From Candidatus Omnitrophota bacterium (GTDB lineage: Bacteria; Omnitrophota; Gorgyraeia; Zapsychrales; JANLHA01), in the NCBI GenBank assembly GCA_963662715.1, contig OY759724.1, positions 1,626,662 through 1,690,661 of the forward strand: 64,000 nucleotides of DNA. Reading direction: 5' to 3'. Below are positions 1-64,000 of the stretch, one piece after another (position 1 is the stretch's first letter; every line of letters starts with the position of its first letter). A program made the translations under genes and the position numbers. The notes beneath the pieces were generated by a model that made no database searches, was not told where the DNA came from, and saw only the letters and a program-made list of their open reading frames with translations.

Positions 1-1
1 T

Positions 2-343
2 TATAAGGAGGACCGGCTGAACGACCCGATGCTGAACGACACTCACATCCTAGCCCTTGATTTGGCAACTCAGGAGGAATTAGACGTTATTAAAGAGCTC
101 ACGTTTAAGATCAACGACCTTATGACGAGGTTTTTCAAGTCTTTGAATATTACTTTGGTGGATTTTAAGCTGGAGTTCGGACGTTATAAAGATCAAATTA
201 TTCTTGCGGATGAAATTTCGCCGGATACTTGCCGCTTATGGGAAATTGGGACTGGACGAAAGCTGGATAAAGACCGTTTCCGAAAGGACTTAGGCGATAT
301 AGAAGAAGCCTACCAAGAAGTTTTGTGCCGGGTAAGCCGTTAA
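2..343 (+). CDS. purC: SAICAR synthetase (PurC), 3' partial (gene starts upstream of window)
   Basis: Frame-2 ORF running in from the window edge. C-terminal region 'LVDFKLEFG...SPDTCRLWE...DKDRFRKDLG' is typical PurC. Stop TAA at 341-343. Confidence 0.8.
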   Translation, partial: YKEDRLNDPMLNDTHILALDLATQEELDVIKELTFKINDLMTRFFKSLNITLVDFKLEFGRYKDQIILADEISPDTCRLWEIGTGRKLDKDRFRKDLGDIEEAYQEVLCRVSR

Positions 344-383
344 TCTATCTGCTATGAACCTTCCCGTGCTTCTGTATTCATTA

Positions 384-406
384 CAATGTTGACAGATATA
401 ACATTG
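384..406. promoter_or_regulatory. Palindrome caatgtt-N9-aacattg embedding a TTGACA hexamer, 15 bp upstream of purL start
   Basis: Read directly: CAATGTT gacagatat AACATTG (7-bp arms). TTGACA at 389-394. Sits in the 78-bp purC-purL gap. Confidence 0.3.
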
Positions 407-421
407 GTTCCTTAAGATCCG

Positions 422-3388
422 GTGTCTGGGGAACAAACGCTCATCAAAGATAACCTGTTTTATTTTAATAAGTCATGTCCAATGATTTGGCGTATTGAGA
501 TCAAAGAAAAATCAGAAATTTTTGATGCTTTAGGAGAAAGTGTTCTAAAGGACATCCTCGGCCTGGGCATTTCGACGATAACCCGCGTGGGCGTCACGCA
601 CGTCTATACGATAAAATCCGCCTTAACAGAAAAACAGATCCAGCGGGTTGCCTCTCAGCTTCTGGTTGATCCTGTTACCCAGGATTACCGGTGTTTTCCT
701 CTGGAGCGATATGCCTCCGTTGAGCAGAAAAACAGTTCCCGGACCGAGATAGAAATCGCTTATAACCCGGGGGTCATGGATCCTGTCGAGGCTTCGACCA
801 TTAAAGGGATCAAAGACCTGGGGCTTGAAAGCGTGGCTTGGGTGCGGACTGCCAAAAAGTATTATTTGTATGGCCAACTGACCCGGAAACAGACTGAGTT
901 GATTATTGAAAAAGTCCTGTCGAATAAACTTATTCAGCATGCCGTGGAAGACCCCGTTTCCTCTTATGGCGATATTTCCGTTGCCGGCGCCTCGAAAGAC
1001 AATATTCACACGATTGATATTTTATCCATGTCGGACCGTCGCCTGTCGAAACTGAGCGAAGAGGGGCAGCTGTTCCTGAACCTGGAAGAAATGAAAACGA
1101 TTCAGGAATATTATCAGGCCAGGAAACGGAACCCGACGGATTGTGAATTGGAGACTATTGCGCAAACCTGGAGTGAACATTGTCATCATAAAACGTTCCG
1201 GGGCAAGATACATTACGAGTATGAAGAAAACGGACAGACCAAGACGAAGCTGATAAGAAATCTTTTAAAGTCCACGATTATTAAAGCGACAGAGAAAAAT
1301 AATAAATCGTGGTGTGTGTCCGTGTTCCATGATAATGCCGGAGTTATTAAGTTTGATAAGGATACGAATGTCTGTTTCAAGGTCGAAACTCATAACCATC
1401 CTTCGGCTCTGGAACCGTTCGGCGGGGCGAATACCGGCATCGGCGGCGTGATCCGCGATATCTTGGGGACGGGACTGGGGGCCAAGCCTATCTGCAATAC
1501 GGACGTTTTTTGTTTTGCTCCTCCTGATTGCGCGGCAGAAGATCTTCCGGCCGGGACATTGCATCCGAAACGTATTATGAAGGGGGTTGTCTCCGGGGTG
1601 CGGGATTACGGCAATAAAATGGGGATCCCGACGGTTAACGGGGCGATTCTTTTCGACAAGGGGTTTATCGGAAATCCGTTGGTTTATTGCGGCAATGTCG
1701 GGCTGATTCCCAAAGGAAAGGAATTTAAAAAGGTTTCGAAGGGGGACTGCATTGTTGTGGTCGGAGGCCGGACAGGCCGGGACGGTATCCATGGGGCGAC
1801 TTTTTCCTCGGCGGAATTAACCGATGCCTCGGAAGTTGTGTCTTCCGGAGCCGTACAGATCGGGGATCCTATTCAAGAAAAGAAGGTCCTGGATTGTCTT
1901 TTGCATGCCCGGGACAGGGATCTTTATCGTGCTATCACGGACTGCGGGGCCGGAGGGCTCTCCTCGGCTGTCGGGGAAATGGGCGAGGATCTTGGGGCGC
2001 GGGTTGACCTTGAAAAAGTCCCGTTAAAGTATCAGGGGCTCTCTTACATGGAGATCTGGATTTCCGAATCTCAGGAACGCATGGTTTTGGCTGTCAGTCC
2101 CGGTAATGTTAAGGCTTTGTTAGCTGTTTTTGAAGAAGAGAATGTGGAAGCCACCGTGATAGGAACTTTTTCCGGCACCAGGCGGCTGGAACTGTTTTTT
2201 TACGGCCGGAAGGTCTGTGACCTGGATATGGAGTTTTTGCATCATGGTGTCCCGGACATCACAAAGAAGGCCTGCTGGAAACCGCTCCGGAGAAAACAAC
2301 CGCAGGTTCAGTGTGCGGAGGTTTTAACCCCGGACCTTTTAGATGCGCTCTCGCATTATAATGTCTGCTCCAAGGAGTGGGTGATCCGCCAGTATGATCA
2401 TGAGGTTCAGGGAGGGAGTGTCATTAAGCCTTTGGTGGGGGCGCAATGTGACGGCCCTTCAGATGCCAGTGTCATCCGGCCTCACCTGAATTCCCGGAAA
2501 GGACTTGCGGTTTCTAACGGGATTAATATCCTTTACGGGAAAATCGATCCTTACTGGATGGCGGCTGCCTGTATCGATGAAGCTGTCCGTCAGATCATCG
2601 CTGTAGGGGGGAACCCCGACCGTATCGCTATTTTAGATAATTTTTGCTGGGGCAATCCGGACAAACCGGATCGTCTCGGCGGGCTTGTCCGGGCGGCGCA
2701 GGGATGTTATAAGGCTTCCGTCGGATACGGCGTCCCGTTTATCTCCGGGAAAGACAGCCTGTATAACGAGTACACCCTGGATAAGAAATCCATCGCCATC
2801 CCCGGCACCCTGCTTATTTCTGCCATCGGAGTCGTTGAGGATGTCTCCCGCTGTGTGACCATGGATTTCAAGAAAGCGGGGAATTTGATTTATCTTATCG
2901 GAGAAACATATGATGAATTAGGCGGGTCGATTTATTATGATACTCTGGGTGTTCTGGGCTGTGATGTGCCGCAGGTTCGTCTCAGCAAGGGGAAGAAAAA
3001 TTTTGCTGCGGTTGCCCAGGCGGTTCGTCAGGGATGCGTGGTTTCTCTGCATGATTGTTCGGAAGGAGGCCTGGGGGTGGCTCTGGCTGAGATGTCTTTC
3101 AGCGGCGGATTGGGGGTCACGGCTCAGCTGAAGCATGTTTGTTATCGGGGAGAAAACCTACGGAATGATCATATACTATTTTCGGAATCCACATCCCGTT
3201 TCCTGGCGGAAGTCAGCCCCGGGCGACAAAAAGCTTTTGAGAAGATTATGGGAACAGCGGCTTGCCGGTGTATCGGCCGGGTGGAGGAAAGTCCGGAGTT
3301 CGTCATTTACGGGATTGATGAGCGTGTCTGTGTTAATGTGTTGATCCAGGATCTCAAGAAAGCATGGCGGCAGCCGTTAAGCTGGTGA
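422..3388 (+). CDS. purL: Phosphoribosylformylglycinamidine synthase, PurS-PurL fusion (FGAM synthase II with N-terminal PurS-like domain)
   Basis: 988 aa. The N-terminal ~80 aa 'IEIKEKSEIFDALGESVLKDILGLGISTITRVGVTHVY' resembles PurS. The rest has AIR-synthase-related PurL repeats (DNAGV, 'GDPIQEK', two PurM-like halves). GTG start at 422; an alternative ATG lies ~482. Confidence 0.9.
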   Translation: MSGEQTLIKDNLFYFNKSCPMIWRIEIKEKSEIFDALGESVLKDILGLGISTITRVGVTHVYTIKSALTEKQIQRVASQLLVDPVTQDYRCFPLERYASVEQKNSSRTEIEIAYNPGVMDPVEASTIKGIKDLGLESVAWVRTAKKYYLYGQLTRKQTELIIEKVLSNKLIQHAVEDPVSSYGDISVAGASKDNIHTIDILSMSDRRLSKLSEEGQLFLNLEEMKTIQEYYQARKRNPTDCELETIAQTWSEHCHHKTFRGKIHYEYEENGQTKTKLIRNLLKSTIIKATEKNNKSWCVSVFHDNAGVIKFDKDTNVCFKVETHNHPSALEPFGGANTGIGGVIRDILGTGLGAKPICNTDVFCFAPPDCAAEDLPAGTLHPKRIMKGVVSGVRDYGNKMGIPTVNGAILFDKGFIGNPLVYCGNVGLIPKGKEFKKVSKGDCIVVVGGRTGRDGIHGATFSSAELTDASEVVSSGAVQIGDPIQEKKVLDCLLHARDRDLYRAITDCGAGGLSSAVGEMGEDLGARVDLEKVPLKYQGLSYMEIWISESQERMVLAVSPGNVKALLAVFEEENVEATVIGTFSGTRRLELFFYGRKVCDLDMEFLHHGVPDITKKACWKPLRRKQPQVQCAEVLTPDLLDALSHYNVCSKEWVIRQYDHEVQGGSVIKPLVGAQCDGPSDASVIRPHLNSRKGLAVSNGINILYGKIDPYWMAAACIDEAVRQIIAVGGNPDRIAILDNFCWGNPDKPDRLGGLVRAAQGCYKASVGYGVPFISGKDSLYNEYTLDKKSIAIPGTLLISAIGVVEDVSRCVTMDFKKAGNLIYLIGETYDELGGSIYYDTLGVLGCDVPQVRLSKGKKNFAAVAQAVRQGCVVSLHDCSEGGLGVALAEMSFSGGLGVTAQLKHVCYRGENLRNDHILFSESTSRFLAEVSPGRQKAFEKIMGTAACRCIGRVEESPEFVIYGIDERVCVNVLIQDLKKAWRQPLSW

Positions 3389-3475
3389 TCATCGGCGCAG
3401 GAATATGGGCGGGGAGTGTTTTTACGGTGAAAAGAAGGGAACTTTAAAGGCAATAACAAAAAGACAAGGTGGTGC

Positions 3476-4138
3476 GTGATGACAGCAGGACGAAGATCGG
3501 CGGACGAGATCAATAATATGGAAGATCCGTGGCGCGTTTTTCGGATTATGGCCGAGTTTGTCGACGGGTTTCATCAGCTCTCGCAGATAGGGGACGCAGT
3601 GACTATCTTCGGATCCGCCCGGACAACACCCAGTCATCCGATGTATAAAAAGGCGGTTAAGACCGCGGAACTGCTCGTGAAGGAAGGGTATAGTATCATT
3701 ACCGGCGGGGGGCCGGGGATCATGGAGGCCGCCAACAAAGGGGCGTTTGTTGAGCCGGAGCGGTCCATCGGGTTGAATATTGAACTGCCTTTTGAGCAAA
3801 AACCGAATAAATATATTTCCCGGCTTATTAATTTTCATTATTTCTTTTGCCGTAAAGTTATGTTCGTGAAATATGCCAAAGCTTTTGTCATTTTTCCGGG
3901 GGGGTTCGGAACCTTGGATGAATTTTTCGAAAGCATCACGCTGATTCAGACCGAACGCATTAACCGCTTCCCCGTTGTCTTGTTCGGGACAGATTACTGG
4001 AAAGGTCTGGTGCAATGGCTGGAAAACACCTTGCTGACGGAAGGTAATATCCATAAGAGGGATATGGATATCTTTTCTGTCGTCGATAAACCCGAGGATG
4101 TCATTAAATCTATCCGTCGTTTTTATAAGAGAAAGTAA
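3476..4138 (+). CDS. LOG family protein (cytokinin riboside 5'-monophosphate phosphoribohydrolase-like / TIGR00730)
   Basis: Motifs 'ITGGGPGIMEAANKGA' and 'PGGFGTLDEFFE'. RBS AAGGTGG lies 6 nt upstream of the ATG. The overlapping 242-aa minus-strand ORF has no recognisable motifs. Confidence 0.85.
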   Translation: MMTAGRRSADEINNMEDPWRVFRIMAEFVDGFHQLSQIGDAVTIFGSARTTPSHPMYKKAVKTAELLVKEGYSIITGGGPGIMEAANKGAFVEPERSIGLNIELPFEQKPNKYISRLINFHYFFCRKVMFVKYAKAFVIFPGGFGTLDEFFESITLIQTERINRFPVVLFGTDYWKGLVQWLENTLLTEGNIHKRDMDIFSVVDKPEDVIKSIRRFYKRK

Positions 4139-4139
4139 G

Positions 4140-4952
4140 ATGAAAAACAAAGCGCGAGTTGTTGTGTTGCGTACGGCAGGGACAAACTGCGACGCGGAGA
4201 CGGCCTATGCTTTCACGGAAAGCGGCGCGTGTGTTGATCTAGTCCATATGAACAGGTTTTCCCGCCGACAAGTCCTGTTGAAGGATTATCATATCCTGGC
4301 CATCCCGGGAGGCTTTACCTACGGCGACGACATTATGTCGGGGCGTATTTTGGCGAACGAGCTGCGGTTGAGCTTGGGGAAAGATATCGAGGACTTTATT
4401 GCTTCCGGGAAATTAATTATCGGAATCTGCAACGGATTTCAGGTTCTGGTCCGTGCAGGTATTTTGCCCGGCCCGCTTGAGGGGGACAGCGTCTGGCATC
4501 AGGGTGTGCCGCAAACGGTGAGCCTTTGTCATAATGATTCGGGAAAATTTGAGGACCGCTGGGTTCATCTCCAGCTTAGCGGGGAGTCTGTCTGGACAAA
4601 AGGACTGCCCAACATCGTTTTTTTTCCTGTCGCCCATGCGGAAGGAAAGTTCGTTCCCGGAGATGACCGTGTTGTAGATATCTTGAAAGGGAACGGACAG
4701 GTGGTTTTCCGTTATTGTTCCGCAGACGGAGACGCCGTGTCTTATCCCGGCAACCCCAACGGTTCGGTTGATCATATCGCCGGGATTACGGACAGGACCG
4801 GCCGTATCCTGGGGCTTATGCCGCATCCGGAACGGCATTTTCATTTTACGCAGCATCCTTTTTGGACACGGCTGGAGAAGAGTTCTGACTATGGAGACGG
4901 GGCCGGAATTTTTGAAAACGGCGTCAGGTATGTTCAGGAGAATTTATTATAA
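4140..4952 (+). CDS. purQ: Phosphoribosylformylglycinamidine synthase I, glutamine amidotransferase subunit (PurQ)
   Basis: 'MKNKARVVVLRTAGTNCDAETAYAF' and 'LAIPGGFTYGDD...GICNGFQVL' are the class-I GATase catalytic Cys context. The ATG sits 1 nt after the LOG stop. Confidence 0.9.
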   Translation: MKNKARVVVLRTAGTNCDAETAYAFTESGACVDLVHMNRFSRRQVLLKDYHILAIPGGFTYGDDIMSGRILANELRLSLGKDIEDFIASGKLIIGICNGFQVLVRAGILPGPLEGDSVWHQGVPQTVSLCHNDSGKFEDRWVHLQLSGESVWTKGLPNIVFFPVAHAEGKFVPGDDRVVDILKGNGQVVFRYCSADGDAVSYPGNPNGSVDHIAGITDRTGRILGLMPHPERHFHFTQHPFWTRLEKSSDYGDGAGIFENGVRYVQENLL

Positions 4953-4971
4953 GGACGCCACAGGATATATT

Positions 4972-5982
4972 ATGAAATCAGTCACATATAAATCAAGCGG
5001 GGTGGATATTGACCGGGCTAATGCTTTTGTCCGTTCGATCAAAAAGATGACCCGGACGACGTTCTCTTCTCCGTTGCCTTCGGCTTTAGGCGGGTTCGGA
5101 AGTTTGTTCCCGTTCCCCCGGCAGAAGTACCGGGAGCCTGTGCTGGTCTCATCCACGGACGGCGTGGGGACAAAACTTCTTATCGCCCAGGCTTTGGGCC
5201 GGCATGATACGGTCGGGATTGACTGTGTGGCTATGAATGTTAATGATATCTTGTGTTCCGGTGCCCAACCGCTTTTTTTTCTCGACTATATCGCCTGCGG
5301 AAAGTTGCAGCCCGGAATTCTGCAACAGGTCGTCAAAGGCATCGTCAAAGGTTGCCGTCAGTCCGGGTGCGGTCTTATTGGCGGAGAAACGGCTGAGATG
5401 CCCGGGATGTACGGTGCGGATGAATACGATCTGGCAGGATTTTCCGTCGGGGTCGTTGATAAAAAGAACATTGTCGACGGCTCCGGTATCGTTCCCGGAG
5501 ATCAGCTGATTGGGCTGGCCTCCAACGGGCTTCATTCCAACGGATTCAGCCTGGTTCGGAAAGTTTTTTCGCCGGAAGAGCAGAAGATGTTATCCAGGGA
5601 GTTGCTGAAACCGACCCGCATTTATGTCCAGGAAGTGCTGGAAGCTTTGAAGCTTTATCCTATTAAAGGAATGGCCCATATAACGGGAGGGGCCTATTAT
5701 GAAAAATTAACGAAAATTGTTCCGCCCGGACATTGTTTTGTCATCAACCGTCAGGCCTGGCCTGTCCCTAAAATGTTTCAGATGATTCAGACGAAAGGCC
5801 TGGTTCCCGATGAGGATATGTATAAGACTTTCAACATGGGGCTGGGAATGGTTTTGGTTGTCCGCCCTGAGGATGCGCAGCCTGTGAAACATTTTTTTGC
5901 CAAAAAACGCATAAAAGCCTATAGGATAGGAGAAGTGGTTAAAGATAGAAAGAAGAAAGTTAAAATTGTTAAGGGCCCATAG
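4972..5982 (+). CDS. purM: Phosphoribosylformylglycinamidine cyclo-ligase (AIR synthetase, PurM)
   Basis: 'YKSSGVDIDRANAFV...VSSTDGVGTKLLIA...GGETAEMPGMY' are PurM hallmarks. The internal ATG at 4972 gives the typical ~337 aa. The ORF-track start at 4768 overlaps purQ. Confidence 0.9.
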   Translation: MKSVTYKSSGVDIDRANAFVRSIKKMTRTTFSSPLPSALGGFGSLFPFPRQKYREPVLVSSTDGVGTKLLIAQALGRHDTVGIDCVAMNVNDILCSGAQPLFFLDYIACGKLQPGILQQVVKGIVKGCRQSGCGLIGGETAEMPGMYGADEYDLAGFSVGVVDKKNIVDGSGIVPGDQLIGLASNGLHSNGFSLVRKVFSPEEQKMLSRELLKPTRIYVQEVLEALKLYPIKGMAHITGGAYYEKLTKIVPPGHCFVINRQAWPVPKMFQMIQTKGLVPDEDMYKTFNMGLGMVLVVRPEDAQPVKHFFAKKRIKAYRIGEVVKDRKKKVKIVKGP

Positions 5983-6057
5983 CCCTTGTGGCATGATTTG
6001 ACGGGAGCGCGGGAGCCGTGTCAACTCATGAACGCTTAATGGATAGAGGGAGTGATT

Positions 6058-7341
6058 ATGAATGTCCTGGTGGTTGGTTCCGGCGGACGTGAACATGTTC
6101 TTGCCTGGAAGCTGAAGCAAAGTGCGAGAGTGAAAAATGTTTTTTGTGCTCCGGGCAACGGGGGGATGGCGGAGTTTGCGGAGTGTCTGCCTGTCGATGC
6201 GACGGACATAGACGCTTTAGTGAAGTTAGCCAAGGGAAAGAGCGTGGATTTGACAATCGTAGGTCCTGAAGCCCCGCTGGTCAAAGGGATTGTTGATGCT
6301 TTTCACCTGAAAGGGCTGACGGTTTTCGGGCCGAGTCAAAAAGCGGCTATGCTCGAGGGGAGCAAGGTTTTTGCCAAACAATTTATGCAGCGATATAAAA
6401 TACCCACAGCTGATTTTAAGATTTTTGATCAGGCGCAAGAAGCCAGACGTTTTTTGGAGCAGACACGTTTCCCCATCGTTATTAAAGCGGATGGATTGGC
6501 GGCGGGGAAAGGGGTTTTTGTCTGTCAGAATCTTGAGGAAGGGCTGGAGGCTCTTGAGCAGACGATGGTTCAAAAGGTCTTTCAGGACGCGGGACAGAAA
6601 ATTGTTGTTGAGGAATGTCTGACCGGAGAAGAAGTTTCTATCCTCGCCGTTAGTGACGGCATGAATTACGTGCTTCTGGATTCTTCCCAGGATCATAAAA
6701 GGATATTCGATGATGATCTGGGGCCCAACACCGGAGGGATGGGCGCGTATTCCCCGGCCCCGGTCGCCACGAAAAGCAGGCTTTATCATATTGATAAATA
6801 TATTATTGCTCCGACGATCAGAGGCATGTCGCAAGACGGGTGTCCTTTTCAGGGCGTGCTTTATGCCGGCCTGATGATGACAGCTGACGGGCCTAAAGTT
6901 TTGGAATACAATGTCCGGTTCGGTGATCCGGAAGCCCAGGTCGTTTTGCCGCGGCTTAAGAATGATTTGGCGGACCTTCTGCTGGCGGCGAGCCAGGGAC
7001 AGCTTGACGACGTATCCTTGGAATGGGATCAAAGAAGCTGCGTCTGCGTTGTGATGAGCTCGGGAGGGTATCCCGGAGACTATGAGAAAGGTAAGGTTAT
7101 ATCAGGATTGGATCGTTTTTCTGACTCTGAGGATGTTGTTGTCTTTCATGCCGGCACAAAAAAGACAGAGTCCGGGGTTGTGACATCCGGCGGCCGGGTC
7201 TTGGGAGTGACCGCTTTGGGTGAGGGGGTTGAGGCGGCGATTCATAAAGCGTATCAGGCCGTTGAACAGATTCATTTCGACCGTTGCTTTTTCCGCCGGG
7301 ATATCGGGGCCAAAGCTTTGAAAAAGTGTCAAATGACATAA
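6058..7341 (+). CDS. purD: Phosphoribosylamine--glycine ligase (PurD)
   Basis: 'MNVLVVGSGGREHVLAWKL' N-terminus, an ATP-grasp core and 'GPKVLEYNVRFGDPE'. Confidence 0.9.
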   Translation: MNVLVVGSGGREHVLAWKLKQSARVKNVFCAPGNGGMAEFAECLPVDATDIDALVKLAKGKSVDLTIVGPEAPLVKGIVDAFHLKGLTVFGPSQKAAMLEGSKVFAKQFMQRYKIPTADFKIFDQAQEARRFLEQTRFPIVIKADGLAAGKGVFVCQNLEEGLEALEQTMVQKVFQDAGQKIVVEECLTGEEVSILAVSDGMNYVLLDSSQDHKRIFDDDLGPNTGGMGAYSPAPVATKSRLYHIDKYIIAPTIRGMSQDGCPFQGVLYAGLMMTADGPKVLEYNVRFGDPEAQVVLPRLKNDLADLLLAASQGQLDDVSLEWDQRSCVCVVMSSGGYPGDYEKGKVISGLDRFSDSEDVVVFHAGTKKTESGVVTSGGRVLGVTALGEGVEAAIHKAYQAVEQIHFDRCFFRRDIGAKALKKCQMT

Positions 7342-7387
7342 GAGAAAGTTTTTTGTCGTTTATCCTTTTAACGTAAGGAACAAAGGT

Positions 7388-7873
7388 ATGGAATCAATCC
7401 AAGTTGCAGTCATGATGGGAAGTCAGTCCGACGCCCCGACGATGCAGGAGACAGTCAAAATCCTTAAAGATTTTGGTGTCGGATGCGAGGTCAAGATTCT
7501 TTCAGCACACCGTACTCCGAAAGAAACGGCGGAATATGCCGAAGGCCTTCAAGCCCGCGGTATCCAGGTGGTTATTTGCGGTGCGGGAGGGTCCGCGGCT
7601 TTAGCCGGAGTTGTGGCCGCGCATACGTTGTTGCCCGTTATAGGAATTCCGATAGAATCTGTATTGCAGGGGATGGATTCTTTACTGTCCACGGTTCAGA
7701 TGCCTCCGGGCGTTCCGGTCGGCGGGGTTGCTATCGGTAAGCCGGGAGCGAAGAACGCGGCTTTGCTCGCATTGAGAATCTTGGCCTTACGGGACGGGTC
7801 CCTGGGGTCGAAGTTGCGGGAGTTCCAGGAGGCACAGAAACAGAAAATTCTGCAACAAAAGGTGGATTTTTGA
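7388..7873 (+). CDS. purE: N5-carboxyaminoimidazole ribonucleotide mutase (PurE)
   Basis: 'VAVMMGSQSDAPTM...KILSAHRTP...VVICGAGGSAALAGVVAAHTLLPVIGIP' is classical PurE. Confidence 0.9.
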   Translation: MESIQVAVMMGSQSDAPTMQETVKILKDFGVGCEVKILSAHRTPKETAEYAEGLQARGIQVVICGAGGSAALAGVVAAHTLLPVIGIPIESVLQGMDSLLSTVQMPPGVPVGGVAIGKPGAKNAALLALRILALRDGSLGSKLREFQEAQKQKILQQKVDF

Positions 7874-8934
7874 AAACCGAAATAGTCCCGATTAATTCAG
7901 ATTTCCCCGAACTGGATAAGATCGCTTATTGCGCAAAGGTCATCCGTCACGGGGGATTGGTGATTTTTCCCACGGAAACCGTCTATGGAATCGCGGCTGA
8001 TTATAATAATCCCAAAGCGATGGGCCGGTTGCGGGACGTTAAAAAACGGGCGGAGAATAAGCCTTTCTCTATCCATATTGCTCAAAAAGGTCTTGTGTAT
8101 AATTATACATCCATGACCGACCCGAGACTTTATAAATTGATCGATCACTGTTGGCCCGGCCCTTTAACTGTCATTGTCCCTTCCCGGGAAGCGGATCAGA
8201 CTATAGGTATTCGGATGCCGCAGAATAATATCGCCTTGATGCTTGTGCAGGAATCTCAATGTACGGTTGCGGCTCCATCGGCCAATTTTTCCGGCCAGCC
8301 TCCCCCTTCGACCTGTCAGGAGGCCTTGCGTGATCTGGACGGGTTGGTGGACGTGGCTATCGACGGAGGTTCAGCCCAACTTGGACTCGCCTCCTCGGTG
8401 GTTGATTTTACTCAGGGAGATCCGAAAATCCTGCGCGCAGGGGTCATTACCCAGGAAGAGGTGGATGCGATCACTCAAAAGAAATCCATTCTTTTTGTCT
8501 GTACCGGCAATAGCTGCCGGTCGGTGATGGCAGAATATTTATTGAGAGATTTTTTGCGTGGGCGCAATGATGTGGAGATATTTTCTGCGGGGACGGGGGT
8601 TTTCCTGCATTCCTCGGCCAGCAAAGAGACGCTGCATGTCCTTAGCCAGGAAGGGATCGATGCTTCTCTGCATGTGTCTCAGCCCGTAACGAATATTTTA
8701 TTGAATAAGTCGGATTTGATCCTCGTCATGACGCGTTCTCACCGTCAGCAGATCCTGGAGCGTTTGCCGGTTGTGGAAAATCGCGTGTACTTGTTGCGGG
8801 AATTTCATGACGAGCCGCTGTCGACCCACTTGAACCTGGATATCCCTGACCCGATTGGCAAGCCGGCTGAGGCCTATGAAGAATGTCTTATCATGATTAA
8901 GGAAGCTATACAGAAATTGGTTCATTTGATTTGA
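7870..8934 (+). CDS. tsaC: L-threonylcarbamoyladenylate synthase (TsaC/Sua5/YwlC-type) fused to a C-terminal low-molecular-weight protein phosphatase domain
   Basis: N-terminus 'VIFPTETVYGIAADYNNPKAMGRLRDVKKR' is the YrdC/Sua5 fold. C-terminus 'ILFVCTGNSCRSVMAEYL' is an LMW-PTP CX5R P-loop with a downstream 'DPIG' Asp loop. 4-nt overlap with purE. Confidence 0.85.
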   Translation: MKTEIVPINSDFPELDKIAYCAKVIRHGGLVIFPTETVYGIAADYNNPKAMGRLRDVKKRAENKPFSIHIAQKGLVYNYTSMTDPRLYKLIDHCWPGPLTVIVPSREADQTIGIRMPQNNIALMLVQESQCTVAAPSANFSGQPPPSTCQEALRDLDGLVDVAIDGGSAQLGLASSVVDFTQGDPKILRAGVITQEEVDAITQKKSILFVCTGNSCRSVMAEYLLRDFLRGRNDVEIFSAGTGVFLHSSASKETLHVLSQEGIDASLHVSQPVTNILLNKSDLILVMTRSHRQQILERLPVVENRVYLLREFHDEPLSTHLNLDIPDPIGKPAEAYEECLIMIKEAIQKLVHLI

Positions 8935-8990
8935 TTGGTTCAGGAATTGCCCGGTCTTTAAACAATATAAATATAAAACAGGACAAAAGA

Positions 8991-9476
8991 ATGAAGATTT
9001 TTATTGCCGCAGATCACAGAGGATTTTCCCTTAAAGCTTCCCTGAAAAAGATATTGTCGGGGAAAGGCCATGAGGTTATTGACGAAGGTTGTTATGAGGA
9101 GGGGCTAACATGCGATTATCCCGAATTTTCGTATAAAGTTGCGACAGCGGTAAGCCGTACGTCTGATTCCAGAGGCATTTTGGTCTGTTTGACGGGGATC
9201 GGGCATACGATTGCTGCGAATAAAGTTCCCGGTGCTTATGCGGCTTTATGTTACAATAAGCAAGCGGCGTTTTTATCCCGCGCCCATAACAATGCGAATA
9301 TTCTGGTCTTGGGGGCGCAATTTATTCCGGAGACGGATTTGAACGATATCGTGACGACGTGGTTGGAGACGGATTTTCAGGGCGGGCGGCATCTGCGTCG
9401 AGTCGAAAAGATCCGGGATATTGAAAAGAATTTTTTAAAAGTTATTCCGGCTCAGGAAGAGTCTTCCCCTTCTTAA
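8991..9476 (+). CDS. rpiB: Ribose-5-phosphate isomerase B (RpiB/LacAB family)
   Basis: '[15 protein letters not shown]...' and '[24 protein letters not shown]'. Internal ATG at 8991. Confidence 0.85.
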
Positions 9477-9525
9477 GGGACAGGGGATTTTTTTGGGGAA
9501 AAGGGTTTATGTAAAGGGGACACGA

Positions 9526-10794
9526 ATGAAGCACATTAAGATGACAGATCCGGAAGTCTATCAGGCGATTTTTAAAGAACTGCAACGGCAACAGAACAAT
9601 TTGGAGCTTATTGCCTCAGAGAACATCGTGTCGGAAGCTGTCCTGGAGGCTCAAGGTTGTATTATGACGAATAAATACGCCGAGGGATATCCGGAACGGC
9701 GCTGGTATGGAGGCTGTGAATACGTTGATGTCGCCGAACAGTTAGCTGTCGAGCGGGCTAAGAAACTTTTCGGCGCGGAATACGTTAACGTGCAGCCTCA
9801 TTCCGGTTCTCAGGCCAATCAAGCTGTTTACAATGTCGCTGTTCAGCCGCATGATACTGTGCTCGCCCTGGATTTGGCTTGCGGAGGACATTTGACGCAC
9901 GGTCATAAACTGAATTTTTCCGGAAAGATGTTTAATATGGTGGCGTATACCGTCAATCCGGATACGGAAATGCTTGATTACGATGAGATCGCCCGCTTGG
10001 CCCGGGAGCATAAACCTAAAATGATCCTTGCCGGCGCATCCGCTTATTCCCGGTTTATCGACTTTCAGAAATTCCGCGAAATATGTGATTCCGTCGGTGC
10101 TGTTTTATTCGTTGATATGGCGCATATTGCCGGTTTAGTCGCCGCGGGTTTGCATCCTAGCCCGGTCCCTTATGCCGAATTTGTCACAACGACCACGCAT
10201 AAAACTCTCCGCGGCCCCCGCGGCGGGATGATCCTTTGCCGGTCTGAATACGGCAAAAAGATTGATATGAATGTTTTTCCGGGAATTCAGGGCGGACCTC
10301 TTATGCATGTCATCGCCGCCAAAGCCGTGGCCTTTAAGGAAGCTCTTACGGATGAATTTCAGGAATACCAAAAACAGATCCTTGCCAATGCCAAGACCCT
10401 GGCATCCTCTTTGGCAGAAAGAGGCTACCGTATCGTTGCGGGAGGCACGGACAATCATCTGTTCATGGTTGATTTGCGTTCAAAGGATGTCACCGGAAAA
10501 CAGGCTTCGGAAATACTGGATCAGGTCCATATCACGGTTAATAAAAATCTCATCCCTTACGACCCGCAAAGTCCTATGGTGACCAGCGGTATTCGAATCG
10601 GCAGCCCGGCCTTGACAACACGAGGCATGAAAGAAGCTCAAATGAAACAGGTGGCGCGATTCATGGATGAAGCGATAGAGAACAGAAATGATCAGACGGC
10701 TTTGAAGAAGGTGAGGGCTGGGGTTTCCGAATTGACCAGGGCCTTTCCCATTTACCATGATTTGCTTGCCTCGGGCGAGGAGCTTAAGGCATGA
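9526..10794 (+). CDS. glyA: Serine hydroxymethyltransferase (GlyA)
   Basis: '[31 protein letters not shown]' and PLP-lysine context '[14 protein letters not shown]'. RBS AAGGGG lies 6 nt before the ATG at 9526. Confidence 0.92.
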
Positions 10795-11267
10795 AATGCC
10801 CGGCTTGCGGACACAGAGAAACCAAGGTGGTCGATTCCCGTATCAGCGGGGACGGCTGTGCCATCCGGCGCCGCAGGGAATGCCTCAAGTGTGAAAAAAG
10901 ATTTACCACCTATGAATATATTGAGCAAACCCCTCTGATGGTGATTAAGAAGGACGGCCGGCGCCAGCCTTTTGACCGGACAAAGATTATTTCGGGACTT
11001 GTCAAAGCCTGTGAAAAAAGACCCGTCAGTGTCGATAAAATTGAGGAATTGACGCTGGATGTGGAGCGTGCGATTCAAAAAAAATACGACCGGGAAGTGC
11101 AGTCCAGTGAAATAGGGGAAATCATTATGGAGAAACTGGCGGCTTTGGATCAGGTCGCCTATGTCAGATTTGCTTCTGTCTATAGACAATTCCGGGATGT
11201 GAATCATTTTATGACTGAAATTAAATATATTTTAGAGAAGGATAAGGTTCCGGTGCGAAGGAAGTGA
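10791..11267 (+). CDS. nrdR: Transcriptional repressor NrdR
   Basis: Zinc ribbon '[40 protein letters not shown]' followed by an ATP-cone. Confidence 0.9.
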
Positions 11268-11301
11268 CTTGATTGCAAACAAATAATGAAGGAAGGTTTT
11301 T

Positions 11302-11709
11302 ATGGTTCAGGTGGAGTTAACAAAAATTATTATTGATGAGCGGAGACAGGACCAGATCATTGTCTTGAAGGAAAAAGAAGGCGACCGCCAATTCCCGATC
11401 GTGATTGGTTTCATGGAAGCCTCGACAATAAAAATGAAATTATCCGGAGTGGAAGTCCCCCGGCCCATGACGCATGATCTTCTGCTGTCCACTATCCAGG
11501 GGCTAGAGGCTAAAATGGAAAGGCTTGTTATTGACAAGCTGGTTGATAACACTTTTCATGCCAAGCTGATTTTGTTGGCCAAAGACCAGGACAGAAAAAT
11601 TGTTGATGCCCGCCCGTCGGACGGCATCGCTTTGGCTGTCCGGGCGCATGCTCCCATTTTTGTTGAGGAAGCCGTCCTGCAAAAGGCGTCGATATTTAAA
11701 GTGGACTGA
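11302..11709 (+). CDS. Bifunctional nuclease (BFN/DUF151) family protein
   Basis: 135 aa, 'DQIIVLKEKEGDRQFPIVIGFMEA' and 'HDLLLSTIQGLE' are consistent with PF02577. Confidence 0.6.
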   Translation: MVQVELTKIIIDERRQDQIIVLKEKEGDRQFPIVIGFMEASTIKMKLSGVEVPRPMTHDLLLSTIQGLEAKMERLVIDKLVDNTFHAKLILLAKDQDRKIVDARPSDGIALAVRAHAPIFVEEAVLQKASIFKVD

Positions 11710-11765
11710 TCCCCGTCCTGTGCGGGGACATATCGGTTAACGACAAACCGTATCTTCTCTATTTT

Positions 11766-13190
11766 ATGACTTTCCTGGAACAATATCCGCACATGAAAAT
11801 CATCCGAGCTTTGGCCCGAAGACGAAAACAGGACGTTTTTTTGGTCGGAGGTTTTTTGCGCGATTTTATGCTTGGACGGGATTGTCATGATTTTGATTTT
11901 GCCGTTTCAGGACAGGCCATCCCCCTGGCCCGGACCTTTGCCCAAAAAATCAAGGGCGCTTTTGTTTTGTTGGCTCAGGAGCATCATTGCGCCAGAGTGG
12001 CCAAGAAGGAAAAAGGGCGTATTTTGACTTTTGATTTTGCCGGTTACCGCGCTCCGACATTGCGGCAGGACCTGCAGCACAGGGATTTTACGGTGAACAC
12101 TTTAACCGTTCATCTGAACGAATGTGATGATCAGACTGTTCTGCCGAAAGCAGTCGTCGGAACCCGAAAGGCTTTGTCGGATATCCGCGCCCGGAGGATC
12201 AGGATGACGTCCGTTAAGGTTTTCGAGGAGGACCCGTTGCGGATTTTAAGGGCCTTCAGCCTTAAAGCTTCCCTGCCGTTTGAAATAGAGCCGTTAACCC
12301 GCCGTCAGATCAAGAAGGATAGGGCCCTGCTTTCCCGTGTTTCTGCGGAAAGAATCCGGGACGAATTGTTCAAAATATTGGAAACGGAGCGCGCCGCCCG
12401 TTGTCTTAAGGAACTGGACCGGATAAAAGTCCTGGATCTGATTATCCCGCAGATCCGGATTATGGATCAGGTGAAACAAGGCACTTATCATCATCTTGAT
12501 GTCTGGCCGCATTCCCTGGAGACTGTTGTTCAGCTGGAGAAGCTTTTCCGAAAAATTATAAAGATTCCCGGTATGACAGATTATTTGATGGAACCTTTGG
12601 GCGGGCATCGGACCCGGTGGGCGCTTATGAAACTGGGAGCGTTGCTTCATGACATCGGCAAGCCGGAAGCGAAGAGAAAGCAGGATCAGCGGACGTTGTT
12701 TCACGGCCATGAGCGGATCGGAAAAGATATGGTGAATGTCATTGCCCGGATGCTAAAATTATCCACAAAAGAAAGGTTCCGGTTGATGGATATGGTCCTG
12801 TGGCATTTGCGTCCGGGTTATCTGTCTAATTTAAAGAACCCTAGCGCTAAAGCCCTTTTTCGGTATTTTCGTGATACGAAGGAAGAAGCTGTCAGCATTG
12901 CGCTCATTGCCATGGCTGACCAGAAGGCGACCCGCGGCCCGCTTACAACCGAAGAAGACCAAAAACATCATGAGGCGATTTGCTGGCGGCTTATTCATAA
13001 TTATTTTGAACAGAAAAAACAGGTCCCTTGCGCCCGGCTTATTTCGGGACACGACCTCATCCGGGAACTGCAGCTGTCTCCTTCGCCGCTTTTTGCTGTG
13101 ATTTTACAAAGGGTGGAAGAACAGCAGGCTTTAGGGAAGCTTAAATCAAGGCGGGAAGCTTTGGCCCTGGCCCGAAGAATGGCAGCATGA
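11766..13190 (+). CDS. cca: CCA-adding enzyme / poly(A) polymerase family tRNA nucleotidyltransferase with HD domain
   Basis: '[24 protein letters not shown]' is the nucleotidyltransferase head. The HD motif is 'LLHDIGKP'. An alternative start is at 11793. Confidence 0.85.
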
Positions 13191-13191
13191 T

Positions 13192-14169
13192 GTGCATTTT
13201 CACAAAAGGACAGGATCATTCATGAAAATCAAAGATACCCAGTTAGATATTATTCAAGGGGATATTACGGATCTCAATATCGGTGCCGTCGTTAACCCTT
13301 GCGGGCCTGACAGGGCCTTGGCGTCTCCCTTGGCGGGTCTTGTCCTGAAAAAAGATCCTTGCCGGAGAGAGGGGGGGGCTGCCCCCTCCCAGGTTTTGCC
13401 TGCCGGGGCAGTGATGTGCTTTCAAAATCAAGGACCGCAAATCCGTTACATTATCCATGCCGTAAAGGTCGATGATGAGGGGAAGACCGGAGAAAGGGTG
13501 TTGCGGCAAGTTTGCCGCAACGTGTTTCGATGTGTCCGGGAATTGGACGTTGATTCCTTGGCCTTTCTTCCTCTTGTGGAAAATCCGGAAGAGTTCCCTG
13601 TCTTAGGTGCCGCTAAAATTATGGCCCAGGAAATTTTAAAAGCTGTGCGTTATGAAAGCACCCTATTGCGGAAAATCGTGATTTGTCTGCCTGAGGCTGC
13701 GCTTTATGATGTTTATGTGAAGGAACTGACGAGTTATATGAATCATATCCTTTGTGATTTGGGGGCAGGCCCCTATGTGACCGTTGATATCATCATTGAA
13801 GTGCCGGAGGGCATTGTTGTCATAGAACGCTCCAATCCCCCTTATGGGTTGGCCTTGCCCGGAGGTTTTGTTGATCCGGGAGAGTCCCTTGAGCAGGCGG
13901 CATATCGTGAAGCTAAAGAGGAAACAGATTTGGACCTGGTTGATTTAAGGCAGTTTCATACTTATTCTGCTCCTCAGCGGGATCCGCGATTTCATACCGT
14001 CAGCACCGTTTTTGTAGCCCGGGGAGAAGGGGTCCCGCATTTCGGGGACGATGCCAAAGGGCTGCGGGTCATCCCGAGAGAAGAAATCCTCAAGTGTGAC
14101 TTTGCCTTTGATCATGGCATCATCCTTCGGGATTATTTGTCTGGAAGAAAACGGCAGAAAGGTTATTGA
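13192..14169 (+). CDS. Macro domain - NUDIX hydrolase fusion protein (putative ADP-ribose processing)
   Basis: N-terminus '[21 protein letters not shown]' is macro-domain-like. C-terminus '[30 protein letters not shown]' is a Nudix box. An alternative ATG is at 13222. Confidence 0.75.
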
Positions 14170-14171
14170 TT

Positions 14172-14282
14172 ATGGGAGAACAAAGCGCCCCCGGATTATC
14201 GAATGCGGTAGGAGGGCTTATCACCGTTGCGATTGTCGTGATTTTGTATGTTCTGATCCGCATTCTTCAGAAGAAGACCTGA
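14172..14282 (+). CDS. Possible 36-aa single-TM peptide (MGEQSAPGLSNAVGGLITVAIVVILYVLIRILQKKT)
   Basis: The ATG lies 3 nt after the Macro-Nudix stop. It has a hydrophobic helix and is followed by the hairpin at 14289-14317. It is below the ORF-track length cutoff, so this is my own translation. Confidence 0.3.
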   Translation: MGEQSAPGLSNAVGGLITVAIVVILYVLIRILQKKT

Positions 14283-14288
14283 CGGAAA

Positions 14289-14317
14289 ACAGTGAAGTTC
14301 TGCTTCACTGTCTTTCT
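14289..14317 (+). terminator. Hairpin ACAGTGAAG-ttctg-CTTCACTGT followed by CTTTCT
   Basis: Perfect 9-bp stem with a 5-nt loop, read directly. The downstream T-tract is short. Confidence 0.4.
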
Positions 14318-14524
14318 GCCGGTTCCTCCCTGGCCTCGTTTTTATTTTAAGGAAGGACACTGCTTTATCCTGCCAGAATATCCCGTGAAAATATTGAATA
14401 AAAACTAGCGTAAGGCCCACCTGAGGTTATAATTATTTTGAGTCGTTTATAGTGCTGGAGTTTATGTCTCATTTTTGTTTTGGCGGCAACTCCGCGGCAG
14501 AATGTCGCGCCCGTTTAGTGCGTG

Positions 14525-14573
14525 CCGGAGAAACGAGAAAGCGCTTTCTTGTTGCTCCGGGAGGCATTCTTTT
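14525..14573 (+). terminator. Long near-palindromic hairpin (CCGGAG...AGAAAGCGCTTTCT...CTCCGG) followed by a TTCTTTT tract
   Basis: An outer 6-bp stem plus the inner palindrome AGAAAGC|GCTTTCT gives ~17 bp in total. A U-tract lies 7 nt downstream. Confidence 0.4.
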
Positions 14574-14754
14574 GGAAAAAAGAGGGTATGGTTCCTTGCA
14601 GCTTTAAGTTTCTCGTCGATGCGTGTCAAGGAAGCGGGAAGAGAAGGCGTTTGAAAGATGGAATAAGGTAAGAAAAGTATTGTATACTTTTTATAGTAGG
14701 GCCTGACCACGATTTAATTATCGGGAACAAACTAACCGAGCAGGTAGGAGAATA

Positions 14755-15618
14755 ATGATGAAACACAAAAGAAAACTGTTTGCTGTTTTTGCGGGGGCCG
14801 TTTGTTGTCTGTTTCTTGCGGGCATGGTCTATGCCGGAACATTAACTTTAACGACATATTATCCCGCTCCTTTTGGTTCTTATTCCCAGGTGCGATTAGT
14901 GCCGCGGGCCGCCATATCAGGAGCCTGTGATGTGGGGAGTATGTACGTTGATGAAACAAACGGGTTATTAATGTATTGCCGTGATGATTCGACCTATGGC
15001 CTGTTGCCGACAGCCTGGACGCAGGACAGCAATTCTGTTTTCTTAACAGATGTGGCCAATTACAGCACTTTAAAAGTCGGGATCGGGACCATAAACCCTG
15101 ACAGCCAGCTGCAGATCGAATCCCAGGGAAGCGGCGCCACGTTTAAAGTCGATCAGATGGGAGGGAGCGCTTTTACCGTAAACAGCCAGTTAAGCAACTC
15201 GGTGATAGGAACGGAGGGGAACACGTCCCTGGAATTGAAGACAAATGGCACGTCCCGCATATACATTACATCAGCAGGCAAGGTGGGTATCAATTCCGCC
15301 AGCCCGACGCATGATTTGGAAATTAACGGGGATGTGGAAATTTCCGTTGAGGCCGGGGAGGACAGCCAGGTTACTTTTTCAAGGGGTACGACCTTTGTGA
15401 CGATGGGGCTCGATGCCGCAGATAATTATTTTAAGATAAATTACGGGTCCTCTTTGGGAGCCACGACAGAGCTGACATTGCTCCCGAGCGGTAAATTGCG
15501 CATTAACGGACCTATTGAAGTCAAACTCGGAAGTGATCCTGTTGGAGAAATAAAATTACGATATATTGATACGGGCGATCCCAACACATCGGGATATTAT
15601 GCCATGTACGCCCCTTAA
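14755..15618 (+). CDS. Secreted hypothetical protein, Gly/Ser/Thr-rich beta-type, with a single Cys pair
   Basis: Signal peptide 'MMKHKRKLFAVFAGAVCCLFLAGMVYA', then 'GTLTLTTYYPAPFGSY'. Strand-like G/S/T/N-rich composition. I recognise no family. Confidence 0.7.
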   Translation: MMKHKRKLFAVFAGAVCCLFLAGMVYAGTLTLTTYYPAPFGSYSQVRLVPRAAISGACDVGSMYVDETNGLLMYCRDDSTYGLLPTAWTQDSNSVFLTDVANYSTLKVGIGTINPDSQLQIESQGSGATFKVDQMGGSAFTVNSQLSNSVIGTEGNTSLELKTNGTSRIYITSAGKVGINSASPTHDLEINGDVEISVEAGEDSQVTFSRGTTFVTMGLDAADNYFKINYGSSLGATTELTLLPSGKLRINGPIEVKLGSDPVGEIKLRYIDTGDPNTSGYYAMYAP

Positions 15619-15649
15619 TCAACACGTTTAACAGGGAGATGAGAGAGAT

Positions 15650-18600
15650 ATGCTAAGTTACAGAAAGATTTGGCGTTTTTGCGCGATGGTTGTCTGTACG
15701 GTGTTTTTGGTCCTTCTGTCTGAATACGGCGCGTTTTCTCAAACTTGGACAGATGATGATCTGGCGACCGCCCAAAGACCGGTCAAGCCTATTCATATCC
15801 GGGAAATGCGGCGGGCTATTTATAACAAACGCATGCTCTGCGGGATGTCTTCTCCGACATGGCAGGAACCCAATATCATTGAAAAAGTGACGCCTATCCG
15901 GGCTCAGCATGTTGAAGAATTGCGGCAGGCGATCAGAGATGTTTATGACATGCCGCCGTCCCGTACTCTCCCTGACGGTGTGATATTGGCGACGGATGTC
16001 CCGGAGGAATCAGCTATCAGGGCCGATCATATTTTTGAAATAAGACTCTCTATCGAAGAGGTCAGTTGCTGCGGGGACGGGGAATGCAACCCGCCGTTTG
16101 AAGACCTGGATAACTGCCCGGTGGATTGCGGGGCCTGCACCTATAGCGACTGGGTGATTTTGGGTTGTGGCGTGTCTCCTTGCGATGGCAATGAAATTCA
16201 GCGCAAAAAAACGGCTCCGGAAGACGGCTGTCAGGATCTGATCGAATGTATTGCGGCTTATGACACATGCTGCAACTACGGGGCGTGGGAAGATTATGAC
16301 TGCGGCGGAGGCGAATGCGACCCGACAGCGATGAGGCAGATTCAGCAATCAGCCACCAGTGTGGCGGGCTGCGAGGACCGTTACCGCTGCCTGGAGCTTG
16401 AATCCTGCTGTGATTATGCGGGTTTTGTCTGGCAGTGCGGCTATGATATCCTTTATCCGGATACACAATGGCTGGAGGTTAACATCCCTGATAATTCCGC
16501 GTGTGAGCCAGAGTTCGGGACGATTTATGAAGCGGATGATCCCATATCAAAAGCAAACTGCTGCGATTACGGGGCGCAAAGCAGCAGCTGCGGCGGGGAA
16601 GTCGAAGGCGTGACCTATCCCGACTCCACCCTTATAACGCAACGCGCGGCGGGCAATCCCAATTGTGAAGATGATATCACCATCACTCCCAATGCCGATG
16701 ATTGTTGTGACTACGGACCGATTGAGACGCCTCCCAGCTGTGGGGCGACATTAAGGGTGGATGGAGTCATGACGACGTTCCCTGACACGACGTTCCTGCA
16801 GTTCCGGACACCGACAAATCCTAACTGTGATCATAAAATTGTCCAGGAACTCGCTATTGAAGAGGATCCGACAAAATACTGCTGTCAATACAGCGGTTTT
16901 CAGGGAGATTGCGGTTATGATCCCGTATACCCGGATACGGACTGGATCGAATATAATATCGCGGGAGTTGTCGACGTATCCTGTCCTGTGGAATACAGAA
17001 ATCATCTGCCGAATGCCGACAGCTGCTGCTGTTACGAATCGACCTCTATATGCGGAGACGGGGTCACCTACCCCACGTCCAGCATGATCACGTCGAAAAC
17101 TCCGACGTGTAATCCTTCCTGCTCGACCGAGGTAACAGAGGATACTTTTAATGAAGCCTGTTGCGGTTACGGGCCTTGGCAGTATGATCAGTGCGGATAT
17201 GCCGGATATTATGACGATACTTATCTGGTGGATTACCGTTCTCCGACCAATCCTCTGTGTGATCCTATCTTCGGTGATGTCTGCGGCCCGAATCATGAAG
17301 ACTGTTGCGGTTACCCGGAAAAAGATGTTGTCTGCGGAGGAACCTGGGAAGGGGTGGTTTATCCGGAGACCACCTGTATTTATGATGCCGCTAAACCGGC
17401 CAACCCGAATTGCCCGGATAAATGCGGTTCTATTGAAGAGATGTGCGATTATTGCTGTGATTATGAAATTACGAGTTCCCACTGCGGGGACGGGGTGACG
17501 ATCCCGGTCACCACTCAGGTTGTCACCAGGACGCCCAATAACCCGAACTGTGACGTGATCGTGGACGAACAGATCCCGGATGGCTGTTGCGGTTATCCGG
17601 CAGGGTCGAGCCGGATTTGCGGATACGACGGGCGCCCGGCAACGACATCCGTTGAAGTCATGGAACCGACCCAGGACTTTGATGATTGCGAAACGATTAT
17701 ACAGAATGAAATAGAGAACGATCCGTTCTGTTGTGATTATGCCGGGTTCCAGGCCTCGCAATGCGGGTATTCGGGGTGGTATGAGGCGCACACCCGGTTA
17801 GAGGTGAATGAGCCTAACAACGCCATAACAGGCTGTGATCCTCTGTTTCAGAACGTTGTTCCCTATGAGTATGAGTGCTGTGAATACGGGACCGCAACGT
17901 CGACCTGCGGGGACGGGGTAAGTTATCCGACGAGTTCCTGGGTGACGACGCAAACATCCGCCGCGGGGTGCGATGCTATCGAGGGAGAGGAGACGAATCA
18001 TCAAAACTGCTGCAATTATCCGGCCTCCCCGACCACGGAATGCGGGGCCTTGGGATATCCCGAGACTTATTTGGTTTCGTACCTGGAATCATCAACGAAT
18101 CCGACGTGTGAAATTCAGATTATCGGAACACCGGCTTATGACGAAGTGTGTTGCCAGTACGGATCTTTGCAGCAGGGGTGCGGGGACGGGGTCCAGTTCC
18201 CGTTGACAGACTATGTCAGCTGGCATGAGCCGGGGCTCGTGCACGTTGATTGCCCGGTTAAAGTTATCAGCCAGATCGAAAATGACGACACGTGTTGTGG
18301 GTATCCGGCGGAGTATACAGCCGTTTGTGGATATTCAGCCTTAGGCTATCCGGAAACAACATTAGTGGAGATTAAAGAGCCGACGCTGGCGGAATGTCCG
18401 GTGAAATCACGGAATCCGGTCCCTTATGACGACACATGCTGTGAATATACGACAAATTATTATTGCGGGTATCCGTCTCCTTTGGACATCCCGGACACCA
18501 ATTATGTTGAAGTGAAAGAACCGGGAGGAGGAAAAAGTTGCCCGGTAGAGGCTGTGAATGAAACAGCGTATGCTGAAATATGCTGCGGATACACGACCGG

Positions 18601-19450
18601 AACCGTTCAGGATTTGGGCTGCATGGCCTCATATGACGGTCTAACCTGTTCGTACGATCAACGATTGATTGTGACCACTCCGACGAACGCGAATTGTCCT
18701 GAAGAAAAAGAATGTAATTATGATGTGTCCTGTACAACATGTACGACCGGAGACACCCTGGCCTGCGCTGACGTAAACGGCTGTCCCTACCAGCGTATCT
18801 GCGAAGACGGTTACTGGAGCAGCTGTCAGCAGGTTAATCCTCTTTGCACTCCGGGAGAGATTGTTGATTGTGAGCCCAATGCCGACGGGTTTATTTCCAA
18901 AAAGACCTGTAATGTCTGCGGGACAGCCTGGGGACCCTGCTGGTGTGACCCGCAGGAAACACAAAGCTGTACAACCTCCGCTTCCTGCCCCGGGATCGGC
19001 ACATGTTCCGGAGGAGGCTGGTCTCCTTGCGAGCAAAGCAACCCGACATGTATTCCCGGCTCGACCCATGACTGTACTTTGGGCGACGGAAACCCGGGGG
19101 TCGAAGATTGTAATTCCTGCGGAGACGGCTTTGGTACGTGCCGCTGCTTGGCCGGCGCGGTTTATTGTTATATCGAAGGGGTTCTGGGAACCCAGACATG
19201 TAATACGACGACGGGGTTGTATGAGGATTGTGTCTGTATCAGCGGATCAACCAAGCAATGTACCACGACTTCGGGATGTACGGCCGGGGTTATTTATTGT
19301 AACGACGGCACCGGGCTCTTTGACGGCGACTGTGAATTGCCGTATTCTGAATGTACTCCGGGAGAAACCAGGTCTTGTCTGAAATACTTTATCATCCCTG
19401 GGACGGAGACATGTATGTCCTGCGGGAACTGGAGTGGTGTGTGTGAGTAA
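15650..19450 (+). CDS. Giant secreted hyper-cysteine-rich tandem-repeat protein (1266 aa; ~18 'CC-x-Y...CG...YP[DE]T...NP-x-C' modules plus C-terminal EGF-like modules)
   Basis: N-terminal signal/TM 'FCAMVVCTVFLVLLSEYGAFSQ'. Iterated motifs include CCDYG, CCGYP, CCEYG, CCNYP and CCQYG. 'C[TI]PG[ES]' modules appear at the C-terminus. The RBS-like GGGAGATGAGAGAG precedes the ATG. Confidence 0.85.
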   Translation: MLSYRKIWRFCAMVVCTVFLVLLSEYGAFSQTWTDDDLATAQRPVKPIHIREMRRAIYNKRMLCGMSSPTWQEPNIIEKVTPIRAQHVEELRQAIRDVYDMPPSRTLPDGVILATDVPEESAIRADHIFEIRLSIEEVSCCGDGECNPPFEDLDNCPVDCGACTYSDWVILGCGVSPCDGNEIQRKKTAPEDGCQDLIECIAAYDTCCNYGAWEDYDCGGGECDPTAMRQIQQSATSVAGCEDRYRCLELESCCDYAGFVWQCGYDILYPDTQWLEVNIPDNSACEPEFGTIYEADDPISKANCCDYGAQSSSCGGEVEGVTYPDSTLITQRAAGNPNCEDDITITPNADDCCDYGPIETPPSCGATLRVDGVMTTFPDTTFLQFRTPTNPNCDHKIVQELAIEEDPTKYCCQYSGFQGDCGYDPVYPDTDWIEYNIAGVVDVSCPVEYRNHLPNADSCCCYESTSICGDGVTYPTSSMITSKTPTCNPSCSTEVTEDTFNEACCGYGPWQYDQCGYAGYYDDTYLVDYRSPTNPLCDPIFGDVCGPNHEDCCGYPEKDVVCGGTWEGVVYPETTCIYDAAKPANPNCPDKCGSIEEMCDYCCDYEITSSHCGDGVTIPVTTQVVTRTPNNPNCDVIVDEQIPDGCCGYPAGSSRICGYDGRPATTSVEVMEPTQDFDDCETIIQNEIENDPFCCDYAGFQASQCGYSGWYEAHTRLEVNEPNNAITGCDPLFQNVVPYEYECCEYGTATSTCGDGVSYPTSSWVTTQTSAAGCDAIEGEETNHQNCCNYPASPTTECGALGYPETYLVSYLESSTNPTCEIQIIGTPAYDEVCCQYGSLQQGCGDGVQFPLTDYVSWHEPGLVHVDCPVKVISQIENDDTCCGYPAEYTAVCGYSALGYPETTLVEIKEPTLAECPVKSRNPVPYDDTCCEYTTNYYCGYPSPLDIPDTNYVEVKEPGGGKSCPVEAVNETAYAEICCGYTTGTVQDLGCMASYDGLTCSYDQRLIVTTPTNANCPEEKECNYDVSCTTCTTGDTLACADVNGCPYQRICEDGYWSSCQQVNPLCTPGEIVDCEPNADGFISKKTCNVCGTAWGPCWCDPQETQSCTTSASCPGIGTCSGGGWSPCEQSNPTCIPGSTHDCTLGDGNPGVEDCNSCGDGFGTCRCLAGAVYCYIEGVLGTQTCNTTTGLYEDCVCISGSTKQCTTTSGCTAGVIYCNDGTGLFDGDCELPYSECTPGETRSCLKYFIIPGTETCMSCGNWSGVCE

Positions 19451-19486
19451 CGCAGGTTAAAGAGAAGTTCTACATAAATAAACAAA

Positions 19487-19510
19487 AAGTCGGCGAATCC
19501 TGGCTGACTT
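19487..19510 (+). other. Imperfect hairpin AAGTCGGC-gaatcctg-GCTGACTT just after the Cys-rich gene
   Basis: 7/8 complementary arms with no clear T-tract. It may be a weak terminator or processing site. Confidence 0.2.
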
Positions 19511-19549
19511 CGTGTGTCTCCCTGTAATTTTCAGGTGGATTAGGTTGAC

Positions 19550-20167
19550 GTGTCTCAAGAACCAGAATCCCAGCTAAATCAGATTTATTCGGATCCGGAT
19601 GTTTTGCTTATGCTTGAGGTCCAGAAAGGCCACCAGGCCCCTTTTGAGAGCCTGATGCGTAAGTATTATAAACGGATTTATAATTTTATTTACCGTTTTG
19701 TCGGACATCGACAGCTGGCCGAAGATTTGACACAGGATGTTTTTATCCGTGTGTATAAATCGGCGGATTCTTACCATCCCAAAGCAAAATTTCAAACCTG
19801 GATTTATACTATTGCTAAGAATTTGAGTCTTAATGAATTAAGAAAAAAGAGCTCTCGAAACAGTATTTCTTTAGAACAAGAAATTCCGACTTCCCGTGGG
19901 GCCGTGCTGCCCCAGGTCGAAGACCCTCGTGCGAAGAGTCTCTGGGAATCCATGGCGCAGGAAGAAAAACAGTCTGTTGTCAGGGAGGCCATTCAGAGTC
20001 TTCCTGAGAATCAGAGGATGGCTGTTATTTTGCGGAGATACGAAGATCTTTCTTACGAACAGATTGCTCAGACACTCCAATGTTCCGTGCCTGCCGTTAA
20101 GTCTCTTTTGAATCGGGCTAAAGAAGGGCTGAAAGGGAAGCTCAGGAATGTTATGGGAGATTATTGA
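19550..20167 (+). CDS. RNA polymerase sigma-70 factor, ECF subfamily
   Basis: Region 2 'YKRIYNFIYRFVGHRQLAEDLTQDVFIRVYK' and region 4 'LPENQRMAVILRRYEDLSYEQIAQTLQCSVPAVKSLLNRAKEGL'. GTG start. Confidence 0.9.
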   Translation: MSQEPESQLNQIYSDPDVLLMLEVQKGHQAPFESLMRKYYKRIYNFIYRFVGHRQLAEDLTQDVFIRVYKSADSYHPKAKFQTWIYTIAKNLSLNELRKKSSRNSISLEQEIPTSRGAVLPQVEDPRAKSLWESMAQEEKQSVVREAIQSLPENQRMAVILRRYEDLSYEQIAQTLQCSVPAVKSLLNRAKEGLKGKLRNVMGDY

Positions 20168-20233
20168 CGCGAGACAAATAAATCGCAACTTTTCCGCTTT
20201 TTTTGTGTTAAATATATAGAAGAGGATTTTATT

Positions 20234-20722
20234 ATGAAATGTCATGAAATCAAAGAACTTCTCCCGGCCTACAGCAATTCTGATGTCTCTCCAGAAAAAG
20301 CTATGGAAATAGGAGAGCATTTAAAGGTCTGCGAGGATTGCCTGCAGGAATATAATCTTATTGTTAAGAGCTGGGAGTCTTTGGACGTCTGGCCGGATAT
20401 TGAGCCGGAAGAAGGATATGTTTCAAGGTTCTGGACGCGTTTGTCTGCAGAACAGACCTGGAGAGAACGGGTTATGAGCGGAATGAAGAACCTGCTTGCA
20501 AAAAGAGCTCTTGTCCCGGCCTATGCCGGAACGCTCGTTGCGGTCCTTGTTGCTTTCTTGTATTTTCAGGTCCCTTTATCAAAAAACCGGCCTCCTGAAA
20601 TGATCATTGAAGAGGATGTCGATTTTGTTGAATCTCTGGAATTGACAGAGCAAATGGATATATTGCAGGAGATGGATTGGTTAGAGGATTTGGATGTTAT
20701 CGAAAAACTTGATGCTGTTTAA
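20234..20722 (+). CDS. Anti-sigma factor, zf-HC2 (ChrR/RsrA-like zinc-binding) type with one TM helix
   Basis: 'MKCHEIKELLPAY...HLKVCEDC' is an H-x3-C-x2-C zinc motif. TM helix 'ALVPAYAGTLVAVLVAFLYF'. Acidic C-terminus 'EQMDILQEMDWLEDLDVIEKLD'. Confidence 0.85.
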   Translation: MKCHEIKELLPAYSNSDVSPEKAMEIGEHLKVCEDCLQEYNLIVKSWESLDVWPDIEPEEGYVSRFWTRLSAEQTWRERVMSGMKNLLAKRALVPAYAGTLVAVLVAFLYFQVPLSKNRPPEMIIEEDVDFVESLELTEQMDILQEMDWLEDLDVIEKLDAV

Positions 20723-21002
20723 TCAGCAAAACAATTTTGTGCTAAAAGGAAGGGCTATTTTTGTGCTGAGCCTCTGTGCTTTTATCTTTATGGGGGGCCG
20801 GAATGGAGATTGCGGGAAAGAACAACAGAAGGATTCTTTGAAAAAGAAAACACAAGATGAGTCTGTTGTCGAATATATGGATATTTTAGATATATTGGAA
20901 ATTCTGGATGAGCGGGACATTGATTTCTTTCAGGATGATTTTTTTAGTTATCAGGAATTCGAGGGAGAGAAGGATGGAAAGGACAAAACAAAAAAGAAGT
21001 AG
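20694..21002 (+). CDS. Small acidic protein with signal peptide-like N-terminus; shares an 'MDIL...L..D' motif with the anti-sigma C-terminus
   Basis: 'AIFVLSLCAFIFMGG' hydrophobic segment, then 'VVEYMDILDILEILDERDIDFFQDDFF' and a Lys-rich tail. It overlaps both neighbours by 29 nt in different frames. The true start is uncertain. Confidence 0.4.
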   Translation: MLSKNLMLFNQQNNFVLKGRAIFVLSLCAFIFMGGRNGDCGKEQQKDSLKKKTQDESVVEYMDILDILEILDERDIDFFQDDFFSYQEFEGEKDGKDKTKKK

Positions 21003-21531
21003 GTGTTTTTCGTGTGTTTTGTTTGTAATTCTGATTTGTTTTATCGGGCGTCCGGCGGCTGCTCAAACAACCGGGCAGGCCCGTGAAATCCGTGACGAAA
21101 AACGGTTGTCGGAAAAATTCGAAAGGTGGCAACAGCTCAGCGAAAAAGAGAAAGCCCTGTTGCGCCGGCGTTTTGAAAAATGGCAGGCGATGTCCCCTGC
21201 GCGGAAAGCAAGAATTCAGGAAAGGTTTAAACGGTTTAAATCCCTGCCTATAGAGAAACAGCAGGAGCTTCGGAAGAACTGGCGGCGCTTTATGAACATG
21301 ACCGAGGGGCAGAAAAGAGAAATCAATGCGCGTTATGCCCGATGGAAGAAAATGACTCCGGAAGAACGCAGAAGACTAAGAAACCGGTTTTACCGGTTTA
21401 TGCAGATGTCCCCGGAGGAACGCAGGCAGCTGCAGCAAAAAAGAGAGCGGTGGCAGTCTCTTTCTCCGGAAGAACGGCAGAGAATACGTCAAAGAATACT
21501 TGAAAAAAGAAGACAGGCCCAGGAAATGTAA
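20974..21531 (+). CDS. DUF3106-type periplasmic repeat protein ('SPEER' repeats) typical of ECF sigma / anti-sigma loci
   Basis: Signal peptide 'MERTKQKRSRCFSCVLFVILICFIGRPAAA'. At least 4 repeats '(M/L)(S/T)PEERxxLxxRxxRW/F'. Internal ATG at 20974. Confidence 0.75.
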   Translation: MERTKQKRSRCFSCVLFVILICFIGRPAAAQTTGQAREIRDEKRLSEKFERWQQLSEKEKALLRRRFEKWQAMSPARKARIQERFKRFKSLPIEKQQELRKNWRRFMNMTEGQKREINARYARWKKMTPEERRRLRNRFYRFMQMSPEERRQLQQKRERWQSLSPEERQRIRQRILEKRRQAQEM

Positions 21532-21540
21532 TCATCTTAA

Positions 21541-21600
21541 GGGATCAGCGCCCTTTTTTATAACTCAAATAGAACCAGGACGCTGATCCCTTTCATTTTT
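21541..21600 (+). terminator. Rho-independent terminator-like inverted repeat GGGATCAGCG ... CGCTGATCCC followed by TTTCATTTTT
   Basis: Perfect 10-bp arms at 21541-50 and 21581-90, a 30-nt loop, then a T-run. It ends the sigma / anti-sigma / DUF3106 block. Confidence 0.55.
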
Positions 21601-21751
21601 CTGAATTGTCGGCCTTTTTATTGTACCCTCCTTTTTAAATATCATCTTCCAATAATTTACAGCTTTTTAAAAATCCAAATAAGTTCTGGCCTCTTGTTGT
21701 CGTTCAGTTTTTTTCGCCCTCTTTTTCTTGCCTCTTGACAATGGTGTATTA

Positions 21752-21773
21752 CTGTATTACACTTGTAATACAG
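21752..21773. promoter_or_regulatory. Perfect palindrome CTGTATTACA-ct-TGTAATACAG (candidate GntR/YtrA operator) overlapping a TTGACA -35 box at 21735-21740
   Basis: Read directly. It has the GT-N-AC core typical of GntR operators. It sits 30 nt upstream of the GntR start and contains a further half-site copy 'gtattac' at 21745-21751. Confidence 0.55.
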
Positions 21774-21802
21774 GTAGCATCAAAACAAGAGTAAAGAAAG
21801 CC

Positions 21803-22207
21803 ATGACAGCCAAAGCAAAATTTTATTTTAATATTTTAACAACTTCCGGAGTCCCGATCTACCGGCAGATCATTGATCAGGTGAAAACTCTTATTGCGGC
21901 CGGCCGGTTGTCGTCAGGGGAGTTCCTGCCTTCTGTTCGTCAGGTGGCGCAGGAGCTGGAAATAAATCCTATGACGGTTTCCAAAGCCTATTCTTTATTA
22001 GAGAAGGAAGGAGTTCTGGAGTTTGCCCGCGGGCAGGGCATGAGAGTGAAGGGAAAAACTATTCCTCAAAAAGATCTGAAACAGCGGGAAGAGGCGCTTA
22101 TTCCTTTATTAAAAGAGGTCATTATGCGGGCTTGTCAATTGTCCGTTCAGCCGGAAAAGGTTATCTTACTTATGGAACATTTGTGGAAGGAGCAGCGTCA
22201 TGAATAA
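21803..22207 (+). CDS. GntR family transcriptional regulator, short YtrA-like subfamily
   Basis: 'IYRQIIDQVKTLIAAGRLSSGEFLPSVRQVAQELEINPMTVSKAYSLLEKEGVLEFARGQGMRV' is a GntR wHTH. The short C-terminal domain is followed by an ABC ATPase, as in YtrA-type operons. Confidence 0.85.
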   Translation: MTAKAKFYFNILTTSGVPIYRQIIDQVKTLIAAGRLSSGEFLPSVRQVAQELEINPMTVSKAYSLLEKEGVLEFARGQGMRVKGKTIPQKDLKQREEALIPLLKEVIMRACQLSVQPEKVILLMEHLWKEQRHE

Positions 22208-23078
22208 TTTTGTGATAAACATGCAGGGCGTTACAAGGCGTTATCGATCTAAAACGGTTTTGCAAAATTTGTCTTTGCGCGTTCCCGAAGGGTCGGTGTT
22301 TGGCCTGTTGGGGAAAAACGGGGCGGGGAAGACGACCCTCATTAAATGTGTTTTGGGTTTATTGCATCCTCATGAGGGCCAGATTTCGGTCCTGGAAGAT
22401 CATCCCGGGGATTTCTCGAATCAAACTAAAGAAAAGATCGGCTATGTCCCTCAGTCAGACCGGATTTATCCCTGGTTAAATGTCAGGCAGCTTGTTGCTT
22501 ATACGGCTTCGTTTTATTTTCACTGGAATACAGGTTTGGTTGAACGGTTGCTGAAAGAGTGGGAGTTGGATGAAGAGGATAAAGTGGGTTTGCTGTCAGA
22601 AGGCCAGGCCCAAAAACTGGCCATCATCCTTGCCTTAGGACATGAGCCGAGTGTATTGATATTTGACGAACCCGTTGCCAGCCTGGATCCTGCCGCCCGC
22701 AGGAATTTCTTAAAGACCATTCTGGATATTGTCGCTGACCGGAAATGCACGATATTTTTCTCCACCCATATCACCTCAGACCTTGAACGGGTCGCCGACC
22801 GTGTCGCTTTGCTGAAAGACGGAAAAATTGATTTTTGCGGTGAGCTTGACGTGTTAAAAGAAGAAGTCAAAAGACTGCGGGTGGTGTCTTCTGTCCCGTT
22901 GTCCCGGGAATTCCAGCTTGACGGCCTTCTTCACTGTGAACTGTCAAAGTATGAGGCTATTTTGTCTGTGCGCGGCTTTCATCCGGATCTGAAAAACCAG
23001 ATAGAGAAAAAAATCGGAGCGAAAATAGAAGTCGAGGATCTGAATCTTGAAGAAATTTTTCTGGAGCTCCATTCATGA
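22200..23078 (+). CDS. ABC transporter ATP-binding protein
   Basis: Walker A 'GKNGAGKTTL', signature 'LSEGQAQKL', Walker B 'LIFDEP', H-loop 'THI'. Confidence 0.9.
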   Translation: MNNFVINMQGVTRRYRSKTVLQNLSLRVPEGSVFGLLGKNGAGKTTLIKCVLGLLHPHEGQISVLEDHPGDFSNQTKEKIGYVPQSDRIYPWLNVRQLVAYTASFYFHWNTGLVERLLKEWELDEEDKVGLLSEGQAQKLAIILALGHEPSVLIFDEPVASLDPAARRNFLKTILDIVADRKCTIFFSTHITSDLERVADRVALLKDGKIDFCGELDVLKEEVKRLRVVSSVPLSREFQLDGLLHCELSKYEAILSVRGFHPDLKNQIEKKIGAKIEVEDLNLEEIFLELHS

Positions 23079-24463
23079 GAAATAAATATTATCAGATTTT
23101 CAACCTTTATTATCAATACATCCCTTTCCGTATCTTGTCGGCGTGTTTAGTGGCCACAGCTTTGCTTTCAAGATTTTCCCTTAAGCAGAAATACTATTAT
23201 GTCGCCGATGATTTTTTCACCTTTTTTCTGGTTGTCAGTGTCTGGCTGGGTTTCACTTCCGGGGTGTTATTAAAGAGACAGATGGCGCATCCCCGGGCCG
23301 CACTGCTGCCGGATTACCGTATCCCCCATATCATTGTCCCTTATAGTTTTTTTGCCTTCTTTATCGCGGTTTACTGTTATTGGCTCAGCAGCCTTTACCC
23401 GCTTATTATCCTGGAGAAAGCAGCTGTGTGGTCGGTTTTTCTGTTAAGTGTTCTTATCATCAACCTGATTATCTGGGTCGGATATCTGTCCATTAGTTTG
23501 CTGGTCTATGTCTCGTATTTTCTTCTGCTCGTGATTTCCTGGCAGACGTTTAACCTGGTTATCCTCATTACCGAACAGGCGCATTGGCAGCTTGCCCTGG
23601 CTCTGGCGAGTGTGGCTTTGCTTCTGCTGCTCGCTTGGCGAATGACGGTCTTAAATGAGGACAAGTTTGAATACGGCTATATTATTTCCTGGCCGCATAA
23701 GGAATTCCTCCACAATCAAATCAAAGCCGGAGAACTTTATGTCCGGGCGATACATTTTATTAAAAGCCGGCTCGGGCTTAAGCCCCGCAGAGTTGCCGTT
23801 CCTCCTTATCCGAGAGAGGCGGCCCTTTGGCGGAGGGCGTACCATTGGCATTATTTGGATTTGGCTGAATTGAAAAGTATTTGGATTCTGCTTGTGGTTT
23901 TGACGCCGGTCTATGTTTACCGCATCCCTGGGATGTCTTTTTTTCATGACTTTTACAGGGATCCTTACAGTAATTTTTTGCTTTATGCCATTGCCCCTGT
24001 CCTGATCGTTTTATGCTCGAATTATCGTAACATGAGCACCTGGCCGCATGATCTTCTGAAACCGGTCCGAAAAAAAGACTTTATTAAAGAGCAGGGGGCG
24101 GGACTTTTGGCGGGGCTGGGGCTGTACTGGCTGTTGTTTGTGATGTACTTGGTCTTTATCCCGCATTGCGTGCTTCAACCCGCTGCCTTGTTGAGCAGCC
24201 GGTTCTGGGGATATTTGGCTTTGTCAGGAAGTTTTGCCTTCTTGACATTGTCCTGGGTCATTTTTATGAGCACTTATTCATCCCGGCCCTGGTTTGTCCT
24301 GGCTAACGGAAGCGTTCTTGTGGGGCTGGCGCAGTTGTTGTTTGTGGTGGCCGGGAAACAGCCTTTCATGATCAATATGTTGAATAGTGCTCTGTGTTGG
24401 GTAGGCATTTATTTATTTTTGAAATGGGGTTACCGGAAATGGTGTCAGGCTGAGACAGCCTAG
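23075..24463 (+). CDS. Polytopic integral membrane protein (putative permease partner of the ABC ATPase)
   Basis: 462 aa with >=10 hydrophobic helices. 4-nt overlap with the ATPase gene. No recognisable family motif. Confidence 0.6.
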   Translation: MRNKYYQIFNLYYQYIPFRILSACLVATALLSRFSLKQKYYYVADDFFTFFLVVSVWLGFTSGVLLKRQMAHPRAALLPDYRIPHIIVPYSFFAFFIAVYCYWLSSLYPLIILEKAAVWSVFLLSVLIINLIIWVGYLSISLLVYVSYFLLLVISWQTFNLVILITEQAHWQLALALASVALLLLLAWRMTVLNEDKFEYGYIISWPHKEFLHNQIKAGELYVRAIHFIKSRLGLKPRRVAVPPYPREAALWRRAYHWHYLDLAELKSIWILLVVLTPVYVYRIPGMSFFHDFYRDPYSNFLLYAIAPVLIVLCSNYRNMSTWPHDLLKPVRKKDFIKEQGAGLLAGLGLYWLLFVMYLVFIPHCVLQPAALLSSRFWGYLALSGSFAFLTLSWVIFMSTYSSRPWFVLANGSVLVGLAQLLFVVAGKQPFMINMLNSALCWVGIYLFLKWGYRKWCQAETA

Positions 24464-24474
24464 GAGGGTTTGAT

Positions 24475-25917
24475 ATGAAAGTCAAAATGATTTTACCCGC
24501 GTTGTCTGAAGCCAAGAGTATATACTGGCGGCCTTTGAAATATTCTTTGTTCCCGCCTTTGGGTTTAGCGACTTTAGCCGGTTTTCTTTCCGCTGAGGAT
24601 GATATCGAAATCCGGGATGAACATGTTGAAGATTTATTCCTGGATGACGATCCTGACCTCGTTGCGATCCAGGTTTATATTACAGCCGCCCACCGGGCTT
24701 ATGAAATAGCCGATCATTACTGCCGGAAAGGCGTTTACGTTGTTTTAGGCGGTTTACACGTAACCTCTCTGCCGCAGGAAGCCGCTCTTCATGCCGACAC
24801 GATTTTTTTAGGTCCGGGCGAAGATACCTGGCCGCAATTTTTGCATGATTTTAGGCATGCGCGTCCCCGCAAAATTTACTCATCAACCCATCGTTCCCTG
24901 ACCGGCATCCCGCCTTTGCGGCGGGATCTTATTAAACGGCATTTGTATCTGGTGCCTAATTCTTTGCTTGTGTCCCGGGGCTGCCCGCACAGATGTGATT
25001 TTTGTTATAAAGAATCTTTTTTCCAGGGGGGCAGATCTTTTTATACCCAGACGGTCGATGATGCGCTTCATGAGATCCGCCGTCTCCCGGGGAAGCATCT
25101 TTTTTTTCTTGATGACCATCTCTTCGCTGATGAACGCTTTGCCTTGTCGTTGTTTGACGGAATGAAAGGAATGAAACGGGTCTGGCAGGCTGCCGGGACA
25201 GTGGCTTCCGTATTAAGGCCTCGTTTAATTGAGAAAGCCGTTGATTGCGGATTGAAAAGCCTGTTTGTCGGGTTTGAAAGCGTTAGGTCGGATACCCTCG
25301 CGGCATACAATAAACAGCATAACAGCAGAAGCGATTATGATGATGCCATCAGAAAGCTGCATGATTTGGGTGTCATGATCAACGGGAGTTTTGTCTTTGG
25401 CTGGGATGAGGACGGCCCGGATGTTTTTGACCGGACGGTCGAATGGGCCATAAGTCACGGGATTGAAACAGCTACCTTTCATGTCCTGACGCCGTATCCC
25501 GGAACCGCGCTTTTTAAACGCTTATTATTTCAGAAACGTCTGCTAAAAAAGAATTGGGACCTGTATGATACCCGGCATGCGGTCTTTGCTCCGGCACAAA
25601 TGTCGGCTGAAGATTTGGAGAAAGGATATGGGAGGGCGTATCGTGATTTTTATAAGTGGGGATCAATCTTTCAGGGGGCGGGGAATCATGCCTCAGGAAA
25701 AGATGCTTTGCGGCACCTGGCTTATGCCGGGGCCTGGAAAAAGTGTGAGCCATTATGGAATTTTATTATCAAGATTCGGCAGATTCAGAAAATGCGTCCT
25801 TTCCTGGAAGCGGTCCTTTCCGGGGGGCGGCGGGAGGAAGGGCGGATTCTTCCCGCCGTAAAAGACAGGGGGGTGCTGCAAAAGGAACGGATGTCATTTA
25901 AAACCGCCGGACCGTGA
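24475..25917 (+). CDS. B12-binding domain / radical SAM protein
   Basis: The N-terminal B12-binding-like domain is followed by 'CPHRCDFCYK', a CxxxCxxC radical SAM cluster motif. Confidence 0.85.
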   Translation: MKVKMILPALSEAKSIYWRPLKYSLFPPLGLATLAGFLSAEDDIEIRDEHVEDLFLDDDPDLVAIQVYITAAHRAYEIADHYCRKGVYVVLGGLHVTSLPQEAALHADTIFLGPGEDTWPQFLHDFRHARPRKIYSSTHRSLTGIPPLRRDLIKRHLYLVPNSLLVSRGCPHRCDFCYKESFFQGGRSFYTQTVDDALHEIRRLPGKHLFFLDDHLFADERFALSLFDGMKGMKRVWQAAGTVASVLRPRLIEKAVDCGLKSLFVGFESVRSDTLAAYNKQHNSRSDYDDAIRKLHDLGVMINGSFVFGWDEDGPDVFDRTVEWAISHGIETATFHVLTPYPGTALFKRLLFQKRLLKKNWDLYDTRHAVFAPAQMSAEDLEKGYGRAYRDFYKWGSIFQGAGNHASGKDALRHLAYAGAWKKCEPLWNFIIKIRQIQKMRPFLEAVLSGGRREEGRILPAVKDRGVLQKERMSFKTAGP

Positions 25918-25985
25918 ATGTCCCAGCATATCCGTTGAGCGCTCAGGCGGGGTTCAGAACATCATAAAAGAAAGGAGGGAGGATT

Positions 25986-26195
25986 ATGACACCGGAAGCC
26001 ATCAGAAGTTTATGCAAAGCGGCATCTCTGGTTTCGGTTGTGGCAGGAGCATACGGAATGGTCTTGTGCGTGCCGTTTATTGCAAGCCCCCACGTGACAG
26101 TTATTGCGGCGGCCAGCCTGCCCTTTATTGCCGGAGCTGTTTTGATTGCCGGAGGATTGGTGAGCTACACGATGCTCATTCGCAAGGAAGCATGA
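25986..26195 (+). CDS. Small two-TM hydrophobic protein (69 aa)
   Basis: 'LVSVVAGAYGMVLCVPFIA...IAAASLPFIAGAVLIAGGLVSY'. Two hydrophobic helices. Confidence 0.45.
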   Translation: MTPEAIRSLCKAASLVSVVAGAYGMVLCVPFIASPHVTVIAAASLPFIAGAVLIAGGLVSYTMLIRKEA

Positions 26196-26207
26196 GTTTG
26201 ACCCTTA

Positions 26208-26221
26208 GGCGGCGCCGCCTA
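26208..26221. other. Perfect GC palindrome AGGCGGCGCCGCCT
   Basis: Read directly. 14-bp self-complementary element 13 nt after the small TM ORF stop. Confidence 0.3.
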
Positions 26222-26280
26222 TTATAAAAAGATGATATGCTTTTGCGATTGTGCCGCAGGCATAAAAAAGGACGCTCCTC

Positions 26281-27030
26281 ATGAGAAAGAGTCTTATCCC
26301 ATTGCTGCTTGTCGTAATGGTCTTTTATTCCTGTTCTTGCGAAGAAAGGCCTGGCAGAGAAGATCCTGTTGCTTTCCGAGATAACAAACTGACTTTCAAG
26401 CTGGAAAACGTTCCTCTAGCCGAGGAGCCTTTGGAAGAGACGGATTATGCAACAGTCATAAAGAACATTTCTTACGAATTGCTTGAGCCTCAAGACGGTC
26501 ATTTTATAACGGATGAGCAGATAGCCAAAGTTAAACTTGAAGCCAGCGGATTCAAAAGGAAAGAAATCATTTCTTCCCATAACCATCCTTTTATAAGTGC
26601 GCTGACATATTCATTCAATGATCATCGCCCGTTAATCCTCTCCCCGGATATGATATGGCTTTTGATTTGTCAGGGGTTCGGGGAACATGTTAATGCCAAC
26701 GCTGAAGAGCTAAGAGACAGATTTGTCGATCATCCCGGCCAAAAAACACTCGTTGTTAAAAGGCATGATTTTGTTAAAGGTCATGAGGCGAATCCCTGGC
26801 CCGAAGTTTTTCCGTTATTTTCAAAACAAATAAAGAAATACTCTAATAATGATTTGTATGACATCCTGGTTGCAAACTATTCTACAACCACGCAAGCCGA
26901 AAAAACCGCATATGAAATGACATTTATGTACACCAATAAATTTTATTTTGCCTATAGATTCGAAACCTGGTGCGGAATTCCGAGCATTACTTTAGAAGGG
27001 ACGAAAGAGGACTGGGAAAAGATTCTTTAA
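26281..27030 (+). CDS. Putative lipoprotein / secreted protein of unknown function
   Basis: Signal 'MRKSLIPLLLVVMVFYSCSC'. An open frame-2 stretch continues past the stop to 27224. Confidence 0.6.
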   Translation: MRKSLIPLLLVVMVFYSCSCEERPGREDPVAFRDNKLTFKLENVPLAEEPLEETDYATVIKNISYELLEPQDGHFITDEQIAKVKLEASGFKRKEIISSHNHPFISALTYSFNDHRPLILSPDMIWLLICQGFGEHVNANAEELRDRFVDHPGQKTLVVKRHDFVKGHEANPWPEVFPLFSKQIKKYSNNDLYDILVANYSTTTQAEKTAYEMTFMYTNKFYFAYRFETWCGIPSITLEGTKEDWEKIL

Positions 27031-27229
27031 AAGAAAGCTTGAGTTCGGGGATTTTCCGTCCGGCATATATATTGCACCCCTGGAATGGTGTTATTTGGGT
27101 GAGACTTTCGATATGAAATTAGTGGCGGGCTTTGTAGGCATGACCCAGGATAAAGATACCAAAGCCGTACGCCCGGAAATAAACTGGATCATATACGATG
27201 TTACTGATGTTTCGGAAAAATAGTGACCT

Positions 27230-28024
27230 ATGAAATCAAATTTGTCTCATAACGTATTGAAATTGACTCTTCTGTTTTCGGGCGTCTCTACTTTGGGCCT
27301 GTTTATAGCCATGGCGATACATGAATTGGGTCATATCATTGTTGTCCTTTATTACGGGGGGCGGGTGACAAATCTTCATTTGCAGCCGTTTTCCCGTTCT
27401 GTCGTATCGTATTCCGTCCCGGCATCAGCGTCACAGTTATGGATCGCCTCCGGGGGCATTGTTTTCAGCATGATCATGGGCGGACTCGCTTTTTTGCTCG
27501 CACGTAAAATACGGTCTCCATACGGGTTGCCGGTCATTATGACAGGAGTCGCGGCTTTCATCGGGAATGGTTTTTATTTTGTTTTTGGTGCAATCATGTA
27601 CGGCGGCTTCGGTGATCCGGCAAAGTTAATGGCTTCGGGGTGCCCGGCCTATGGCCTTGTGATTTGGGGCGGTGTCCTTTTTATTCTTGGCTGCCTAGCT
27701 TTCCTTGCGAATCTTCCTTTGCTCGGGATCGGTCCGGAAGATTCCTGGGGACGAAGATCTGTCATCTTTGCCGGAGGTATTGCGCCTTATTTGATATGCG
27801 TGATGGTTTATAACGCTGTTTTTGATGAGACGCGCATTCCGCATTATTTTACTTTTATTGTTGGAACTATTTTTATGCTGTTGGCCGGGGCTTTTATGAC
27901 CAGGTTTTTGTCTGAGCGTTTGAGATGGCTCCAAAGACCTGCTGTAAGAGTTTGTTGGAAGCATGCATGGTTTGCTGTATACTTAAGTGTGCTTGTGATT
28001 ACGATAGAGCTGGTTTCTTTTTAG
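27230..28024 (+). CDS. Membrane protein with intramembrane HExxH motif (putative M50/S2P-like or DUF3267-like zinc metalloprotease)
   Basis: 'LFIAMAIHELGHIIVVLYYGG' places HELGH inside a TM helix. 6-7 TM segments. Confidence 0.55.
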   Translation: MKSNLSHNVLKLTLLFSGVSTLGLFIAMAIHELGHIIVVLYYGGRVTNLHLQPFSRSVVSYSVPASASQLWIASGGIVFSMIMGGLAFLLARKIRSPYGLPVIMTGVAAFIGNGFYFVFGAIMYGGFGDPAKLMASGCPAYGLVIWGGVLFILGCLAFLANLPLLGIGPEDSWGRRSVIFAGGIAPYLICVMVYNAVFDETRIPHYFTFIVGTIFMLLAGAFMTRFLSERLRWLQRPAVRVCWKHAWFAVYLSVLVITIELVSF

Positions 28025-28106
28025 CGGAGCCTGCCGTAAAGCCGTCAAACTAAACGAAAGAAAACCGGATGACCGTGTTTATTTCATAATTTTTTAAAAG
28101 TGTTCT

Positions 28107-28817
28107 ATGCAGATTTTATTTTCATTTTTTCTGGCCGTATTGCCGGCTTTGCTTTTAGTCCGGTATTTTTACAAAGCTAATCCGGCCCCCAAAGCCCTGA
28201 TCATTAAGCTGTTTCTTCTGGGGATTATATATACTCTTCCGGTTTATATTTTAGAAGAGATTTTGGCCCGCTTTAATGTGTATACGGAAGGCTCTTTTAT
28301 CCTGTATTATTTTTTTGAAGCCTTTATCGTTGCCGGGCTGTGCGAAGAATACATCAAGTTAAGAGTCGTTAAGAAATACGGATATAATTCCCCGTATCTG
28401 CAGGGAGAAGGCGACGGGATCATCCTTACTGTTGTGGCCAGTATGGGTTTTGCCTGTATGGAAAATATTTTGTATGTTATCAATAATTCCTGGTATATGG
28501 CTTTAGCCCGGGGGTTTACGGCGGTTCCCATGCATGCGATTTGTTCCGGAGTCATGGGATATTATCTGGGGCTCGCCAAACGCGCCCGGATAGCCCAAGA
28601 ACCGCAGACAGAAAAATATCTTATTAATAAAGGATTATGGCAGGCCATTTTAATCCACGGGTTATATGACTTTTTCTTGTTCATTTCTCCTATCCTGGGT
28701 TCAGTTTTTGCGACATTCACCGTTCCCCTTATGCTTTGGTATTATTTTTCCTTGAAAAGAACAATTCATAATGCTGTAGAGGATAGACTGCGGTTTTTTA
28801 AGGAGGGACAGGCATGA
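28107..28817 (+). CDS. CPBP/PrsW-family intramembrane glutamic-type metalloprotease (CAAX-protease-like)
   Basis: Motif 1 'CEEYIKL' (EExxK), motif 2 'GFACMENIL' (FxxxE), motif 3 'IHGLYDFF' (HxxxD). Confidence 0.75.
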   Translation: MQILFSFFLAVLPALLLVRYFYKANPAPKALIIKLFLLGIIYTLPVYILEEILARFNVYTEGSFILYYFFEAFIVAGLCEEYIKLRVVKKYGYNSPYLQGEGDGIILTVVASMGFACMENILYVINNSWYMALARGFTAVPMHAICSGVMGYYLGLAKRARIAQEPQTEKYLINKGLWQAILIHGLYDFFLFISPILGSVFATFTVPLMLWYYFSLKRTIHNAVEDRLRFFKEGQA

Positions 28818-29260
28818 GTTTTATTTATGCTGTTTTTGCTTATCCCGCTGCGCAAATGGCGGCCTTTTTCTGGGGGGCAGAGCTTCAGTGGCTGAAAGGA
28901 GAGGAAATTCGGATATTGATCTCTCCGCAGCCTATTCAAGTCACAGCTTCCTGCAGCGGTTTTGGATTTTTTTCTTTATTTTATATTTATATTGTCTTTT
29001 ATGTGGTACGGTATTGTCAAAGATCCCGGATGTGGGCTGCGGTCCTGATTCCTTTGCCGGCCGTTTATTTAGCTACCGTTGTAACTAACGCAGCCAGGAT
29101 GATTTGCGCTTATCATATTGCCCGTGTCAGCGGGGCCTGGTTGCCGTCTTTTTTTCAGCCCATTATTCATATGGGGGTCGGGGTGGCTTTCTTTCTCGGT
29201 GTTTTTATCGTAAGCACTTTATTGTTGGAGAGAATATTGCCTTATGGAAGACAATCATAA
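28814..29260 (+). CDS. Exosortase/archaeosortase-family protein, minimal catalytic core (148 aa)
   Basis: 'IQVTASCSGFGFF' matches the exosortase catalytic 'aCSG' motif. 'VVTNAARMI' matches the N-x-x-R motif. An Arg lies upstream in 'GEEIRIL'. Its ATG overlaps the TGA stop of the upstream gene (ATGA). Confidence 0.65.
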   Translation: MSFIYAVFAYPAAQMAAFFWGAELQWLKGEEIRILISPQPIQVTASCSGFGFFSLFYIYIVFYVVRYCQRSRMWAAVLIPLPAVYLATVVTNAARMICAYHIARVSGAWLPSFFQPIIHMGVGVAFFLGVFIVSTLLLERILPYGRQS

Positions 29261-32200
29261 AATGACGATCCTGCCGGTCTCTGTGAAGAGCCGCATTCTT
29301 GTCTTTTGGGTTTTTATCCTGCCTCAATTTGTCCTTTTCCTTTTGAATGTTTTTTCGTTCTGGATTATCCGGGAGGACATGGCCGCTTCCCATCTTTACA
29401 AAGTCTTTACGATAGCCGGCTGTGAGATTTTTCTTCTGCTTATCATGTGCGTCCTGTGGATGTCCTGGAAGCGTGCGGGGCTAAATTCCATTCCCTGGAA
29501 ATGGAACTGGTTTTTTCTCCTGATGCATATGGCGTATCTCTGGTACGTGAGCTATGAGATTCCCGCCGTCATTCCTGCGGGAACCGAAGCCTGGATTCTT
29601 GACCGGGGCCAGGTTATTTTATCCCAGTATGCTTTCATGATGCCGGCTTTGTTTTATTCGGCCTTGCGCTTAGCGTGTTTTGAGACGCGTTTAACCCGGG
29701 GGGCGGATATCGGACGCAGCCTCCTGGTTGCGGTCGGCATGCCGATGCTCTGGTATACAGCTATGCTGGGGCTGTCAACCTTTTACCGCTGGACCTGGAT
29801 GTGGTTCCCGACGGCCATCGGAATGGTGTTCTTTGTCGGAAGCAGCGTCATCACACTCATAGCCCTTATCCGCCTAAGCGTTTTGATTTATAGCTGGTAT
29901 CAGGGCCGGGATGCCTGGACTCACAATACCGTTATTGCTCTGGTCGCTTTGGTTGGGCCTTTGGCCGGGTTGCTTTTAAACCGGAACATCCCTTTCCCGG
30001 CTGACTTTCAGTCAGAAATCATTTATGGGCTGGCCGTCGTTAACGGGCTTATCCTGCTTGTCCCTTCGATCTTTAGAATGAAATATCAGCGCGTACGGCT
30101 GTTTTTGCGTGCATGGGCGTATCCTTTTACCCTTTATTTCTTTCTCGTGTTTTTACCTTTTCTCCCTTTATCCCTGCTCGCCATTTGTGCCTTGGGATTG
30201 GGATTCCTTTTTTTGATCCCGGTGCTTTTGTTTTTACTTCATACGAAAATACTTATTGAAGATTATCAGTCCTGCGCGCAGCAAGGTAGCCGTATGACCG
30301 CTGTTGCCCTTATCTTGTCGGCATGCCTTGTTTTGCCCGGTGCTTTTGTCGCTGAGACGCTTTGCGATAAAACCGCCGTAGAGCAGGCTCTCGATTATGT
30401 CTACGCATCTGATTATGAACAACCTCAATGGTATCCCGGGTCTGCAAGAGCTGTTGAGCGGACTTTAATAAAAATGCGGCAGGCTAAAGACGGGGCCCAA
30501 TTGCCGTACCTTTCTGCGCTTTACAACCGGATTGTTTTTCACGGTATGGTTCTGCCTAATTCCAAAATGGAGTATATGTTCCGGCTTTTTACCGGAAAGT
30601 CTTTAAACGATGTTTATGAAAAATCGGCCGGCTGGCGCAGCCGTATCCGAGGGAGAGATGGTGCCATGTCCGCGGGCCGGCGCAGAAGGCCTGAACGGGA
30701 CCGGAATGTTGTTCTTTTTTCAACGACCAAGACCAGCCGGAATGAGGGGGTTTCAACCGTAACGAAAATGGTGTTTTATTTTATAAATATCGGTCATGAT
30801 AATGCGGCGGAATTTTTCAGGGAATGCACGCTTCCCCCGGGCGTTCTGATTACCGATTTTCGTTTGCAGCTTAATAACGAACTGGTGCCGGGGCAAATAT
30901 TCGAACAGAAAACGGCCACATGGGTTTATCATATGATCCGGGACTGGACCCGGCGGGATCCCGGCCTCATTGTCTATAAGTCTCCGCAAGTGTTTGAGCT
31001 CAGCATTTTTCCTTTTCGCACGAGAGAAACCCGCTATGCCGAAATTGAATTTACCTATCCGCGTGATGCGGCACCGGTCATCTATATCGGCAGAAAAGGG
31101 ATTGCTTTGCGTTCCCGGGATGAGGGCCCGCCCAGCCCGCCTGTCCCGTTAACGGGCCAGGACGCTTCAGGGAACAATTATTCGCTGGTTTTCCCCGAAA
31201 TGTTGGAGTCTCTGGCAAAGATTAAAAGAAAGCCTTATTTGCATTTTATTCTGGATTTTTCCCTGGGAGAGGATCCGTCCCAATATGCGCAACAGATGAT
31301 GGATGTTGCCGCTGAGTTCCCGGATATCCATAAGGGGAAAATCAGTGCGGCCAATTTTGAAGTTGAATCTTTGACCCGGGATTTTATAGATTTCAGAAAC
31401 AGCGATTTAATAAAACAACATCTGCAACAGGTCCGGCTCCCGTCCCGCGGGGCTCTGGAGCTTTCCAGAGTTTTTAAGCACGAATTGACGATGTATCAAT
31501 CCCGTCTTGAAAGCGAGGATTTTGCCTCATGGTCCGAGTATCCTGTCTTTGTTGTTTTATCGCAGAAAAAAGATAACGTCATATCCCCGGAAGACATGTC
31601 GTATTTTCAATTCCTGACTCCGGAAAATGACAGTTATTATATCAAAACGCCGGATCAGCCGGCGCAGAAACATCCGCTTTTCCGGGCGGTTCTAGACCCT
31701 TACCTGCCGGAAGATGTGGTTGTCTTCAGGAGAGGCCCTTATGTGTCATTCGCTCCCGGACCGAGATGGGAGAGATGGCAATGGCATGTTCTTATAAACC
31801 AGGGAAAGGGGAAGCAGCAGCCTTTGGAGGTTTATGATCCCAATCAAAAATATTTTGTCCCGATTTTATACGAAAGGATTCCCGGGGGCTCTTTTTACGG
31901 GCAAGCCCTGGGGCTGTACGTGAAGAATTATAAGGACATTCTGAACCCTTCTAAACTTAAGCGGTCGCTGCCGGCACTCGTGCAGCAGAGCAAGTCCTTG
32001 GGGGTTTTGATCCCGGCCACAGCTCATATTATTGTCGAACGCAGTTCCCAGTGGAAAACTCTTCAGTTGAGAGAATTTCAGCGGTTGCATAGTCAGCAGG
32101 GCCTGGAGTTTGAAGAGGACTTTGAAACACCTGCCCCGCCTTTCTGGCTGCTCGCGATAGCGTGCTTTTTGTGGCTCCGGAGCAGACGGGCGGGCGCAAA

Positions 32201-32270
32201 ACATCCCATGATACCCTTCCCGGTTAGCGATTGTTGTTCGTCCTCCACGAAGAAAGCTGAAAAAGAATAG
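29244..32270 (+). CDS. Large polytopic-membrane / VIT-like domain protein with C-terminal PEP-CTERM-like sorting element (putative exosortase target)
   Basis: 1008 aa. Residues ~1-370 hold >=10 TM helices. The soluble region carries 'FRLQLNNELVPGQIFEQKTATWVYHMIRDWTRRDPGLIVYKSPQVFELSIFPFRTRETRYAEIEFTYP'. The C-terminus is 'TPAPPFWLLAIACFLWLRSRRAGAK', a Pro-rich motif, TM helix and Arg cluster. Confidence 0.75.
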   Translation: MEDNHKMTILPVSVKSRILVFWVFILPQFVLFLLNVFSFWIIREDMAASHLYKVFTIAGCEIFLLLIMCVLWMSWKRAGLNSIPWKWNWFFLLMHMAYLWYVSYEIPAVIPAGTEAWILDRGQVILSQYAFMMPALFYSALRLACFETRLTRGADIGRSLLVAVGMPMLWYTAMLGLSTFYRWTWMWFPTAIGMVFFVGSSVITLIALIRLSVLIYSWYQGRDAWTHNTVIALVALVGPLAGLLLNRNIPFPADFQSEIIYGLAVVNGLILLVPSIFRMKYQRVRLFLRAWAYPFTLYFFLVFLPFLPLSLLAICALGLGFLFLIPVLLFLLHTKILIEDYQSCAQQGSRMTAVALILSACLVLPGAFVAETLCDKTAVEQALDYVYASDYEQPQWYPGSARAVERTLIKMRQAKDGAQLPYLSALYNRIVFHGMVLPNSKMEYMFRLFTGKSLNDVYEKSAGWRSRIRGRDGAMSAGRRRRPERDRNVVLFSTTKTSRNEGVSTVTKMVFYFINIGHDNAAEFFRECTLPPGVLITDFRLQLNNELVPGQIFEQKTATWVYHMIRDWTRRDPGLIVYKSPQVFELSIFPFRTRETRYAEIEFTYPRDAAPVIYIGRKGIALRSRDEGPPSPPVPLTGQDASGNNYSLVFPEMLESLAKIKRKPYLHFILDFSLGEDPSQYAQQMMDVAAEFPDIHKGKISAANFEVESLTRDFIDFRNSDLIKQHLQQVRLPSRGALELSRVFKHELTMYQSRLESEDFASWSEYPVFVVLSQKKDNVISPEDMSYFQFLTPENDSYYIKTPDQPAQKHPLFRAVLDPYLPEDVVVFRRGPYVSFAPGPRWERWQWHVLINQGKGKQQPLEVYDPNQKYFVPILYERIPGGSFYGQALGLYVKNYKDILNPSKLKRSLPALVQQSKSLGVLIPATAHIIVERSSQWKTLQLREFQRLHSQQGLEFEEDFETPAPPFWLLAIACFLWLRSRRAGAKHPMIPFPVSDCCSSSTKKAEKE

Positions 32271-32320
32271 CGTGTGGTTTTTCATAGAAAAGTGGTTTTA
32301 TTTCTGTTAAGATAAACGCC

Positions 32321-33091
32321 ATGAACAGATTATTTTTAATCCGCAAAATCATGTTCGTCGGATTTTGTCTGACGTTTTTGCTGGGTTTCTCGGATATTAA
32401 ATTGCAGGATATCGAAACAGCTGTGATTGAAAAAGATTATGAAACGGCCAGGAATCTTGCCCAGACATTCCTCGCCTCCAATCCCGGCCGCGCCCAGAAG
32501 AATGAAGCTTCTTATTATCTGGGGTTAAGTGAATTGTTTTTGGGTGAGCCGGAGAAAGCCAGACAGATATTTGTGAAGATTATTGAAAGTGACCCGGATG
32601 CCCCGCTGAAGGGGAAAGCCTATATCGGCGAAGTTGACGCTTACTTTTTTCTGGAGAAGTACGAGGTCGCTTTGCATAAAGCAGAGGCTTTGCTGAATAA
32701 ACGGGCGGGCCGGGGATTCTCGGGGTTAATCTATCTGAAAATGGCCCGTGCCCATCTGAAGCTTGGCCGTTGGGACGAGGCCCGGAAGTATTTAAATAAA
32801 ATTATCTCTTATGCCCCGGACAGTGTGGAAGCTCACCGGGCAAGGCAGCTTCTCCAGGAGCGGCAGTTTTTTTCCGTGCAGTGCGGTTCCTTCCTGCACC
32901 GTTCTCATGCCGAGAATCTGGTGGAAGAATTGAAAGGCCGGGGGGAATATGCCTATATCGTTGAGACCGTCGATAAAGACGGTACGGGATTTTACCGGGT
33001 GCGGGTCGGTCAATTGTCAACCCTTATTGAGGCCAAAAATTTAAAAAAGAAATTAGCTGATTTAGGTTATCCTGCCTTGATTTATCCTTAG
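32321..33091 (+). CDS. TPR-repeat protein with C-terminal SPOR (peptidoglycan-binding) domain
   Basis: N-terminal TM/signal, then TPR-like helices. The C-terminus 'FSVQCGSFLHRSHAENLVEELKGRGEYAYIVETVDKDGTGFYRVRVGQLSTLIEAKNLKKKLADLGYPALIY' is a SPOR fold signature. Confidence 0.75.
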   Translation: MNRLFLIRKIMFVGFCLTFLLGFSDIKLQDIETAVIEKDYETARNLAQTFLASNPGRAQKNEASYYLGLSELFLGEPEKARQIFVKIIESDPDAPLKGKAYIGEVDAYFFLEKYEVALHKAEALLNKRAGRGFSGLIYLKMARAHLKLGRWDEARKYLNKIISYAPDSVEAHRARQLLQERQFFSVQCGSFLHRSHAENLVEELKGRGEYAYIVETVDKDGTGFYRVRVGQLSTLIEAKNLKKKLADLGYPALIYP

Positions 33092-33092
33092 T

Positions 33093-34016
33093 ATGCATCA
33101 TAATAAAATTATTTTCATCGTCGGCCCGACAGCCGTCGGCAAAACAGAAGTGGCTTTTCGTTTGGCTCAGCAGATGCAGGCGGAAATTGTTTCCTGTGAC
33201 GCTATGCAGGTTTATCGGGAGGTTTCCATCGCCACGAACACCCCTTTGCCGGAGATGCTCCGCTCCGTGCCGCATCATTGTGTTCATGTTGTTGAGCCTT
33301 CCCGGGAATTTGATGTCGCGGCGTATAACGATATGGCGCTGCAGGCTGTCCGGGATATCTTTCAAAGACAGAAGACAGTGGTGATCACTGGCGGCAGCGG
33401 ATTGTATATGCAGGTTTTGCTGGACGGCATTTTTCAGGGAGCGCCCAAAGAACGCTATATCAGGGATGAGTTGTGGCAGAGATTTGAAGCAGAAGGCCGT
33501 GAAGCGCTTATCCGTGAATTAAAGGCCCGGGATCCCATGGCCGCTCAACGCATTCATCCTCATGATACCCGGAGGATTATCCGGGCCCTGGAGGTCTGTT
33601 TGGCGACGGATCAGCCTTTTTCCAAGCTGCAAAAGGAACGGCAAGGGCTTTGGGGAAAATATGAGATAAGTCTTTATGCCTTGACGCGGGAGCGGGAGGA
33701 CTTATATGATCGGATTAACCGGAGGGTTGATCAGATGTTTGAGCAAGGGCTTATGGAGGAGATCGGCCGTCTCCGGCAAAGGTCTTTGAGCCTTACGGCT
33801 CGGCGCATTATCGGTTTCAGGGAGGTTTCGGGGTGTTTGGATCATGAATATGATGAAAGCCGGGCCCGGTATCTTATGAAACTGCATACCCGGCATTATG
33901 CCAAAAGGCAGCTGACCTGGTTTAGAAAAGACAATCGTATTCAATGGATTTTCCTGCGGCGGGATGCGGGGGCGGCAGAGCCGCTGGCGGCCCTTGCCAA
34001 AGCGGAACATTTGTGA
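33093..34016 (+). CDS. miaA: tRNA dimethylallyltransferase (MiaA)
   Basis: P-loop 'IVGPTAVGKTEVAFRLA...EIVSCDAMQVYR'. Confidence 0.9.
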   Translation: MHHNKIIFIVGPTAVGKTEVAFRLAQQMQAEIVSCDAMQVYREVSIATNTPLPEMLRSVPHHCVHVVEPSREFDVAAYNDMALQAVRDIFQRQKTVVITGGSGLYMQVLLDGIFQGAPKERYIRDELWQRFEAEGREALIRELKARDPMAAQRIHPHDTRRIIRALEVCLATDQPFSKLQKERQGLWGKYEISLYALTREREDLYDRINRRVDQMFEQGLMEEIGRLRQRSLSLTARRIIGFREVSGCLDHEYDESRARYLMKLHTRHYAKRQLTWFRKDNRIQWIFLRRDAGAAEPLAALAKAEHL

Positions 34017-34028
34017 ATTTTAAAAGGA

Positions 34029-35309
34029 TTGAATATTATGAAGTCTGAGAAAGAAATTGTCTTTATTGTTGTGATTGATTATGACCTTAAACGGGGCTGG
34101 CACGTGGACGATCTGGCGAAAGAAATGCAGGAACTGGTCGTGGCCTGCTATGGAGAAGTGATTGATACGCATATCTGCCGTCTTGAGAAACCCAGCGCGG
34201 CCTGCTTTCTGGGGCAAGGTAAAGTGCAGGAATTGGCCGTGCTGTGCTCTCAGCTTCGAGTCAATACTGTTGTTTTTAGTCATGATTTGAAAGGGAGTCA
34301 GCAGCGCAACCTGGAAGAGATATTAAAAGTTAAAACGATTGACCGCACACAGCTTATCCTGGACATTTTTGCCCGTCACGCCACAAGTCAGGAAGGGAAG
34401 ATGCAAGTTGAATTAGCCCAATTGGAATATTTGCTTCCCCGTTTGGTTGGGAAAGGCATTGCTCTTTCCAGGCTGGGTGGAGGTATCGGCACCTTGGGGC
34501 CTGGGGAAACGAAATTAGAAGTTGACCGGAGGCGCATCGGGCAAAAAATTGCTAAGCTGAAAAGAAGTTTGAAAGATGTCTCTTCGAACCGGGCGATTAA
34601 GAGAAAAAAAAGGCAGGAGCAAGCTGTCCCTTTGCTGTCGCTTGTCGGATATACGAACGCGGGTAAATCAACTTTGCTGAACAGGCTGACGGGAGCGGAA
34701 CAATTGACGCGGGACGGGCTTTTTACAACACTGGATTCTCTTGCCCGGCAGTGCGTCCTGCCAAACAGGCAGAAGATGGTTGTTTCGGATACCGTCGGTT
34801 TTATGCAGAATCTCCCGCATGACTTGATCGAATCTTTTAAGGCCACTTTGGAGGAAGTGATTTTTTCCGATATCCTTTTGCTGGTGCTGGATGTCAGTGA
34901 CCTGAATTTCAGGAACAGACACAATGCCGTTTTGGATGTATTAAAGGAGCTGGGAGCAGAGCAAAAATCGATTATAACGGTGTTAAATAAAATTGATCTT
35001 ATTCAAGACAGAACGTGGCTCAGTGACCTTAAGAGCGTGTGCCAGCATCCGGTTCCTGTTTCGGCTAAAACAGGAGAAAATATAGAAGAACTGCTGCTGA
35101 AGATTCAGGAGATGCTGTCCGCCCTGATCGTGGATGTTGAAGTGAGTCTGCCGATCAGCCGGATGGACCTTGTTAATCTTGCCTATTCGGAAGGGCAGGT
35201 CTATGCCGTGAAGTATTATAACGATACAATTTATCTCCGAGCTTCTCTTCCTACCAGAATTTCCGGAATATATTTAAAAAATCAGATATTCCCGGAGCGT
35301 CATAGTTAA
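34029..35309 (+). CDS. hflX: GTPase HflX
   Basis: 'VSLVGYTNAGKSTLLNRLTGA' is the G1 motif. 'DTVGF' is G3. 'LNKID' is G4. An HflX N-terminal domain is present. Confidence 0.9.
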   Translation: MNIMKSEKEIVFIVVIDYDLKRGWHVDDLAKEMQELVVACYGEVIDTHICRLEKPSAACFLGQGKVQELAVLCSQLRVNTVVFSHDLKGSQQRNLEEILKVKTIDRTQLILDIFARHATSQEGKMQVELAQLEYLLPRLVGKGIALSRLGGGIGTLGPGETKLEVDRRRIGQKIAKLKRSLKDVSSNRAIKRKKRQEQAVPLLSLVGYTNAGKSTLLNRLTGAEQLTRDGLFTTLDSLARQCVLPNRQKMVVSDTVGFMQNLPHDLIESFKATLEEVIFSDILLLVLDVSDLNFRNRHNAVLDVLKELGAEQKSIITVLNKIDLIQDRTWLSDLKSVCQHPVPVSAKTGENIEELLLKIQEMLSALIVDVEVSLPISRMDLVNLAYSEGQVYAVKYYNDTIYLRASLPTRISGIYLKNQIFPERHS

Positions 35310-35426
35310 TTTTAGATATTTGTTATGAATTTGGCCATGGTGTTAAGCCTTAAGTTTATGTATATGAAATGCTTGCAAACACAATCCTTGTGCGGTTAGA
35401 AAATCTAACTGTATTTGTTAGAATTT

Positions 35427-35460
35427 CTTGACACAGGCATTATTTTGTGCTAAATTTTTA
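35427..35460 (+). promoter_or_regulatory. Sigma-70-like promoter TTGACA-N17-TAAATT upstream of hspR, preceded by inverted repeat TCTAAC-N8-GTTAGA (35400-35419)
   Basis: 'cTTGACAcaggcattattttgtgcTAAATt' read directly. An inverted repeat lies immediately upstream. Confidence 0.45.
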
Positions 35461-35474
35461 GTGAGCATAAAAAG

Positions 35475-35762
35475 GTGACGAATATGGATGACATGTCTTT
35501 TGAAGATTTTGATGTCGAGATTAATCCTTTGGAGCCATTGTTTATTATCAGCGTCGTCAGTGAAATGGTGCATATCCCTATCTGGACATTGAGAAAGCTG
35601 GATGAAAAAGGGATCGTCTGTCCCCAAAGGATTGGCAAGAAAACCCGGTGCTATTCCAAGCAGCAAATTAAGAAGCTGAATTATATTCATTACTTGATTT
35701 TTGAAAAGGGCGTAAATATCAGCGGGATCAAAATTATTCTGGAAATAGAGGGGAATGGCTGA
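35475..35762 (+). CDS. hspR: MerR-family heat-shock regulator HspR-like
   Basis: MerR HTH 'FIISVVSEMVHIPIWTLRKLDEKGIVCPQRIGKKTRCYSKQQIKKL'. It lies directly upstream of hsp20-clpB. Confidence 0.75.
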   Translation: MTNMDDMSFEDFDVEINPLEPLFIISVVSEMVHIPIWTLRKLDEKGIVCPQRIGKKTRCYSKQQIKKLNYIHYLIFEKGVNISGIKIILEIEGNG

Positions 35763-35783
35763 AATTTTTTTGAGCAAAAAATA

Positions 35784-35804
35784 GCACTCAAGCATGCAGA
35801 GTGC
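35784..35804. promoter_or_regulatory. Inverted repeat GCACTC-N9-GAGTGC (with central GCATGC) between hspR and hsp20; candidate HAIR-like operator
   Basis: 'GCACTCaagcatgcaGAGTGC' read directly. 'TTGAGC' at 35770-35775 and 'ACTCAAG' at 35786-35792 resemble the HAIR half-sites CTTGAGT / ACTCAAG. Confidence 0.4.
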
Positions 35805-35846
35805 CAGTTAACAGGAAAAACTGTTAAGCAAAAAAGGAGGTTTAAC

Positions 35847-36302
35847 ATGACATTAATTAAATGGAGAAAACAACAGCCGGACGTATGGGATGATTTGTTT
35901 GCCTGGGGGCATCCTCTGTTGGGGTTGTCGCTTTTTCCTCCCGTCACGGAGAAAACAGAAAAAACAAAACCGGTCTATATCCCGTCTTTGGATGTTGTTG
36001 AAAAAAAGAATCAAATCATTGTTAAGGCGGATTTGCCGGGATTGCAGAAGGAAGACATCGAAGTTTTGTTAGACCGCAACAGGCTTACGATCCGCGGTGA
36101 AAGAAAAGCCGAACAGGAAGAGAAAGACGGGAATTGCCGCAGGGTTGAACGTTTTCATGGCCTGTTTGAGCGCAGCATACAACTGGGGTCGGATATTATC
36201 CTTTCTGACGTTAAGGCAAAGTATAAGAATGGAGAACTTGAATTAATTATACCGAAGAAAGAAATTCCGCAGGTAAAGACGATAAAAATTCAGGAGGGAT
36301 AA
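35847..36302 (+). CDS. Small heat shock protein, Hsp20/alpha-crystallin family
   Basis: 'VKADLPGLQKEDIEVLLDRNRLTIRGERK...RFHGLFERSIQL' is an alpha-crystallin domain. Confidence 0.9.
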   Translation: MTLIKWRKQQPDVWDDLFAWGHPLLGLSLFPPVTEKTEKTKPVYIPSLDVVEKKNQIIVKADLPGLQKEDIEVLLDRNRLTIRGERKAEQEEKDGNCRRVERFHGLFERSIQLGSDIILSDVKAKYKNGELELIIPKKEIPQVKTIKIQEG

Positions 36303-36404
36303 TAAAAATTGTCCCTGTAGCATATCCTGGCGCACCGGGCGGAAGGGAAGATGCGTGTCCTCACCGCCCGGGGAGCCCAAGCCAAGGAAGAGAGGGCGGG
36401 AAAA

Positions 36405-38984
36405 ATGTTGCCTTTAAATAAATTCACATTAAAGAGCCAGGAGGCTCTGCAGAAATCCCTTGAACTGGCCGAGGAGTTGCATCATCAGCAGATTGAGCCC
36501 GAACATTTCATCACAGCACTTCTGCATGATAAAGAAGGCGTGTTCCCCGCCATGCTGGAGCGTTTGAATCTTCCTCTGGCTTCCCTTGCGCAGAGCTGTG
36601 AACAGATGCTGGGAAACAAAGCTAAGGTTGAAGGGCAGGCTCCGTTCTTGTCCCATCAGCTGCATAAAATATTGACCCAGGCCCATAAGACCGCCTTGAA
36701 AATGAAAGATGATTATGCGTCCCAGGAGCATATTCTTCTGGCTTTGGTTCATGACGGGAACAATGCTTTGAGCCGGGAATTGCAGAAACATGGTCTCGGG
36801 GAAGAGGATGTCCTTCGTGTTCTGAAGGATATCCGGGGAGGTCAGCGCGTGAAAGATATGAATCCGGAAGATAAATATCAGGCTTTGGACCGTTATGGCC
36901 GGGATTTAACGGCTTTGGCGCAGGCGGGGAGCCTGGACCCGGTGATCGGGCGGGATACGGAAATCCGGCGTGTCATTCAGGTCCTGTCCCGCAGGACCAA
37001 GAACAATCCGGTTCTAATCGGAGAGCCCGGCGTGGGGAAGACAGCCATTGCCGAAGGTTTGGCTCAGAGAATTTTTTCCGGGGACGTTCCGGAGGGCTTA
37101 AAGAACAAGAAGGTCGTCACTCTCGATATGGGGGCGCTTATCGCCGGGGCGAAATACCGGGGAGAGTTTGAGGACCGTCTTAAAGCTGTTTTAAAAGAGA
37201 TTGAGACCCGTAACGGGGAAATCATTCTGTTCATTGATGAACTGCACACGATTGTCGGGACCGGGAAAGCCGAAGGGGCGATTGATGCTTCTAATTTGCT
37301 GAAGCCGGCTTTGGCCCGCGGGTCCTTGCGCTGTGTCGGGGCAACGACCCTGGACGAATACCGGAAATATATTGAAAAAGATGCCGCCTTGGAACGCCGT
37401 TTTCAGCCGGTTATCGTGAATGAACCCGGCGTGGAAGACACGATCGCCATTCTCAGAGGCCTTAAGGAAAGATATGAGGTCCATCACGGCGTCCGGATCC
37501 AGGACAGGGCACTTATCGCCGCTGCGACAATGTCTCAGCGGTATATTACCGACCGGTTCCTGCCGGACAAAGCCATTGATCTTATCGATGAGGCGGCTTC
37601 CCGTCTGCGTATTGAAATTGACAGCATGCCGCAGGAGCTGGATATCAATGAGCGGCGTATCCGGCAGCTGGAAATTGAAAAGCAGGCCCTGAAGAAGGAA
37701 AAAGATGATGCTTCCAAGAAACGGCTGGGTGATCTGGAGGCTGAACTGGAAGAGTTGAAGGAGCAGAATAAAAAGCTGCGTTTGCGCTGGGAGGCGGAGA
37801 AACAGTCGATTGATAGGATTCGCAATATTAAAGCGCAGATAGAAGATCAAAAAAGCGAGGAGGTCCGCGCAGAAAAAGAGGGGAATCTCGGCAAGGTTGC
37901 CGAAATACGTTACGGGATTCTCGTGAACCTGGAAAAGGAATTGCAGAAGGAGAACAATGTCCTTGCTGAATCTCAGAACAAAGGTTCTCTTCTAAAGGAG
38001 GAGGTCGATGACCAGGATATCGCTGAAATCGTGTCTCATTGGACCAAGATCCCTTTGTCCAAATTAATGGAAGGGGAGACAGAGAAATTGATTCATATCG
38101 AGGAAAGTCTTAAATCCCGCGTTGTCGGACAGGATGAAGCGATTGATCTGGTTTCCTCGGCTATAAGGCGTTCCAGGACGGGACTGAGCGACCCTAACCG
38201 TCCGATAGGCTCGTTTATTTTTATCGGGCCGACCGGAGTGGGGAAGACCGAACTGGCAAAGTCATTGGCGTGGTTTTTGTTCGATGATCCCGAGGCGCTG
38301 ATACGTATTGATATGAGTGAATATATGGAAAAGCACAGCGTGTCCCGACTGATCGGGGCTCCCCCGGGATATGTCGGGTATGATGAGGGCGGGCAGCTGA
38401 CAGAAGCCGTCCGGAGACGTCCTTATGCCGTTATTTTGTTTGACGAGATAGAAAAGGCCCATCGGGATGTGTTCAATGCTTTATTGCAGATCCTGGATGA
38501 CGGCCGGCTTACGGACGGACAGGGACGCGTCGTCAATTTTCGGAATACGATTATTATCATGACCTCCAATATCGGTTCTGATGTTATTGCCGATGTCGAT
38601 GACCGCAGGGAGATGGAACGCCGTATGGCAGAAGCCTTGAAGACTTGCTTCCGTCCGGAATTCTTAAACCGGGTGGATGAGAAAATCATATTTAACCGTT
38701 TAAGAAAGGATGATATCCGTAAGATTGTCGATATCCAGATCCGTATTCTTAAGGGCCGTTTGGGGGAAAAGGGGATAGGTCTGGATGTGGGTGCGGACGC
38801 TTTGGCTTGGTTAGGGGAAAAAGGTTATGACCCGGTTTTCGGGGCCAGGCCGTTGAAACGGGTTGTACAGAAGTACGTCCAGGACCCGATCGCCCTGATG
38901 ATACTCCAGGGAAAGATTAAGGAGCAGCAGACGGTTGAAGTGTGTGTGGATTCAGAAAAAGATAATCTTATTATAAAGAAATAA
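36405..38984 (+). CDS. clpB: Chaperone ClpB (AAA+ disaggregase)
   Basis: Two AAA+ modules: '[15 protein letters not shown]' and '[15 protein letters not shown]'. The coiled-coil M-domain is present. The ATG at 36405 follows the RBS GAGGGCGGG. The ORF-track start at 36351 is upstream. Confidence 0.92.
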
Positions 38985-39059
38985 GAAATATTAATAAAAT
39001 ATATAATATTGTTAAATTTAAGTAATCTGTTAAAATAGAAATACTTATCAGAAGGCTTG

Positions 39060-39180
39060 CTTTGAAAAAGGTGGAGACTTCGCTATGGCAGGCACTTCCG
39101 CAAGAGCGTGGTGAGCGGGCTTGGCGTAATACGGCGGGAAAGTGGCAGTCCGGGGCAGTGCCTGGTCGTCGGCACATGAT
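39060..39180 (+). ncRNA. GC-rich structured element in AT-rich intergenic region (candidate cis-regulatory leader or small RNA); class unassigned
   Basis: Long-range perfect 8-bp pairing CAGGCACT (39089-96) / AGTGCCTG (39156-63) encloses CCGC...GCGG and CGC-aaga-GCG hairpins and a GGCAGT direct repeat. It contrasts with the flanking AT-rich DNA. Confidence 0.25.
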
Positions 39181-39201
39181 TTAATTTGTCAATTTAGGAG
39201 C

Positions 39202-39867
39202 ATGATGGGAAATTTTATTTTTCTGCTTATCATAGGCCTTGTCGCATTTATTTTTATTAAAAAAGATGTCAATAAACCGTCAACGGCGAAAAGGTATATG
39301 AAAGCCATGGCGAAATTCCTGGGGTACAAGAACCCGGAAGGAGATAAGGATGCTTTGCCGAATAGAATTGAGTTTACCTACGAGGGGCATCCTTTTGTCT
39401 ACGAGCATATTGAAGAAAGTGTTTCCCGGGGGAAAGTTCTGCACCGGGGGTGTTTGAAAGCCAAAACTTCGTTAAATTTGACTATAAATTTTACTGAGCG
39501 CAGCCGGCAGAGTATCCGTGTGAATTTGGATACACTTCTGGATGCCTCGACCCCCTCGACCCCGGGACAGATCCCCCTGCCGAAGATTTTTGAGGACTTT
39601 GAACTTATTACGAATGACAGAATAAAAGCGATAGAATTATTCAGTGATAATCAGATGTTGAAGATGTTTCAGAAATTCAAGAACCGGGATTCTGTCGGGC
39701 ATCCTGTTATGTCCTTGGAGATTGTGGAAGGTTTTGTTGTCCTGCATTTTCATCCCCCGGGAGGGCTTAAACCCAGCTTGATGAACCTGCAATTGAATGT
39801 GACATCCATTGAAGAGTATATCCGCACGATTCTCCCGCTTGTTAAAAAACTGAACGATATGAATTAA
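39202..39867 (+). CDS. Hypothetical protein with N-terminal membrane anchor
   Basis: 'MMGNFIFLLIIGLVAFIFI' TM, then a soluble domain. RBS AGGAG 4 nt upstream. I recognise no family. Confidence 0.6.
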   Translation: MMGNFIFLLIIGLVAFIFIKKDVNKPSTAKRYMKAMAKFLGYKNPEGDKDALPNRIEFTYEGHPFVYEHIEESVSRGKVLHRGCLKAKTSLNLTINFTERSRQSIRVNLDTLLDASTPSTPGQIPLPKIFEDFELITNDRIKAIELFSDNQMLKMFQKFKNRDSVGHPVMSLEIVEGFVVLHFHPPGGLKPSLMNLQLNVTSIEEYIRTILPLVKKLNDMN

Positions 39868-39883
39868 TATTGACGGGGCGGTT

Positions 39884-40504
39884 ATGATATCCAAATTAAA
39901 GATATTTTTTAAAACATCTGTCATCGGCGGCCTGACGGTTATTCTGCCGGTTGTCATCCTTGTGGCCGTCTTCAGCTGGCTTTTTACCTTTATTACGGGC
40001 TTGATACAACCGTTAACGAAGCTGCTTGTTGCTCATTCTACCCTTAAGGAATTTATCGCGGATTTTTTGGTCTTGCTGATCATTGTCTTATTATGTTTTT
40101 TTGTGGGTGTTGTCGTCCGTACAGGATTTGGACGATTGGTCCATTCTCTTATTGAGGAGAAATTCTTTAAAATTGCGCCAGGATATAATCTGATCAAGGA
40201 AACGGTCCTGCAGCTTCTCGGCGGTCATAAGCGTTCTTTTTCCAAAGTGGCTCTTGTGAATATTTTCGGGACGGATTCTTTGATGACGGCTTTTATTACA
40301 GATGAACATCAAGACGGCAGTTATACCGTTTTTGTCCCTACTGGTCCTAACCCGACAAGCGGTCTGATTTATCATCTTCCGGCAAAAGATGTGACTTTGG
40401 TTAATGTGTCGGTGGAAGAAGCCATGCGTTCCATTATCAGTTGCGGAGCGGGATCCAATCTTTTGATAGATGAGTACTGCAAGTCCCGAAACAAGGTTTC
40501 ATGA
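39884..40504 (+). CDS. DUF502 family membrane protein
   Basis: Two N-terminal TM helices plus 'VFVPTGPNPTSGLIYHLPAKDV', typical of DUF502. Confidence 0.65.
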   Translation: MISKLKIFFKTSVIGGLTVILPVVILVAVFSWLFTFITGLIQPLTKLLVAHSTLKEFIADFLVLLIIVLLCFFVGVVVRTGFGRLVHSLIEEKFFKIAPGYNLIKETVLQLLGGHKRSFSKVALVNIFGTDSLMTAFITDEHQDGSYTVFVPTGPNPTSGLIYHLPAKDVTLVNVSVEEAMRSIISCGAGSNLLIDEYCKSRNKVS

Positions 40505-40578
40505 ATAGTCGCGGTGGTCCCTCTTTTTTCTGAGATAAATATCCTATATTCGGGGTTGTGAATAGCCGAAAAACGATA

Positions 40579-40606
40579 TTGACAAGGAAATTAATTTTGT
40601 TATAAT
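40579..40606 (+). promoter_or_regulatory. Consensus sigma-70 promoter TTGACA-N16-TATAAT for the hrcA-grpE-dnaK-dnaJ operon
   Basis: TTGACA at 40579-84 and TATAAT at 40601-06, read directly. Confidence 0.7.
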
Positions 40607-40612
40607 AGCGCT

Positions 40613-40639
40613 TTAGCAATCAAAGGCATTGAGTGCTAA
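40613..40639. promoter_or_regulatory. CIRCE element (HrcA operator) TTAGCAATC-N9-GAGTGCTAA
   Basis: Matches the consensus TTAGCACTC-N9-GAGTGCTAA with one mismatch. It lies immediately downstream of the -10 box and upstream of hrcA. Confidence 0.85.
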
Positions 40640-40690
40640 AATGTTGAATTTAAACAGTATCAAATAGTTACAATTATATGGGTGAAAACC

Positions 40691-41431
40691 ATGACAGCAA
40701 AAAATATTGACTATCAACTGCGCAAAGAAAGAGTTCTTGGGATTGTGGTGAATGAGTATGTTAAGACCATTACCCCGGTGAGTTCTTCTCTCATCGTGCA
40801 GGAGTATTTGCCGGACTTGAGTTCCGCAACGATAAGAAATATTTTGGCTGAATTGGAAGCTGAGGGGTATCTCACTCATCCGCATGTTTCGGCGGGCCGT
40901 ATTCCCACACAGGAAGGCTATCGTTATTATGTGGACAATCTTATGGCCGAAATAAAACTTTTGGAAGAGGAAAAGGCCAGGATCAGACAGGAATATGAGC
41001 GTGAAGTCAAAGATTTGGAACATTTACTGGAAAAGACTTCGGAAGTCCTTTCTGATGTTACGCAATATACAAGCATTGTGTCTGTCGACTGCTGGGAGGG
41101 GCGCCTTTTTTGCCGGGGTACGAAATATATCGTGACTTACCCGGAATATCAGGATATTCAGAAAATCAGGGATATTCTTATTATGCTGGAGGAAAAAGAA
41201 CGGATTTTGTCTATTCTTAACCAGGAATTGGAAAAAAAGGTGAAGATCCTGATCGGACAGGAGATCTCTTGTGAAATGATTTCCGATTCATGCTCCTTGG
41301 CCGTATCGGAATTTAAGACCTCTTTGGGGGCGCATGGGCGTATTGCTGTTCTGGGCCCCACCCGCATGAATTACGCCCGGGTCGTTTCTACGTTGAATTA
41401 TTTTAAAAGCGTCATTGAAGAAATTATTTAA
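40691..41431 (+). CDS. hrcA: Heat-inducible transcription repressor HrcA (short form)
   Basis: N-terminal wHTH 'RKERVLGIVVNEYVKTITPVSSSLIV...ATIRNILAELEAEGYLTHPHVSAGRIPT' and C-terminal 'AVLGPTRMNYARVVSTLNYF'. Only ~247 aa. Confidence 0.85.
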   Translation: MTAKNIDYQLRKERVLGIVVNEYVKTITPVSSSLIVQEYLPDLSSATIRNILAELEAEGYLTHPHVSAGRIPTQEGYRYYVDNLMAEIKLLEEEKARIRQEYEREVKDLEHLLEKTSEVLSDVTQYTSIVSVDCWEGRLFCRGTKYIVTYPEYQDIQKIRDILIMLEEKERILSILNQELEKKVKILIGQEISCEMISDSCSLAVSEFKTSLGAHGRIAVLGPTRMNYARVVSTLNYFKSVIEEII

Positions 41432-41452
41432 TATATTGGGATAAAAAGAGAT

Positions 41453-42130
41453 ATGAACGAAAAAAACCGCAAAACCACAGCATCAGAAAGTAAGCCGCAA
41501 GAGCAAGATGCGTCTCTGGAGAACGAAACTCTGCAAAATAATAAAGAAACAAATTCCGGGAGACCTCCGGAGGAAAAAGAAAACCTGCAGAATCAGGTTC
41601 AGGAGTATAAGGATAAATATATACGCCTTTGTGCCGAGTTTGACAATGTCCGCAAGCGTTATGAAAGAGAGAAGACGGAATATTTAAAATATGCTAACGA
41701 ACGCCTGCTGGTCGATTTCCTGTCCATCATGGATGATTTGGACCGTTCTGTTGCCGTAGCCCGCGCCCAGCATCAGGATTATGCTGCTTTCTTAAAGGGG
41801 ATTGAAATGGTTATGGCCAGAGTGAGAGACATCCTGAAGACTTATCAGGTTAAGCCGATTGAGGCTGTCGGTCAGAAATTTAATCCTCATTTTCATGAGA
41901 TCCTCATGCAGGTCGAGAGTGAAGATGTGGACGGGGTGAAAGTCATCGAGGAGTTTCAGAAAGGCTATTATATGGCTGACCGGGTGATCCGCACGGCCAA
42001 AGTCAAGGTCGCCGTGGAGAAATCTTCCCCGGGAGCTTCTTCAGACCCGGCGGCACAGGACACGTCTGTCGAAGAAAGTGATGATCCGGAAAATATTATT
42101 CATAAGGAAAATTCTCAAGAAAACAAATGA
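41453..42130 (+). CDS. grpE: Nucleotide exchange factor GrpE
   Basis: 'YIRLCAEFDNVRKRYEREK' and a C-terminal beta-domain 'GYYMADRVIRTAKVKV'. Confidence 0.9.
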   Translation: MNEKNRKTTASESKPQEQDASLENETLQNNKETNSGRPPEEKENLQNQVQEYKDKYIRLCAEFDNVRKRYEREKTEYLKYANERLLVDFLSIMDDLDRSVAVARAQHQDYAAFLKGIEMVMARVRDILKTYQVKPIEAVGQKFNPHFHEILMQVESEDVDGVKVIEEFQKGYYMADRVIRTAKVKVAVEKSSPGASSDPAAQDTSVEESDDPENIIHKENSQENK

Positions 42131-42157
42131 TTTATTTAAAGATGGAGGACAAATCAT

Positions 42158-44092
42158 ATGGCAAAAGCAATAGGTATTGATTTAGGTACATCTAACTCGG
42201 CCGCTGCTGTTATGGAAGGCGGCCGGCCGGTGATTATCCCTTCTGCGGAAGGAGCCGGAGTGGCTTCCGGGAAAGCCTTCCCTTCGTTTGTCGCGTTTAC
42301 AAAAGAAGGAGAACGTTTGGTCGGAGAGCCTGCCCGTCGGCAAGCTCCGATCAATTCCGAGGGAACGGTCTATGCGGCAAAACGGAAGATGGGCACGAGT
42401 CATAAATTTAAAGTGTGGGACAAGGAGTTTACGGCTCAACAGATCAGTGCGTTTATCCTGCAGAAAATTAAAGCCGACGCCGAAAAATATCTTGGGGAAA
42501 CGGTCTCGGAAGCCGTGATCACCGTCCCGGCATATTTTAACGATAATCAGCGCCAGGCGACGAAAGATGCCGGGGAAATTGCCGGACTTAAAGTTTTACG
42601 GATTATTAATGAGCCCACGGCGGCCTGTCTGGCTTACGGTCTGGACAAGGCCGGCAAGGAACAGAAGATCATGGTCTTTGACTTCGGCGGGGGGACCCTG
42701 GATGTCACGGTCCTGGAAATGGGCTGGGATGAGGAGAGCAAAGCCGCGACATTTGAAGTCCTCTCAACGAGCGGAGACAACAACCTCGGCGGAACGGATA
42801 TGGACAACCTTCTGATCGATTATATTACTGAGGAATTTAAAAAGGAGTCCGGGGTTGATCTGAAAAACGACAAGATGGCTTTTCAGCGCCTCAGGGAAGC
42901 CGCCGAAAAGGCCAAGGTGGAATTGTCCAGCACGATTTCGACAGACATCAATTTGCCTTTTATTACCGCGGATCAATCCGGGCCCAAGCATCTTAATATG
43001 ACCATAGAGCGGGCCAAATTGGAAAGTTTAATCAGCGGAATCGTTGACCGCTGCCGGGGCCCTATTCTTCAGGCGTTAAAAGACGCCAGCGGGAAACTGG
43101 GCGAGCAGGTGAAGATCGACCGGATTATTCTCGTGGGCGGGCCGACCCGTATGCCGATCGTACAGCAATTTGTCGAGAAGGAGGTCGGGCAGAAGATTGA
43201 ACGGGGTATCGATCCGATGGAATGTGTGGCCATGGGCGCGTCTATCCAGGCGGGTATCGTCAGAGGAGAGGCCAAGGAAGTGCTCTTGCTGGACGTCACT
43301 CCGCTGTCTTTGGGGATCGAAACTCTCGGCGGGGTCTGTACGAAGTTGATCGAAAGAAACACAACCATCCCGACGAAGAAGAGCCAGGTTTTTTCAACGG
43401 CGGAGGATAATCAGCCGGCTGTGACGATCCGGGTCCTGCAGGGGGAACGCCAGATGGCTAATGATAATACGGAATTAGGCCGTTTTGATTTGGTCGGAAT
43501 CCCTCCGGCTCCGCGGGGTGTCCCGCAGATTGAAGTGGCTTTTGATATTGATACCGACGGTATCGTTCACGTTTCGGCCAAGGATAAAGGGACCGGGAAA
43601 GAGCAGTCTATCCGGATTACCGCTCCGACAAAGTTATCCGATGATGATATTGACCGCATGGTTAAAGAAGCGGAAAAATATGCGGAAGACGATAAGAAGA
43701 AAAAAGAGGAAGTCGAGGTCGTTAACCAGGCGAACAGCTTTGTTTATTCCACGGAGAAATCCCTGAAGGATTATGGGGATAAAATTTCAGCCGGGGACAA
43801 GGACAACATTGAAAAAGAATTGAATAACCTCAAAGAGGCTGTTAAGAACAAAGATCTGGACAAGATTAAAGCCGGCATGGAATCACTGCAAAAAGTGAGC
43901 CACAAACTGGCTGAAGAAATATACAAATCCACAGCGTCTCAACAGGCGGCACAACAGGGAGCGGGGGGGGCTCAGGCTCAAGCGGAGCCGGAACAGCCGC
44001 AGGGGCCGACACCTTCTTCGGATAAAAAAGACACAGGTCCGAAAGAAGATATTATCGACGCTGATTTTAAAGCAGAGGATGATAAGAAATAG
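42158..44092 (+). CDS. dnaK: Chaperone DnaK (Hsp70)
   Basis: '[19 protein letters not shown]' and '[15 protein letters not shown]' are Hsp70 signatures. 'EEVD'-like acidic C-terminus. Confidence 0.95.
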
Positions 44093-44197
44093 AAGATCAT
44101 CAGAAGGGGTTCTGCTGTTTAAATCCAGGCAAACGGTGAAAGTTTGGGAGAGCCAAGCGCCCATTTTAGGAATTTAATTTTTTAACTGATTATTCTT

Positions 44198-45349
44198 ATG
44201 AAAAAAGATTATTATGAAATTTTAGGCGTACCCAAAGACGCGAGTGCGCAGCAGATCAAAAAGGCTTACCGGTCTTTAGCATTGCGCAACCATCCGGACC
44301 GTGTCCCTGATGAAAAAAAGAAAGAGGCGGAAGAAAAGTTTAAAGAGATTTCCGAGGCATACGGCGTTTTGTCTGATGCCCAAAAGCGTCAGATGTACGA
44401 TCAGTTCGGTCATGCGGGTATTGATCAAAGATACACCACGGAAGATATTTTCCGGGGGGCGGACTTCAGCAGTATTTTCGGGGAAGCCGGTCTGGGAGAT
44501 ATCTTCAGCCAGTTTTTCGGGGAATCTCTTTTCGGGGACATTTTTGGCGGGGCGGCAGCCGGGGGACGCCGGGCCCGGGCCCGCCGGGGAAGGGATATCC
44601 AGTATGAACTGGTTGTTGCTTTGGAGGAAGCCTTTTCCGGTGCGCATAAGAAGATTAAAGTTCCCCGGGACGAGTTATGCACTCATTGCGGAGGCAGCGG
44701 AGCCCAGCCCGGGACACAGCCCAAGACTTGTCCGACCTGCCAGGGCCAAGGGCAGGTTTTTATGACCAGCGGGTTTTTCCGTATGGCCCAGACTTGTTCG
44801 ACCTGCCGCGGACAGGGAAAGGTTATTGAACATCCCTGCCCGAAGTGTCAGGGCCGAACCATGGTTCGGGTCACGCGGAATATTGATGTCAATATCCCGG
44901 CCGGTGTTGATAATGATACGCGTTTGAGAATCCGGGGGGAGGGGGAAATCGGCAGTGCCGGTGCGGGGGACCTGTATCTGTATATCGCCGTTAGGCCCCA
45001 CAAGTCGTTCGAACGTAAGGGAAAGGATATTTATTGCCAGTTGCCGGTCAGTTTTGTCGTTGCCGCCCTGGGCGGGGAAGAACCAGTCCCGACCTTAAAC
45101 GGCCAGGTGACGATGAAGGTGCCCTCCGGGACTCAGAGCGGAAAAGTTTTTCGCTTGCGGGGCAAAGGCATGCCGGATCTGCACGGCGGATCCCCGGGAG
45201 ACCAGTTTGTGAGCGTGATGCTTCAGGTTCCCACGCGATTAACGTCTGAACAGCGAAGGCTTTTAGAAGAATATGCCAAAGTCAGCGGTCAGGATATCTC
45301 TAAAGGCGCTGATTCCATAAAGGATAAGATTAAAAGCGTTTTTAAATGA
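44198..45349 (+). CDS. dnaJ: Chaperone DnaJ
   Basis: J-domain '[13 protein letters not shown]...[12 protein letters not shown]'. G/F region. Four CxxCxGxG zinc-finger repeats. Confidence 0.95.
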
Positions 45350-45439
45350 AGCCTTAAAGCCTCCTTGCCCGGGAAGGCGGATATTAAGGGGTTTCTTCAG
45401 AAATTTTAGAAAATATATCAGGGAAGAGGTGAGAACAAA

Positions 45440-45724
45440 ATGCCGACATATCAGTATGAGTGTGAATCTTGTGGTTATCATATGGAGAAGATGCAGTCTA
45501 TCAAGGATGAAAAAATAACCCAGTGTCCTAATTGCCATCAAGAGACTCTCCATCGTCTCATCGGAACCGGAAGCGGGATCATTTTCAAAGGCAACGGTTT
45601 CTTTGAGACCGATTATAAAAGAAAGCCTGCCAAGGCAAATGCGCCGCAAAGCTGTCCTGTGGCTGAAGGCAAGACAAATTCCTGTCCGTGCCCCTGCGAC
45701 GGATCTTCGAAATCTGACGGATAA
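45440..45724 (+). CDS. FmdB-family zinc-ribbon protein
   Basis: 'YECESCGYHMEKMQS...CPNCHQETLHRLI' is a CxxC...CxxC ribbon with a Ser-rich tail, like TIGR02605. Confidence 0.75.
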   Translation: MPTYQYECESCGYHMEKMQSIKDEKITQCPNCHQETLHRLIGTGSGIIFKGNGFFETDYKRKPAKANAPQSCPVAEGKTNSCPCPCDGSSKSDG

Positions 45725-45790
45725 ATGGGGGGATTTTAAGGCAGAAACAGGTTCCCCTTATATGATTTTTGCCGATCATGCTTTCTGTAT

Positions 45791-45824
45791 GCCCGGGCCG
45801 GCATCGGCTGTAAGGGCTTTTTTT
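45791..45824 (+). terminator. Hairpin GCCCGGGCCGgcatCGGCTGTAAGGGC followed by T7
   Basis: Imperfect ~9-bp stem, then 'TTTTTTT' (45818-24). It lies downstream of the FmdB gene. Confidence 0.5.
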
Positions 45825-46065
45825 ATAAATTTTTATTAGTATTATTTGTAGGCAGGGAAACGTAATCCTTAACGGTTGGCCTTTGCCCTGAGACGCTTTG
45901 TCAATACTGGGGGAGTTTTGATAAATTTCAGAGAAATCAATTCCCAGATTGACTTAATTTTGCTATCATGGCATATTGATCTGATAATATTCCCGTATCC
46001 CTGATTGGTGAAAAAGGCAGGAAGATCGAGTCTTTTATTCTATATATGCGGAGGTCCGGAAAAAA

Positions 46066-47331
46066 ATGAGTGAAATAAAACCGTTTAAGGCTGTTTATTA
46101 TAACAAGGAAAAGCTGGGTAACCTAAACAAGGTCGTTTGTCCTCCTTATGACGTGATTACGAAGGAGCAGCAGACGGATTACTATAATCAAAGCGAATAT
46201 AATTTTGTCCGCATTATGCTCGGCAAAGAGTACCCGGATGACGACAGAACGCATAATAAGTATTCCCGGGCGAAGGATCTTTACCAGCAATGGCAAAAGG
46301 ACGGGATCTTTATCGAGGATGACCAGCCGAGTATATATTATTATAAACAGGATTATAAAGTCATGGGAGAGAAACACAGCCGTTTGGGTTTTATTTCTCT
46401 TATGAAGATTCATGATGATCAGGCTGCCAAGATTTTCCCCCACGAAAATACGCACCTTCATGCGAAAGAGGACCGGTTAAAACTTTGGAAGACTTTGTCG
46501 GCAAACCTCAGCCCCATTTTTGTCTGCTTTTCCGATAAAACAAAACGCGTCCAGAAAACTTTTCAGGAACATGTCATTCAAACGGAGCCGATCATTCTGG
46601 TCAAGGACGATGACGGCGTACAGCATACTGTCTGGCGTCTCAGCGACCCGGCCCTTATTCAAAAGATCATTGAGTCTTTGTCCGATCAGCAATTGTTTAT
46701 CGCGGACGGGCATCACCGTTACGAAGTCGCAAGAGAACTGCGCCGTATTTTAAAGGAAAAAAGTTCTCATTATTCCGGGGAAGAATCTTTTAATTATCTG
46801 ATGACCTATTTCACTGATATTAATTCCCGTGATTTGAAGATTTTCCCTATGCACAGGATTGTCAAAAAGATTTCTTTAGAAGCGGAATTGCTGGAAGAGT
46901 TGTTCAGAATTGATAAATTCAAATCAAAAGAAGACCTGGTCCTTCGCCTGGCGAAGGCAGGGAAGAATGAACACGCTTTTGGTCTGTATACGGCAGATGG
47001 CGTCAGATTGCTGCGCTTAAAGAATAAAGCCCTGATTGATAAATATGTCCAGGAAGGATCGGATGAATTCAGGCGTTTGGATGCGACGATATTAAAATAT
47101 TTTGTCTTTGACCGTGTCGGAGTGGCCTCGGAAGATATTACCTATACGAATGATTTGGCGCGCGCAACCCGGGACGTTGATCTTGGGTTGGCGGAAGCCT
47201 GTTTTATTATGAATCCGGTGAAGATCCAGCAGCTCAAGGCCATTGCTCTCAAAGGAGAGCGGATGCCCCCCAAAACAACATATTTTTATCCCAAAGTATT
47301 GTCCGGTCTAACCATTCATCAAATAAATTAA
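46066..47331 (+). CDS. DUF1015 family protein
   Basis: 'IKPFKAVYYNKEKLGNLNKVVCPPYDVIT' is the DUF1015 N-terminal signature. Confidence 0.75.
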   Translation: MSEIKPFKAVYYNKEKLGNLNKVVCPPYDVITKEQQTDYYNQSEYNFVRIMLGKEYPDDDRTHNKYSRAKDLYQQWQKDGIFIEDDQPSIYYYKQDYKVMGEKHSRLGFISLMKIHDDQAAKIFPHENTHLHAKEDRLKLWKTLSANLSPIFVCFSDKTKRVQKTFQEHVIQTEPIILVKDDDGVQHTVWRLSDPALIQKIIESLSDQQLFIADGHHRYEVARELRRILKEKSSHYSGEESFNYLMTYFTDINSRDLKIFPMHRIVKKISLEAELLEELFRIDKFKSKEDLVLRLAKAGKNEHAFGLYTADGVRLLRLKNKALIDKYVQEGSDEFRRLDATILKYFVFDRVGVASEDITYTNDLARATRDVDLGLAEACFIMNPVKIQQLKAIALKGERMPPKTTYFYPKVLSGLTIHQIN

Positions 47332-47340
47332 GCATAAAGG

Positions 47341-48204
47341 ATGTCAGCCCTTACGATGTCGTTATTTGGCAAGAAAAAATATACGTTAATTAGTGTTAAG
47401 AAAAAGAACATCCCGGAGGGTATCTGGTCAAAATGCCCGGAATGCCAGTCTCCGACCTATGTCAAAGCCTTAAATGACAACTTGAATGTTTGTCCGAAAT
47501 GCGAACACCATTTTCCGCTGACGGCCCAGGAGCGGATAGATTTATTGATTGATAAAGACACTTTTGAAGAGTTTGATGCCGGGTTGCTGTCAAAAGACCC
47601 GTTGGAATTTAAGGGGCCTAAAACATATGTTGAAAAATTGACGAGCGACCAGAAAAGGACCGGTTTGCTGGATGCCGTCATCACCGGGAAAGGAAAGCTT
47701 TGCAGCCGCCCGGTTGCTTTTGCCGTGACCGATTCCCGTTTTATCATGGGGTCGATGGGGTCGGTGGTCGGAGAAAGGATAACGCGGTGCATCGAGTATG
47801 CGACCCGGGAAAGATTGCCGGTCGTGATTGTGTCCGGATCCGGCGGCGGCGCCAGGATGTACGAGGGTTTGTTTTCTCTTATGCAAATGGCTAAAACATG
47901 CGCGGCGCTGGCCAAGCATCATGAAGCCGGCTTGTTGCATGTGTCGGTCTTGACGAACCCGACCATGGCGGGGATTATGGCCTCTTTCGCCGGAATCGGT
48001 GATGTCATTATGGCCGAACCCAAAGCCCTGATAGGTTTTACCGGCCCGAGGGTCATTGAGCAGACCATTCGGCAGAAGTTGCCGGAAGGTTTTCAGCGTT
48101 CGGAATTCTTGTTGGAACATGGGCTGATTGATATGATTACGCAGCGAAAAGACATGAAACAAACTTTAAATCATCTGATGGAATACAGTCAGCAGGATTC
48201 CTAA
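47341..48204 (+). CDS. accD: Acetyl-CoA carboxylase carboxyltransferase subunit beta (AccD)
   Basis: Zinc ribbon 'CPECQSPTYVKALNDNLNVCPKCEHHF' plus carboxyltransferase 'GSMGSVVGE'. Confidence 0.9.
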   Translation: MSALTMSLFGKKKYTLISVKKKNIPEGIWSKCPECQSPTYVKALNDNLNVCPKCEHHFPLTAQERIDLLIDKDTFEEFDAGLLSKDPLEFKGPKTYVEKLTSDQKRTGLLDAVITGKGKLCSRPVAFAVTDSRFIMGSMGSVVGERITRCIEYATRERLPVVIVSGSGGGARMYEGLFSLMQMAKTCAALAKHHEAGLLHVSVLTNPTMAGIMASFAGIGDVIMAEPKALIGFTGPRVIEQTIRQKLPEGFQRSEFLLEHGLIDMITQRKDMKQTLNHLMEYSQQDS

Positions 48205-48285
48205 GTGCTTTTAAATAAGAAGTTTGCGGAAATGCGAATTCCTTATTAGAATTTAGGGGATATTTTTTTACAAGAGGGTTGAATT

Positions 48286-49389
48286 CTGGCGCAAATCAGC
48301 ATTAAAAATGTCAGTAAGATATATAAAGGCGGAGTCCGCGCCGTAGATAATGTGTCTCTTGGGGTGGAAAACAAAGAGTTCCTCGTTCTGGTCGGACCAT
48401 CCGGCTGCGGGAAATCAACGACACTTCGCATGATCGCCGGTTTGGAAGAGATATCCGAAGGGAATATCTGGATCGGAGACCGGGTTGTCAATGATGTCCC
48501 GGCCAAGGACCGCAACATTGCGATGGTCTTTCAGAATTACGCTCTTTATCCGCATATGACGGTATTCGAGAATATGGCGTTCGGCCTGAGGTTGCGGAAA
48601 TATCCTAAGGCCGAAATTTCCCGCCGTGTTCATGAAGCGGCGGAAATCTTGGGTATCAAAAATTACCTGGACCGTAAGCCGCGGCAGTTGTCTGGCGGGG
48701 AAAGGCAGCGCGTCGCATTGGGACGCGCTATTGTCCGCAAGCCGGAAGTCTTTTTGTTCGATGAGCCTTTGAGCAACCTGGACGCCAAGATGAGAGTCCT
48801 CATGCGAACGGAAATTCATAAGCTGCGTATGCGTTTGCAGACGACATTTGTTTATGTGACGCATGACCAGACGGAAGCTATGACGTTGGGTGACCGTATT
48901 GCCGTTATGCGCGGCGGAAAGATTCAGCAGTGCGATGATCCGATAACCATTTATGACCGGCCGGCGAACAAATTCGTCGCAAGTTTTATCGGTTCCCCTC
49001 CCATTAATCTTATGGAAGGGCGGATTATCAAAAATGACCGGAAGTATTATTTTGATGAGGGAAAAATCCGGGTTAAAATTGTCGAGGAAATGTTTAAGCC
49101 CATAGCTCCTTATCAGGGGAAAGATGTCATTCTCGGAATACGGGCGGAAGATATTTATGATAAACTTTTTGTTTCCGAGGCTTCTCCGGAAAACACGATT
49201 AAAGCCACGTGTGAAGTTGTAGAGCCTATGGGGTCCGAGGTTTATTTATACCTCAATACCGGGAAGAACACTTTCCTGGCCCGGGTGGGAGCTCATGACC
49301 GGCCGGAAGTCAATCGTGACATGGACCTTGTTTTTGATATGAGTAAGGTGCACTTTTTTGATAAGGAAACTGAAGAGACAATTATTTAA
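48286..49389 (+). CDS. ABC transporter ATP-binding protein, MalK/UgpC/MsmX-like (orphan; no permease adjacent)
   Basis: Walker A 'GPSGCGKSTTLRMIAGLE', 'LSGGERQRVALGRA', 'FLFDEPLSNLD', and a MalK-type C-terminal regulatory domain. The in-frame region upstream of ATG 48352 (IKNVSKIYKGGVRAVDNVSL) is conserved ABC sequence with no ATG/GTG/TTG. A CTG at 48286 follows RBS GAGGG. Confidence 0.85.
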   Translation: MAQISIKNVSKIYKGGVRAVDNVSLGVENKEFLVLVGPSGCGKSTTLRMIAGLEEISEGNIWIGDRVVNDVPAKDRNIAMVFQNYALYPHMTVFENMAFGLRLRKYPKAEISRRVHEAAEILGIKNYLDRKPRQLSGGERQRVALGRAIVRKPEVFLFDEPLSNLDAKMRVLMRTEIHKLRMRLQTTFVYVTHDQTEAMTLGDRIAVMRGGKIQQCDDPITIYDRPANKFVASFIGSPPINLMEGRIIKNDRKYYFDEGKIRVKIVEEMFKPIAPYQGKDVILGIRAEDIYDKLFVSEASPENTIKATCEVVEPMGSEVYLYLNTGKNTFLARVGAHDRPEVNRDMDLVFDMSKVHFFDKETEETII

Positions 49390-50653
49390 TCAAAGGCTTT
49401 CTTCTCTCGTCTTCCTCTCTCTATTGCTTGTAGGTTTTTTTCTCTATTCCTACCTATTTAATTCTATCTATTTTTATCTCATTGCCTCTGGAATACTGCT
49501 GAGCTTGTGTTACCTTGTTTATATTCATATTGATATCACCAGGCAAAAGGCTGCTTTGGAACTGGAAAAGCAGGATTTGACGGAAAAGTCTAATATTATT
49601 GAAGTCGAAATGAACCAGGAATGGAAAAGCATCGAATCTTACTGCAAAAAGATCCTGAATTATTCCCAGTTAAAAGGCCTGACAGAAAAGTTGTGCACAA
49701 GTTTTACCCTGCAGGACACGTCCGCTGTCCTTTCTGCCGAAGTGAATAAATTTTTTGGCGATAAAGAAGTCACAGTTATTTTGTATTTGTTTCATTCCCG
49801 GACAGGCGAACTGGGGTTGTCTTCCTCCCAGAAGGGGGAAATGCGTATTAATATTGAAGCGAAAAACGGGGATATTTATGATCAATGGGTCGTTAAAACG
49901 ATGAAACCCCTGCTCATTGAGGACAGCCGGACGGATTTCCGGTTTGACGTTGAGAAACTGGAACATGCACGCTCTAAAGCTGTCCGGTCTCTTATGAGCG
50001 TCCCGATTGCCTTAGACTCAAAAGCCATTGGTATTCTGAGAGTTGACAGTTCAAAGGAAGGGTATTTCTCCACGGAGGATATCCGTTTGTTGAATACCAT
50101 TGCCGACCTGGGGGCCATGGCTATTGAAAATGCCCAATTGTATGAGCGCGTAGAGGATCTTGCTGTGCGGGACAGCCTGACCGGCTTGTTTTTAAGGAGA
50201 CATTTTTTGGAGCGCGTTACCATGGAAATGGCCCATCATCTCAAATACAACAAGCCTCTTTCTTTTCTTATGATTGATCTGGATGAGTTCAAGCAATACA
50301 ATGACCGTTACGGACATCCTGCGGGAGACATTGTGCTGAAAACCATAGGGACTCTTTTGCAAAAGATATTCGATGACCCGCTGCATTGTATCTGCCGGTA
50401 CGGGGGGGAGGAGTTCGCGGTTCTTCTCCCGGAATGTCCCAAGGCCAAGGCTTTAAGTTTTGCAGAGCAATTGCGTCAAAATATTGAGAAGCAGTCCATT
50501 GTTCTTCGCCGGGAGAAAACATTCGTTACCGTTTCTATCGGTGTCGCGACATTTCCGCAGGATGCTCAACTCAAAGAGGAACTGGTGGGCAAGGCGGATT
50601 TCGCCATGTATAAAGCAAAGGAAAGCGGGCGGAATCAGGTGTGCAGTGCATAA
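49358..50653 (+). CDS. Membrane-anchored GAF-GGDEF diguanylate cyclase
   Basis: N-terminal TM helices, a GAF-like region, then 'RYGGEEFAVLLP' (GGEEF active site) with the upstream 'DxLTG' context 'RDSLTGLFLRRHF'. Confidence 0.85.
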   Translation: MIRKLKRQLFNQRLSSLVFLSLLLVGFFLYSYLFNSIYFYLIASGILLSLCYLVYIHIDITRQKAALELEKQDLTEKSNIIEVEMNQEWKSIESYCKKILNYSQLKGLTEKLCTSFTLQDTSAVLSAEVNKFFGDKEVTVILYLFHSRTGELGLSSSQKGEMRINIEAKNGDIYDQWVVKTMKPLLIEDSRTDFRFDVEKLEHARSKAVRSLMSVPIALDSKAIGILRVDSSKEGYFSTEDIRLLNTIADLGAMAIENAQLYERVEDLAVRDSLTGLFLRRHFLERVTMEMAHHLKYNKPLSFLMIDLDEFKQYNDRYGHPAGDIVLKTIGTLLQKIFDDPLHCICRYGGEEFAVLLPECPKAKALSFAEQLRQNIEKQSIVLRREKTFVTVSIGVATFPQDAQLKEELVGKADFAMYKAKESGRNQVCSA

Positions 50654-50683
50654 GACAGAAGCATACTATCAAGGGCGTGTTTT

Positions 50684-51724
50684 GTGATGGAATTTACCAA
50701 TATTGAACTTCTGGCCGGAGGCGGTTATTTTTCCTGTGTTTTGTGGATTTTGAATTCTATTCACAGGTCTTATATCCGGCAGTATGCCCGGGAAGCGAAG
50801 GATGCCAAGAGGTTGTTCCGGTCTTTGCAGCAGAAGAAAATAGAAATCGATGAGGAAAAAGTGAATTTTGCGGAGGAGGCACAGGAAATATTCACGTTAT
50901 ACGACATGACGAAAGAAATCACGAAAAATTTCAGCGAAGAGGATTCTGTGCGTATTTTTAAAAGCAAATTGTCCGAGAGTGTTTATTGTGAGGACTGCCA
51001 GTTTATCCTCCCGGATACGGAGGAGGTAGAAGTATATGCTCATAAAAAAGGCTTTTCTGTGGTTCCGCTTATAGCCCAGAAACAAATATTAGGTTATTTG
51101 ATCATTAAAGGGTGTTCTCCGGAAGACCTGGAAAAAGTCTCTATCTTGGCCCATCAGCTGGCCTTGGTGCTCCGCAGGGACCGTTTATATAAACAGGTTG
51201 AATCTTTAGCCATAACTGATAGCTTGACGGGAGTTTACACTCGAAGATATATTATGGAACGTTTTAAGGATGAACTGGCCCGCGCCCGGACACAAAATAT
51301 CCCGATATCATTTCTTATGGTAGACGTGGATTATTTTAAGCATTTTAACGATCAGTACGGTCATTTAACGGGAGACCAGATATTAAGAAAAGTTGCGCAT
51401 CTCATACGGGAAAATATCCGGGAAATTGATATTATCGGTCGCTATGGGGGAGAAGAATTTTCTGTTGTTTTGCCTGATGCTGACGGCAGCGGAGCCCAAT
51501 ATGTGGCAGAACGTATGCGGTTGGCGGTTGCAAAATCGGTCGTAAAAGCATATGATACAAAGGTTCGATTAACAATAAGTATCGGGATATCATGCTTTCC
51601 TGCGGACGGAAAGCATCTGGCGGAGCTGATTGACAAGGCTGACTGGGCCTTGTATCGTGCCAAAAAGATGGGCCGAAATAAAGTGTGTGTCTTTGGCATT
51701 TATGATGAGGATGAAAAACATTGA
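50684..51724 (+). CDS. GAF-GGDEF diguanylate cyclase (second copy)
   Basis: 'ITDSLTGVYTRRYI' and 'RYGGEEFSVVLPD'. Confidence 0.85.
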   Translation: MMEFTNIELLAGGGYFSCVLWILNSIHRSYIRQYAREAKDAKRLFRSLQQKKIEIDEEKVNFAEEAQEIFTLYDMTKEITKNFSEEDSVRIFKSKLSESVYCEDCQFILPDTEEVEVYAHKKGFSVVPLIAQKQILGYLIIKGCSPEDLEKVSILAHQLALVLRRDRLYKQVESLAITDSLTGVYTRRYIMERFKDELARARTQNIPISFLMVDVDYFKHFNDQYGHLTGDQILRKVAHLIRENIREIDIIGRYGGEEFSVVLPDADGSGAQYVAERMRLAVAKSVVKAYDTKVRLTISIGISCFPADGKHLAELIDKADWALYRAKKMGRNKVCVFGIYDEDEKH

Positions 51725-51912
51725 GATGTTGAGGAGCCGGAGCACAGCAGTATTCTGTCCTTCCTCTTTAAGTATGTCTTTTTAAAAGGTTTGAATAATA
51801 TAGCAGAGTGATCCCCTGATCATATCTCACAGAGTTCCCTGCTTTTTCGTCTTGAATCCCCGGGGAAATTCAGGTAGAATGAAGGCAATTTTTATTAAAT
51901 AAATATACTATT

Positions 51913-52860
51913 ATGAATAAGATTACTATTGGGATTGATGTCGGTGGGACCAACACGAAATGCGGTCTGATTGACTTTAAAGGGCGCATCCTTGTCCGGA
52001 GCCGTTTTGAAACGAAAAAATATCTTTCTCAACGGAAGAAACTCGTTGATGCTATTGTAGAAGCCTCTTTAAGATTAATGGATCAATATCAAGGCCCCCT
52101 TAAAGACATTCAAGGTGTCGGTATCGGCCTCCCCGGCTTGATTGATACTCAGCAGGGCCTCGTTAAATTTCTTCCGAATATCCCTGGGTGGAAAAATGTT
52201 CCTTTGAAAAAGATACTGGAACAACGTTTGGGCCTCAGGACCGCTGTTGAGAATGATGTCAACCTCATTACGCTCGGAGAATGGAAATTTGGGGCCGGCC
52301 GGGGTTTTAAAAATATTATTTGCGTTACCTTGGGGACCGGTGTCGGAGGAGGTCTTATTCTGGATGACCGTCTTTACCGCGGAGAGGGGTTTGCCGCGGG
52401 GGAAGTCGGGCATATGCCCCTTTTCCGCAAGGGGGCTCGCTGTAATTGCGGGGGAACAGGATGCCTGGAAAGGTCGGTAGGCAATAAATATCTTTTGCAG
52501 CGTGCCGTAAAATTATTCAGAGACAACATGATAACTTTGGAAGATGTTTTTGCCCGTGCCTCCCGGGGAGATCCTCGGGCATTACGATTTTGGGAAGAAG
52601 TATCCGAACTCATCGGAGACGGGCTGATAGGTGTCGTTAACCTTCTGAACCCCAGACTTATTATTATCGGCGGCGGGGTTGCGAAAAGCCATCGCTTTAT
52701 GTTTCAGACGATAACGAAAGTTATTAAATCCAGAGCCATGATGGTTCAGGGGGCTATGTTTAAAATTAGAAAGGCAAGATTGGGGGATGATGCCGGTCTT
52801 GCGGGAGCGCGTGTTTTGGTTGACGAATTGAATCAAAACCGTTTGAACGAGATGTCATGA
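51913..52860 (+). CDS. ROK-family sugar kinase (glucokinase-like)
   Basis: 'IGIDVGGTNTKCGL' and the zinc motif 'CNCGGTGCLE'. Confidence 0.85.
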   Translation: MNKITIGIDVGGTNTKCGLIDFKGRILVRSRFETKKYLSQRKKLVDAIVEASLRLMDQYQGPLKDIQGVGIGLPGLIDTQQGLVKFLPNIPGWKNVPLKKILEQRLGLRTAVENDVNLITLGEWKFGAGRGFKNIICVTLGTGVGGGLILDDRLYRGEGFAAGEVGHMPLFRKGARCNCGGTGCLERSVGNKYLLQRAVKLFRDNMITLEDVFARASRGDPRALRFWEEVSELIGDGLIGVVNLLNPRLIIIGGGVAKSHRFMFQTITKVIKSRAMMVQGAMFKIRKARLGDDAGLAGARVLVDELNQNRLNEMS

Positions 52861-55001
52861 ACAGGAGAATCTATAAAAAAAAATTTCTATGGAGCACCTT
52901 CCTGATCCCCTGGGCCTGTCTGGGAGTGACGTGCTGGTTCAGTCTATCCCTTTTGATGTCTGCGGGAGCGCAAGAGGACGTCGCCCCGGTGGAAATTAAC
53001 GGCGATCAGGTTGAGTACCTCATCAATGAAAACAAGGTCATTGCCCAGGGGCAGGTGTCCGTTAAGAAAGAGAACGTTACGTTATTGTGTGACAAAATGG
53101 AATTTTCCAACCAATCCAATATGGCTTTGGCTGAGGGGAATGTCGTTCTCATTCAAGGGGATCAGCGGCTCACGGGGGATAAACTGGAGTTTAATTTTTT
53201 CACGATGAAAGGCCACTTTCTGGATACGGCTATGATGGCCAAACCTTTTTTCGGAGCCGGGGAGAAAGTGTCTAAGATCGGAGATGATCATATGGTTCTT
53301 GACCGGGGGTTTATCACAACCTGCGATCATGACAAGCCGCACTTTCGTTTTGTGGCTAAGAGGGTTGATATTTATCCGGGAGACAAAGCCGTGGCCCGGA
53401 ACGTAAAACTGAAAATAGGCGAAGTGCCTATTTTGTATATTCCAAAATATACCCAGGATTTGACGGGAAAAGAGCCGGCGTTTCTGATAACCCCGGGATA
53501 TGACAATGACTGGGGGGCTTTTTTCCTGACCCGCTGGCGGTATGAACTTGTTCCGGAGGTTAAAGGGACTGTTCATCTGGATTACCGGCAGAAAAAGGAT
53601 TTGGCCTGGGGGATTGATACAGATTATGATACAAAGCGTTTCGGGTACGGTCTCATCCGTACTTACTATATGAATGAGCGGGATGTTTCGGCAGACCATT
53701 TTTTTGATGAACGGACACCCCCGACAGTTGAACAGGAAAGATTCAAGGTCGAATGGCGGCACAAGTGGAAAATTTCTGACGACACGGACGCGATTCTGCA
53801 GTATTACAAGCTTAGCGACAGCAATTTTCTTAAAGATTATTTTGAGCGGGAACACGAACAATCGTCCTCTCCGCCCACGTATTTTTTGCTGACCAGAAAC
53901 CTTCCGGTCGGGACTTTGAGCTTTCAGACCGACGCGCGTGTTAACCGTTTTGTCAGCACGGTCGAGCGTTTGCCGGAAATAAGCTATGACCTGCCCAGCA
54001 GGAGGATTGCCGACACGGGATTTTATTTTAAGGATACGGCCACATATTCTAATTTGAGCCTGAAACCGGCCAGCCCCTCGGACAGTTCGGCCAAAACGAT
54101 GAGGGTGGACACGGATCATGAATTGTCTTATCCATTGAAGGTCGGGTTTGTTGAGATGAAGCCGTTTGCCGGGGGAAAGCACACCTATTATAGCCGGACG
54201 ATCGATCCGGACAATTATCATTCCATCCGCGGCATTTTCCGTACGGGAGCTGATTTAAGCACCAAGTTTTATAAGATATATGATACCCACACGGACCGGT
54301 GGGGCCTGAATATCAACCGCCTGCGCCATGTCGTGACGCCGTCTATCTCCTATCTGTACCGCCATGATCCCACGGTCGACAACGAGGAGCTCAACCAGTT
54401 TGATGCTATTGATTCGCAAAACAGAGCCCACTCTATTAATTTTAACCTGGAGAACAAGTTGCAGACCAAGCGGGACGGGAACAGTGTTGATGTCGCCCGT
54501 ATTATCCTTGGGTCGGCTTTTTTATTAAAAGAAGATCCTGGGAAGGGGGGATTCAACAACGTCTCCGGGGATTTTGAAGTGCATCCTTATGACTGGTGGT
54601 CGCTTCACTTTGACACCAATTACGATACGATAGATGAGCATTTGAGCACGGCTAACGTTGACCTGTACATCAATGAGGTAAGCGACAGGTGGTACGGCCG
54701 GTTTGGTAAAAGATATAACCGGGAGGTGGACGATCAAATCACCACGGAAATGGGATACCGGTTGAACCAAAAATGGAGTTTTAATGTTTATCAACGGTAT
54801 GATATCGATTCCGGGACGTTAAAAGAACAGCAATACGGTTTTAAACGGGATCTGCACGCATGGACCATGGACCTGACATTTAACCAGACGCGGGGGGAGG
54901 GCAGCGAAGTATGGGTCGTCATGACGATGAAGTCCTTCCCGGATATAGGATTTGACTTCGGGACGAGTTTTAACCGGAGGAAAGCAGGTTCGCAGAATTA
55001 A
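52857..55001 (+). CDS. lptD: LPS-assembly protein LptD (OstA) homologue
   Basis: Signal/TM N-terminus. OstA-N-like 'EINGDQVEYLINENKVIAQGQVSVKKENVTLLCDKMEF...LTGDKLEFNF'. The long C-terminus is aromatic-rich and beta-barrel-like. Confidence 0.7.
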   Translation: MNRRIYKKKFLWSTFLIPWACLGVTCWFSLSLLMSAGAQEDVAPVEINGDQVEYLINENKVIAQGQVSVKKENVTLLCDKMEFSNQSNMALAEGNVVLIQGDQRLTGDKLEFNFFTMKGHFLDTAMMAKPFFGAGEKVSKIGDDHMVLDRGFITTCDHDKPHFRFVAKRVDIYPGDKAVARNVKLKIGEVPILYIPKYTQDLTGKEPAFLITPGYDNDWGAFFLTRWRYELVPEVKGTVHLDYRQKKDLAWGIDTDYDTKRFGYGLIRTYYMNERDVSADHFFDERTPPTVEQERFKVEWRHKWKISDDTDAILQYYKLSDSNFLKDYFEREHEQSSSPPTYFLLTRNLPVGTLSFQTDARVNRFVSTVERLPEISYDLPSRRIADTGFYFKDTATYSNLSLKPASPSDSSAKTMRVDTDHELSYPLKVGFVEMKPFAGGKHTYYSRTIDPDNYHSIRGIFRTGADLSTKFYKIYDTHTDRWGLNINRLRHVVTPSISYLYRHDPTVDNEELNQFDAIDSQNRAHSINFNLENKLQTKRDGNSVDVARIILGSAFLLKEDPGKGGFNNVSGDFEVHPYDWWSLHFDTNYDTIDEHLSTANVDLYINEVSDRWYGRFGKRYNREVDDQITTEMGYRLNQKWSFNVYQRYDIDSGTLKEQQYGFKRDLHAWTMDLTFNQTRGEGSEVWVVMTMKSFPDIGFDFGTSFNRRKAGSQN

Positions 55002-55040
55002 AAAGGAGAAAATAAGGAAGAAACAACAAAAGGATGTCGC

Positions 55041-56351
55041 ATGAAAATTTCAATTATCGGATGTGGTTATGTGGGTTTGGTTACGGGGGTGTGTCTAGCA
55101 TCCATAGGACATCATGTCCTTTGCATTGATAATGATTTGGAAAAAATCAAAAAACTGAGGTCCGGGAAAGTTACGATTTATGAACCCGGTCTGCAAGAAT
55201 TGATGAAGAACGCTATCAAGAAAAAGTATTTGAGTTTCAGCAGTTCAGTGCGGGAAGCAACAAGAAAGACCGACGTTATTTTTATCGCTGTCGGGACGCC
55301 TTCCAAGAAAAACGGAGAGGCGGATTTGACCTATGTGGAAAACGTCGCTAGGCAGATCGCGGCGAATATGTCTTCTTATAAGTTGATTGTCGAGAAGTCA
55401 ACGGTTCCGGCCGAGACAGGAAAACGCATTGAACGGACCATCCGGTTGAACCTTCCGAAACGAAGCAAAAAGATTGATTTTGATGTCGCCTCAAACCCGG
55501 AATTCCTCCGGGAAGGCTCTGCCGTTGAGGACTTTATGAAGCCGGACCGCGTTGTCCTCGGGGTGGAATCAGCCAAGGCGGAAAAAATACTCCGTGAAAT
55601 CTACCGCCCGGTTAAGACGCATATCGTTGTGACAAACATCAATTCGGCTGAGATTATTAAACATGCTTCCAATTCTTTCCTGGCGACAAAAATATCTTTT
55701 GCCAATGCGCTATCCCAGATTTGCGACAAGGTCGGAGCGGATATCCTTAAAGTGGCCGAGGGGATGGGGTTTGACAAAAGAATCGGAAAAAGCTTCCTGC
55801 AGGCCGGAATCGGGTATGGGGGCAGCTGTTTTCCAAAGGATGTTGATGCGTTTATCCGTTTGAGCGAGAGAAACGGGTATTCTTTTGCTCTCCTGCAGGA
55901 GGTCCGCCGCGTGAACGAAGAACAGAAAAGCGCGTTTGTCCAGCTGATCGAAGATAAACTGTGGATTCTCAAAGACAAGGTTATCGGGGTGCTGGGGTTG
56001 GCCTTTAAACCCGATACTGATGACATGCGCAACGCCCCGTCCCTGGACATTATCGCGGCCCTGCAGAAGGAGGGCGCTAAAATCAAGGCGTATGACCCGC
56101 AGGCCATGGGGAACGCCAGGAGAGTTCTGAAATCCGTAACATTCTGCAAAGACATCACGAGTTTGGCCAAGGGGTGTGACTGCCTTCTGCTGCTGACGGA
56201 ATGGGATGAATTCAGGAAGTGCAATTTTAAGAAAATCAAACCGCTTATGAGGCAGGCTATTATTTTTGACGGCCGGAATCTCTACCATGCGGATCGTTTA
56301 AGCGAGTTAGGGTATGAATATTATGGTATTGGGCGCGGGATGTTAGCGTAG
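55041..56351 (+). CDS. ugd: UDP-glucose 6-dehydrogenase
   Basis: 'MKISIIGCGYVGLVTGVCLA' Rossmann. 'GGSCFPKD' catalytic Cys. Confidence 0.9.
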   Translation: MKISIIGCGYVGLVTGVCLASIGHHVLCIDNDLEKIKKLRSGKVTIYEPGLQELMKNAIKKKYLSFSSSVREATRKTDVIFIAVGTPSKKNGEADLTYVENVARQIAANMSSYKLIVEKSTVPAETGKRIERTIRLNLPKRSKKIDFDVASNPEFLREGSAVEDFMKPDRVVLGVESAKAEKILREIYRPVKTHIVVTNINSAEIIKHASNSFLATKISFANALSQICDKVGADILKVAEGMGFDKRIGKSFLQAGIGYGGSCFPKDVDAFIRLSERNGYSFALLQEVRRVNEEQKSAFVQLIEDKLWILKDKVIGVLGLAFKPDTDDMRNAPSLDIIAALQKEGAKIKAYDPQAMGNARRVLKSVTFCKDITSLAKGCDCLLLLTEWDEFRKCNFKKIKPLMRQAIIFDGRNLYHADRLSELGYEYYGIGRGMLA

Positions 56352-56365
56352 AAAAGGAGGACGGG

Positions 56366-57667
56366 ATGTCGACTGCTTTAAAGAGAAAAATTAATTCAAA
56401 AAAAGCCAAGATCGCCGTGTTGGGATTAGGGTATGTCGGGCTCCCCCTGGCGGTGAATTTTGCTAAAAAGGGTTTCAGGGTTTTTGGCCTGGACAAGGAC
56501 CAGGACCGGGTTCAGCATATCAATCGTCAGGAGAGTTATATCTCGGATATCCCTCAGCGGGAACTCTCGCGGGTCGTGCAGCGGGGGCTGTTAACAGCGG
56601 GGACGGATTTTTCCGTTATTAAAGATATGGATGTGCTCATCATTTGCGTGCCCACACCGCTGAAAAAGAAATACACCCCGGATATTTCCTATATCGTCGG
56701 CGCTGTAAAAATCATTCGGAAGTATCTCAGCCGGGATACCTTGATCGTTCTGGAAAGCACGACCTATCCCGGGACGACCAAAGAATTGATACTGCCGGAA
56801 ATAGAGAAATCCGGGCTGAAAGTCGGGCAGGATTTTTACCTGTCCTTCTCCCCGGAGAGAATAGATCCCGGCAACAAGGTTTACGATGTTACGAAGATTA
56901 CAAAGGTCGTGGGAGGGGTGACCGCCGAAAGCGGGAAGCTGACAAAATGTCTTTACGAAAAGATTATTCGTGAAATCTGTTGTGTCTCCTCTGCTGATGC
57001 CGCGGAAATGACAAAATTGCTCGAGAACTCTTTCCGGATCATTAATATCGGCTGGATTAATGAGCTGGCGATTATGTGCCATAAGTTCGGCATTGACGTT
57101 TGGGAGGTTATTGATGCCGCCAAAACAAAACCTTTCGGCTTTATGCCTTTTTATCCCGGCCTGGGTGTGGGGGGGCACTGCATCCCTGACGATCCCCTGT
57201 ACCTTTACTGGAAGGCCAAACAATACGGGTTCGGGTCCAAATACATAAAGTTGTCCGCCGACACGAATTCATATATGACACAATATGCCGTGGATCGCTT
57301 AAAAGATCTTTTGAGCCAAGAAGGGAAGTCTTTGGCGGACGCCCGTATTCTTATCCTGGGGGTGACATATAAAAAAGACGTGAAGGATTTGCGGAAGTCT
57401 CCGCCTTTGAAACTGATCAGTCTTTTGCAGGCGGCTCATTGTCAGGTGGATTATCATGATCCGATTATCCCGTATCTCGAATTTTCCAAGATTTATTTGA
57501 AATCCGTGCCGCTTACTCCTAAGATATTAAAGTCTTATGATTGTGTTGTGGTCGCTACGGATCACACTGTGGTTGATTATGCTCTTGTGCATCGCCATGC
57601 CCGTCTGATTTTTGATGTCCGGAACGTTTACAAGAAGATTCAAGATAAAAAAATCATTAAATTGTGA
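56366..57667 (+). CDS. Nucleotide-sugar dehydrogenase (UDP-N-acetyl-D-mannosamine / glucosamine dehydrogenase-like, WecC/TviB type)
   Basis: 'KIAVLGLGYVGLPLAVNFA' and 'GGHCIPDDP' catalytic Cys. Confidence 0.8.
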   Translation: MSTALKRKINSKKAKIAVLGLGYVGLPLAVNFAKKGFRVFGLDKDQDRVQHINRQESYISDIPQRELSRVVQRGLLTAGTDFSVIKDMDVLIICVPTPLKKKYTPDISYIVGAVKIIRKYLSRDTLIVLESTTYPGTTKELILPEIEKSGLKVGQDFYLSFSPERIDPGNKVYDVTKITKVVGGVTAESGKLTKCLYEKIIREICCVSSADAAEMTKLLENSFRIINIGWINELAIMCHKFGIDVWEVIDAAKTKPFGFMPFYPGLGVGGHCIPDDPLYLYWKAKQYGFGSKYIKLSADTNSYMTQYAVDRLKDLLSQEGKSLADARILILGVTYKKDVKDLRKSPPLKLISLLQAAHCQVDYHDPIIPYLEFSKIYLKSVPLTPKILKSYDCVVVATDHTVVDYALVHRHARLIFDVRNVYKKIQDKKIIKL

Positions 57668-57689
57668 AATGTTTTAAAAGGAGTTGCTT

Positions 57690-58637
57690 GTGGGAACTCG
57701 AAAAAAAATTGCCGTCGTTACCGGAGGGGCCGGGTTTTTAGGCAGCCACCTCTGCGACCGCCTGATTGAAGAAGGCTACAAAGTTATCTGCCTGGACAAC
57801 TTCCTGACGGGAAGCGAAAGTAATATTAAGCATTTATATAAAAATAAGAATTTCCGTTTTATGCGACATGACGTTTCCCGGGAAATCAGCATCCCCGGGC
57901 CGGTTCATTTTGTGCTGCATTTCGCATCTCCGGCCAGCCCTATTGATTATCTGCTTTTCCCTATCCCGACTTTGAAAGTCGGCGCTTTGGGGACGCACAA
58001 CACTCTGGGCCTGGCGAAATTGAAAAAGGCCCGATACCTGCTGGCTTCCACATCCGAAGTTTACGGCGATCCCCAGGAACATCCGCAAAAGGAGACCTAT
58101 TGGGGCCATGTGAATCCTATCGGGCCGCGCGGGGTATATGACGAGGCCAAACGTTTTGCGGAAGCCATCACGCTGGCCTATCACCGCTATCACAAGATCG
58201 ACACGAGAATTGTCCGGATCTTTAATACCTATGGGCCCCGGATGAGGATCAAGGACGGGCGAGTGGTTCCTAACTTTATTTTTCAGGCCCTTCACCGTAA
58301 GCCGTTGACAATATACGGGACAGGAAAACAGACGCGTTCGTTCTGTTTTTACACCGATCTTATCGACGGCATCGTGCGGCTGCTGCATTCCCGTTACACC
58401 GGTCCGGTCAATATCGGGAATCCCAGCGAGTTTACCATTTTGCAGTTTGCGGAACTGGTCATACAATTGTCAGGATCGGCCTCCAAGATCACTTATAAAC
58501 CCCTTCCGAAAGATGACCCTCGTCAGCGGCAGCCGGACATTTTTCTGGCTAAGAAAGTGCTTAAATGGAAGCCCGAGGTCCCCTTGCAGGAGGGATTAGA
58601 AAAAACCATGGTGTGGTTTAAACAGCAGAAAATTTGA
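57690..58637 (+). CDS. UDP-glucuronate decarboxylase (UDP-xylose synthase-like SDR)
   Basis: '[31 protein letters not shown]', 'STSEVYGDP', 'YDEAKR'. GTG at 57690 follows RBS AAAGGAG. The ORF-track start is TTG at 57684. Confidence 0.85.
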
Positions 58638-58646
58638 GCGGTTTAT

Positions 58647-59645
58647 ATGAACGAATTCCCTTCCGACAATTCTGCCGGCGTCATTTCAACAGACCAGCTG
58701 ATCGGTCTCTACCGGGAGATGGCCCGTATCAGGCTTGTTGAGTTGAAAGTTGAAGAGCTGTATCATCTTGATGAAATGAAAACTCCTGTCCATTTAGCCC
58801 TTGGCCAGGAAGCCGTGTCGTCCGGGGTCTGCGCTCATCTCGGAACGGATGATCGTATATTCAGCAATCACCGTAGTCATGCCCATTATTTGGCTAAGGG
58901 GGGAGACCTCAAAGCCATGATTGCCGAATTTTACTGTAAGGAAACCGGCTGCGCCAAAGGCCGGGGCGGATCGATGCATTTGATTGATACGGCTGTCGGT
59001 CATTTCGGCTCTTCGGCCATTGTGGGGGGCGGGATCCCGCACGCCGTGGGAGCTGCTTTGGCTTTCAAGATGCAGAAAAAGCCGTGTGTGGCCGTGTCCT
59101 TTTTCGGAGATGCTGCCAGTGAACAAGGGGTGTTCTTTGAAAGTATGAGTTTGGCTGTTTTAAAACGGCTGCCGGTTATTTTTGTTTGTGAAAATAATGC
59201 CTATTCTGTCTGCTCCCATATCTCTGTCCGGCAGCCCAACCCTGACGTGGTCATGCGCCCGCGGGCTTTTGATATGCCGGCAGCACAGGTTGACGGCATG
59301 GATGTTTCAGCTGTTTTTGCCAAGGCTAAAGAAGCTGTGGAATTCTCCCGGCAGGGGCATGGTCCGTATTTGCTGGAGTGCCGTGTGCAGCGCTGGCGGG
59401 GGCATGCGGGCGCCGGTGATCCTTTAAGGGAAAAGTACCGCGCCCCGCAGGACTTAACCCCGGACTGGATGCGGGATCCTTTGGCCGACTGCGAAAAAAT
59501 TTTAATGGCCGATAGACAGGTTAACGGCGAAGCACTCGAAGGTATCAAAGCCGAATTGAAAAAAGAAATCGATCAGGCTTTTCAGTACGCCCAGGAAAGC
59601 CCTTTGCCTGACAAAGGTGATCTGGAAAAGTTCTTGTTTAAATAA
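58647..59645 (+). CDS. Thiamine-diphosphate-dependent dehydrogenase E1 component, alpha subunit
   Basis: 'GGSMHLID...GIVGGGIPHAVGAALA...FFGDAASEQGVFFESMSLA' is a TPP-binding E1-alpha fold. Confidence 0.8.
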   Translation: MNEFPSDNSAGVISTDQLIGLYREMARIRLVELKVEELYHLDEMKTPVHLALGQEAVSSGVCAHLGTDDRIFSNHRSHAHYLAKGGDLKAMIAEFYCKETGCAKGRGGSMHLIDTAVGHFGSSAIVGGGIPHAVGAALAFKMQKKPCVAVSFFGDAASEQGVFFESMSLAVLKRLPVIFVCENNAYSVCSHISVRQPNPDVVMRPRAFDMPAAQVDGMDVSAVFAKAKEAVEFSRQGHGPYLLECRVQRWRGHAGAGDPLREKYRAPQDLTPDWMRDPLADCEKILMADRQVNGEALEGIKAELKKEIDQAFQYAQESPLPDKGDLEKFLFK

Positions 59646-59670
59646 TATATAACCACAGGGAAAGATTTTT

Positions 59671-60711
59671 ATGCCTTGGACAAAGTTGCAGATAGAACGC
59701 GAAGAGCCGGCTTTTGATGAAAATTTGGGACAGGATATCCGCAAACTCAATTTTGGAGAAGCCCTGCGGGAGGCCTTAGACCAGGCTTTGGAACGGGATC
59801 CCAGGGTTTATGCGATGGGGCAGGGCATAAACGATCCCGGAGGTATTTTCGGGACGACCGATGGCTTACGGGAGAAATATGGGAACGAACGGGTCTTTGA
59901 CACTCCCTTAGCGGAAGAAGCCACCATTGGCATGGCCATTGGTTCAGCTATGGCGGGATTGCGTCCGGTGTCTATCCATAACCGGCCGGACTTCCTTATG
60001 ATGGCGATGGATCAGATTGTCAATGCCGCTGCTAAGTGGTGCTACATGTTTGCCGGGCAGGTTCCTATCCCTCTTGTCATCCGGGCGTGTATCGGACGGG
60101 GATGGGGGTCGGCGGCACAGCATTCCCAGTCCCTGCACGGTTTGTTTACGCATGTCCCCGGGCTGAAAGTTGTTCTGCCCAGCACAGCCTATGACGCCAA
60201 GGGCCTGTTCATCACAAGTATCGCTGACGAGAATCCGGTTATCTTTATTGAGCACCGCTGGCTTTTCAAGCATCAAGGCTCTGTTCCCGAGCATGTTTAT
60301 TCGATCCCTTTCGGTCAGGCCACAGTAAAACGCCCGGGAAAAGATATTACGGTGTTAGCCATTTCTCACATGGTTATTGAATCTCTTCGGGCGGCCGAGG
60401 AACTGGAAAAGAAAGGGATAAGTCTGGAGGTTATTGATCCCCGGTCATTACACCCTTTTGATGAGGAGACATTGCTGCAGTCACTTTCTAAAACCGGCAA
60501 GCTGATTGTCGCGGATGTGGACTGGAAGACCGGCGGATTTGCCGCGGAGGTCGTAGCTACTGTTGCTGAAAAGGGGTTTCATGATTTGAAAAAACCGCCG
60601 GTCCGCGTATGTCTCCCGGATGTCCCGACCCCTGCGAGTTACGTCCTGGAAGAAGCTTTTTACAGAGGGGTTCCGGATATTGTGCAAGCGGCGGAAAAAT
60701 TAATGCGTTAA
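59671..60711 (+). CDS. Thiamine-diphosphate-dependent dehydrogenase E1 component, beta subunit (transketolase-like pyrimidine-binding/C-terminal domains)
   Basis: 'VFDTPLAEEATIGMAIGSAMAGLRPV' plus a C-terminal transketolase-C-like domain. Confidence 0.8.
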   Translation: MPWTKLQIEREEPAFDENLGQDIRKLNFGEALREALDQALERDPRVYAMGQGINDPGGIFGTTDGLREKYGNERVFDTPLAEEATIGMAIGSAMAGLRPVSIHNRPDFLMMAMDQIVNAAAKWCYMFAGQVPIPLVIRACIGRGWGSAAQHSQSLHGLFTHVPGLKVVLPSTAYDAKGLFITSIADENPVIFIEHRWLFKHQGSVPEHVYSIPFGQATVKRPGKDITVLAISHMVIESLRAAEELEKKGISLEVIDPRSLHPFDEETLLQSLSKTGKLIVADVDWKTGGFAAEVVATVAEKGFHDLKKPPVRVCLPDVPTPASYVLEEAFYRGVPDIVQAAEKLMR

Positions 60712-60773
60712 AGCGTCCGGGATTTCCCGGAGGCAGAAGGGTTTAAATTAATCAACAGTGAGGTGGGGGTAAA

Positions 60774-61703
60774 ATGAAAATACTTGTTACAGGGGGGGCG
60801 GGATATATCGGCTCTGTGTTGGTCCCGCAGCTGTTATGCGAAAGTTATGAGGTGGTTGTCCTGGATAATTTTATGTATAACCAGACATCTCTTTTGGACT
60901 GCTGTTGTTCGCCCCGGTTGTCCATTGTCCGGGGGGATGCGAGAGACAAGCCGCTGCTGACGGATTTAATGAAAGATGTTGACGCCGTTTTCCCGCTGGC
61001 TTGCCTGACGGGCGCCCCGTTGTGCAAAAAAGATCCCTGGGCAGCACAATCTGTTTTGCTGGAAGCCGTGGAACTGATTCTGCAATTACGCAGCCGGGAC
61101 CAGATGATTATTTTCCCGACCACCAACAGCGGATACGGCGTGGGGCAGAAAGAAAAATTTTGTACGGAAGAAACGCCCCTGAATCCCATTTCTCTTTACG
61201 GCCAGCTTAAAGTACAGGCGGAACAGGCTGTTTTGGCCGCCGGCGGAATTACGCTGCGGCTGGCAACGGCTTTTGGTGTCAGCCCGCGTATGCGGCTGGA
61301 TTTATTGGTTAATGATTTTGTCTACCGGGCTGTCTTTGACCGTTTTGTTGTGCTGTTTGAAGCTCATTTTAAAAGAAATTATATTCATGTGCGGGATGTT
61401 GCCAAAGCCTTCGTGCATGCTTTGCAGAATTTTGAAACCATGAAGAGCGAGGCATATAACGTGGGGCTCAGTGAGGCGAATTTAAGCAAGAAAGAGTTGT
61501 GCGAAGAGATTAGAAAGCAGGTCAGGGAATTTTATATTGTTGAATCTGAGATCGGGGAAGACCCGGATAAAAGGGATTATATTGTGTCGAATGAGAAAAT
61601 AGAAAAAACCGGATACCGGCCGGACGTTTCTTTGCAGAGCGGGATTGCCGAACTTATTAAGGGGTATCAGGTGATCAAAAGAAATCAGTTTGCGAATATT
61701 TGA
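60774..61703 (+). CDS. NAD-dependent epimerase/dehydratase (SDR family)
   Basis: 'MKILVTGGAGYIGSVLVPQLL' Rossmann GxxGxxG. The 'YGQLK' context fits the YxxxK catalytic dyad. Confidence 0.8.
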   Translation: MKILVTGGAGYIGSVLVPQLLCESYEVVVLDNFMYNQTSLLDCCCSPRLSIVRGDARDKPLLTDLMKDVDAVFPLACLTGAPLCKKDPWAAQSVLLEAVELILQLRSRDQMIIFPTTNSGYGVGQKEKFCTEETPLNPISLYGQLKVQAEQAVLAAGGITLRLATAFGVSPRMRLDLLVNDFVYRAVFDRFVVLFEAHFKRNYIHVRDVAKAFVHALQNFETMKSEAYNVGLSEANLSKKELCEEIRKQVREFYIVESEIGEDPDKRDYIVSNEKIEKTGYRPDVSLQSGIAELIKGYQVIKRNQFANI

Positions 61704-61750
61704 GCGCTTTTTTGAGGCTGGCTCTCCTGAGACGGCTTCCCCGGATGGCC

Positions 61751-61779
61751 TTGACCAGCCGGCTGATTCCCCCTATAAT
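61751..61779 (+). promoter_or_regulatory. Sigma-70 promoter TTGACC-N17-TATAAT upstream of the second B12-radical SAM gene
   Basis: TTGACC at 61751-56 and TATAAT at 61774-79, read directly. Confidence 0.6.
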
Positions 61780-61814
61780 TAAAAAATATTCTAGAAAAGG
61801 AGCTTTTGTTTGCT

Positions 61815-63320
61815 ATGACGGATATTGTCCTCGTAAAAGCCAATAATCAAAAAAAGATTTATCAGCATCTCAGCCGTGATTTCACCGGTCTGGAGCCCCC
61901 TTTATGGATCATTCTGACAGCCGCTTTTTTGCGGGAACAAGGCTTTCAGGTTCAGGTGATTGATGCCGAAGTGGAGAATCTCAACGCCCAGGAAACCGTG
62001 CAAAAGGCCCTGTCCTATCAGCCGTTGCTGGTAACGGCCATTGTTTCCGGAACCAATCCTTCGGCTTCAACTATGAATATGCCGGGAGCCAGCGAATTTT
62101 TCAAGGAAATCAAACGTGTTCAGCCCCAATGTCCTACCGCCATATCCGGACTTCACCCGTCTTCTTTGCCGGAACAAACCATGCAGGATGAAGTCATGGA
62201 CTTCCTCTGCGAGGGGGAAGGATTTTCGACATACGCCGAACTTATTAATCAGCTGAAGTCCGGCCGGTCGTTGGGAGAGGATTTTCCGATTGACGGGCTG
62301 TGGTACCGGAAAGGGGACCAAGTGGTTTCTAACCCCCGTGCGGCGAACATCCCTGATTTAGGCGCCCTTCCTATGGCCGCGTGGGACCTTTTGCCCATGT
62401 CCAAATACCGGGCCCATAACTGGCATGCTTTTGATGACGTGGACAAGCGTCAGCCTTATGCTGTTATATATACAAGTCTCGGCTGTCCTTTCCACTGCAG
62501 TTTCTGCTGTATCAACAGTATTTTCGGCGGGCCGGGCATCCGCTACCGCTCTCCGGAGAAAGTCGTCGAGGAAGTGGATTACCTTGTGAAAAATTTTGGC
62601 GTAAGGCATATCAAAATATTGGACGAGATGTTCGCCTTAAAGATCAGTCATGTCGAGGAATTGTGCGACAGGCTTATTGCTCTCGGACATGATTTGAACT
62701 TCTGGGTGTACGGCCGGATCGATACGGTCAAAGAACACATGTTGCACAAAATGAAGCAGGCCGGTATTAACTGGATCGCTTACGGGATAGAAGCCGGGAG
62801 CAAAAAAGTGAGGGAAGGCGTTTCCAAAGGACGTTTTGATCAGGAACAGATCAAGCGGGTCGTTGAGATGACTCATGCCGCGGGCATTCACATTGTCGGC
62901 AACTATATCTTCGGCCTGCCGGATGACGATATGGAAACCATGCAGGAGACTTTAGACCTGGCCAAGGATCTGAATTGCGCCTACGGGAATTTCTATTGCG
63001 CCATGGCCTACCCCGGGTCCCATTTATATGATGAGGCTATCGCCCAGGGGATCCCTTTGCCGGAAACCTGGAGCGGTTATTCGCAGTTCGGAGAGGATAC
63101 GCTGCCTCTGCCGACAAAATATCTTGCCAGCGGGGACGTGCTCCGCTTCCGGGACCGCGCTTTTCAGGAATATCATACAAGCCCGGAATATTTAAATATG
63201 ATCGAAGAGAAGTTCGGCAGCAAGACTGTCGAACACATTAAACAAATGTGCGCCATGAAACTTAAGCGGAAACATTACGATGATACGGAAGGGATCCATT
63301 TTCATAGAGAAATTGATTAA
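61815..63320 (+). CDS. B12-binding domain / radical SAM protein (class B radical SAM methyltransferase-like) within sugar cluster
   Basis: The N-terminal B12-binding region is followed by 'YTSLGCPFHCSFCCINS' (CxxxCxxC). The ATG at 61815 is preferred. A TTG at 61806 is also possible. Confidence 0.85.
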   Translation: MTDIVLVKANNQKKIYQHLSRDFTGLEPPLWIILTAAFLREQGFQVQVIDAEVENLNAQETVQKALSYQPLLVTAIVSGTNPSASTMNMPGASEFFKEIKRVQPQCPTAISGLHPSSLPEQTMQDEVMDFLCEGEGFSTYAELINQLKSGRSLGEDFPIDGLWYRKGDQVVSNPRAANIPDLGALPMAAWDLLPMSKYRAHNWHAFDDVDKRQPYAVIYTSLGCPFHCSFCCINSIFGGPGIRYRSPEKVVEEVDYLVKNFGVRHIKILDEMFALKISHVEELCDRLIALGHDLNFWVYGRIDTVKEHMLHKMKQAGINWIAYGIEAGSKKVREGVSKGRFDQEQIKRVVEMTHAAGIHIVGNYIFGLPDDDMETMQETLDLAKDLNCAYGNFYCAMAYPGSHLYDEAIAQGIPLPETWSGYSQFGEDTLPLPTKYLASGDVLRFRDRAFQEYHTSPEYLNMIEEKFGSKTVEHIKQMCAMKLKRKHYDDTEGIHFHREID

Positions 63321-63349
63321 GATAAGACCTGTTTACCGAAGGGGTAACG

Positions 63350-64000
63350 ATGATTATTAGCCGGACGCCATTTAGAATGTCTTTTTTCGGGGGAGGCACG
63401 GATTATCCTGCCTGGTTTGAAAAACATAAAGGGGCTGTGTTAGCCACGACAATTGACAAGTATTGTTATATTACCTGCCGTTATCTTCCTCCTTTTTTTA
63501 ATCATAAATCCCGTATCGTTTATACAAAAACGGAACTTGTACAAAAAGTCTCTGAAATTGACCACCCGGCGGTCCGGGAAATCCTGAAATTCCTCAAGGT
63601 GCATCAAGGGATTGAAATCCATCACGACGGTGATTTGCCGGCCCGGACAGGATTGGGGTCCAGCTCTTCTTTTACTGTGGGCCTTTTAAACAGCCTGTAT
63701 GCTTTAAAGGGGGTTATGCCGACCAAAGAACGTCTGGCCAAAGAAGCTATCTGTATCGAGCAGGAAAAATGCGGGGACAATGTCGGGTGCCAAGACCAGG
63801 TCCTGGCCGCTTACGGCGGTTTTAATTTTATTGAATTTGGTGGGGCGAAACACTTGCAGGTCCGGAGAGTAACTTTTAAACAGGAAAAAGTCAAGGAGCT
63901 GCAGAATCATCTTATGCTTTTCTTTACGGGTTTCTCCCGGATGGCATCAACGATAGCGGCTCATCAGATAAAGAATATCCCTAAAAAGAAATCCGAGCTC
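63350..64000 (+). CDS. GHMP-family sugar kinase (D-glycero-D-manno-heptose 7-phosphate kinase-like), 3' partial - runs off window
   Basis: My own translation from ATG 63350: 'MIISRTPFRMSFFGGGTDYP...PARTGLGSSSSFTVGLL' has a GHMP ATP-binding motif. No stop occurs before position 64000. Confidence 0.8.
   Translation, partial: MIISRTPFRMSFFGGGTDYPAWFEKHKGAVLATTIDKYCYITCRYLPPFFNHKSRIVYTKTELVQKVSEIDHPAVREILKFLKVHQGIEIHHDGDLPARTGLGSSSSFTVGLLNSLYALKGVMPTKERLAKEAICIEQEKCGDNVGCQDQVLAAYGGFNFIEFGGAKHLQVRRVTFKQEKVKELQNHLMLFFTGFSRMASTIAAHQIKNIPKKKSEL

Follow-up and report, generated by a model that had tools for sequence, protein, structure and literature searches.

The gene cluster at the end of the 64,000-nucleotide stretch of Candidatus Omnitrophota DNA analysed here (the window) is a single co-directional operon for surface-glycan precursors, made up of two modules. 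Module 1 consists of UDP-sugar genes. Module 2, a widespread cassette of E1alpha/E1beta, a Cj1427-like SDR, a B12-radical SAM enzyme and an HddA-like kinase, probably modifies GDP-heptose. An even chance is given to the explanation that, within this two-module operon, the cassette applies the logic of yersiniose biosynthesis to GDP-heptose and would generate a deoxygenated, C-branched sugar. No described pathway with this combination of genes was recognised in the initial annotation, and likewise no published description of the cassette was found. Every gene listed in that annotation is present where it had been placed, and all 8 ORFs are on the plus strand (Table 1).

Table 1. Features of the cluster, with positions in the window
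Feature	Position	Strand	Evidence
LptD-like LPS-assembly outer-membrane protein (context)	52857..55001	+	LptD_N + LptD_2; PRK03761, E 3.5e-23
Ugd, UDP-glucose 6-dehydrogenase (TuaD type)	55041..56351	+	Three UDPG_MGDP_dh domains; NF047673, E 3e-163
Second nucleotide-sugar 6-dehydrogenase	56366..57667	+	TIGR03026, E 4e-129
UXS, canonical UDP-glucuronate decarboxylase (UDP-xylose synthase)	57684..58637	+	Human UXS1 (2b69, 4gll)
E1alpha, PDH-like ThDP enzyme subunit	58647..59645	+	PF00676, E 2e-62; human PDH E1alpha, E 2e-49
E1beta, ThDP enzyme subunit	59671..60711	+	Transket_pyr + Transketolase_C; Geobacillus PDH E1beta, E 2e-77
SDR, Cj1427-like	60774..61703	+	PDB 6vo6/6vo8, E 5.9e-116, residues 2-308 aligned
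Promoter-like site TTGACC-17-TATAAT	61751..61779	+	11/12 consensus matches; consensus match alone
Cobalamin-binding radical SAM enzyme	61815..63320	+	PF02310 + PF04055; alternative TTG start at 61806
HddA-like GHMP sugar kinase, N-terminal 217 aa	63350..64000 (window end)	+	GHMP_kinases_N; HddA best model, E 4e-27

The intergenic gaps across the cluster are 9–111 bp and no terminator-like sites were found within them. The sole sizeable gap, 61704–61814, contains the TTGACC-17-TATAAT site, which could be an internal promoter upstream of the radical SAM gene. The initial annotation had raised the possibility that the cluster breaks up into unrelated transcription units; two functional modules can indeed be distinguished, but the genes are co-directional and closely spaced. 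Gene order is kept in other Omnitrophota assemblies (L001, L002, L006, L008, L012, L013, and L015), therefore these are genuine genes under conservation rather than chance ORFs. LptD is directly upstream of Ugd here and also precedes Ugd in L001, L002, L006, L012, and L013.

The ordinary UDP-sugar enzymes that had been annotated in module 1 (ugd, a WecC-like dehydrogenase, and UXS) are borne out by profile and PDB matches. L001 and L002 each have a Ugd orthologue of 84–86% identity in the equivalent place. The named models nearest to the second dehydrogenase are UDP-ManNAc and UDP-GlcNAc 6-dehydrogenases, and at the equivalog level it scores highest against UDP-ManNAc dehydrogenase (293 and 241 bits) and TviB (228 bits), in each case under the cut-off. 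It is probably a WecC/TviB/WbpA-like enzyme of the UDP-N-acetylhexosamine class. UXS aligns with human UXS1 (2b69) over its full length at E 2.7e-109, with approximately 58% identity as counted from the printed alignment. Ugd, the UDP-HexNAc-type 6-dehydrogenase, and UXS would together supply UDP-GlcA, a UDP-HexNAc uronic acid, and UDP-xylose.

Module 2 was surveyed through 91 loci holding radical SAM homologues of 43–85% identity. The cassette was found around these homologues in about 90 loci from several phyla, cultured carriers including Solidesulfovibrio magneticus RS-1 and Azospirillum argentinense Az39. Components were counted in the 26 loci flanked on each side by at least 7 kb. The HddA-like kinase is present in 21 of the 26, the thiamine (ThDP) enzyme in 20, and the nucleotidyltransferase in 18, with a DegT-family protein in at least 19 and the Cj1427-like SDR in at least 18. 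Ugd, the second dehydrogenase, and UXS are found in 6 of the 26, all Omnitrophota-like. Since the cassette recurs without Ugd/UXS in 20 of the 26, the likely acceptor is a GDP-heptose derivative, rather than a UDP-GlcA or UDP-Xyl intermediate.

The window stops inside the kinase gene. The kinase fragment is 88% identical to a full-length protein in L001, for which the heptose kinases 4usk, 3k85, and 4n3o are PDB matches (E 1e-33 to 1e-37). Contigs in which the radical SAM enzyme is only 84–85% identical are the basis for predicting the nucleotidyltransferase and the ColD-type enzyme. In three such syntenic Omnitrophota contigs an HddC-like nucleotidyltransferase comes next after the kinase, and a ColD-type 3-dehydratase follows it in both of the contigs where that ORF was read. 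Downstream in L001, L002, and L012 are the rest of the kinase, the HddC-like nucleotidyltransferase, GT4, GT2, a deacetylase, and a PMT_2-type glycosyltransferase; a DegT-family protein was read downstream in L001 and L003. The kinase and nucleotidyltransferase score far under the curated HddA and HddC cut-offs, so a sugar other than heptose is possible. The 64-kb window contains neither GmhA nor GmhB, although some other loci have homologues inside the cassette. GmhA (SIS) homologues are found within L010, L033, L089, and S. magneticus pDMC1. L010 also has a nucleotidyltransferase-HAD fusion, and ORFs matching this fusion are in L085 and L089.

The SDR has approximately 60% identity to 6vo6 (counted from the printed alignment), while the next-best PDB match is at just E 8e-23. 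The Y-x3-K motif is conserved. By its PDB molecule name, 6vo6 is taken to be Cj1427, the GDP-heptose C4-dehydrogenase of Campylobacter jejuni. On the basis of this full-length alignment, the protein initially annotated as an SDR epimerase looks like a C4-dehydrogenase instead. In S. magneticus the cassette has an annotated L-2-hydroxyglutarate oxidase gene, lhgO, with homologues in L060, L071, and L088. Cj1427 turns 2-oxoglutarate into L-2-hydroxyglutarate (PMC10680097). Among the DegT homologues in cassette loci, 52 out of 59 have His at the position of the Schiff-base Lys, and the 7 that bear Lys are either second copies or distant from the radical SAM gene. The best PDB matches of these DegT homologues are GDP-perosamine synthase with a Lys-to-His change and ColD itself. 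The ColD-type 3-dehydratase is seen in relatives only, 3' of the position equivalent to the window end.

The capsular GDP-heptose pathway of C. jejuni has GmhA, HddA, GmhB, HddC, Cj1427, the HS:5 C3-dehydratase, epimerases, and C4-reductases (PMC10680097). It resembles the cassette in its HddA-like kinase, HddC-like nucleotidyltransferase, Cj1427-like SDR (~60%), and His-type DegT 3-dehydratase, and some cassette loci in GmhA, the nucleotidyltransferase-HAD fusion, an RmlC-like epimerase, and an Fcl-like reductase. Cj1427 and the C3-dehydratase of C. jejuni generate in vitro GDP-3-deoxy-4-keto-heptose, the intermediate predicted for the cassette (PMC10680097). The combination of C4-dehydrogenase and C3-dehydratase, in that work an in vitro route to 'novel' GDP-3-deoxy-heptoses, occurs naturally in the cassette. 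The ThDP and radical SAM enzymes of the cassette, however, have no counterpart described for the C. jejuni pathway in PMC10680097, and the C4-reductase of C. jejuni is absent from the window-type cassette. No ketoreductase able to consume the 4-ketone is present in the window-type cassette (SDRb, none in L001, L002, and L012). An Fcl-like reductase (SDRb) is also present in approximately 40% of the well-flanked cassettes; if this simply reduces the C4 ketone then no branching acceptor is left, which argues against the preferred explanation.

E1alpha scores 306 bits against TIGR03182, and E1beta 319.8 bits against the PDH E1beta subfamily model, where the cut-off is 321. The ThDP motif GDAASEQG...ENN of E1alpha is kept across the cassette copies, and the cofactor-activating Glu of E1beta, in DTPLAEE, is conserved. 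With such strong PDH E1 similarity and intact catalytic motifs, the pair might be the E1 of a conventional dehydrogenase for pyruvate, acetoin, or branched-chain 2-oxoacids, placed inside the glycan operon by chance. The fold, ThDP-binding motif, catalytic Glu, and heterodimeric gene pair are those of PDH-complex E1. The pair differs in its glycan-operon setting, in having no neighbouring E2/E3 in relatives, and in being interchangeable with non-E1 ThDP enzymes. E2/E3 genes were found neither within 10 kb up- or downstream in L001, L002, L006, L008, and L012, nor in the S. magneticus pDMC1 cassette, and were recognised in none of the cassette loci inspected. E2/E3 genes immediately downstream, which by the initial annotation would have spoken against its own reading, are absent in the syntenic L001, L002, and L012. 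In addition, the E1 pair keeps its place between sugar genes across phyla, where it is swapped for split TK-like or ALS-like ThDP enzymes, and some cassette E1 pairs are truncated, with the beta C-terminal domain missing. An ordinary dehydrogenase E1 is extremely unlikely.

The ThDP role is filled by three unrelated architectures, the type varying by locus. E1alpha/beta is found in 31 loci, a split DXS-like 'transketolase' in 17, and a YerE/ALS-type protein in L025, L034, and L073. E1 and TK were both scored in one locus only, and the ALS-type protein is alongside an E1* pair in L034 and the TK C-terminal part in L073. That some cassette ThDP enzymes are annotated as transketolases would suit action elsewhere on the heptose route, giving a chain-extended, not C4-branched, sugar. 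The side chain might be lengthened at a C6/C7 carbonyl that the radical SAM enzyme creates by AprD4-like diol dehydration, or an unusual ketose-phosphate precursor might be made ahead of the kinase step, in the manner of lincosamide octose synthesis. The diol dehydratase AprD4 is the best PDB match of the radical SAM enzyme (6fd2, E 4e-18; NCBIfam AprD4 model, 89 bits), and the Fcl-like reductase in many cassettes could use up the C4 ketone. However, the canonical residues for phosphate binding and acceptor recognition, S385, H461, and D469, are missing from the cassette 'transketolases', as is R520 from most of them. The E1 pair of the window is PDH-like, and with pyruvate as donor it would generate a 1-deoxy-ketose that no isomerase could turn into an aldose. 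The ColD-type 3-dehydratase is in nearly all cassettes and, together with the C4 oxidase, gives the classical branching acceptor. Chain extension is considered doubtful.

Stand-alone PDH-E1-like pairs are proposed to branch keto-sugars in the paulomycin (Plm8/Plm9), avilamycin, and everninomicin pathways (PMC4802897, PMC10338323). The acceptors of ThDP branching, established or proposed, are 4-keto (3-)deoxy sugars (PMC9306805, PMC4802897, PMC10338323). Plm8/Plm9-type E1 pairs are a closer precedent than the one given in the initial annotation. The likeness of the window pair to AviB1/AviB2, Plm8/Plm9, and EvdU5/EvdS3 is drawn from their descriptions: each is an E1 alpha/beta pair among nucleotide-sugar genes without E2/E3, and each is proposed to transfer two carbons from pyruvate to C4 of a 4-keto sugar. 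The actinomycete pairs differ in serving antibiotic deoxysugars on dTDP- or UDP-sugars, with no heptose and no radical SAM partner.

Ugd and UXS are beside the E1 pair in the window, as in the everninomicin and avilamycin clusters. A 4-C-acetyl pentose is proposed for both antibiotics, with UDP-GlcA converted to UDP-4-keto-xylose (EvdS6) before acetyl transfer by the PDH-E1-like EvdU5/EvdS3 (PMC10338323). By this eurekanate logic the window pair would act on a UDP-4-keto-pentose from Ugd/UXS to make a 4-C-acetyl pentose, and the heptose genes would be a separate pathway. The gene order Ugd, dehydrogenase, UXS, E1alpha, E1beta is in keeping with this, and the closeness of UXS and E1alpha, with a gap of 9 bp here and a 4-bp overlap in L001, would fit a UDP-4-keto-xylose acceptor and go against the GDP-heptose reading. 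The match of UXS to human UXS1 (E 3e-109, ~58%) is, however, that of a dedicated UDP-xylose synthase, and there is no sign of an EvdS6-like enzyme releasing the keto intermediate. Ugd/UXS are in 6 of the 26 well-flanked loci, versus 20 of the 26 in which the ThDP enzyme is with the radical SAM and heptose genes. S. magneticus has orthologues of E1alpha (48%) and E1beta (56%) with no Ugd/UXS in that cluster. The pentose route is judged improbable. Two-carbon branching by the ThDP enzyme, as first annotated, is plausible, with an acceptor more likely GDP-heptose-derived than UDP-derived.

The CPFHCSFC motif (CxxxCxxC) of the radical SAM enzyme is at residues 224–231 (nt 62484–62507). Cobalamin radical SAM enzymes include HpnJ and BchE, which form rings, the diol dehydratase AprD4, and GenK and Fom3, which C-methylate beside a hydroxyl. 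The cassette enzyme has the N-terminal B12-binding domain and CxxxCxxC radical SAM core of these. Its best curated models are HpnJ (174 bits, cut-off 578) and BchE (143 bits). Because it scores far under the cut-off of every curated family, it represents a separate, unnamed subfamily; at least 7984 relatives match the A. lipoferum copy at E ≤ 1e-80. C-methylation of sugars was suggested in the initial annotation; nothing found marks the enzyme as a C-methylase, and among curated families it comes closest to the ring-forming HpnJ, well under cut-off. Its reaction may be C-methylation or C-C ring closure. In A. lipoferum 4B the radical SAM, kinase, NUDIX, and Fcl-like genes have been kept although their neighbourhood has no ThDP enzyme, so the radical step is not strictly dependent on the ThDP step, a point against the preferred explanation.

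Multiple B12-radical SAM paralogues are present in several clusters, and genes for an HMGL-like condensing enzyme/aldolase and a class I/II aminotransferase are directly upstream of a divergent E1 pair in L007, L034, and L047. The latter suggest small-molecule 2-oxoacid chemistry. Both observations would fit the ThDP and radical SAM enzymes making a non-carbohydrate substituent for the glycan, such as an unusual acyl or alkyl group from a 2-oxo acid, with the sugar skeleton unchanged. This is very unlikely, as the components that recur in the cassette include no recognisable acyltransferase, ligase, or carrier protein, and the HMGL-like and aminotransferase genes equally fit donor supply for acyl-branched sugars (PMC9306805).

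The pathways of yersiniose A and acyl-branched sugars (YerE/YerF, ErwE, MyGE) share with the cassette the logic of NDP-sugar C4 oxidation, C3 deoxygenation, and addition to the C4 ketone, by a ThDP enzyme, of an acyl-anion equivalent derived from a 2-oxo acid; a YerE/ALS-type ThDP protein is even used in L025, L034, and L073. The cassette differs in using GDP-heptose rather than a CDP-3,6-dideoxyhexose, ColD-type rather than E1/E3-type C3 deoxygenation, in the window a PDH-E1-type heterodimer rather than an ALS-type enzyme, and in the addition of the B12-radical SAM enzyme.

In the proposed branching pathway, the HddA-like kinase and HddC-like nucleotidyltransferase would generate GDP-heptose, for which GmhA and GmhB are also needed. 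The Cj1427-like SDR would then oxidise C4, probably recycling its bound NADH via 2-oxoglutarate, because it has approximately 60% identity to the characterised enzyme and L-2-hydroxyglutarate oxidase genes are present in four related loci. The PMP-dependent ColD-type enzyme (DegT-family, with His for the Schiff-base Lys) would remove the C3 hydroxyl to give GDP-3-deoxy-4-keto-heptose; like the C4 oxidation, this is predicted from homology to characterised enzymes. By analogy with YerE, Plm8/9, and AviB1/2, the stand-alone E1alpha/beta may decarboxylate pyruvate and add the two-carbon acyl-anion equivalent to the C4 ketone, forming a 4-C-acetyl-branched heptose. The B12-radical SAM enzyme may then act on this branched scaffold through C-methylation or C-C ring closure. 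Glycosyltransferases such as those encoded downstream in relatives would move the product into an LPS-related glycan.

The cluster at 55041-64000 consists of eight co-directional ORFs on the plus strand, and ORF calls together with profile searches confirm the eight genes of the initial annotation at the coordinates tabulated here. The genes are separated by gaps of 9–111 bp and no terminator-like sites are present in the intergenic gaps of the cluster. One longer gap (61704-61814) holds a promoter-like TTGACC-17-TATAAT site. An LptD-like gene and a ROK kinase gene are directly upstream of the cluster, and just 5' of this ROK-LptD-glycan operon are tandem diguanylate cyclases (GAF-GGDEF, 49358-50653; GGDEF, 50684-51724).

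Genes of the cluster, with the evidence for each call
Gene	Coordinates	Strand	Evidence and remarks
Ugd, TuaD-type UDP-glucose 6-dehydrogenase	55041-56351	+	Profile search, E 3e-163
Second nucleotide-sugar 6-dehydrogenase	56366-57667	+	Closest named relatives use UDP-ManNAc or UDP-GlcNAc
UXS	57684-58637	+	E 3e-109 over full length against human UDP-xylose synthase; ~58% identity, counted from the alignment
E1 alpha	58647-59645	+	Nearest to pyruvate dehydrogenase E1
E1 beta	59671-60711	+	Nearest to pyruvate dehydrogenase E1
Extended SDR	60774-61703	+	Profile search
B12-binding radical SAM protein	61815-63320	+	CPFHCSFC cluster motif at residues 224-231
HddA-like GHMP kinase	from 63350	+	First 217 residues; gene cut by the window end

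The long gene-like ORFs of the window (1-64000) are almost all on the plus strand, and all 2-kb bins have positive GC skew, so that cumulative skew rises monotonically. Strand bias and skew together suggest a single replichore with strong co-orientation. A heat-shock block, read from translations, is present at 35847-45349 (Hsp20-like, ClpB-like, HrcA-like, GrpE-like, DnaK and DnaJ), and a predicted multi-pass membrane protein of 1008 aa at 29244-32270 has a weak VIT-domain match (E 1e-4) that is below the Pfam cut-off.

Two parts make up the cluster: an ordinary UDP-sugar module, and a cassette of wide distribution that is based on an NDP-heptose route. This division is made because the cassette is widespread while Ugd, the second dehydrogenase and UXS are confined to Omnitrophota-like loci. 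A search with an alignment of radical SAM homologues added 80 metagenomic loci with identities of at least 50%. ORFs were called in 91 loci, many of them on short contigs, then clustered and labelled against an annotated reference set. Genes beside the radical SAM gene were counted in the 89 loci that have the main radical SAM copy and in the subset of 26 with at least 7 kb on both flanks.

Genes found beside the radical SAM gene
Gene	Loci with main radical SAM copy	Well-flanked loci
DegT family	58/89	at least 19/26
HddA-like kinase	51/89	21/26
Thiamine diphosphate (ThDP) enzyme	47/89	20/26
Cj1427-like SDR	43/89	at least 18/26
Nucleotidyltransferase	35/89	18/26
Second, Fcl-like SDR	25/89	11/26
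Ugd / second dehydrogenase / UXS	6-7/89	6/26

Every locus with Ugd, the second dehydrogenase and UXS is Omnitrophota-like; loci bearing the cassette span Omnitrophota, Chloroflexota, Desulfobacterota, Bacillota and Alphaproteobacteria. Cassette-type genes were also identified by tblastn on plasmids, in four records. Plasmid pDMC1 of Solidesulfovibrio magneticus RS-1 has the full set, including two GT2 glycosyltransferases, a NUDIX protein, an Fcl-like SDR, a nucleotidyltransferase and an SIS protein, with identities of 50% for the radical SAM protein, 59% for the kinase, 48% for E1 alpha, 56% for E1 beta, 51% for DegT and 55% for the Cj1427-like SDR. It also encodes a carrier-lipid-dependent glycosyltransferase and an L-2-hydroxyglutarate oxidase; its radical SAM, E1 and SDR genes lie at 24.3-39.7 kb. 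A version with a split transketolase is present at 43-62 kb on plasmid p5 of Azospirillum argentinense Az39. In A. lipoferum 4B the set comprises only the genes for the radical SAM protein, the kinase, NUDIX and an Fcl-like protein. With the A. lipoferum radical SAM protein as query, a protein search returned at least 7984 clusters (about 8000) at E ≤ 1e-80; the named matches listed are from Alphaproteobacteria only, with A. halopraeferens, Ferrovibrio, Arenibaculum and Magnetospirillum moscoviense among the carriers. No published description of this gene combination was found in the literature searched, nor were curated protein families describing the cassette found, and it appears to be undescribed so far.

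A database protein, P0001, is 100% identical to the radical SAM protein of the window and sits on a contig listed as 3.36 Mb long. In a scan of species-representative genomes, Candidatus Omnitrophota assemblies matched this protein at 67–85% identity, with more distant copies in Chloroflexota, Desulfosudaceae, Bacillota and Proteobacteria MAGs. Three related loci (L001, L002 and L012) have the common order ROK-LptD-Ugd-dehydrogenase-UXS-E1alpha-E1beta-SDR-radical SAM-kinase, the E1 beta and SDR genes of L012 having been missed by crude ORF picking, and partial versions of this order are found in L006, L008, L013 and L015. At the E1-pair position of L013 is an ORF of about 600 aa that was expected to be YerE-like and that instead clusters with asparagine synthases. 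The truncated kinase of the window is 88% identical to the L001 protein. The initial annotation had proposed that glycosyltransferases be sought past position 64000, and these are present in L001, where an HddC/ManC-like nucleotidyltransferase, a DegT-family protein, GT4, GT2, a TPR-polysaccharide deacetylase and a PMT_2-type glycosyltransferase are encoded downstream; genes in this position are known solely from contigs whose radical SAM enzyme is 84–85% identical. Alongside the cassette are small GT2 enzymes and a GT-C glycosyltransferase, either PMT_2 or carrier-lipid-dependent (L001, 15739-20275; the pDMC1 locus L093, 12161-13992 and 23528-25054), a set that resembles ArnC/ArnT-like two-step transfer via a polyprenyl-phosphate carrier. 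In the syntenic relatives and on pDMC1, no E2 or E3 genes were found over ±10 kb. In these relatives the E1 pair is therefore not part of a 2-oxoacid dehydrogenase operon with E2/E3 genes just downstream, the arrangement that the initial annotation had set against its own reading.

The SDR aligns over residues 2–308 with PDB entries 6vo6 and 6vo8 (E 5.9e-116, ~60% identity counted from the alignment), the next-best structure scoring only E 8e-23, and the catalytic Y-x3-K is retained, with YGQLK aligned to YGIDK. Entry 6vo6 is presumably Cj1427 of Campylobacter jejuni, which fits the PDB molecule name. On the strength of this full-length match the SDR looks like a Cj1427-type GDP-heptose C4-dehydrogenase, rather than the generic epimerase that it was first called. 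Cj1427 recycles its tightly bound NADH with 2-oxoglutarate, generating L-2-hydroxyglutarate (PMC10680097). The lhgO gene for L-2-hydroxyglutarate oxidase is annotated within the S. magneticus cassette (L093, 27441-28643) and has homologues in three other loci (L060, L071 and L088). Its embedding in the cassette fits well with the ping-pong mechanism of Cj1427, since such an oxidase could recycle the L-2-hydroxyglutarate made by a dehydrogenase of that type.

The best structural relatives of the kinase are the heptose kinases WcbL, 3k85 and 4n3o; it scores 148 against an equivalog cut-off of 600 bits. The HddC-like nucleotidyltransferase, the gene for which is seen solely in the relatives, scores 140 against a cut-off of 300 bits. 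No GmhA or GmhB was found in the 64-kb window by tblastn with cassette-linked SIS and HAD proteins. GmhA (SIS) homologues are inside the cassette in L010, L033, L089 and pDMC1, and L010 has a nucleotidyltransferase-HAD fusion with matching ORFs in L085 and L089.

The DegT gene, located past position 64000, was seen in L001, L003 and more distant loci. The best structural match of the L001 protein is GDP-perosamine synthase, with His in place of the Schiff-base Lys (FSLYAAHIVTS against FSFFGNKIITT). This His is present in 52 of the 59 DegT homologues of the loci examined, and the seven that have Lys are second copies or are located away from the radical SAM gene. A second DegT subgroup has ColD/WbdK as its best PDB match, with a His-His pair aligned. 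Replacement of this Lys by His is the hallmark of the PMP-dependent 3-dehydratases ColD and E1. The DegT partner of the cassette is, as judged from these residues, a ColD-type PMP-dependent 3-dehydratase, having the DegT fold with His. Cj1427 and a C3-dehydratase of C. jejuni HS:5 generate GDP-3-deoxy-4-keto-heptose in vitro, and 3-deoxy-heptoses were presented as novel (PMC10680097). Whereas that combination was made in vitro, genes for a C4-dehydrogenase and a C3-dehydratase co-occur naturally in the cassette. The scaffold is most likely GDP-heptose and not a UDP-sugar.

The ThDP enzyme of the window is an E1-type heterodimer, not an ALS-like single polypeptide of the YerE type, and its E1 alpha/beta fold, ThDP motif and catalytic Glu are all present. 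Across the loci the ThDP role is filled by proteins of three architectures. E1 alpha/beta pairs are found in 31 loci, including divergent and truncated forms without the E1 beta C-terminal domain, and split transketolase-like pairs in 17, with just one locus scoring for both. The cassette E1 proteins retain the ThDP motif and the activating Glu (Asp in one subtype). Single proteins of the YerE/ALS type adjoin the radical SAM gene in three loci (L025, 3828-5615; L034, 8202-9992; L073, 4116-5783). The L025 copy has TPP_enzyme_N, M and C domains and is the sole ThDP enzyme of that locus; the others coexist with an E1-type pair in L034 and with the C-terminal part of a transketolase in L073. In L009 (8594-9715) a miniature E1 pair of 198 and 172 aa, lacking the E1 beta C-terminal domain, adjoins the radical SAM gene, and this locus also carries further B12-radical SAM paralogues.

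The split transketolases of L010, L028, L033 and 12 other loci (15 copies) were aligned to E. coli TktA and assessed, in TktA numbering, at the sugar-phosphate binding residues R358, S385, H461 and R520 of canonical transketolase and at D469. All 15 copies have S385 replaced (by Pro in 12), H461 as Gly and D469 as Ser, and R520 is Gly in nine. The cofactor residues are kept, and a loop that looks DXS-like (GxGxxYDxSGPTHH) replaces the canonical transketolase loop. With S385, H461 and D469 lost throughout and R520 in most, these cassette proteins are not sugar-phosphate transketolases, and on the same grounds they are unlikely simply to supply sedoheptulose-7-phosphate. That the ThDP enzymes are interchangeable points to a common reaction, in which an acyl anion from a 2-oxoacid is carboligated. 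In the window the donor is probably pyruvate, because the pair there is PDH-like. Divergent E1 pairs with Asp for the cofactor-activating Glu in the beta subunit are found in L007 (1-2941), L034 (2590-6900) and L047 (597-5000), always with an HMGL-like or homocitrate-synthase-like enzyme 5' of them, and in L034 and L047 also with a class I/II aminotransferase. These upstream genes may supply a longer 2-oxoacid donor; their resemblance to a donor supply agrees with carboligation.

There are precedents for such a reaction on sugars. In yersiniose A biosynthesis, CDP-3,6-dideoxy-4-keto-glucose receives a two-carbon unit from pyruvate through YerE, and the same route from longer 2-oxo acids has been proposed for erwiniose and caryophyllose (PMC9306805). 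Stand-alone PDH-E1-like pairs have been proposed to branch sugars likewise in paulomycin (Plm8/Plm9), avilamycin, for which there is genetic evidence, and everninomicin (PMC4802897; PMC10338323). By gene context the cassette is like AviB1/B2, Plm8/9 and EvdU5/S3, in each case a stand-alone E1 pair in a nucleotide-sugar cluster that makes a 4-keto sugar. The cassette would make an NDP-3-deoxy-4-keto acceptor on a heptose scaffold, and E1 alpha/beta would then add an acetyl unit from pyruvate at C4 of GDP-3-deoxy-4-keto-heptose. The window-type cassette has no reductase that would otherwise remove the 4-ketone. This branching is favored on account of the yersiniose and PDH-E1-like precedents, the predicted type of acceptor and the missing reductase. 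The branched nucleotide sugar put forward in the initial annotation is plausible, with a closer precedent in the stand-alone PDH-E1-like pairs than the one cited there, but the scaffold is most likely GDP-heptose where a UDP-sugar had been supposed.

For everninomicin the proposed acceptor is UDP-4-keto-xylose, which a UXS-like enzyme would make from UDP-GlcA (PMC10338323). A eurekanate-type reaction, in which the E1 pair would act on a UDP-4-keto-pentose made from UDP-GlcA by way of Ugd and UXS, is a minor alternative for the window, where the junction between UXS and E1 alpha is tight. Two observations argue against a pentose acceptor: this UXS resembles canonical UDP-xylose synthases, and in other loci the cassette is found apart from Ugd and UXS.

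The radical SAM protein falls below the cut-off of every curated family. Its best model is HpnJ (TIGR03471, 174 bits against 577.6), followed by BchE and a P-methyltransferase family, and its best PDB match is the diol dehydratase AprD4. No hopanoid genes are present in its neighborhood. It has a B12-binding domain and a CxxxCxxC core, the class B architecture, but these features do not establish methyl transfer, being common to the non-methylating HpnJ, BchE and OxsB. GenK and Fom3, both class B enzymes, methylate carbons adjoining hydroxyls. Radical formation of cyclopentane carbasugars has been proposed for HpnJ and the calditol synthase Cds (PMC9092360). Both C-methylation and ring closure fit the radical SAM step. 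A second, unrelated B12-binding radical SAM protein (480 aa) is encoded in the window at 24475-25917, and 5' of it are an ABC-transporter ATPase (22200-23078) and a 462-aa protein without a Pfam match (23075-24463).

The biosynthesis of caryose was stated to be unknown in a 2022 review (PMC9092360). It is conceivable, as a distinctly long shot, that the cassette yields a caryose-type carbocyclic C9 sugar derived from heptose. The sugar would first be oxidized at C4, deoxygenated at C3 and given an acetyl unit from pyruvate at C4 by the ThDP enzyme, after which the HpnJ-like radical SAM enzyme would abstract the C7 hydrogen and close a cyclopentane onto the acetyl carbonyl. The product would have a 4,8-cyclo-3,9-dideoxy-nonose skeleton, its nine carbons coming from heptose and a C2 unit. 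Speculatively, the window-type genes are exactly the chemistry needed, namely a heptose route, a 4-oxidase, a 3-dehydratase, a C2 donor enzyme and a radical enzyme. Equally speculative is the point that the ring closure would be redox-neutral, so that no ketoreductase or further redox enzyme would be needed, and none is present in the window-type set. A related variant, bolder still, is that a ThDP acyl-anion enzyme and a radical SAM enzyme are naturally paired in a single C–C bond-forming sequence. The caryose reading is not weighted heavily, because many cassettes have an Fcl-like reductase and because A. lipoferum is without a nearby ThDP enzyme.

What is known so far of heptose modification in bacterial glycans comes mainly from Campylobacter, Yersinia and Burkholderia, where the changes are epimerization, deoxygenation and reduction. 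The cassette would bring C–C bond formation to GDP-heptose chemistry, through thiamine and B12-radical enzymes. It is located on plasmids of two cultivable, genetically tractable bacteria, S. magneticus RS-1 and the plant-growth-promoting A. argentinense Az39, and the product and each step are therefore directly testable. If both branching and ring closure are true, the cassette would be a source of new tertiary-alcohol-forming ThDP carboligases and of a new sugar-directed radical SAM reaction, and could account for the origin of caryose and other rare higher sugars.
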